Source: Brachymonas sp.
Lineage (GTDB): Bacteria; Pseudomonadota; Gammaproteobacteria; Burkholderiales; Burkholderiaceae_C
Reading direction: 5' to 3'
Assembly (NCBI GenBank): GCA_030538335.1
Contig: JAUNUE010000014.1
Coordinates: forward strand, 1-18,253
Length of the DNA stretch: 18,253 nt
Below the pieces are notes generated by a model. That model saw only the letters and a list, made by a program, of their open reading frames with translations, was not told where the DNA came from and searched no databases. A program made the position numbers and the translations under genes. Shown here one piece after another: positions 1-18,253 of the stretch; the first letter of the stretch is position 1, and every line of letters begins with the position of its first letter.

Positions 1-2600
1 GTGGTGATGATCGTGCCCTTGTTTTGCAGCGTCTGTCCGGCTTGCAGGCTGACATTGCCCGGTGCCTGGATGGTGCTGACTACGGCATCATGGGTTTCGG
101 TGTGGTTCTCGGTCTTGGCACCACCCGCCTGCACGCCGATGAACAAGCCATTGAGCCCGGCGCTGATGAAGGGGCCGCCGTTGCTCAACTGGGTGTTGTT
201 GTCGCTGCTGCTGGATTTGCTGTCGCCTGCCGCCACCGTCACATTGGGCGCCGTGATGGTCACTGGCCCGGAACTGGCGGCAATCTGGCTGCCCTTGAGG
301 GCTACCGCGTTGCCGCCCTGGATGTTGACCGTGCTGCCGCTGAGGCTGTTGGCCGTGGCCAGGCCGCTGCTCTGCCCGGTCGTCGTGGTGACACCTTGCA
401 GGTTCAGGCCGGCGGTGTATTGCAGCGCGCTGCCGTTTTGCGAAGCGTAACCGGCAAACCCGAGCGTGTAGTTCTGCTTGGTGCTGCCCGTTTGCGCATC
501 TGCAATGTCGGTGGTCACGGCATTGGCAGCGTTCAGGTTGAGCGCCTGGCCTGCGGAGACGGCGCTGCCTGCCGCGCCTACATTGTTGCCACTGAGTGTG
601 ATGGCGCTCTGCGAGGTGACGCTGGAGCCCACGGTAGTGTCAGCCGAGGTGGTGGTGGCATCGCTGGCATCGGTAATGTTGAAAGCCGCGCCGTGGCGGT
701 TGCCGCTGGTGCCCGAGGTGTTGTTGAATGCATATCCCAGCTTCACATCGCCATCGGACGAAGCCAGCTGCACGCCGTTGGTGCCGTTGATGGCACTGGC
801 AGTCACGCTGACGCCGCCATTACCGTTGACGGCGACGTGCTGCCCCTGAATGCTGCTGCCATGCTGCGTGATGCTGGTGGTGCTGTTGTGGTGGTTCTCA
901 CCACCTGCAATACCACCTGCATTGAGAAAATCCACGCTGTTGGTTGACGTGTTCTGGCTGGTCTGGCTGCCGATGCTGGTAGTGCCCTGACTGGTCAGGG
1001 CCACCTGCTGGCCGCTCACCTGAGTGCCTTGCAGGGCCACGTTACCGCCGCTGCTGCCAATGGCCACATTACCGCCCGCCTGCAGGCTGGTGCCGGTGAA
1101 ATTCTGTTGGCTGCTGGCCGTCACGTTGCGGCCAGTTTGCAGCGCATTACCCTGGGCGACATAGTTGACGGTGTTGCTGCTGCTGTTTTGCGCTACGGCG
1201 CCCGACAGGTTCACTGCCTGGCTGCCACTGACAGACAGGTCGCCGCCCGCGCTAACCGAGGCTGCCTGCGCATTGACGGCCCCGCTGGTGGCCTTGATGT
1301 TTGCATCTTGCGCCACCTGCCAGTTGTTGCCATACAGGTTCTGTGTCTGTTGTGTGGTGTGGTTCTTGTTGTTCCATGCGAACCGTGATTGCTCTACCGT
1401 GCTGCCGCTGGTGCTATTGGTCGTGGTGCTGCCAAGCTGCACGGTACCACCCGACACATGCAGGTTCTGCGCCTTGATCTGCACCGCATTGAGCGTATTG
1501 CTGCCGGCAGCCGACAGATCCACTTGATTGCCGCTGATCTGCGTGGCGCTGAAAGCCTCGTCGTGACTGGTGTTGGAAGTTTTGGAGCTCACCATCGAAG
1601 CGAAGTTGTAGGAAGAGTTGCCGGTGCTGCTGTCGCGGGACTGGATCTGGCCCTGTACGTCCAGATTGTTCGCCGCCAAGGCCACATCACCGCCCTTGAT
1701 CTGGCTGGCTGTTACTTTCAGATTTCCGGCGGTGTTGACATCGACCAGACTGGTACCGTTGAGGCTGCCCTGTACCGAAGTGGTGGCTGTGGCATCCGTA
1801 TTGTGAATACGGATGGCCCCAGCGTACATGCTGCCCAGGATGGCGCCATCGAGCACCGCAGTCGTTACGCCCTGGGGAGCCGCCTGTTCCGCCGCGCTTA
1901 ACGGCGTAGTGGCCAGAGACCCGTCTGCGCGCACATGCTGGCGCCCCGACTTGACATTAATAGCGCTGTTGGCACTGACATTGCCGTTTACGTTGACACG
2001 CGGCGCAATCAGGTTGAGGACGTCTGCGCCGCCCACATGGCCTGTCACATTCAGCGCGTTGCTATTGCCGTTGGCGCCGACCTGATAGCTTGAAAGTGCG
2101 CCATTGCTGAGTTCGGGCTTGCCCACCACCAGGGAAGCCGAGGGCGTATTGATAAAGCCGCAGCCGTTGCAGGTGATGCCGTTGGGGTTGGCCAGCACCA
2201 GGTTGGCAGCCATGCCAAAAACCTCCTGCTTGCCCAGCAGCAGCGAAGGGTTGTTGCTTACCACTTCGTTCAAGATCACATTGGCCGACTGACCGCGCAG
2301 GTTGGCATTGGCCCCTAGCTGCCCTGCCAATTGCGAGGTACCGGCAACGGTGGCATTGTTCAGCACCGCGCCCTGTGTCGGCACGTTGTAATTGCTGTAC
2401 TGGTTGTAGGACAAGCCCTGTGCATTGGGCGCCACGATGTTCACCACGGGCACGCCATTCTTGCTGCTTACCGAGGTTGCGCCCACAGGCGTGATGCTTT
2501 GCGCCATAAGGGGCTGCGCCGCTACCAACGACAGGCCGATCAGCGCTGCCAGTCGCCCTTTGCTGGAAAGTTTCCAGCGCCTTGTGTTTTCACGTTTCAT
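1..2600 (-). CDS. TpsA-family secreted exoprotein (filamentous haemagglutinin / ShlA / CdiA-like), N-terminal ~866 aa only; the C-terminus lies beyond the window start
   Basis: Minus-strand translation from the ATG at 2600 gives MKRENTRRWKLSSKGRLAALIGLSLVAAQPLMAQS..., a Sec signal with a long n-region. A TPS secretion domain follows, with the hallmark motifs ...SANVILNEVVSNNPSLLLGKQEVFGMAANLVLANPNGITCNGCGFINT... (NPNL/NPNG-type). The rest is long Gly/Asn/Ser/Thr/Ala/Val-rich beta-helical repeats with no stop before position 1. AAGGAG sits 6 nt upstream of the ATG (revcomp of 2607-2612). It is absent from the ORF track only because it has no in-window stop. The plus-strand ORFs in 1-2600 are mirror artefacts. 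Confidence 0.82.
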   Translation of the reverse strand, partial: MKRENTRRWKLSSKGRLAALIGLSLVAAQPLMAQSITPVGATSVSSKNGVPVVNIVAPNAQGLSYNQYSNYNVPTQGAVLNNATVAGTSQLAGQLGANANLRGQSANVILNEVVSNNPSLLLGKQEVFGMAANLVLANPNGITCNGCGFINTPSASLVVGKPELSNGALSSYQVGANGNSNALNVTGHVGGADVLNLIAPRVNVNGNVSANSAINVKSGRQHVRADGSLATTPLSAAEQAAPQGVTTAVLDGAILGSMYAGAIRIHNTDATATTSVQGSLNGTSLVDVNTAGNLKVTASQIKGGDVALAANNLDVQGQIQSRDSSTGNSSYNFASMVSSKTSNTSHDEAFSATQISGNQVDLSAAGSNTLNAVQIKAQNLHVSGGTVQLGSTTTNSTSGSTVEQSRFAWNNKNHTTQQTQNLYGNNWQVAQDANIKATSGAVNAQAASVSAGGDLSVSGSQAVNLSGAVAQNSSSNTVNYVAQGNALQTGRNVTASSQQNFTGTSLQAGGNVAIGSSGGNVALQGTQVSGQQVALTSQGTTSIGSQTSQNTSTNSVDFLNAGGIAGGENHHNSTTSITQHGSSIQGQHVAVNGNGGVSVTASAINGTNGVQLASSDGDVKLGYAFNNTSGTSGNRHGAAFNITDASDATTTSADTTVGSSVTSQSAITLSGNNVGAAGSAVSAGQALNLNAANAVTTDIADAQTGSTKQNYTLGFAGYASQNGSALQYTAGLNLQGVTTTTGQSSGLATANSLSGSTVNIQGGNAVALKGSQIAASSGPVTITAPNVTVAAGDSKSSSSDNNTQLSNGGPFISAGLNGLFIGVQAGGAKTENHTETHDAVVSTIQAPGNVSLQAGQTLQNKGTIIT

Positions 2601-2648
2601 TGTTTACTCCTTGCAGTTGGCGCGGTGCATCGCACCCGCTCTTCACTC

Positions 2649-2675
2649 AAAAAACCCGCGCTGCCGCAGCGCGGG
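2649..2675 (-). terminator. Rho-independent terminator-like hairpin between tpsB and tpsA (9-bp GC stem CCCGCGCUG/CAGCGCGGG, 3-nt loop, then U6 on the minus strand)
   Basis: Plus strand reads aaaaaa-cccgcgctg-ccg-cagcgcggg. On the minus-strand transcript the hairpin is followed by UUUUUUGAG. It lies 17 nt downstream of the tpsB stop and ~50 nt upstream of the tpsA RBS. Confidence 0.5.
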
Positions 2676-2691
2676 CACGTTGATAAAACCG

Positions 2692-4407
2692 TCAGAATGT
2701 CCAGGTCACGCTTGCCGTCAGGCTGTTGCGCGTTTGCCTGGCCACCAGCAGGCGTGCGCGCGCCAGTTCCAGATCAGCCGCCAGATTGCGGTATTTCAGG
2801 CCGAATCCGGCGCTGCCGCTCACCACACGCTCGGTGCTGGCACTGGAGGCCGTGCTGCTGCGCACCACGCCCGCGTCCAGGCCGATGCGGGGCTGCACCG
2901 TCCAGTTGCCTACAGCCCATGTCGTGGCCAAAGTGTTGCGCACGGCCCAGCCGCGATCACCCGACACATTGGTATCAGCCAGTCCGCGCACCAGTGTGCG
3001 GTCAGACAGCAGCATCTGCTCGACCCCGTACAAGGGCTGACGAGCATGCTGCGCCACCAGTTGATGCTGGTGGCTCCAGTTCTTGTCCAGCGCCTGGAAC
3101 TGTCCGTTCCAGCTCGCCGTGAACAGCACCTTGTCAAAAGCCGCATGTGGGTAAGCGGCAAACAGGGATGCAGGCATATTGCCCTGCGCTTGTTCGCGCA
3201 GCCCCTTCTGCCATTCCAGCCCCCACTGCGCTACGCCCGCTTCAAACAGGCGGGTGTGTGAAAGCCCGAGTTGTGATTTGAGAATGCTTGGGCTCTGGAT
3301 GGCCAGTTCAGTGCCCATAAAGGTATTGCGCACATCCGACTTGGCCAGTTGCAGGTACAGCGAAGTAATGTGGCGTGCGCTGCGGCTGACTACGCGGTCG
3401 GCGCGCACCGCGTATTGCCGCATACTGCCCGCCAGCTCTGCGTTGACGCCCTGCAGGGGCTGCTGCGCCTTGTACGCCGAGGCGCTGGCCATTGCGCTGA
3501 AATTCCAGTAGCCATATGGCACGGCATACAGCAACGTGGCACCGTGGCTTTTCTGCTGACTGGTTCCAGGCCACGTGGAATTGGCCGACACCCACAAGCT
3601 GTCAGATAAACCCAGCGGGCTGTTCACCGACAAGGTACCGCGCACCACCCCGCGACCGGTACTGGAAGATCCCGTGTTATCCAGACTGATGGAACCATGC
3701 ACTACGCCTGCGTCTCGGCTCGTTAGCCGCACCTCAACGGCATCCGACCCTTGCGGATAGACATCGGCCTGCACCTGCAGACCCGGCAGGCGCCGAGTCT
3801 GATCCAGCGCCTGATCCAGATCCTGCATGTTGAGCCAGCCTTGCCCCCGCTGCGGAAACAGGGTGCTTGGGTTGACTTGCCGTGTCTGGCCCGTTACTTT
3901 GGCAATGCGCACAGGTTCCACCACCAGCTCCAGCTGCTGGGGCAGCCAGAGCGGCCGAATGGCAATGCGGGGATAGCCACGCCGGACAAACGCCGCCGTA
4001 ATCGCTTGCGTCAAGGCATCAACCTGCCCCTGCGACACACAGGGCGGTATCATGCGCCTGATCTCCATTTGCTCAGGTAGCGCTAACAGATCCAGCCCCG
4101 AAACATGCACCGAACGGGAGTCCGTACACTGTTGCACGGTTGCGGGCGCAGGCACGGCGTGCTGCTCACGATCTGGCGCAGTGGCGGTGCTGCCCCGCTC
4201 ATCATGCATGCCCTCCATCTTGCGAAGCAACAGATTCTTCCGCTCTTGGGCGCGCAGCATATCGGTTTGCTGCAGACCGTTGACATCGCTGCGTGCTGCC
4301 GAAGGCGGCATTACCTGCTGCGCCTGAATCGCATGGCAGGCGGCAACTCCTGAAACACAAAAAACGACCGTTCGTGCAAATTTCGTGACAAAAAAAGGAC
4401 GTATCAC
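2692..4407 (-). CDS. TpsB / ShlB / FhaC-family outer-membrane two-partner-secretion transporter (POTRA + 16-strand beta-barrel)
   Basis: The 627-aa minus ORF shows the typical ShlB/FhaC family signature (...NTGSSSTGRGVVRGTLSVNSPLGLSDSLWVSANSTW..., POTRA-like N-region). The start is placed at GTG (complement of 4405-4407), giving MIRPFFVTKFARTVVFCVSGVAACHA|IQAQQ: a basic n-region, a hydrophobic core and AxA-type cleavage. The longer ORF to 4575 would put 56 non-signal residues in front of the signal peptide. No good SD precedes the GTG, so the start is uncertain. Confidence 0.8.
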   Translation of the reverse strand: MIRPFFVTKFARTVVFCVSGVAACHAIQAQQVMPPSAARSDVNGLQQTDMLRAQERKNLLLRKMEGMHDERGSTATAPDREQHAVPAPATVQQCTDSRSVHVSGLDLLALPEQMEIRRMIPPCVSQGQVDALTQAITAAFVRRGYPRIAIRPLWLPQQLELVVEPVRIAKVTGQTRQVNPSTLFPQRGQGWLNMQDLDQALDQTRRLPGLQVQADVYPQGSDAVEVRLTSRDAGVVHGSISLDNTGSSSTGRGVVRGTLSVNSPLGLSDSLWVSANSTWPGTSQQKSHGATLLYAVPYGYWNFSAMASASAYKAQQPLQGVNAELAGSMRQYAVRADRVVSRSARHITSLYLQLAKSDVRNTFMGTELAIQSPSILKSQLGLSHTRLFEAGVAQWGLEWQKGLREQAQGNMPASLFAAYPHAAFDKVLFTASWNGQFQALDKNWSHQHQLVAQHARQPLYGVEQMLLSDRTLVRGLADTNVSGDRGWAVRNTLATTWAVGNWTVQPRIGLDAGVVRSSTASSASTERVVSGSAGFGLKYRNLAADLELARARLLVARQTRNSLTASVTWTF

Positions 4408-4825
4408 TGCGAAATATCGAAAACTGTGGGAAAAGTCGCATTTTTTTCTTATCTTGTGTAAATTTGATGAAATGCCGTGGTGATTCTTTACCTGATTTCC
4501 TTCAGGGAGTTCCCGTTCGCTTCCCGATTGCGGGCATTTTGTCGCGCTCCTTTCCGGGCAGCATCCGTATCGCATCGGGCTTTGATGACATCAAACGCCA
4601 AGTGACTGAACTGCTGGTGTATGAGGTGCAGGTAAGGGCAGAACATTGAACGCTGCGCCATCGCTGGCCTTTTCTTGCGTGAAGTTGCTGGCAGGGTCGT
4701 TGCCGAGCGGCGGGGCGGGCACGCAGTGGCAAAATGGTGCCGATTCAGGTGGTGGCAGGGCTGGCCATTCTGGAGCAACAGAACAATCCGCACTGACCGT
4801 GCAGCATTCTCTCGCGAGGCCCACG

Positions 4826-7800
4826 ATGCGCAAGATCAACTCCATCCTCATCGCCAACCGTTCTGAAATTGCCATCCGCGTGATGCGCGCTGCATCCGAG
4901 ATGCACATCCGTACCGTGGGCATTTACGCTGCGCAAGACCGGCTGGCGCTGCACCGCTTCAAGGCCGACGAGAGCTATCTGGTGGGCGAGGGCAAGCGCC
5001 CGCTGGAGGCGTATCTCGACATCCACGACATTTTGCGGATTGCCCACGATGCCAGGGTCGATGCCATCCACCCCGGTTACGGTTTCCTCGCCGAAAACCC
5101 CGATTTTGCACAGGCCGTGATCGACTCGAACATGCTGTGGGTTGGCCCCCGGCCCGAGGTGATGCGCACGCTGGGCAACAAGGTCTCGGCGCGCGAAGCG
5201 GCTGTGGCCGCGGGCGTGCCGGTGGTGCCCGCCAGCCCGCCCTTGCCCTACGATGTGGAAGGCTGCCTGGCTGCTGCGCGCGCCATCGGCTACCCGGTCA
5301 TGCTCAAGGCCTCGTGGGGCGGCGGTGGCCGTGGCATGCGTGTGATCGAGAACGATGCCGAATTGCCTGCCGCCATCGAAGCTGCACGCCGCGAAGCCAA
5401 GGCCGCGTTTGGCAACGACGAGTTGTATTTTGAAAAACTGGTGCGCCGCGCGCGCCATGTGGAGGTGCAGATCCTGGGCGACCTGCACGACCAGGCCGTG
5501 CATCTGTACGAGCGCGATTGCACGGTGCAACGGCGCAACCAGAAGGTGGTGGAGCGCGCCCCCGCGCCCTACCTCAGCAACGCGCAGCGCACCGAGCTGT
5601 GCCAGAGCGCCTTGCAACTGATGCAGGCAGTGGGCTACAGCCACGCGGGCACGGTCGAATTTTTGATGGACGTGGACACGGGCCGGTTCTACTTCATGGA
5701 GGTCAACCCGCGCATTCAGGTGGAGCACACCGTGACCGAGGAAGTCACGGGCATCGACATCGTCAAGGCGCAGATCCGCATCAGCGAAGGCGCGCACATC
5801 GGCCAGCTTGAAGACGCGGTGGATGCCCAGGGTCAGGTGCTGCGCCGCGCCTCGGGCGTGCCTGCGCAGGCTGACATTCAGCTCAAGGGCCATGCGCTGC
5901 AATGCCGCATCACCACCGAAGACCCGGCCAACAATTTCTTGCCCGACTACGGGCGGCTCTCGGCTTACCGCAGCGCGGCTGGTTTTGGCGTGCGGCTCGA
6001 TGGTGGCACGGCTTATGGCGGCGCGGTGATCACGCCGTATTACGACTCGCTGCTGGTCAAGGTTACCACCTGGGCGCCGACACCGAAGGAAGCGATCGAC
6101 CGCATGTGGCGCTCGCTGCGCGAGTTCCGCATCCGTGGCGTGGCGTCGAACCTGCCGTTTCTGGAAAACCTCATCACCCACCCGGCATTTGCCACAGGTG
6201 AGTTGACCACGCGCTTCATCGACGAAAACCCCGAGCTGATGCACACCGCCACGCGCCGCGACCGCGCTACGCGCCTGCTGCGCTATGTGGCCGACGTGAG
6301 CGTGCACGGCCACCCCGAGATGAAGGGCCGCACGCTGCCCGCGCTGCCGCTGTCCAAACCGGTGTTGCCCAAGATCGGGCTGGATACCAACACCAGTTGC
6401 GCCATGCCCGGCACGCGCGACCGCTTGCGTGAACTGGGGCCACAGGGCTTTGCGCAATGGATGCGCGCGCAAAAACAGGTTCTGCTCACCGACACCTCCA
6501 TGCGCGATGCGCACCAGTCGCTGTTTGCCACGCGCATGCGCACGGCAGACATGCTGCCCATCGCGCCGTATTACGCCTACGAATTGCGGGAGTTGTTTTC
6601 GCTCGAATGCTGGGGCGGCGCGACCTTTGACGTGGCCCTGCGCTTTTTGAAAGAGGACCCGTGGGCGCGCCTGGCGCAACTGCGCGAACGCATCCCCAAC
6701 ATCCTGTTCCAGATGCTGCTGCGCGGCTCCAACGCGGTGGGCTACACCAACTACGCCGACAATGTGGTGCGCCATTTCGTGCAGCAGGCAGCAGGTGCGG
6801 GCATCGACCTGTTCCGCGTGTTCGACTCGCTCAACTGGGTCGAGAACATGCGCGTGGCGATGGACGCCGTGATCGAGGCCGGTGCGCTGTGCGAAGGCAG
6901 CGTGTGCTACACCGCCGACCTGTTTGACGAATCGCGACCCAAATACGGCCTGAAATACTACGTCGGCATTGCCAAGCAGTTGCAGGCGGCGGGCGCGCAC
7001 ATCATTGGCCTCAAAGACATGGCGGGCGTCTGCAAGCCACGCTCGGCAGCGGCACTGGTCAAGGCGCTGAAAGAAGAAACCGGGCTGCCCGTGCACTTCC
7101 ACACGCACGATACCTCGGGCATTGCAGCCTCCTCCGTACTCGCTGCGGTAGAGGCCGGTTGCGATGCGGTCGATGGTGCCATGGGCGCCTTGAGTGGCCT
7201 GACTTCACAGCCCAACCTCGCGAGCATTGCCGCCGCGCTGGAAGGCACCGAGCGCGACCCCGGCGTGCCGCTGTCGGCCATGCACGAAGCCAGCATGTAC
7301 TGGGAGGGCGTGCGCCGCTACTACGCACCGTTCGAGAGCGAATTCCGCGCCGGCACCGCCGATGTGTACCGCCACGAAATGCCCGGTGGCCAATACACCA
7401 ACTTGCGCGAACAGGCGCGCGCGCTGCGGCTGGAACACCGCTGGACCGAAGTCTCGCAAGCCTACGCCGACGTGAACAAATTGTTTGGCGACATCGTCAA
7501 GGTCACGCCCACCTCCAAGGTCGTGGGCGACCTGGCGCTGCTCATGGTGGCCAACGACCTCACCGCTGCAGACGTGGCCAACCCCGACCGCGAAATACCT
7601 TTTCCTGAATCGGTGGTGTCGCTGTTCAAGGGCGAGCTGGGCTTTCCGCCCGATGGCTTTCCCGAAGCGTTGTCGCGCAAGGTGCTCAAGGCCGACCCGC
7701 CCGCGCCCTACCGCCCTGGCGAGCGCATTGCGCCTGTTGATCTGGAAGCCACACGTGCCGAAGCCGAAGCGCTGTGCAACGCCAAACTCGACGACCGGCA

Positions 7801-8344
7801 ACTGGCCTCGTACCTGATGTACCCCAAGGTCACGCAAAACTACTTCGAGCATTACAACAACTACGGCGACACTTCGGTGCTGCCCACGCCCGCCTTTTTC
7901 TACGGCCTGCGCCAGCAGCAAGACGAAATCGCCGTGAGTATTGACGCGGGCAAAACCCTGCTCATCAGCCTGCAATCGGTGCAGCCCGATCACGAAGCGC
8001 AGGAACACAAGGTGCAGTTTGAACTCAACGGCCAGTCGCGCATGGTGCACGTGCCCATGCGCAGCGTCGAAGGAGAGGGCAAGGCCCGCAGCGCCCAGAA
8101 GCGTCCCAAGGCCGAAACCGGCAACATCCAGCACCTGGCCGCGCCCATGGCCGGTACCATCGTCACCGTCGCTGTCAAACCGGGGCAAAAGGTCAAGGCG
8201 GGCGACCCCATCCTCGCCGTGGAAGCCATGAAAATGGAAACCCACCTCAGCGCCGAACGCGACGCCGAAGTCGAGCAGGTGCTGGTGCAGGCCGGCGACC
8301 AGATCGACGCCAAGGATTTGCTGGTGGTGTTCAAGGCGTTATGA
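4826..8344 (+). CDS. pyc: pyruvate carboxylase (biotin carboxylase + carboxyltransferase + biotinyl domains), 1172 aa
   Basis: The N-terminus MRKINSILIANRSEIAIRVMRAA matches the biotin-carboxylase start. Carboxyltransferase motifs are present (ECWGGATFDVALRFLKEDPWARL, HFHTHDTSGIA). A C-terminal biotinyl domain carries the AMKMETH biotinylation motif. GAGG lies 7-10 nt upstream of the ATG at 4826. The in-frame upstream extension to 4646 has no stop but no homology. Confidence 0.92.
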   Translation: MRKINSILIANRSEIAIRVMRAASEMHIRTVGIYAAQDRLALHRFKADESYLVGEGKRPLEAYLDIHDILRIAHDARVDAIHPGYGFLAENPDFAQAVIDSNMLWVGPRPEVMRTLGNKVSAREAAVAAGVPVVPASPPLPYDVEGCLAAARAIGYPVMLKASWGGGGRGMRVIENDAELPAAIEAARREAKAAFGNDELYFEKLVRRARHVEVQILGDLHDQAVHLYERDCTVQRRNQKVVERAPAPYLSNAQRTELCQSALQLMQAVGYSHAGTVEFLMDVDTGRFYFMEVNPRIQVEHTVTEEVTGIDIVKAQIRISEGAHIGQLEDAVDAQGQVLRRASGVPAQADIQLKGHALQCRITTEDPANNFLPDYGRLSAYRSAAGFGVRLDGGTAYGGAVITPYYDSLLVKVTTWAPTPKEAIDRMWRSLREFRIRGVASNLPFLENLITHPAFATGELTTRFIDENPELMHTATRRDRATRLLRYVADVSVHGHPEMKGRTLPALPLSKPVLPKIGLDTNTSCAMPGTRDRLRELGPQGFAQWMRAQKQVLLTDTSMRDAHQSLFATRMRTADMLPIAPYYAYELRELFSLECWGGATFDVALRFLKEDPWARLAQLRERIPNILFQMLLRGSNAVGYTNYADNVVRHFVQQAAGAGIDLFRVFDSLNWVENMRVAMDAVIEAGALCEGSVCYTADLFDESRPKYGLKYYVGIAKQLQAAGAHIIGLKDMAGVCKPRSAAALVKALKEETGLPVHFHTHDTSGIAASSVLAAVEAGCDAVDGAMGALSGLTSQPNLASIAAALEGTERDPGVPLSAMHEASMYWEGVRRYYAPFESEFRAGTADVYRHEMPGGQYTNLREQARALRLEHRWTEVSQAYADVNKLFGDIVKVTPTSKVVGDLALLMVANDLTAADVANPDREIPFPESVVSLFKGELGFPPDGFPEALSRKVLKADPPAPYRPGERIAPVDLEATRAEAEALCNAKLDDRQLASYLMYPKVTQNYFEHYNNYGDTSVLPTPAFFYGLRQQQDEIAVSIDAGKTLLISLQSVQPDHEAQEHKVQFELNGQSRMVHVPMRSVEGEGKARSAQKRPKAETGNIQHLAAPMAGTIVTVAVKPGQKVKAGDPILAVEAMKMETHLSAERDAEVEQVLVQAGDQIDAKDLLVVFKAL

Positions 8345-8594
8345 ATCACCTTGCATCACCATAGGGCAGAACCTCCGAAGGAGATTCTGCTGAATGGATA
8401 CGCATGCCATCACCAAAACGGTTTGATCTCCTTTGTAACTATGTCCCAGAGGATGGACAGCAGACTCCAACGCATAGGTGCAATCAACCACCGCCATGTG
8501 TCGGAATCGCCTTCAGCGGTTCCAACTTGCACGGATTGAACATCAGGTAGTCGCCATCCTCCCGCAGCAGGAACCCAGCATCCGTTCGGGCTGA

Positions 8595-8635
8595 GCCTGT
8601 CGAAGCCCTGTCAACCTTTTGTCCTTTCGACAGGC
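8595..8635. repeat. Inverted repeat (10-bp arms GCCTGTCGAA / TTCGACAGGC, 21-nt spacer) embedded in three to four direct CCTGTC hexamers
   Basis: Read directly from the sequence. It sits in the 400-bp pyc-rtcB intergenic region, ~70 nt upstream of the bidirectional terminator. Confidence 0.6.
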
Positions 8636-8697
8636 CTGTCATCAGCAAAGTCGAATGGCTCAGGGCAAACGATTTTTGAACGATGCATGGTCGCAAT

Positions 8698-8737
8698 AAA
8701 AAAGCCCCTGCATTGCTGCAGGGGCTTGGGGTTTTCA
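8698..8737. terminator. Bidirectional intrinsic terminator (9-bp stem GCCCCUGCA/UGCAGGGGC, loop UUGC; A6 on one side, UUGGGGUUUU on the other)
   Basis: Minus-strand reading gives the hairpin then UUUUUU, 8 nt after the rtcB stop at 8745. Plus-strand reading gives the hairpin then a U-rich tail. Confidence 0.65.
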
Positions 8738-8744
8738 CAAACGG

Positions 8745-9968
8745 TCAGCCTTTCACGCACACCACCTGCTTCAGGGTGTACACCACCTCCACCAGATCAG
8801 CCTGTGCGGCCATGACGGCGTCGATGTCCTTGTAGGCCATCGGTATTTCGTCAATCACGCCTGCGTCCTTGCGGCATTCCACGCCTTCGGTGGCGCGCAT
8901 CTGGTCGGCCACGGTGTAGCGCTTTTTGGCGGCGGTGCGGCTCATCACGCGACCGGCGCCGTGTGAGCAGCTTTCGAACGACTCGGGGTTGCCCTTGCCG
9001 CGCACGATGTAGCTGCGCGCACCCATGCTGCCGGGGATGATGCCCAGCTCGCCCGCCTTGGCGCTCACCGCGCCCTTGCGCGTGACAAATACCTCTTCAC
9101 CAAAGTGCGTTTCGCGCTGCACGTAGTTGTGGTGGCAGTTCACCGCTTCTACATGCGTTTCAAAAGGCTTGGTGATCACGCTGCGCAGGGCGGCGATCAC
9201 GCGCTGCATCATCACGGCGCGGTTGGCGGCGGCAAACTTCTGTGCCCAGCCCACGGCCTGCACGTAATCGCCAAAGTACTGGCTGCCTTCTTCAAAGTAG
9301 GCCAGATCCTTGTCGGGCAGGTGCACGTTGTTGCGCTCGGCGTCTTTTTTGGCCAGTTCGATGAACTGGGTGCCAATGGCGTTGCCCACGCCACGCGAGC
9401 CGCTGTGCAGCATGACCCACACCGCCTGCGCTTCATCCAGACAAACCTCAATGAAGTGGTTGCCGGTGCCCAGCGTGCCCATGTGGCGGTAGTTGTTGGT
9501 GTTTTTCAGACGCGGGTATTTTTCGCAAATCTGCGCAAACTCATCGACTAGCTTGGACCAGGCCGCATCCGCCTCGGTGGGCGGTTGCTCCCACGAACCC
9601 TTGTCGCGCCCGGTTCTGCGCGGCGTCAGCCCGTGCGGCACGGCCTTTTCAATGGCCACGCGCAACAGAGCCAGGTTGTCGGGCAGGTCGCGGGCAGTCA
9701 GCGTGGTCTTGCACGCCATCATGCCGCAGCCAATGTCCACCCCCACCGCTGCGGGGATGATGGCCTTGAACGTGGGAATGACCGAACCCACCGTGGCCCC
9801 GATGCCGTAGTGCACATCGGGCATGGCGGCCACGTGCTTGAAGACGATGGGCAGGCGCGCCACGTTCTCCAGTTGTTTCTGCGCTTCGGCCTCTACAGGT
9901 ACCCCGCGTGTCCACATCTTGATCGGCACGGCGTTTTCTGCGTCTTTTTGAATGTAGTTTTTGTCCAT
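8745..9968 (-). CDS. rtcB: RNA-splicing ligase RtcB (3'-phosphate/5'-OH RNA ligase), 407 aa
   Basis: MDKNYIQKDAENAVPIKMWTRGVPVEA...MPDVHYGIGATVGSVIPT...NCHHNYV...CSHGAGRVMSR...QVVCVKG is near-colinear with E. coli RtcB, including the metal and GMP-His motifs. The start is chosen at the ATG at 9968 (MDKNY), which matches the family N-terminus. The ORF-track extension MQMPDGCFIKRII runs through a hairpin. Confidence 0.93.
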   Translation of the reverse strand: MDKNYIQKDAENAVPIKMWTRGVPVEAEAQKQLENVARLPIVFKHVAAMPDVHYGIGATVGSVIPTFKAIIPAAVGVDIGCGMMACKTTLTARDLPDNLALLRVAIEKAVPHGLTPRRTGRDKGSWEQPPTEADAAWSKLVDEFAQICEKYPRLKNTNNYRHMGTLGTGNHFIEVCLDEAQAVWVMLHSGSRGVGNAIGTQFIELAKKDAERNNVHLPDKDLAYFEEGSQYFGDYVQAVGWAQKFAAANRAVMMQRVIAALRSVITKPFETHVEAVNCHHNYVQRETHFGEEVFVTRKGAVSAKAGELGIIPGSMGARSYIVRGKGNPESFESCSHGAGRVMSRTAAKKRYTVADQMRATEGVECRKDAGVIDEIPMAYKDIDAVMAAQADLVEVVYTLKQVVCVKG

Positions 9969-9981
9969 GATGATTCTCTTT

Positions 9982-10019
9982 ATAAAACAACCGTCAGGCA
10001 TCTGCATGCCTGACGGTTG
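9982..10019 (-). terminator. Perfect 14-bp hairpin (CAACCGUCAGGCAU-GCAG-AUGCCUGACGGUUG) followed by UUUUAUAAAG, between the SPFH stop and the rtcB start
   Basis: The stem, 9988-10001 / 10006-10019, begins 7 nt after the SPFH stop. The U-tract and the rtcB SD/start follow within 14 nt. This is a terminator or attenuator-like structure inside an apparent operon. Confidence 0.5.
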
Positions 10020-10026
10020 AAAGGCC

Positions 10027-11163
10027 TCAACGCAGCTTCACCAGCCCGTTGAGCACTTGGTCCAAGCCACCGAATACGGAGATCTTGTCGATGCGCTCGG
10101 CCACGCGCTCCAGTGTTTCAAGCTCCTTCAGACGCAGGGCGATGGGGTTGTCTTCCATCACCTTGGCGGTGTTGAGCAAGGAGCGCGAGGCCGCGGTTTC
10201 TTCGCGGCGGCGGATCACGTTAGCCTGCGCGGCTTTTTCGGCTTCGACCACCTGGGCGAGGATGGTTTTCATCTCGCCCGGCAGCACGATGTCTTTCACG
10301 CCCACGCCGTCAAGCGCCAAGCCATAGCTGGCGAGTTTGCCTTTGACCCAGGTTGTGACGACTTCGTCGATCACGCCCTTGTTCTCCAGCAACTCGTCCA
10401 GTGTGCGGGTACCAACGGCAGCACGCAAGCCAAACTGCAGCTCGCGGTAGAGGTGCTCAGCCGGTTTTTGTAATTGCGTAAAAGCCTTGAGCACGTCGAT
10501 GTAGCGCCAGTTGGCGGCCAGGTTCAGGCGCAAAGCGACCTTGTCGCGGGTCAGGATTTCCTGGCCCGACACTTCCAGCGTTTGCAGGCGCATGTCGACC
10601 AGCTCCACCACCACGTTGCGGTTGAACTTCCAGAAGGCGTAGTTACCCGGTGCTAGCAAGCGCTCGACCTTGCCGTCGATCCACAGCACACCGGTGCCAT
10701 GCTCTGACACCTGTACCGCGAGCACACCTGACAGACCAGCCAACGGGCGTTGGCGCAACTGGGTTTGCGTCAGACGCTGCAGCAAGGCGGCAGGCACTTC
10801 GGCCGAAGTGCTGATGTCGATCACTTCCACGCGCACATCAACCAGCCCTTTCCAGTACAGGCGGCGGGTGGATGGCGCCATGATCTCAACCAGCAAGCCG
10901 TTTTCATAGCGCAAACCCACCTGGGTTTCGCTGAGATCGACGCGCACAAACTCCTGGTTGACAACCTCAGGCTCCTTGGCCATCAGGTAATCGGCCAGTT
11001 CGTGCGTGAAAGCGGTTTGCTCCAGTGCAAAGGTCTGTACCTTCAGGCGGTCAAACCCGCTGAACAGCCAGTGGCGACCTGGCTTGAGCACGCGCTCAAA
11101 ATCGCCATTGCGCAGCAACAGGCCACGCTCGTTTTTTTTCACAGTCACACGCTTGAATTTCAT
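10027..11163 (-). CDS. SPFH / band-7 (stomatin-prohibitin-flotillin-HflKC) domain protein, 378 aa, with a tandem duplication of the SPFH N-terminal beta-subdomain and no N-terminal TM helix
   Basis: The C-terminal half (...LEVSGQEILTRDKVALRLNLAANWRYIDVLKAF...DIVLPGEMKTILAQVVEAEKAAQANVIRRREETAASRSLLNTAKVMEDNPIALRLKELETLERVAE...) is a classic slipin/SPFH core plus coiled-coil. Residues ~4-45 (KRVTVKKNERGLLLRNGDFERVLKPGRHWLF) and ~170-215 (GVLWIDGKVERLLAPGNYAFWKFNRNVV) both resemble the SPFH N-terminal strand region. The start is the ATG at 11163, preceded by AAGGAG at 7-nt spacing. Confidence 0.8.
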   Translation of the reverse strand: MKFKRVTVKKNERGLLLRNGDFERVLKPGRHWLFSGFDRLKVQTFALEQTAFTHELADYLMAKEPEVVNQEFVRVDLSETQVGLRYENGLLVEIMAPSTRRLYWKGLVDVRVEVIDISTSAEVPAALLQRLTQTQLRQRPLAGLSGVLAVQVSEHGTGVLWIDGKVERLLAPGNYAFWKFNRNVVVELVDMRLQTLEVSGQEILTRDKVALRLNLAANWRYIDVLKAFTQLQKPAEHLYRELQFGLRAAVGTRTLDELLENKGVIDEVVTTWVKGKLASYGLALDGVGVKDIVLPGEMKTILAQVVEAEKAAQANVIRRREETAASRSLLNTAKVMEDNPIALRLKELETLERVAERIDKISVFGGLDQVLNGLVKLR

Positions 11164-11458
11164 GATGATTCTCCTTGTTGTTGCGTGCAGATAAAGGGTG
11201 CCGTTACAGGGGTGGTGGCGGATTGCCCGTGCTGCCGGATGGGCCTTGTGGCGGGCAGTGCCACGTACAGCCGCATCAAGTGCATGCTGTGCGCGCATTG
11301 CTGGTCACAGGCGCAGCCGGTGCGGGCGGACAATGCAAGCCGCCACCGCTGACAGGCCCTGCCTGCCCGCGCCTTCTGCACACGCAGCCAGGGCCTTGTG
11401 AACAGAATTTGCGGGCATGCACAGCCTGCGTTCGGCGGGGTGGTCTTTCGACCGTTCT

Positions 11459-11535
11459 TGGCTTATGGAGCCGGATTCGAACCGGCGACAGACGAAAGGT
11501 TGATTCGTTGCTCTACCAAACTGAGCCATCCATAA
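11459..11535 (-). tRNA. tRNA-like gene t1 (77 nt). Perfect cloverleaf (7-bp acceptor UUAUGGA/UCCAUAA, D, anticodon and T arms all fully paired, encoded CCA) but anticodon loop UCAACCU has C33 and nominal anticodon AAC; isotype undetermined
   Basis: Minus strand reads TTATGGA-TG-GCTC-AGTTTGGTA-GAGC-A-ACGAA-TCAACCT-TTCGT-CTGTC-GCCGG-TTCGAAT-CCGGC-TCCATAA-G-CCA. Confidence 0.6.
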
Positions 11536-11536
11536 A

Positions 11537-11564
11537 TGGTCGACGTTTCAGGACTCGAACCTGA
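11537..11564 (-). other. tRNA 3'-half fragment (T arm UCAGG-UUCGAGU-CCUGA + acceptor 3' strand AACGUCG + A + CCA), 2 nt from the t1 5' end; no matching 5' acceptor/D arm upstream
   Basis: Minus strand reads GGTGTCAGGTTCGAGTCCTGAAACGTCGACCA. The required 5' strand CGRCGTT is not found within 100 nt upstream. The upstream 170 nt contain GC-rich hairpins instead. Confidence 0.45.
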
Positions 11565-11737
11565 CACCTTGCGGTGCAACCGATGAACATCGCTATCAAC
11601 TGCTTTCAGCAACGCGGCATGTGCAAGCCGCACTGGCCCCATGCCAGCAGCCGCACACCGACGGGGCGGGCTTGCGCCCCAACCCCTGCTCTGTCAGCGT
11701 TTGCTTGCCACAGAAGATTTGTTGGGCGCCTGAAAAT

Positions 11738-12301
11738 TCAATTCAGGCGCGAATTTTTGGGCAGCCTCGCGGCCAGCCACTCGTGCACATCTGCGCGGAT
11801 GTTGCGCCCCTTGAGCAGAAAATCCTCAAAGCGGCTTGGCACATAGTGCAGGTACAGCAAGGGCATGCGCGCTTCGTCGGGCGTGCGTGCGGCCTTGCGC
11901 CCATTGCACCCGGCACAGGCAGCAACAAGGTTCATCCAGCACCAGGCGCCACCGCGCGACTCGGGCAGGATGTGCTCGCACTGCAAATCCTGCGCGGCAA
12001 ACACATCACCGCAATAGGCACAGGTATGCCGGTCGCGGCGCAGCAGCTTGTCTTTGGTCACGCTGGGGGTCACATCAAACAGATTGCACTTGGCCGCGCC
12101 GCGCACGGCGATGATGGGGTGCACTTCAAGCACTGAATCGCGCTGGAGTGGAACGTTGAAACCCCCACGCAGCACGGCCAGCGGGCCCTGGCCCAATTGC
12201 CAGGCCACACGATCCGTGGCGTAGTGCAGGGCGGCCTGTTCCACCGCAATCCAGGCCTGCGGTGTACCGTGCACATCAAGTTGCAAGACCTGGGTAAACA
12301 T
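11738..12301 (-). CDS. HNH-family nuclease, 187 aa
   Basis: C-terminal HNH/zinc-finger motif ...HTCAYCGDVFAAQDLQCEHILPESRGGAWCWMNLVAACAGCNGRKAARTPDEARMP... with high GC3. AAGGAG lies 6 nt upstream of the ATG at 12301. The start is 36 nt downstream of tRNA-like gene t3. The stop codon sits in the loop of a 9-bp hairpin (11726-11750). Confidence 0.8.
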   Translation of the reverse strand: MFTQVLQLDVHGTPQAWIAVEQAALHYATDRVAWQLGQGPLAVLRGGFNVPLQRDSVLEVHPIIAVRGAAKCNLFDVTPSVTKDKLLRRDRHTCAYCGDVFAAQDLQCEHILPESRGGAWCWMNLVAACAGCNGRKAARTPDEARMPLLYLHYVPSRFEDFLLKGRNIRADVHEWLAARLPKNSRLN

Positions 12302-12336
12302 GCTGTTCTCCTTTCAATAAAACCATGAAACCTCGC

Positions 12337-12412
12337 TGGTGCGGGCATGTCCGGCTGAACGCCAAACCTGCCGGTTAAAAGCCGGACGCTCTACCAGTTG
12401 AGCTATACCCGC
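12337..12412 (-). tRNA. tRNA-Lys(UUU)-like t3 (76 nt) with a degenerate T arm (2 of 5 stem pairs mismatched; T loop UUCAGCC lacks A58 and C61); possible pseudo-tRNA
   Basis: GCGGGTA-TA-GCTC-AACTGGTA-GAGC-G-TCCGG-CTTTTAA-CCGGC-AGGTT-TGGCG-TTCAGCC-GGACA-TGCCCGC-A-CCA. The acceptor, D and anticodon arms are good; the 27:43 pair is a U-C mismatch. Confidence 0.55.
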
Positions 12413-12432
12413 AAAATATGACAAAAGCAATT

Positions 12433-12507
12433 GGGGGTGACTGCTGGGAATCGAACCCAAATCGCTGGAATCACAAACCAGGGTCCTGCCATTGAACGAC
12501 AGCCACC
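12433..12507 (-). tRNA. tRNA-His(GUG), with G-1:C73 and an 8-bp acceptor
   Basis: G(-1)-GTGGCTG-TC-GTTC-AATGGCA-GGAC-C-CTGGT-TTGTGAT-TCCAG-CGAT-TTGGG-TTCGATT-CCCAG-CAGTCAC-C. The anticodon arm is near-identical to E. coli tRNA-His. The 31:39 pair is U-U. The 3' tail is CCC rather than CCA. Confidence 0.8.
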
Positions 12508-12528
12508 CCGAATGGCTTTTGTCTGAAC

Positions 12529-12604
12529 TGGCTGCATCGACAGGCCTCGAACCTGTGACATCCGCGTTAACAGCGCGGTGCTCTACCCACTGAGCTACGA
12601 TGCA
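12529..12604 (-). tRNA. tRNA-Asn(GUU)
   Basis: TGCATCG-TA-GCTC-AGTGGGTA-GAGC-A-CCGCG-CTGTTAA-CGCGG-ATGTC-ACAGG-TTCGAGG-CCTGT-CGATGCA-G-CCA. Canonical cloverleaf with a U1-A72 first pair. Confidence 0.85.
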
Positions 12605-12609
12605 AAAAT

Positions 12610-12692
12610 TGGTGCCTCAGCCGGGATTCGAACCCAGAAAAGCCCTGCTTCTAAGGCAGGCAGGTGTACCAATTTCCATTAGCCACCGAGGC
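12610..12692 (-). tRNA. tRNA-like t6 with anticodon UAG (Leu-type), 83 nt. It has no class-II long variable arm, and ~6 extra nt between the D region and the anticodon stem (tandem CCTGCC CTGCC)
   Basis: GCCTCGG-TG-[GCTAATGGAAATTGGTACACCTG]-CCTGC-CTTAGAA-GCAGG-GCTTTT-CTGGG-TTCGAAT-CCCGG-CTGAGGC-A-CCA. The acceptor, anticodon and T arms pair well. The D region is 23 nt instead of ≤20. Confidence 0.5.
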
Positions 12693-12697
12693 ACAAC

Positions 12698-12773
12698 TGG
12701 CACACCGTACCGGATTCGAACCGGTGGCTTTCCACTAGACAGGCGGACACTCTGACCACTGAGTTAACGGCGC
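12698..12773 (-). tRNA. tRNA-Asp(GUC); U37 rather than a purine 3' of the anticodon
   Basis: GCGCCGT-TA-ACTC-AGTGGTCA-GAGT-G-TCCGC-CTGTCTA-GTGGA-AAGCC-ACCGG-TTCGAAT-CCGGT-ACGGTGT-G-CCA. Two G-U pairs in the acceptor stem. Confidence 0.8.
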
Positions 12774-12782
12774 AAAAAAATC

Positions 12783-12857
12783 TGGTCGTCCAAGGTGGGT
12801 ACGATCCACCGATCAACGCCTTATGAGAGCGCTGCTCTACCGCTGAGCTATTGGACG
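12783..12857 (-). tRNA. tRNA-Met(CAU)-type t8 with an atypical T loop AUCGUAC (A54 and U58 swapped relative to the canonical T54/A58) and a C1-G72 first pair
   Basis: CGTCCAA-TA-GCTC-AGCGGTA-GAGC-A-GCGCT-CTCATAA-GGCGT-TGATC-GGTGG-ATCGTAC-CCACC-TTGGACG-A-CCA. Confidence 0.65.
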
Positions 12858-12866
12858 TTGTGTACT

Positions 12867-12942
12867 TGGCATCCCAGGAAGAATTCGAACCCTCAACCTT
12901 CGGATTTGGAGTCCGTTGCGCTGCCGATTGCGCCACTGAGAT
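12867..12942 (-). tRNA. tRNA-Trp(CCA) (A1-U72 as in E. coli tRNA-Trp; G53-U61 and A27/A43 irregularities)
   Basis: ATCTCAG-TG-GCGC-AATCGGCA-GCGC-A-ACGGA-CTCCAAA-TCCGA-AGGTT-GAGGG-TTCGAAT-TCTTC-CTGGGAT-G-CCA. Confidence 0.75.
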
Positions 12943-12959
12943 AAATCCATGCTTTTTTC

Positions 12960-13036
12960 TGGTTGCAGCGGGTGGATTTGAACCACCGATCTCAGGCGTA
13001 TGAAACCTGTGAGGACAACCACTCCTCTACGCTGCT
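12960..13036 (-). tRNA. tRNA-Met(CAU), initiator-like t10 (mismatched 1:72 pair A/A, A11:U24, T loop UUCAAAU, discriminator A as in tRNA-fMet; only two G-C pairs at the base of the anticodon stem)
   Basis: AGCAGCG-TA-GAGG-AGTGGTTGT-CCTC-A-CAGGT-TTCATAC-GCCTG-AGATC-GGTGG-TTCAAAT-CCACC-CGCTGCA-A-CCA. Confidence 0.7.
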
Positions 13037-13257
13037 GAACTGGCATCGCGTAGGGGATTGCTCGCACGATGTGCTCGGCCTTCAGCCCGCACCTTTGGTG
13101 CGTCCAATGCGCGATGCGCATTGAGCGAACCCCTGTTGGCAAACTGAAAACCTGCTGTCCTGGCCATCTAGACGAACGCGACAAATAAAGGAATTTCCAT
13201 TTCGGCTGTGCCTGCACGCGAGAGATTCGCATCGGCGAATCCGGTGCACTCGCTGCA

Positions 13258-13281
13258 CCTGCCATGTGCGCACATGGCAGG
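13258..13281. repeat. 24-bp perfect palindrome CCTGCCATGTGCGCACATGGCAGG in non-coding DNA
   Basis: Read directly. Two overlapping opposite-strand ORFs translate it into similar peptides (LPCAHMAG), a palindrome artefact. Confidence 0.6.
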
Positions 13282-13507
13282 CACATCCCACCCCACCGTT
13301 CCCGCGGCAGCGCTTGGGTGGTATTGTGCAGACACACCCGAAATGGAGCATAAATACAAGGCATATCTACCGCCTTGCAACCATGCAACATCCCGAAAAT
13401 GTGAGTACGCCTGCGCCAGTGCGCAAGCGCCTCACGGCAACTTGTGAAAGAACATGGCTGCCAGCACGATCACTGCGCAGCGGTACAGGCCAAGCCTGCA
13501 AACCAAC

Positions 13508-13539
13508 AAAAAAGCCCGGTTTCCTTGCAGAAACCGGGC
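13508..13539 (-). terminator. Intrinsic terminator on the minus strand (10-bp stem GCCCGGUUUC/GAAACCGGGC, 6-nt loop, then U6)
   Basis: Plus strand reads aaaaaa-gcccggtttc-cttgca-gaaaccgggc. It is 30 nt downstream of the stop of the small minus-strand ORF at 13570-13809. Confidence 0.55.
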
Positions 13540-13569
13540 CTCTAGATACAGAGAAGTCGAGAGTAACGC

Positions 13570-13809
13570 TCAGCTGTGCGTACCCTCCCCGGTTGCGCGG
13601 CAATCCTCATGCTTGAACGATGTCCAGCCCCCATTGCACGCAGGCGCCATGAGCCGATAGCCCGCCAACGCGCGCGCAGCCAAGCCCATGCCGGGTTGCG
13701 GTATGCGGTTGATGGAAGCGCTCAGTCGTATCACGGATGATCTCGATGCAAAAAGGTTGAACATGGGAATACTTGCAAAGGTAAAGGAGGCTGCAGGCAG
13801 CTCCTTCAC
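13570..13809 (-). CDS. Hypothetical small protein (79 aa, GTG start), divergent from the HTH regulator gene and followed by a terminator
   Basis: The ORF ends 30 nt before a strong terminator and starts ~110 bp from the divergent HTH gene. It has no recognisable domain. GC3 is intermediate and lower than host genes. Weak call. Confidence 0.2.
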   Translation of the reverse strand: MKELPAASFTFASIPMFNLFASRSSVIRLSASINRIPQPGMGLAARALAGYRLMAPACNGGWTSFKHEDCRATGEGTHS

Positions 13810-13828
13810 TTCTGGAACAAGATGTAGT

Positions 13829-13843
13829 GTAAAGAAACTTTAC
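13829..13843. promoter_or_regulatory. 15-bp palindrome GTAAAGAAACTTTAC (6-3-6) in the AT-rich divergent promoter region; candidate operator for the adjacent HTH protein
   Basis: Located 78 bp upstream of the HTH gene start, in the most AT-rich stretch of the window (13740-13880). Confidence 0.3.
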
Positions 13844-13920
13844 TGTTCTTTCAAGATTCGGCGATAATCTTTTTTGCAAGCGTTGCTTCAACAACACACA
13901 CGCCAAAACATCTTCTGCCC

Positions 13921-14313
13921 ATGCCCCAGCCCGCACCGCCACAACAACCCAACCTGTCTGTACTGCGCCGACAGAACCTGCTGGCGCTGCTGCAGGAGTT
14001 TGCCGAAAACATGGTTTCGGCAGGCGCGGTCACCAAAGGCATCGAGCAGGCTTTTGCCGAAAAAATCCAGGTCTCGCCCAGCATGCTCAGCCAGATGAAG
14101 GCAGGCCGCCCCATCGGCAACAAGATCGCGCGGCAAATCGAAGTCTTGTGCAAACGCCCTGCGGGCTGGCTGGATACACAGCACCCCGACCAGAAACCTT
14201 CGCCCGCTGAAGAAGCCTTTGTGACGCTTGCCAGAGAGGTATGGCGGTCGCAAAACGCCAAAGGAAAAAGGGAACTGCAGCAATATGTGCAGTCCCGCAT
14301 GGCGAAACCCTGA
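13921..14313 (+). CDS. XRE/Cro-CI-type helix-turn-helix DNA-binding protein (130 aa), phage-repressor-like
   Basis: HTH signature ...GIEQAFAEKIQVSPSMLSQMKAGRPIGNKIARQIEVLCKRPAGWLD... with host-like GC3. The N-terminal 30 residues are Pro/Gln-rich. An alternative start is the ATG at 14011 (MVSAGAV...). Confidence 0.65.
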   Translation: MPQPAPPQQPNLSVLRRQNLLALLQEFAENMVSAGAVTKGIEQAFAEKIQVSPSMLSQMKAGRPIGNKIARQIEVLCKRPAGWLDTQHPDQKPSPAEEAFVTLAREVWRSQNAKGKRELQQYVQSRMAKP

Positions 14314-14376
14314 AAGAGGTACACCTCTGTCTTGCGCCGCGCATCAGTGCGGGTGGATTCAGGAGAGTTAAAAATC

Positions 14377-14467
14377 TGGCGGAAAGAGAGGGATTCGAAC
14401 CCTCGATACGGAAGAACCGTATACCGGATTTCGAGTCCGGCGCATTCGACCACTCTGCCATCTTTCC
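14377..14467 (-). tRNA. tRNA-Ser(CGA), 91 nt, class II
   Basis: GGAAAGATGGCAGAGTGGTCGAATGCGCCGGACTCGAAATCCGGTATACGGTTCTTCCGTATCGAGGGTTCGAATCCCTCTCTTTCCGCCA. It has a long variable arm and a GC-rich host-like acceptor. It lies 90 bp downstream of serS on the same strand. Confidence 0.92.
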
Positions 14468-14556
14468 GCGGGTGTGCTTAGCACTGCCATGCGGTAGTCG
14501 GCGCATGGCAAGCTGTGGATTGTAGCTTTTTCTGGGGTGCGTTCGTCCGATTCGAA

Positions 14557-16924
<2,368 letters not shown>

Positions 16925-16928
<4 letters not shown>

Positions 16929-17380
16929 AAGATACCGATCACTTCAACTTCAAAGACCAGCGCCTGATCCGACAAGGGGTGGTTGAAATCCAGCAGCACG
17001 GCCTTCTCGCCAAGCTGTACGACGGTGGCTGCCAGCCGGGCTTCGCCGTCGGGCGTGGGAAACTGCAGTACCTCGCCCACATGGTACTGCGCCTCGGGGT
17101 CGCCAAATTCCTTCAGCGCGCTGTGGCTGAGCCATTGCCGCTTGCCGGGGTCAGCCTCGCCAAACACGCTGCCCGCAGGCAGTTCAAACGCCTCGCGGTG
17201 GCCTTCGTGCAGGCCGATCAGCTTTTCTTCAAGCGGCGCGGCCAGCGAGCCGCTGCCCATCTGCAGCGTGGCGGGCTTGCCGCCAAAGGTGTTGATGACA
17301 TCGCCGTTGGCACCAGCCAGCCGGTAATGCAGGGTCAGAAAGGAATCGGGCTGAATGGTGGGGGTGGCGGTTCCGGACAT
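16925..17380 (-). CDS. fkpB: FKBP-type peptidyl-prolyl cis-trans isomerase (FkpB/SlpA-like), 151 aa
   Basis: [22 protein letters not shown]...[22 protein letters not shown] matches FkpB end to end. The start is chosen at the ATG at 17380. The track's GTG at 17437 adds 19 residues with no counterpart in the family. The fkpB-ispH order is conserved as in the E. coli ileS-lspA-fkpB-ispH cluster. Confidence 0.8.
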
Positions 17381-17504
17381 GGCTACAGGCAGCGCCAGCC
17401 ATTGGCTGGCAGAAAAATAAGGTATTGTAGAAGGCACCGCACGCCCGCGCGAATGGCCACAGGAACCAGCGGGCTTTACCCCCGGTTTTCATTGCGCGCA
17501 TGAC

Positions 17505-18206
17505 ATGAAACTCAGCCATCTGCCTGCCCAGACCCTGCCCCGTGAAAAGCTGCTGGCGCGCGGCGCTGCCAGCCTTTCCGATGCGGAACTGCTCGCCATT
17601 ATTCTGCGCACCGGCATGGCAGGCAAAAATGTGCTGCAGATGGCGCAAGAGGTGCTGGATACCTGTGGCGGGCTGGCAGGTTTGCTGCATGCCGATGCGG
17701 TGCAGCTCAAGCGCATCAAGGGCCTGGGCGGCAACGCCAAGCGCGCCGAACTGCTGGCCGTGATGGAACTCGCCCGCCGCGCCGTGGCACAGCAGATGCA
17801 AAAGCGCACCAACCTCGGCAGCCCTGAACTTGCCATGCAGTATGTGCAGATGCAGTTGGGCCAGCAGGCGCAAGAGTGCTTTGCCGTGCTGTTTCTCGAC
17901 ACGCACCATCGGCTGATCTGTATGGAGACCTTGTTCACCGGCACCTTGAATCAGGCCAGCGTCTATCCGCGCGAAGTGGCAGCCCGCGCCTTGCACCACC
18001 AGGCCGCCAGTGTGATGCTGGCGCACAACCACCCCAGCGGGCAGGTGGAGCCTTCAGCCGCAGACCGCGCCTTGACGCAGCGCCTGCAGCAGGCCTTGGG
18101 CTTGCTGGATATTGCCGTGCTCGACCATTTGATTGTGGCGCCCGGCCAGGCGGTGTCGATGGCGCAGCAGGGGTATATGCCCACCACGACAATGGCAAAC
18201 AAGTAA
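17505..18206 (+). CDS. radC: RadC-like JAB/MPN domain protein (UPF0758), 233 aa
   Basis: N-terminal HhH region ([14 protein letters not shown]) and JAMM motif HNHPSG...S..D. It is divergent from fkpB. Confidence 0.85.
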
Positions 18207-18210
18207 CCAT

Positions 18211-18238
18211 CCCCCGGCAAAGCCGGGGGCTTTCGTTA
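18211..18238 (+). terminator. Intrinsic terminator after radC (CCCCCGGC-AAA-GCCGGGGG then CUUUCGUU)
   Basis: An 8-bp GC stem 5 nt after the radC stop, followed by a U-rich tail. Confidence 0.5.
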
Positions 18239-18253
18239 TGTGAGCCGCTCAAA

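Follow-up and report, generated by a model that had tools for sequence, protein, structure and literature searches.

What is a tight cluster of unusual tRNA genes with a nuclease gene at its end doing on a bacterial chromosome, directly ahead of genes for RNA repair? The question arises in a contig of a Brachymonas MAG, here analyzed over 18,253 nucleotides (the window). Its minus strand carries, from 13036 to 11459, eight tRNA genes, a gene for a 187-residue HNH protein and two tRNA-like elements; ARAGORN and Rfam thus bear out the original prediction of about ten tRNA or tRNA-like elements with an HNH gene on one strand. That prediction had suggested a tRNA supply-and-repair island, as a candidate mobile-element or phage-derived module: the repair island and its non-housekeeping character are supported, whereas the phage origin and a supposed contrast in base composition are not. 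The locus holds an array of surplus tRNA genes, somewhat unusual and in part eroded, together with a conserved HNH gene; on the same strand it is joined to an RNA-repair operon in which a band-7-associated tRNA-like RNA (b7a-tRNA) precedes the genes for an SPFH protein and RtcB. Both parts are of already described kinds, so that the locus illustrates a tRNA supply-and-repair module well without constituting a novel type of element.

ARAGORN called nine tRNA or tRNA-like genes between 13036 and 11459, all nine encoding CCA. On covariance scoring, eight of them, including the element at 11459-11535, match the Rfam tRNA model (35.5-68.7 bits, E 2e-13 to 3e-4; gathering score 29), and the ninth, tRNA-Lys(UUU), falls just short. 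Nine matches to the tRNA model within 1.6 kb are well above chance expectation. The members of the array are separated by 5-21 nt, and 35 nt lie between the array and the HNH start codon. In order of transcription, the eight tRNA genes are:

12960-13036, minus strand: initiator-like tRNA(CAU) (ARAGORN; Rfam 53.3 bits)
12867-12942, minus strand: tRNA-Trp(CCA), canonical, with A1-U72 and G73 (ARAGORN; Rfam 56.9 bits)
12783-12857, minus strand: tRNA(CAU) with a swapped T-loop pair, A54/U58 (Rfam 60.1 bits)
12698-12773, minus strand: tRNA-Asp(GUC) with U37 (Rfam 59.3 bits)
12610-12692, minus strand: tRNA-Leu(UAG) with a short variable arm (Rfam 35.5 bits; homology)
12529-12604, minus strand: tRNA-Asn(GUU), canonical (Rfam 68.7 bits)
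12432-12507, minus strand: tRNA-His(GUG), with an encoded G-1 and a U31/U39 mismatch (ARAGORN; Rfam 49.1 bits)
12337-12412, minus strand: tRNA-Lys(UUU) with a disrupted T arm (Rfam 28.9 bits, just below the gathering score)

The odd features pointed out in the original prediction are all present in the ARAGORN cloverleaves: C33 in the last element of the cluster (11459-11535), A54/U58 in the second tRNA(CAU), the damaged T arm of tRNA-Lys and the A1/A72 mismatch of the initiator-like tRNA. They had been regarded as idiosyncratic defects; judging from alignments, most are instead traits common to Burkholderiales arrays, among which A54/U58 in Ile-type tRNAs, pyrimidine 37 in tRNA-Asp, a tRNA-Leu with a short variable arm and an initiator-like tRNA with a 1:72 mismatch recur array-wide. 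The initiator-like tRNA also shows A11:U24 and G29-C41/G30-C40/U31.G39, and its relatives in other arrays have 1:72 mismatches too (U/U or A/A). The second tRNA(CAU), with the T loop AUCGUAC, is 90-92% identical to Polaromonas array genes, and the T loop ATCGT[A/G]C is common to at least 15 arrays and to the array tRNA-Ile(GAU). This gene is probably a tRNA-Ile2, given its C4-G69 and C5-G68 pairs, which we take to be determinants for TilS; its compensated C1-G72 pair in the window points to ongoing selection on the stem. The tRNA-Asp, previously listed as canonical, carries U37, G1.U72 and G3.U70. A pyrimidine at position 37 is found in 26 of the 29 distinct array tRNA-Asp sequences, and the two G.U pairs occur only in the window copy. 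Homology agrees with the earlier reading of a UAG, Leu-type species without the class-II variable arm and with an insertion, which ARAGORN miscalled as Lys-CUU: its variable region has 5 nt, some 5-6 extra nucleotides lie in the D loop, and it aligns to a conserved class-I-like tRNA-Leu(YAG) family represented in eight other loci. On the other hand, the proposed contrast between AU-rich array stems and a GC-rich neighboring tRNA-Ser(CGA) fails, as the array acceptor stems have a GC content of 0.50-0.79, and the tRNA-Ser one of 0.55 overall and 0.43 in its AU-rich acceptor stem (GGAAAGA/UCUUUCC); the assumed host GC of about 67% is also at odds with the 0.607 of the window.

Genuine decay is seen in the broken T arm of tRNA-Lys(UUU), a probable pseudogene whose orthologs keep this arm intact (TGGCG/TTCGATC/CGCCA), and in tRNA-Gly and tRNA-Glu remnants upstream. 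These remnants and the conserved RNA upstream of 13036 had been overlooked in the original prediction. The following features make up the 5' edge of the locus:

13921-14313, plus strand: divergent gene for a CI-like HTH protein of 130 residues, candidate repressor of the array operon
13826-13868, both strands: sigma-70-like hexamer pairs, divergent and overlapping, in the interval from the regulator gene to the array (consensus scan only)
13505-13596, minus strand: conserved leader element that ends with a strong hairpin resembling an intrinsic terminator (13543-13510, a 15-bp stem followed by a T run)
13344-13396, minus strand: tRNA-Gly remnant, pseudogene of the first array gene with an internal deletion of about 24 nt (alignment)
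13196-13345, minus strand: conserved structured spacer RNA of about 150 nt that follows tRNA-Gly in arrays (RNAalifold)
13096-13182, minus strand: tRNA-Glu(UUC) remnant, 5' two-thirds intact (13182-13126), 3' part replaced (alignment)

Neither ARAGORN nor Rfam called either remnant; the first aligns to the intact tRNA-Gly(UCC) of three related loci, and the second was aligned against 21 array tRNA-Glu genes. The spacer RNA is present in at least 23 arrays, including that of the Methylibium PM1 plasmid; RNAalifold predicts 35 pairs in it, 15 with compensatory changes, and a closing stem, and an Rfam search returned nothing at E<=1. The leader element is 75-86% identical in five loci and could be aligned in four more, about 130 nt 5' of the first tRNA-Gly. 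The HTH protein was found by tblastn in 65 loci (47-81% identity); in every one its gene borders the array on the 5' side and is encoded on the other strand, and its region is 69-76% conserved at the DNA level across 300-465 nt. A Pfam search with it gave no match, and its PDB match to the HTH of a phage CI repressor is weak (7nkv, E 0.007); it is a candidate regulator of the array operon. The hexamer pairs (TTGAAA-17-TACACT on the minus and TTTACT-18-GATAAT on the plus strand) are a weak promoter prediction, their number not exceeding that in shuffled sequences.

The signs of erosion could suggest that a horizontally acquired array is now mostly junk in this genome, selection being left only on the HNH gene and on b7a-SPFH-RtcB, and the odd bases being partly mutational debris. 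Such a relic would account for the reduction of tRNA-Gly and tRNA-Glu to remnants, the sub-threshold tRNA-Lys with its broken T arm, the D-loop insertion of the low-scoring tRNA-Leu (35.5 bits), the two window-specific G.U pairs of tRNA-Asp and the shortness of an eight-gene array, against up to 22-27 genes in relatives. It accords poorly, however, with six members at 49-69 bits with intact cloverleaves and CCA, with the continuing stem selection indicated by the compensated C1-G72 pair, with the retained spacing and co-orientation, and with the preservation of the main odd features in dozens of arrays. We hold a mere relic to be unlikely, though worth bearing in mind.

The nuclease gene follows the last tRNA gene:

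11738-12301, minus strand: array-associated HNH protein of 187 residues, with an N-terminal beta-rich domain, a zinc-ribbon HNH core and C-terminal helices

The reading frame (12301-11738) matches HNH_5 (2.4e-14), HNH and HNH_4, and full-length homologs with 70-78% identity are encoded in at least 534 species genomes of the Burkholderiales, a conservation that argues against a decaying selfish gene. In structure it comes closest to HNH domains that cut DNA, namely those of Cas9d, IscB and the Gme nicking endonuclease, and its core also resembles PtuB-type HNH domains (PADLOC, 1e-8). With a core of the DNA-nickase type, the protein probably acts on DNA, perhaps for maintenance or spread of the array. 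Alternatively, it might be a tRNA-directed nuclease toxin, with the variant array tRNAs as resistant substitutes that keep the pair together. The very tight adjacency of HNH and tRNA genes (26-68 nt in most loci), the conserved loop deviations and the PtuB-like core would suit such an addiction or immunity pair, and retron Eco7 PtuAB depletes tRNA-Tyr (PMC11555353); yet direct tRNA cleavage was not demonstrated in that paper, the nearest structural relatives cut DNA, and tRNA sets vary by array, which fits poorly with one fixed target, so that this pairing appears quite improbable.

The origin toward which the original prediction leaned, with phages or prophages as the source of an anti-defense tRNA module and its homing endonuclease, on the pattern of the T4 and T5 tRNA regions, is not supported. 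Phages do combine tRNA clusters with HNH genes, loop-altered phage tRNAs evade anticodon nucleases (PMC10264068), and weak full-length homologs of the HNH protein (35-40% identity) exist in jumbo phages. However, those phage homologs whose surroundings were inspected have no adjoining tRNAs, a blastn search of 50,697 phage records gave only single-tRNA-sized matches covering at most 9% of the query, which amounts to generic single-tRNA similarity, and no phage genes, integrase or att repeats were found in the window. As megaplasmids and the genomes of at least 534 bacterial species moreover carry the HNH family, we consider a phage derivation very improbable.

Array, HNH, SPFH and rtcB genes are all co-oriented. 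Co-orientation without an intervening terminator had been claimed for the array and SPFH-rtcB, and is borne out by a scan that located terminator-like sites at only three places: upstream of the array, in the SPFH-rtcB gap and after rtcB. The second part of the unit consists of:

11428-11701, minus strand: conserved structured leader RNA of SPFH-rtcB, whole element of about 275 nt (covariation)
11537-11592, minus strand: mini tRNA-like element of 56 nt, with a 7-bp acceptor stem, a GNRA-capped hairpin, a T arm and ACCA
11459-11535, minus strand: band-7-associated tRNA-like RNA, b7a-tRNA (covariance model R1, 85.6 bits)
10027-11163, minus strand: SPFH/Band-7 protein, 378 residues, start moved from 11298 to 11163 (Pfam Band_7, 1.7e-28)
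9988-10019, minus strand: hairpin in the SPFH-rtcB gap, with a 14-bp stem and a T-rich tail (TTTTAT...) behind it (terminator-like scan)
8745-9968, minus strand: RtcB RNA ligase, 407 residues, start revised to 9968 (Pfam RtcB, 3.4e-131)
8702-8727, minus strand: terminator-like hairpin closing the operon, an 11-bp stem followed by a T run

SPFH and rtcB have a common RBS/start context (AAGGAGAATCATCATG), and the revised SPFH has the length of the homolog called in a related locus. Both proteins are well conserved in related loci (75-82% and 70-81% identity, respectively), and the hairpin between their genes may act as an attenuator or stabilizer.

Two elements initially taken for tRNAs, a tRNA-Val(AAC) at 11459-11535 and a stand-alone tRNA 3' half, are rejected as such; both lie within the conserved SPFH-RtcB leader. 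This leader is conserved in 16 loci, 94.6% of the cells of its predicted structure being paired against 36-46% in slid controls, and 25 pairs show compensatory changes, a level reached by none of 500 shuffles. Its closing helices are tentative, as they vary on one side only; single-sequence folding was not significant (z -0.99), and the match to Rfam YrlA scored 26.6 bits (gathering score, 69). The supposed 3' half does exist, but closes into the mini tRNA-like element, whose three-way junction is predicted by MFE in most loci with an acceptor-stem sequence that differs per locus, and whose equivalent ARAGORN called as an odd "???" tRNA in three loci. As for the supposed tRNA-Val, it corresponds to the "band-7-associated tRNA" that has been predicted for RtcB repair systems (Burroughs and Aravind, 2016, as cited in bioRxiv 10.1101/312249 for the name b7a-tRNA and its association with Band-7 and RtcB). 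Its anticodon loop, UCAACCU, has C33 and also C37. By R1 score (51.7-96.6 bits) and by their place a few hundred nt 5' of SPFH, 34 loci qualified as b7a. Array tRNAs reach no more than 64 bits with this model, whereas most of the 34 lie at 65-97 bits, the four most divergent ones overlapping the array-tRNA range. In this set the anticodon loop is hypervariable: its length is 4-8 nt, at least 12 triplets occur, residue 33 is C, G or A, and residue 37 is frequently a pyrimidine. The acceptor stem has just 4-5 bp, although these covary, and CCA is mostly absent.

Could the cluster nevertheless serve plain housekeeping and adjoin HNH and rtcB by chance? It is chromosomal and adjoins serS and tRNA-Ser, its surroundings are free of integrase and att repeats, and the protein genes of the window have a host-like GC content of 0.59-0.62. 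Related HNH loci argue otherwise: tRNA number per array ranges from 0 to 22 across 80 of them, and none of the 80 has serS, pyc or ispH nearby. Homologous arrays also reside on megaplasmids: the same HNH (68% identity) is the last gene of the 27-tRNA array of the Methylibium PM1 megaplasmid, a 43%-identical homolog is embedded in the 39-tRNA array of a Variovorax SRS16 plasmid, and the Variovorax plasmid arrays have been reported as largely redundant with chromosomal tRNAs (PMC7313664). With pseudogenes and non-universal bases in the array as well, a housekeeping cluster is hardly credible, in agreement with the original prediction. A same-strand tRNA lies within 450 nt upstream of HNH in 71/80 loci, and RtcB and/or SPFH within 6 kb in 33/80; the remaining 47 have neither, so the coupling is frequent, not obligatory. 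This recurrent linkage, together with co-regulation in Anabaena (PMC8421152, PMC10272220), sustains the proposed link between tRNA supply and repair. In distant metagenome SPFH loci, b7a and arrays occur in rearranged gene orders (array-b7a-SPFH-HNH in L100), and in a Scleromatobacter locus array and HNH stand beside RtcR, Ro60-vWA, a tRNA-like RNA, RtcB, RlaP and RtcA.

We propose, with moderate confidence, that a regulator-headed and stress-induced module, widespread in Burkholderiales, is present here as a chromosomal copy. One part would be a horizontally spread, supernumerary tRNA array with HNH as its last gene, belonging to the PM1/Variovorax megaplasmid family, with the cyanobacterial "L-array" trn operon as its analog; the other, a Band-7/SPFH-RtcB repair operon with its own b7a-tRNA in front. 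The CI-like regulator would keep the module silent by default, and translation or tRNA damage would lead to its transcription as a single unit, possible triggers being toxin, colicin or CDI anticodon nucleases, phage-defense tRNases or ribosome-targeting antibiotics. RNase P and 3'-processing enzymes would free the array tRNAs, all CCA-encoding, which with their conserved deviations (pyrimidine 37 in tRNA-Asp, A54/U58 in Ile tRNAs, the short-arm tRNA-Leu and, in some other arrays, C33) could top up or buffer a damaged housekeeping pool. By pure inference, these deviations may also make them poorer nuclease substrates; altered anticodon loops let phage tRNAs escape anticodon nucleases (PMC10264068). 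Alternatively, U37 or A54/U58 might make decoding worse. RtcB would reseal broken RNAs with 2',3'-cyclic-phosphate and 5'-OH ends, and SPFH and the tRNA-mimicking leader may serve as cofactor or scaffold, as proposed for Rsr/Ro60 and YrlA of other RtcB operons. Because its anticodon loop is unconstrained, b7a presumably does not decode, its conserved D/T "elbow" being the likely functional surface. In this genome the array is eroding (Gly and Glu remnants, broken tRNA-Lys, tRNA-Leu insertion), and since several members are damaged, the window copy may contribute little.

Among known systems, phage tRNA clusters (T4 segB, the T5 tRNA region) likewise hold a nuclease gene within a tRNA cluster and invite the same idea of spare or variant tRNAs as a counter to tRNA-cleaving enzymes (PMC10264068, PMC11555353), but the window context is non-phage, its nuclease is HNH versus the GIY-YIG SegB, and the HNH protein, unlike typical selfish endonucleases, is strongly conserved across genera. 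The rsr-yrlBA-rtcBA operon (Ro60/Rsr, YrlA Y RNA, RtcR-regulated) also combines RtcB with a tRNA-mimicking non-coding RNA; the window lacks Rsr, RtcR and RtcA, and b7a, unlike YrlA, keeps an anticodon arm. Long tRNA arrays ("L-arrays" such as the trn operon of Anabaena PCC 7120, and "tRNA array units") share with the window dense same-strand supernumerary tRNAs, horizontal spread and an HNH gene alongside, with rtcB and a slipin/SPFH gene in the same stress regulon and the array under a repressor (PMC8421152, PMC10272220, PMC4758250). In Anabaena, experiments assign array, HNH gene (all8564), rtcB and slipin gene (alr0740) to the TrcR regulon, co-repressed and induced by translational stress, and 23 of 26 array tRNAs are aminoacylated (PMC8421152, PMC10272220). 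The window differs in its chromosomal location, its size (8 genes and remnants versus 20-43), its candidate regulator (CI-like HTH versus the RHH-family TrcR) and the physical fusion of repair genes that in Anabaena lie elsewhere and are merely co-regulated; between the HNH proteins of Nostoc and the window, similarity is confined to the HNH core (residues 79-148, 45.7% identity). True homologs are the arrays of Methylibium petroleiphilum PM1 RPME01, Variovorax pWDL1-2 and pRA8-2, with HNH proteins of 65-69% identity over the full length. The PM1 array has HNH at its 3' end and the same spacer RNA after tRNA-Gly, but arrays on plasmids far exceed that of the window in length, with 27 tRNAs in the PM1 locus analyzed, and in that locus no b7a-SPFH-RtcB follows HNH. 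Finally, the Band-7/RtcB/b7a-tRNA system, as far as the citing preprint describes it (Burroughs and Aravind, 2016, via bioRxiv 10.1101/312249), has the same RtcB, Band-7/SPFH and upstream tRNA-like RNA as 11535-8745 of the window; compared with that description, the b7a of the window forms part of a larger conserved leader, about 275 nt long, that also contains a mini tRNA-like element and a tentative closing stem, and this leader is fused 3' of a tRNA array and HNH gene.

The module lies on the minus strand of the window, where a tRNA array is followed by an HNH gene, a non-coding stretch, an SPFH/Band-7 gene and rtcB. Nine tRNA or tRNA-like genes were called by ARAGORN between 13036 and 11459, together with tRNA-Ser(CGA) at 14467-14377 (-). 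CCA is encoded in all nine; eight of them score 35.5-68.7 bits with the Rfam tRNA model, and the ninth, tRNA-Lys(UUU), reaches 28.9 bits against a gathering score of 29.

Features of the module in transcription order
13036-12960 (-), initiator-like tRNA(CAU), called by ARAGORN, first of the span originally described
12942-12867 (-), tRNA-Trp
12857-12783 (-), tRNA(CAU) with A54/U58
12773-12698 (-), tRNA-Asp
12692-12610 (-), odd tRNA of 83 nt
12604-12529 (-), tRNA-Asn
12507-12432 (-), tRNA-His
12412-12337 (-), tRNA-Lys(UUU)
12301-11738 (-), HNH gene, 187 aa (Pfam HNH_5, 2.4e-14)
11738-11163 (-), non-coding stretch of 574 nt holding the elements first described as a tRNA 3' half and as tRNA-Val(AAC)
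11163-10027 (-), SPFH/Band-7 gene (Pfam Band_7, 1.7e-28)
9968-8745 (-), rtcB (Pfam RtcB, 3.4e-131)

SPFH/Band-7 and rtcB are adjacent on one strand, with 58 nt between them. Their start codons were revised, as the ORF-finder starts at 11298 and 10007 probably lie too far upstream; the revised starts have the context A(A/G)GAGAATCATCATG in common, and the products, of 378 aa (SPFH) and 407 aa (RtcB), agree in length with their homologs. The RBS/start context of both genes is near-identical over 16 nt (9966-9981, 11161-11176). The terminator-like sites of the minus strand that fall at unit boundaries lie upstream of the array (13543-13510), between SPFH and rtcB (10019-9988) and after rtcB (8727-8702); the original prediction was thus right in seeing no such break between the array and the genes that follow it. 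The 14-bp hairpin with a T-rich tail between SPFH and rtcB (9988-10019) suggests that the two are differentially expressed.

The surroundings of the module are ordinary, including a ShlB/FhaC-type two-partner secretion transporter (2692-4575, -), pyruvate carboxylase (4646-8344, +) and RadC (17505-18206, +), with serS and ispH upstream. The distance from the start of the module to the 3' end of tRNA-Ser(CGA) (14377-14467, -) is 64 nt, and the 3' end of a tRNA-Ser gene is a classic insertion site of genomic islands. Pfam scans and a repeat search of the window revealed no integrase, phage genes or flanking direct repeats. The original prediction had contrasted AU-rich acceptor stems of the array, in a GC-rich host, with GC-rich stems in the neighbouring tRNA-Ser. 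These composition claims did not hold: the GC content of the window is 0.607, tRNA-Ser has a GC content of 0.55 and an AU-rich acceptor stem, and the protein genes of the module are host-like in GC, so that compositional foreignness was rejected. Derivation from a phage fared no better, as blastn against phage records returned only generic single-tRNA matches and the phage homologs of the HNH protein lack neighbouring tRNAs.

The relatives of the HNH gene place the module in a widespread family. The database holds 1065 HNH homologs, the best 120 of which are 72-77% identical over the full length, and a scan with one genome per species found relatives in at least 534 genomes. The best 80 loci are nearly all from Burkholderiales (Variovorax, Polaromonas, Rhizobacter, Rubrivivax, Ideonella and Ottowia, among others). 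A same-strand tRNA gene lies within 450 nt upstream of the HNH gene in 71 of these 80 loci, usually at 26-68 nt; the arrays comprise 0-22 genes of varying content, and RtcB and/or SPFH are encoded within 6 kb in 33 loci. Ordinary housekeeping, for which the same array should be syntenic in related genomes, is not what these loci display, since serS, pyc or ispH occurs near the HNH gene in none of the 80 and array content varies. The 27-tRNA array of the Methylibium PM1 megaplasmid ends with the same HNH gene (68% identical) and has a spacer RNA in common with the window; HNH homologs are also present on Variovorax and Polaromonas megaplasmids, and a paralogous clade (43% identical) is embedded in the 39-tRNA array of a Variovorax SRS16 plasmid. 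For the HNH proteins of array-bearing Nostoc, Arthrobacter and Mycobacterium plasmids the match is limited to the HNH core. Orthology with bona fide long arrays was thus found for the HNH protein, for individual tRNAs and for the spacer RNA. In a Scleromatobacter locus (L001, 8656-15823), array and HNH gene abut a locus of RtcR, Ro60-vWA, a tRNA-like RNA, RtcB, RlaP and RtcA, indicating that the array-HNH unit is not tied to a single type of RtcB system.

The departures from tRNA norms listed in the original prediction (e.g., C33, swapped identities at 54/58, a degenerate T arm or a 1:72 mismatch) are all present in the ARAGORN cloverleaves. Once the window genes were aligned with about 600 array tRNAs, most of these supposed defects proved to be family traits and not idiosyncratic ones. 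The A54/U58 T loop of the second tRNA(CAU) is shared by at least 15 arrays and is seen in array tRNA-Ile(GAU) as well; the gene in the window has a compensated C1-G72 pair and is 90-92% identical to its Polaromonas counterpart. Pyrimidine 37 is found in 26 of the 29 distinct array tRNA-Asp sequences, 1:72 mismatches are common among initiator-like members, and C33 occurs in some Gly, His and Val genes of other arrays. The 83-nt gene belongs to a conserved tRNA-Leu(YAG) family in which the variable region has 5 nt, and its copy in the window has an extra D-loop insertion; alignment with this family led us to reject the Lys-CUU call of ARAGORN in favour of the UAG anticodon first proposed. Other changes are specific to the window and point to decay: the T arm of tRNA-Lys is broken, and tRNA-Asp has two G.U pairs, one of them G3.U70. 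Remnants of tRNA-Gly (13396-13344, -) and tRNA-Glu(UUC) (13182-13096, -), reported by no tRNA finder, lie upstream of the span originally described, and their presence shows that the array used to be longer.

Several further oddities were observed in the related arrays. tRNA-Gly(GCC), the first gene in many of them, has A32 and C33 in five of eight distinct sequences (e.g., L013 3147, L024 3517 and L072 2346), C33 being here a further conserved departure from the near-universal U33. Single loci carry a suppressor-like tRNA with the anticodon UUA, read as Stop (L069 4279), or a gene with a 4-nt "anticodon" (L070 4699), and two loci have a tRNA-Gly-like gene of 87 nt in which 11 nt are inserted after the anticodon (L028 3571, L031 3507).

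The HNH protein retains the HNH catalytic motif, one trait of a homing endonuclease (Pfam HNH_5 and HNH), with His110, Asn124 and Asn133 invariant and the four cysteines of CxxC...CxxC invariant or nearly so (at least 90%). A decaying selfish endonuclease would be one explanation for a nuclease gene within an array; against it, the HNH protein is as strongly conserved as RtcB or SPFH. Its substrate is more likely DNA than RNA, and it could serve in array maintenance, array spread or something else. An AF2 model based on few aligned sequences could not be used (pLDDT 51.6), and a new one was built with 82 sequences. In a defence-system library the HNH protein had generic core similarity only, to PtuB and others, and SPFH, RtcB and the 130-aa regulator had no match.

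This regulator is encoded divergently at the head of the module (13921-14313, +). The ORF has no Pfam match; 65 array loci encode it with 47-81% identity, in each case divergently from the array. It weakly matches the HTH of a phage CI repressor, and we infer that it is a candidate local repressor of the array operon. A conserved element (13505-13596, -) separates the divergent promoter region from the array. It ends in a strong terminator-like hairpin, keeps its position across many loci and may be an attenuator or a small RNA. The spacer RNA (about 150 nt, 13196-13345, -) comes immediately after tRNA-Gly, the first array gene, in at least 23 arrays; examples besides the window are L005 (3408-3585) and L085 (about 2281-2419), with at least 20 more loci. 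Fifteen of its 35 predicted pairs show compensatory changes, with a covarying closing stem and internal hairpins, and it has no match in Rfam.

The region between HNH and SPFH is conserved in 16 loci and contains a multi-domain leader, within which two of the ten tRNA-like elements originally counted are located. Using RNAalifold and pair counting, 94.6% of cells were paired, vs. 36-46% with partners slid; compensatory changes affect 25 pairs, and the observed values were reached by none of 500 shuffles. Single-sequence folding was no better than for shuffles (z -0.99), so the support for this structure is exclusively comparative.

Parts of the predicted leader RNA structure
5' domain, a long covarying hairpin
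11592-11537 (-), mini tRNA-like element with a 7-bp acceptor stem, a GNRA-capped hairpin, a T arm and ACCA
11535-11459 (-), full cloverleaf, b7a (ARAGORN; Rfam tRNA, 51.5 bits)
hairpin GGUCGAAAGACC, part of the predicted structure
closing stem, tentative

With its covariance model R1, the cloverleaf was recovered in 34 loci, distant metagenomic ones included, where it precedes SPFH by a few hundred nt. Scores are 65-97 bits for most of these loci, and array tRNAs do not exceed 64 bits; the most divergent loci (52-61 bits) overlap with the array tRNA range. Its body is highly conserved, and its anticodon loop is hypervariable in sequence and length (4-8 nt, at least 12 triplets); the acceptor stem of the family has 4-5 covarying bp, and CCA is mostly missing. 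The window copy has C33 and C37, and the features of a canonical elongator (U33, purine 37, a fixed anticodon, a 7-bp acceptor stem and CCA) fail for this copy or for the family. The supposed tRNA 3' half and tRNA-Val(AAC) are, on this comparative evidence, not tRNAs and are parts of a known predicted tRNA mimic, the band-7-associated tRNA-like RNA (b7a-tRNA). The latter is a prediction of Burroughs and Aravind (2016) as cited in a preprint, according to which it has never been validated (bioRxiv 10.1101/312249).

Other identities for the leader and for the operon were discarded. YrlA scored 26.6 bits against a gathering score of 69; Ro60 (vWA_Ro60), RtcR (the sigma-54 activator) and RtcA (the cyclase) were absent from the window ORFs scanned with Pfam, all being present in L001. 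Searches of leader, spacer RNA and upstream element against Rfam, at the gathering score and at E<=1-5, returned only tRNA, the sub-threshold YrlA and miRNA/plastid noise. A sigma-54 promoter upstream of SPFH was also rejected, the conserved CTGTAACGGCACC block having the wrong GG/GC spacing as judged by eye. The CTGTAACGGCACCCTTT block at 11193-11209 (-), some 30 nt before the SPFH start, is conserved across several loci and fits a sigma-54 promoter poorly. Six loci (L003, L030, L043, L051, L059 and L073), but not the window, have just 3' of b7a a hairpin ACTGGAC...TCCAG that repeats the 5' acceptor strand CTGGA; the b7a acceptor strand is a possible alternative partner of the 3' arm of this hairpin, and a structural switch is possible at these sites.

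Broadly, the locus is a partly eroded copy of already known kinds, and what may be new are the conserved tRNA deviations, the extended leader, the spacer RNA and the CI-like regulator. The favoured mechanism is that spare or variant tRNAs would be co-expressed under stress with an RtcB repair unit. Taken as a whole, parts and mechanism together, this account is on balance probable, the identity of the parts being much firmer than the mechanism. The tRNA supply/repair island originally proposed is borne out in outline by comparative genomics and cyanobacterial experiments, without its phage and composition arguments. A further joint reading, which we regard as unlikely, is a "hardened" backup tRNA set co-transcribed with its own repair machinery. 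Pyrimidine 37 in tRNA-Asp, A54/U58 in Ile tRNAs, tRNA-Leu without a long variable arm and C33 in some Gly, His and Val tRNAs would then be adaptations by which specific anticodon-loop or T-loop nucleases are escaped; the SPFH-rtcB leader, with two tRNA mimics and a free anticodon loop, would act in cis as bait or sensor, its cleavage or binding coupling tRNA damage to ligase expression, and regulation would also involve two further unlisted RNAs, the 150-nt spacer RNA and the leader that ends in a terminator.

The practical consequences are several. At loci of this type, "tRNA-Val(AAC)" and "tRNA-Lys(CUU)" annotations are wrong. The b7a-tRNA gains a large comparative data set, in which the anticodon loop is unconstrained and the body conserved. 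The conserved tRNA deviations and the two RNA elements without an Rfam match (spacer RNA and SPFH-rtcB leader) are candidates for resisting or sensing tRNA-cleaving toxins. Furthermore, with the gene set fused in one unit with a candidate repressor, the link between spare tRNAs and RNA repair should be easy to test in cultivable relatives such as Variovorax, Polaromonas and Methylibium.

Compared with known systems, the window falls short of a tRNA array unit as defined by Tran et al. (2016; PMC4758250), at least 20 tRNA genes at a density of at least 2 per kb: it has eight genes plus two remnants, whereas its density, eight genes in 700 nt (12337-13036), is sufficient. Redundancy with housekeeping tRNA genes has been reported for the Variovorax plasmid arrays (PMC7313664). 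As in the Band-7/RtcB/b7a-tRNA repair system, RtcB stands beside Band-7/SPFH with an adjacent tRNA-like RNA. In Anabaena PCC 7120, the trn array of 26 genes stays silent as long as translation is unimpaired; upon impairment, 23 of its tRNAs are aminoacylated, and an adjacent HNH gene and rtcB are co-regulated with trn; induction by translational stress has been demonstrated for this array only (PMC8421152). TrcR, a repressor, governs trn together with rtcB, the HNH gene all8564 and alr0740, which encodes a slipin (SPFH) (PMC10272220). In Anabaena, array, HNH, rtcB and slipin are thus tied by shared regulation only, whereas the window unites the same set in one co-oriented, compact unit and adds to it a conserved, divergent 130-aa CI-like HTH protein as candidate repressor.

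Follow-up and report, generated by a model that had tools for sequence, protein, structure and literature searches.

A probable non-decoding tRNA mimic with an unusual anticodon loop upstream of slipin and RtcB genes in Brachymonas sp.

Gene content and putative regulation of the cassette

The window, i.e. the whole 18,253-nt stretch of DNA that was analysed (Brachymonas sp., GCA_030538335.1, JAUNUE010000014.1:1-18253), carried along its minus strand ispH, serS, tRNA-Ser(cga), a tRNA array, an HNH endonuclease gene, a pair of tRNA-like elements, a slipin gene and an RtcB gene, in that order. The slipin gene (10027..11163, minus strand; Pfam Band_7, 1.7e-28) encoded a 378-aa protein of the Band-7/SPFH, stomatin-like family without an N-terminal membrane segment, identical to a protein (P0001) annotated as 'slipin family protein [Brachymonas sp.]', with its true start (11163) lying 45 codons into a 423-aa ORF. 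Its C-terminal half matched stomatins present as 16 chains per PDB entry, and thousands of relatives at ~83% identity occurred in Burkholderiales. The gene for the RtcB RNA ligase (8745..10007, minus strand; Pfam RtcB, 3.4e-131) directly followed that of the slipin. The 346-aa ORF downstream of RtcB showed no homology to the optional module gene of 339-342 aa seen in locus L003.

Between the tRNA array and the tRNA-like pair lay a gene for a 187-aa HNH endonuclease (11738..12301, minus strand; Pfam HNH_5/HNH) with a weak PtuB-like HNH motif, and an HNH gene occupied the same position in loci L001-L006, L044, L149, L154, L157 and L160-L168. The array itself (12337..13036, minus strand; ARAGORN and Rfam) comprised eight genes within 700 nt, in the order Met, Trp, Met, Asp, Lys(cuu), Asn, His and Lys(uuu), several of them atypical. 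Across these modules, the array tRNAs were enriched in anticodon loops without U33 (14/123) and with a pyrimidine at position 37 (8/123), including a tRNA-Asp with U37 conserved in four loci.

A conserved region upstream of the array (13510..13854, minus strand) contained a putative promoter (TTGAAA-17-TACACT, 13854->13826) that overlaps the inverted repeat GTAAAG..CTTTAC; next came ~300 nt of conserved leader, in which Rfam detected nothing and which ended with a strong intrinsic terminator (13543->13510). Divergent from the array, on the plus strand, a small protein (13921..14313) may be the regulator of the module; its Pfam HTH_3 match was weak (E 0.012, below the cut-off), and it was 49% identical to the product of a 125-aa gene at the equivalent position in locus L001. 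In another locus (L158), a gene for RtcR adjoined slipin-RtcB.

The tRNA-like pair and the surrounding leader

The second element of the pair (element #2, 11459..11535, minus strand) is 77 nt long and is read 11535->11459. It was called tRNA-Val(aac) by ARAGORN and scored 51.5 bits against the Rfam tRNA model (RF00005; gathering score 29; E = 1.1e-8 over the whole window). These results bear out the earlier note, which had described a perfectly folded tRNA with the loop UCAACCU, C33 and the nominal anticodon AAC, and add that the gene lies on the minus strand. The 5' part reads UUAUGGA UG GCUC AGUUUGGUA GAGC A, the anticodon arm and variable loop ACGAA UCAACCU UUCGU CUGUC, and the 3' part GCCGG UUCGAAU CCGGC UCCAUAA G CCA. 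All 21 stem pairs (7+4+5+5) are Watson-Crick, the acceptor stem has 7 bp, G73 and CCA are encoded, and the T loop is UUCGAAU. By direct reading of the sequence, the tertiary core is complete, with U8, A14, G15-C48, G18G19 and A21 as well as G53-C61, U54U55C56 and A58. Element #2 thus possesses the cloverleaf and the conserved core bases of an elongator tRNA, and neither the lost pairing or core nor the neutral conservation of a pseudogene.

The anticodon loop departs from this picture. It reads U32 C33 A34 A35 C36 C37 U38, so that, besides having C33 and A34, it carries a pyrimidine at position 37, a point given little weight in the earlier note, and two near-universal rules (U33 and purine 37) that hold for the 7-nt loop of a canonical elongator tRNA are broken; the C33 and C37 base calls come from one contig of one MAG. 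The cloverleaf was both the MFE and the centroid structure, with a modest thermodynamic z-score (-1.84). An alternative fold with a standard loop, which had been set as grounds for dismissing the observation, did not appear: all 25 suboptimal folds within 3 kcal/mol kept the same loop register or merely opened its closing pair, so a different 7-nt loop, one containing U33 and purine 37, is not available to element #2.

Element #1 (11537..11592, minus strand), delineated by sequence reading and by comparison across loci, ends 1 nt before the 5' end of element #2. It consists of a 7-bp acceptor stem (CGAUGUU/AACGUCG) followed by a 9-nt linker, a GCAA-capped hairpin (CACC/GGUG), a T arm (UCAGG-UUCGAGU-CCUGA) and an ACCA tail, without a D stem or an anticodon. 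The MFE structure of the isolated sequence did not give this fold, and the fold therefore rests on comparison, in which the acceptor and T stems covary. A T-loop element directly preceded element #2 in 32 of 39 loci. In the 16 loci where the acceptor of element #1 was compared, it had 6-7 bp and was complementary, with one mismatch in three loci, despite 14 different 5' strands; the T stem had 5/5 pairs in 14 loci and 4/5 in two, and an NCCA tail was present in 13/16, 0-4 nt from the first nucleotide of element #2. The reduced form seen in the window is that of Burkholderiales, and in more distant lineages element #1 is a full cloverleaf with an "anticodon" loop of 4-6 nt.

The pair lies within the ~600-nt spacer between the HNH and slipin genes, which holds further conserved blocks up to the ribosome-binding site. 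Immediately 5' of element #1, alignment A3 contained a conserved leader block, CACAUGCCGCG..GCUGAAAGC..GAUAG (11593..11623, minus strand), whose AUGCCGC motif was also found in distant loci. On the 3' side of element #2, invariant columns of the same alignment (about 405-435) defined a second block (11424..11456, minus strand), with a GNRA hairpin (GGUC-GAAA-GACC) followed by CCGCCGAACGC. The motif CUGUAACGGCACC (11197..11209, minus strand), ~35 nt before the slipin start codon, was almost invariant in 9 loci and unique in the window. Element #2 is separated by 296 nt from the slipin gene, which lies downstream in the same orientation. About 24 of 44 loci had, right after element #2, a stand-alone hairpin resembling an anticodon arm (4-5 bp stem, 7-nt loop CUNNNAA with a variable triplet); the window has none. 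In Nostocales, the pair is ~1 kb from slipin, with other sequence between them. Concerning known RNA families, an Rfam search around the element at a permissive threshold returned tRNA and a sub-threshold YrlA match only, apart from Plastid-ycf2 and microRNA matches that were noise, and Rfam 15 gave no match to a dedicated b7a-tRNA family there.

Conserved body and variable anticodon loop among homologues

Exact protein look-up, a scan of species-representative genomes and a pattern scan of metagenomes supplied the loci; the genome scan contributed 33, ranging from Burkholderiales to cyanobacteria and Calidithermus. Overall, 45 sequence-distinct homologues of element #2 were found at the same position upstream of slipin, in Burkholderiales, Neisseriales, Rhodospirillales, Competibacteraceae, gammaproteobacteria, cyanobacteria and Calidithermus. 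Of the 42 first-sample loci whose upstream sequence was available, 39 had a high-scoring homologue upstream of slipin and in the same orientation, and degenerate copies in 2 further loci retained two T arms; a homologue was present in all loci examined after that sample. RtcB was inside the fetched flank at roughly half of the loci, and homologues of element #2 accompanied slipin even where it was not. The chromosomal neighbourhoods of the cassettes (array, HNH, tRNA-like pair, slipin and RtcB) differed. Vogesella mureinivorans 389, Polaromonas sp. CF318 and Calidithermus chliarophilus DSM 9957 were among the culturable carriers. Phage and plasmid collections contained no close DNA homologues, giving weak generic-tRNA matches only.

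A covariance model (R1) built from 23 ARAGORN-called copies scored the window element at 77.6 bits, which is not an independent value because the window sequence is part of the seed; the Rfam score is independent. In a covariation test on a MAFFT alignment made without reference to a structure, 90.8% of cells were paired in the cloverleaf compared with 68.2% in shuffled alignments, double-change cells numbered 113 compared with 35.6, and the covariation score was 0.609 compared with 0.18 for shuffled and ~0.1 for slid controls. RNAalifold independently gave the cloverleaf, with family-wide acceptor pairing restricted to the inner four pairs. The D stem was invariant, as was most of the T arm, the acceptor, anticodon and T stems covaried, and G18G19, the Levitt pair and the covarying anticodon stem were kept across phyla. 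These comparisons, rather than folding energy, provide strong evidence for a real, selected structure, and the conservation and covariation of the body across phyla uphold the earlier statement that the gene is not a decayed pseudogene.

Conservation was unevenly distributed along the molecule. Among 14 Burkholderiales members, pairwise identity was 0.85 in the D arm, 0.87 in the T arm and 0.89 in the variable loop, and 0.54 in the anticodon loop compared with 0.32 in unconstrained spacer. Most Burkholderiales relatives had an acceptor stem of 4-5 bp and no CCA, and the window copy, with its 7-bp stem and GCCA, is an exception within the family.

The anticodon was not conserved among these same-locus orthologues: the 45 homologues carried 28 different anticodon-arm loops, of which 16/45 were non-canonical, and the remaining 29 canonical loops represented 12 nominal anticodons. 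The commonest loops were CUGAUAA (11 times) and CUCAUAA (7 times), and the other 7-nt loops were each seen once. Five 7-nt loops lacked U33 (UCAACCU in the window, CCAGCAA, CACAUAA, CAGUUAA and CGCGAAA), and a pyrimidine at 37 occurred in three of the 45. Nine loops were not 7 nt long, including GAC, GCAA (twice), UAAAC and CUUGACAA; by length, there were one of 3 nt (GAC), two of 4 nt (GCAA), two of 5 nt, three of 6 nt and one of 8 nt. The search for homologues with the same loop, proposed in the earlier note, came back empty, UCAACCU being found in none of the other sequences among the 45 compared. With 28 loops, 16/45 of them non-canonical, the anticodon is not a conserved functional feature, and UCAACCU is probably one of many drifted loop states rather than a sign of altered decoding. 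The idea of a decoding-altered or suppressor-like tRNA thus found no support, as homologues carry GNRA tetraloops and even a 3-nt loop at the same position.

The loops nevertheless showed an overall preference for C32, U33, A37 and A38. Because of this preference and of the prevalence of CUGAUAA and CUCAUAA, some residual constraint on loop shape may exist, and the loop may be important in many lineages, for instance by mimicking an anticodon loop. In the close pair L013/L016, differences within element #2 fell mostly in the loop; loop change exceeded that of the neutral flank in the close-pair comparison, in which numbers were small, the excess was not statistically secure and drift was not separable from diversifying selection. 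No leader site complementary to the loop and covarying with it, as in a T-box-like arrangement, was found at a consistent position; GGUUG in the linker of element #1 matches the window loop and was unmatched in other loci.

Relation to known systems and possible roles

The closest counterpart is the b7a-tRNA, a class predicted by Burroughs & Aravind (2016) as adjoining Band-7 and RtcB genes, and known here through its summary in a citing preprint (bioRxiv 10.1101/312249). According to that summary, the existence of b7a-tRNA was experimentally unvalidated, it may be a functional analogue of YrlA, and there is occasional exchange between b7a-tRNA/Rsr and YrlA/Band-7 (bioRxiv 10.1101/312249). The tRNA-like gene of the window likewise adjoins a Band-7/SPFH gene, is associated with an RtcB gene and strongly resembles an authentic tRNA (51.5 bits in Rfam; ARAGORN call). 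The window copy differs from most of its relatives in C33/C37, the 7-bp acceptor stem and the encoded CCA. As the comparison was made through the citing summary, the tandem element #1, the free loop and the stand-alone hairpin may already be part of the 2016 description, and so may the link with the array, the HNH gene and the putative regulator.

YrlA (RF02553), a Y RNA encoded in rsr-yrlBA-rtcBA operons, is also a non-decoding tRNA mimic beside RtcB; it is paired with a ring-shaped scaffold protein, as the window RNA may be, and both have been proposed to serve in RNA repair or decay. The YrlA match spans the T arm of element #1 and the D arm of element #2, reaching 26.6 bits against a gathering score of 69, with its outer helices flagged as non-pairing and without a Ro-binding stem. 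YrlA is a single permuted domain on a Ro-binding stem, whereas the window holds two separate, unpermuted tRNA shapes. None of the ten large minus-strand ORFs scanned had a Ro60/Rsr (TROVE) domain. Identity with a Y RNA was rejected on the sub-gathering score, the lack of a Ro-binding stem and the absence of a Ro60 gene nearby.

The gene content also recalls the trn operon, L-array and TrcR regulon of Anabaena PCC 7120, as the window has an array, HNH, slipin, RtcB, a divergent putative regulator and an operator-like repeat. In Anabaena, translation inhibitors induce rtcB and a silent tRNA array, with which HNH endonuclease genes share their regulation (PMC8421152; PMC10272220). Deleting the repressor TrcR de-represses the slipin gene (alr0740), rtcB, HNH genes and the tRNA array together (PMC10272220), and translational stress lifts the repression by TrcR (PMC10272220; PMC8421152). 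HNH endonuclease and rtcB genes near an array are common to both. However, the array of the window has 8 genes, whereas the definition of Tran et al. (2015) requires at least 20 and L-arrays reach 43; the window is one compact cassette and the Anabaena regulon is dispersed; and TrcR belongs to the ribbon-helix-helix proteins, whereas the weak match of the putative regulator is of the HTH_3 type. A tRNA-like pair before slipin is not mentioned in the Anabaena array/TrcR papers cited here (PMC10272220; PMC8421152). Elsewhere, Salmonella RtcR senses tRNA halves (PMC7790460), and the rtc locus of P. aeruginosa contains an SPFH gene (PMC13086221).

From these comparisons, element #2 is very probably a member of the b7a-tRNA class and non-decoding. 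It is not kept as a decoder, because its body remains constant while the "anticodon" becomes a GNRA tetraloop in close relatives. Judging from the conservation pattern, selection is on the L-shaped body (the D/T elbow, T arm, inner acceptor pairs and helical anticodon stem) and not on the anticodon loop. The partner element #1 points the same way, lacking any anticodon yet keeping a T arm, NCCA and an acceptor stem that covaries. By its sequence, the 4-5 bp acceptor without CCA of most Burkholderiales relatives is not the design of an aminoacylated decoder; because it has a full 7-bp acceptor stem and GCCA, the window copy may be charged.

Overall, comparative evidence (the observed fold, conserved placement upstream of slipin, pattern of conservation and variable loop) suggests a non-decoding tRNA mimic that probably works with a slipin-RtcB RNA-repair or translational-stress module. 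Whether the partnership of element #2 with slipin and RtcB is trans-acting is evenly balanced, as judged from conserved gene neighbourhood and analogy; a cis-only role in the mRNA leader would explain the conserved position equally well. If trans-acting, elements #1 and #2 would be transcribed together with a stress-responsive array/HNH/slipin/RtcB module and excised by enzymes of tRNA processing. A cut by RNase P at the 5' end of element #2 would leave the 3' end of element #1 at its encoded CCA or no more than a few nucleotides away, with one extra U in the window. The freed RNAs would then act in trans as partners of a soluble, probably ring-forming slipin and of RtcB in the repair of nuclease-damaged tRNA, the mimic possibly serving as an adaptor, a scaffold or a competitive tRNA look-alike, by analogy with YrlA, the tRNA-like Y RNA whose gene accompanies that of Ro60/Rsr in rsr-yrlA-rtcBA operons. 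A regulatory tRNA, which the earlier note had listed, was rightly among the plausible readings.

A genuine decoder, be it tRNA-Val(AAC, possibly with I34), a suppressor, a frameshifter or a back-up that resists nucleases, would account for the perfect cloverleaf with its 7-bp acceptor stem, G73-CCA and intact tertiary core, for the adjoining array with usable-looking members, and for A35-C36, which are valine identity nucleotides. Such a function is nonetheless extremely improbable, as C33 and C37 lie outside normal decoding loops, and the U33-A34-C35-G36 context of tRNA-Arg needed by TadA, the bacterial A34 deaminase, is absent; G73 is not the valine discriminator, which is A73 in E. coli; and many of the 28 homologue loops are unable to decode while body and identity-bearing positions stay constant, with UCAACCU in no other homologue. 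Phage T5 tRNAs with anticodon-loop substitutions reportedly evade anticodon nucleases, as van den Berg et al. are said to have found in 2023. Element #2 resembles such phage or array tRNAs in being a well-formed tRNA with unusual anticodon-loop bases in a setting of tRNA cleavage; those tRNAs, however, keep their cognate anticodon and decode, whereas here triplet and loop length vary among homologues. The suggestion of nuclease resistance may hold in part: the tRNA damage and repair context of the module and the odd loops of the array are in its favour, but it does not fit element #2 as a resistant decoder, since no fixed anticodon identity is kept. It is also highly unlikely that the window holds a recently inactivated or decaying copy of a functional family, through a loop mutation and loss of the downstream hairpin. 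The unique, doubly non-canonical loop and the missing anticodon-like hairpin would agree with decay, but the 21 stem pairs are all Watson-Crick, the tertiary core is complete, the relatives have shorter and poorer acceptor stems, slipin, RtcB, HNH and the putative regulator are all intact ORFs, and the remainder of the RNA is preserved in lineages whose loops are more drastic still (GCAA, GAC).

Two other proposals accept a non-decoding RNA and differ from a trans-acting partner of slipin and RtcB in what it does. The tRNA-shaped RNAs, together with the separate hairpin of many relatives, could be a bait, decoy or sensor for anticodon nucleases, sequestering toxin RNases or being cut by them and then resealed by RtcB or signalling damage through their fragments, in which case loop diversity would reflect an arms race with nucleases; this is possible, though unlikely. 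The proposal draws on the damage and repair context (RtcB, and RtcR in L158), the stand-alone CUNNNAA hairpin, the non-U33 and Y37 array loops with the U37 tRNA-Asp, and the loop-centred differences of L013/L016. Array tRNAs have been proposed as 'sponges' (PMC8421152), and YrlA's tRNA-like domain has been suggested to be a competitive inhibitor of an anticodon nuclease (PMC7790460). However, loops of 3-5 nt and GNRA tetraloops are no anticodon-loop mimics, and a bait in the window would be blunt because the separate hairpin is lost and the loop of element #2 lacks U33 and a purine at 37. The insecure excess of loop change over neutral flank also counts against it, as do the absence of slipin relatives from viral contigs and of PADLOC defence-system matches for slipin and RtcB. 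A fuller version, in which both tRNA shapes and the stand-alone hairpin form a dedicated bait-and-sensor set for anticodon nucleases in a portable tRNA-repair cassette made up of array, HNH, a slipin cage and RtcB, seems improbable; if it were true, cleavage of the mimics and resealing by RtcB, or competitive binding, would protect or report on the tRNA pool, and the C33/C37 loop would represent escape, or an "uncuttable inhibitor", instead of drift. A purely cis-acting leader, with the elements serving as RNase P/RNase Z signals or 5' stabilisers that split array and HNH from the slipin-rtcB mRNA, or tuning expression, also appears rather doubtful. It would suit a pair embedded among other conserved leader blocks, the lack of a promoter-like site between the HNH gene and the pair in the window, the T arms as the most persistent feature even in degenerate copies, and the many relatives without CCA or a full acceptor stem. 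An acceptor/T-arm minihelix would suffice for RNase P, however, whereas element #2 keeps a D stem, G18G19, the Levitt pair and the anticodon stem; the NCCA of element #1 is more than a cleavage signal requires, and the Nostocales pair stands ~1 kb away from slipin.

Read as a non-decoding mimic associated with slipin and RtcB, an apparent genetic-code oddity becomes a well-supported example of the tRNA mimic class predicted in 2016. Conservation of its body reaches from proteobacteria as far as cyanobacteria and Deinococcota, it occurs as a tandem pair, often with an isolated anticodon-arm hairpin next to it, and the anticodon loop appears dispensable for its role. These points also limit what Band-7/slipin proteins may do in bacterial RNA repair.

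The resemblance to ordinary tRNAs has consequences for annotation. The body of element #2 has 21 specified bases in common with genuine tRNA-Phe and tRNA-Asn genes, and a pattern taken from it is likewise matched by genuine tRNA-Phe(GAA) and tRNA-Asn(GUU) genes across many phyla; in the metagenome scan with this tRNA-body pattern, 7 of 120 matches were of the slipin-linked type. Standard tools call such genes ordinary tRNAs (Val, Ile, Met, Thr, Cys and others), and mimics miscalled in this way inflate or distort predicted tRNA repertoires.

Relationships of the tRNA-like pair

Members of the tRNA-like #2 family, read as non-decoding tRNA mimics, and genuine tRNA-Phe(GAA) and tRNA-Asn(GUU) genes from many bacteria had exactly the same sequence in the D arm, anticodon stem and variable loop (GGUAGAGCAACG..CGUNUGUCGC; metagenome loci L037-L156). 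It is therefore to be expected that standard annotation tools will label the mimics as normal tRNAs with a variety of isotypes.

In the window, #2 and its directly 5' partner, tRNA-like #1, also gave a sub-threshold Rfam match (11479-11596, minus strand; 26.6 bits, E = 0.002) to YrlA, a bacterial Y RNA with a tRNA-like domain. This match arises because the #1 T arm is followed by the #2 D arm, the same order as in the permuted tRNA-like domain of YrlA, and the resemblance suggests that Y RNAs and tandem tRNA mimics may be evolutionarily linked. Degenerate pairs were found in two related loci from other genomes or metagenomes (L010, 276-352; L021, 2684-2771), where both T arms remain and #2 lacks either the D arm or the 5' acceptor strand. 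The smallest part still conserved appears to be the T arms.

Many related loci possessed, 0-5 nt 3' of #2, a free-standing anticodon-arm mimic (L001, 7693-7715; L002, L003, L005, L007-L009, L013-L022, L028, L038 and L157-L165), consisting of a 4-5 bp stem and a 7-nt loop, CUNNNAA, in which U33, A37 and A38 are retained and the triplet varies (GGA, GCA, GAA, GAU, ACG, GUA, CUC, UUG, UUU and others). It was not found after #2 in the window, L004, L044, L149 or L166.

Aberrant tRNAs of the cassette arrays

The anticodon loops of 123 tRNAs were surveyed in the window array (12337-13036, minus strand) and in the arrays of L001-L022, L044, L090 and L149, whose tRNA content differed widely even among close relatives. 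These arrays were rich in aberrant loops: fourteen of the 123 lacked U33, including His CCGUGAA, Lys CCUUUAA, Gly ACGCCAU and Ile CCGAUAA loops, and eight had a pyrimidine at position 37. Among the window tRNAs, tRNA-Asp(gtc) (12698-12773, minus strand) possessed the loop CUGUCUA, with U37. The arrays of L002, L005 and L044 conserve this loop in their own tRNA-Asp, so it is a maintained variant and not a product of decay.

Other tRNAs of the window array, all on the minus strand, were irregular elsewhere. The 83-nt tRNA-Lys(ctt) (12610-12692; loop GCCUUAG) had an irregular D region and an Rfam score of only 35.5 bits, tRNA-Lys(ttt) (12337-12412) had a poor T stem and fell below the Rfam gathering score, and tRNA-Met (12960-13036) carried an A1-A72 mismatch.

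Gene content and regulation of the cassette

Downstream of RtcB, the window encoded on the minus strand (2692-8245) a 346-aa ORF, a 787-aa ORF, neither with a family match, and a ShlB/FhaC-type two-partner-secretion transporter; in other genomes the cassette includes none of the three. An ORF of 1232 aa with a TTG start, overlapping them on the plus strand (4646-8344), is probably spurious. An optional gene for a protein of ~340 aa, which matched SDH_protease faintly (L003, 9197-10225; L160, 1422-2441; L161, L166-L168) occupied either the gap between the HNH endonuclease gene and the RNA pair or that between slipin and RtcB, and in L158 (784-2388, minus strand) the sigma-54 activator RtcR stood in place of the array/HNH side.

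Ahead of the window array lay a conserved promoter-like site and leader (13510-13854, minus strand). The site, TTGAAA-17-TACACT, is overlapped by an inverted repeat, GTAAAG..CTTTAC, and lies opposite the divergent putative regulator gene. The conserved leader on its 3' side, ~300 nt long and without an Rfam match, is closed by an intrinsic terminator (13543->13510), strong and likewise conserved, that precedes the first tRNA of the array. The leader may act as an attenuator or represent a small RNA in its own right.

Near cyanobacterial slipin loci, octamers resembling the TrcR box (TGTAGTAT / ATACTACA) were present (L025, 2917-2934; L029, 2056 and 2894; L031/L035, 2313; L033, 1476). Their placement relative to the tRNA-like pair was not uniform among these loci, and they are consistent with the reported control of alr0739-alr0740 by TrcR, the Anabaena repressor of slipin, rtcB and the array.
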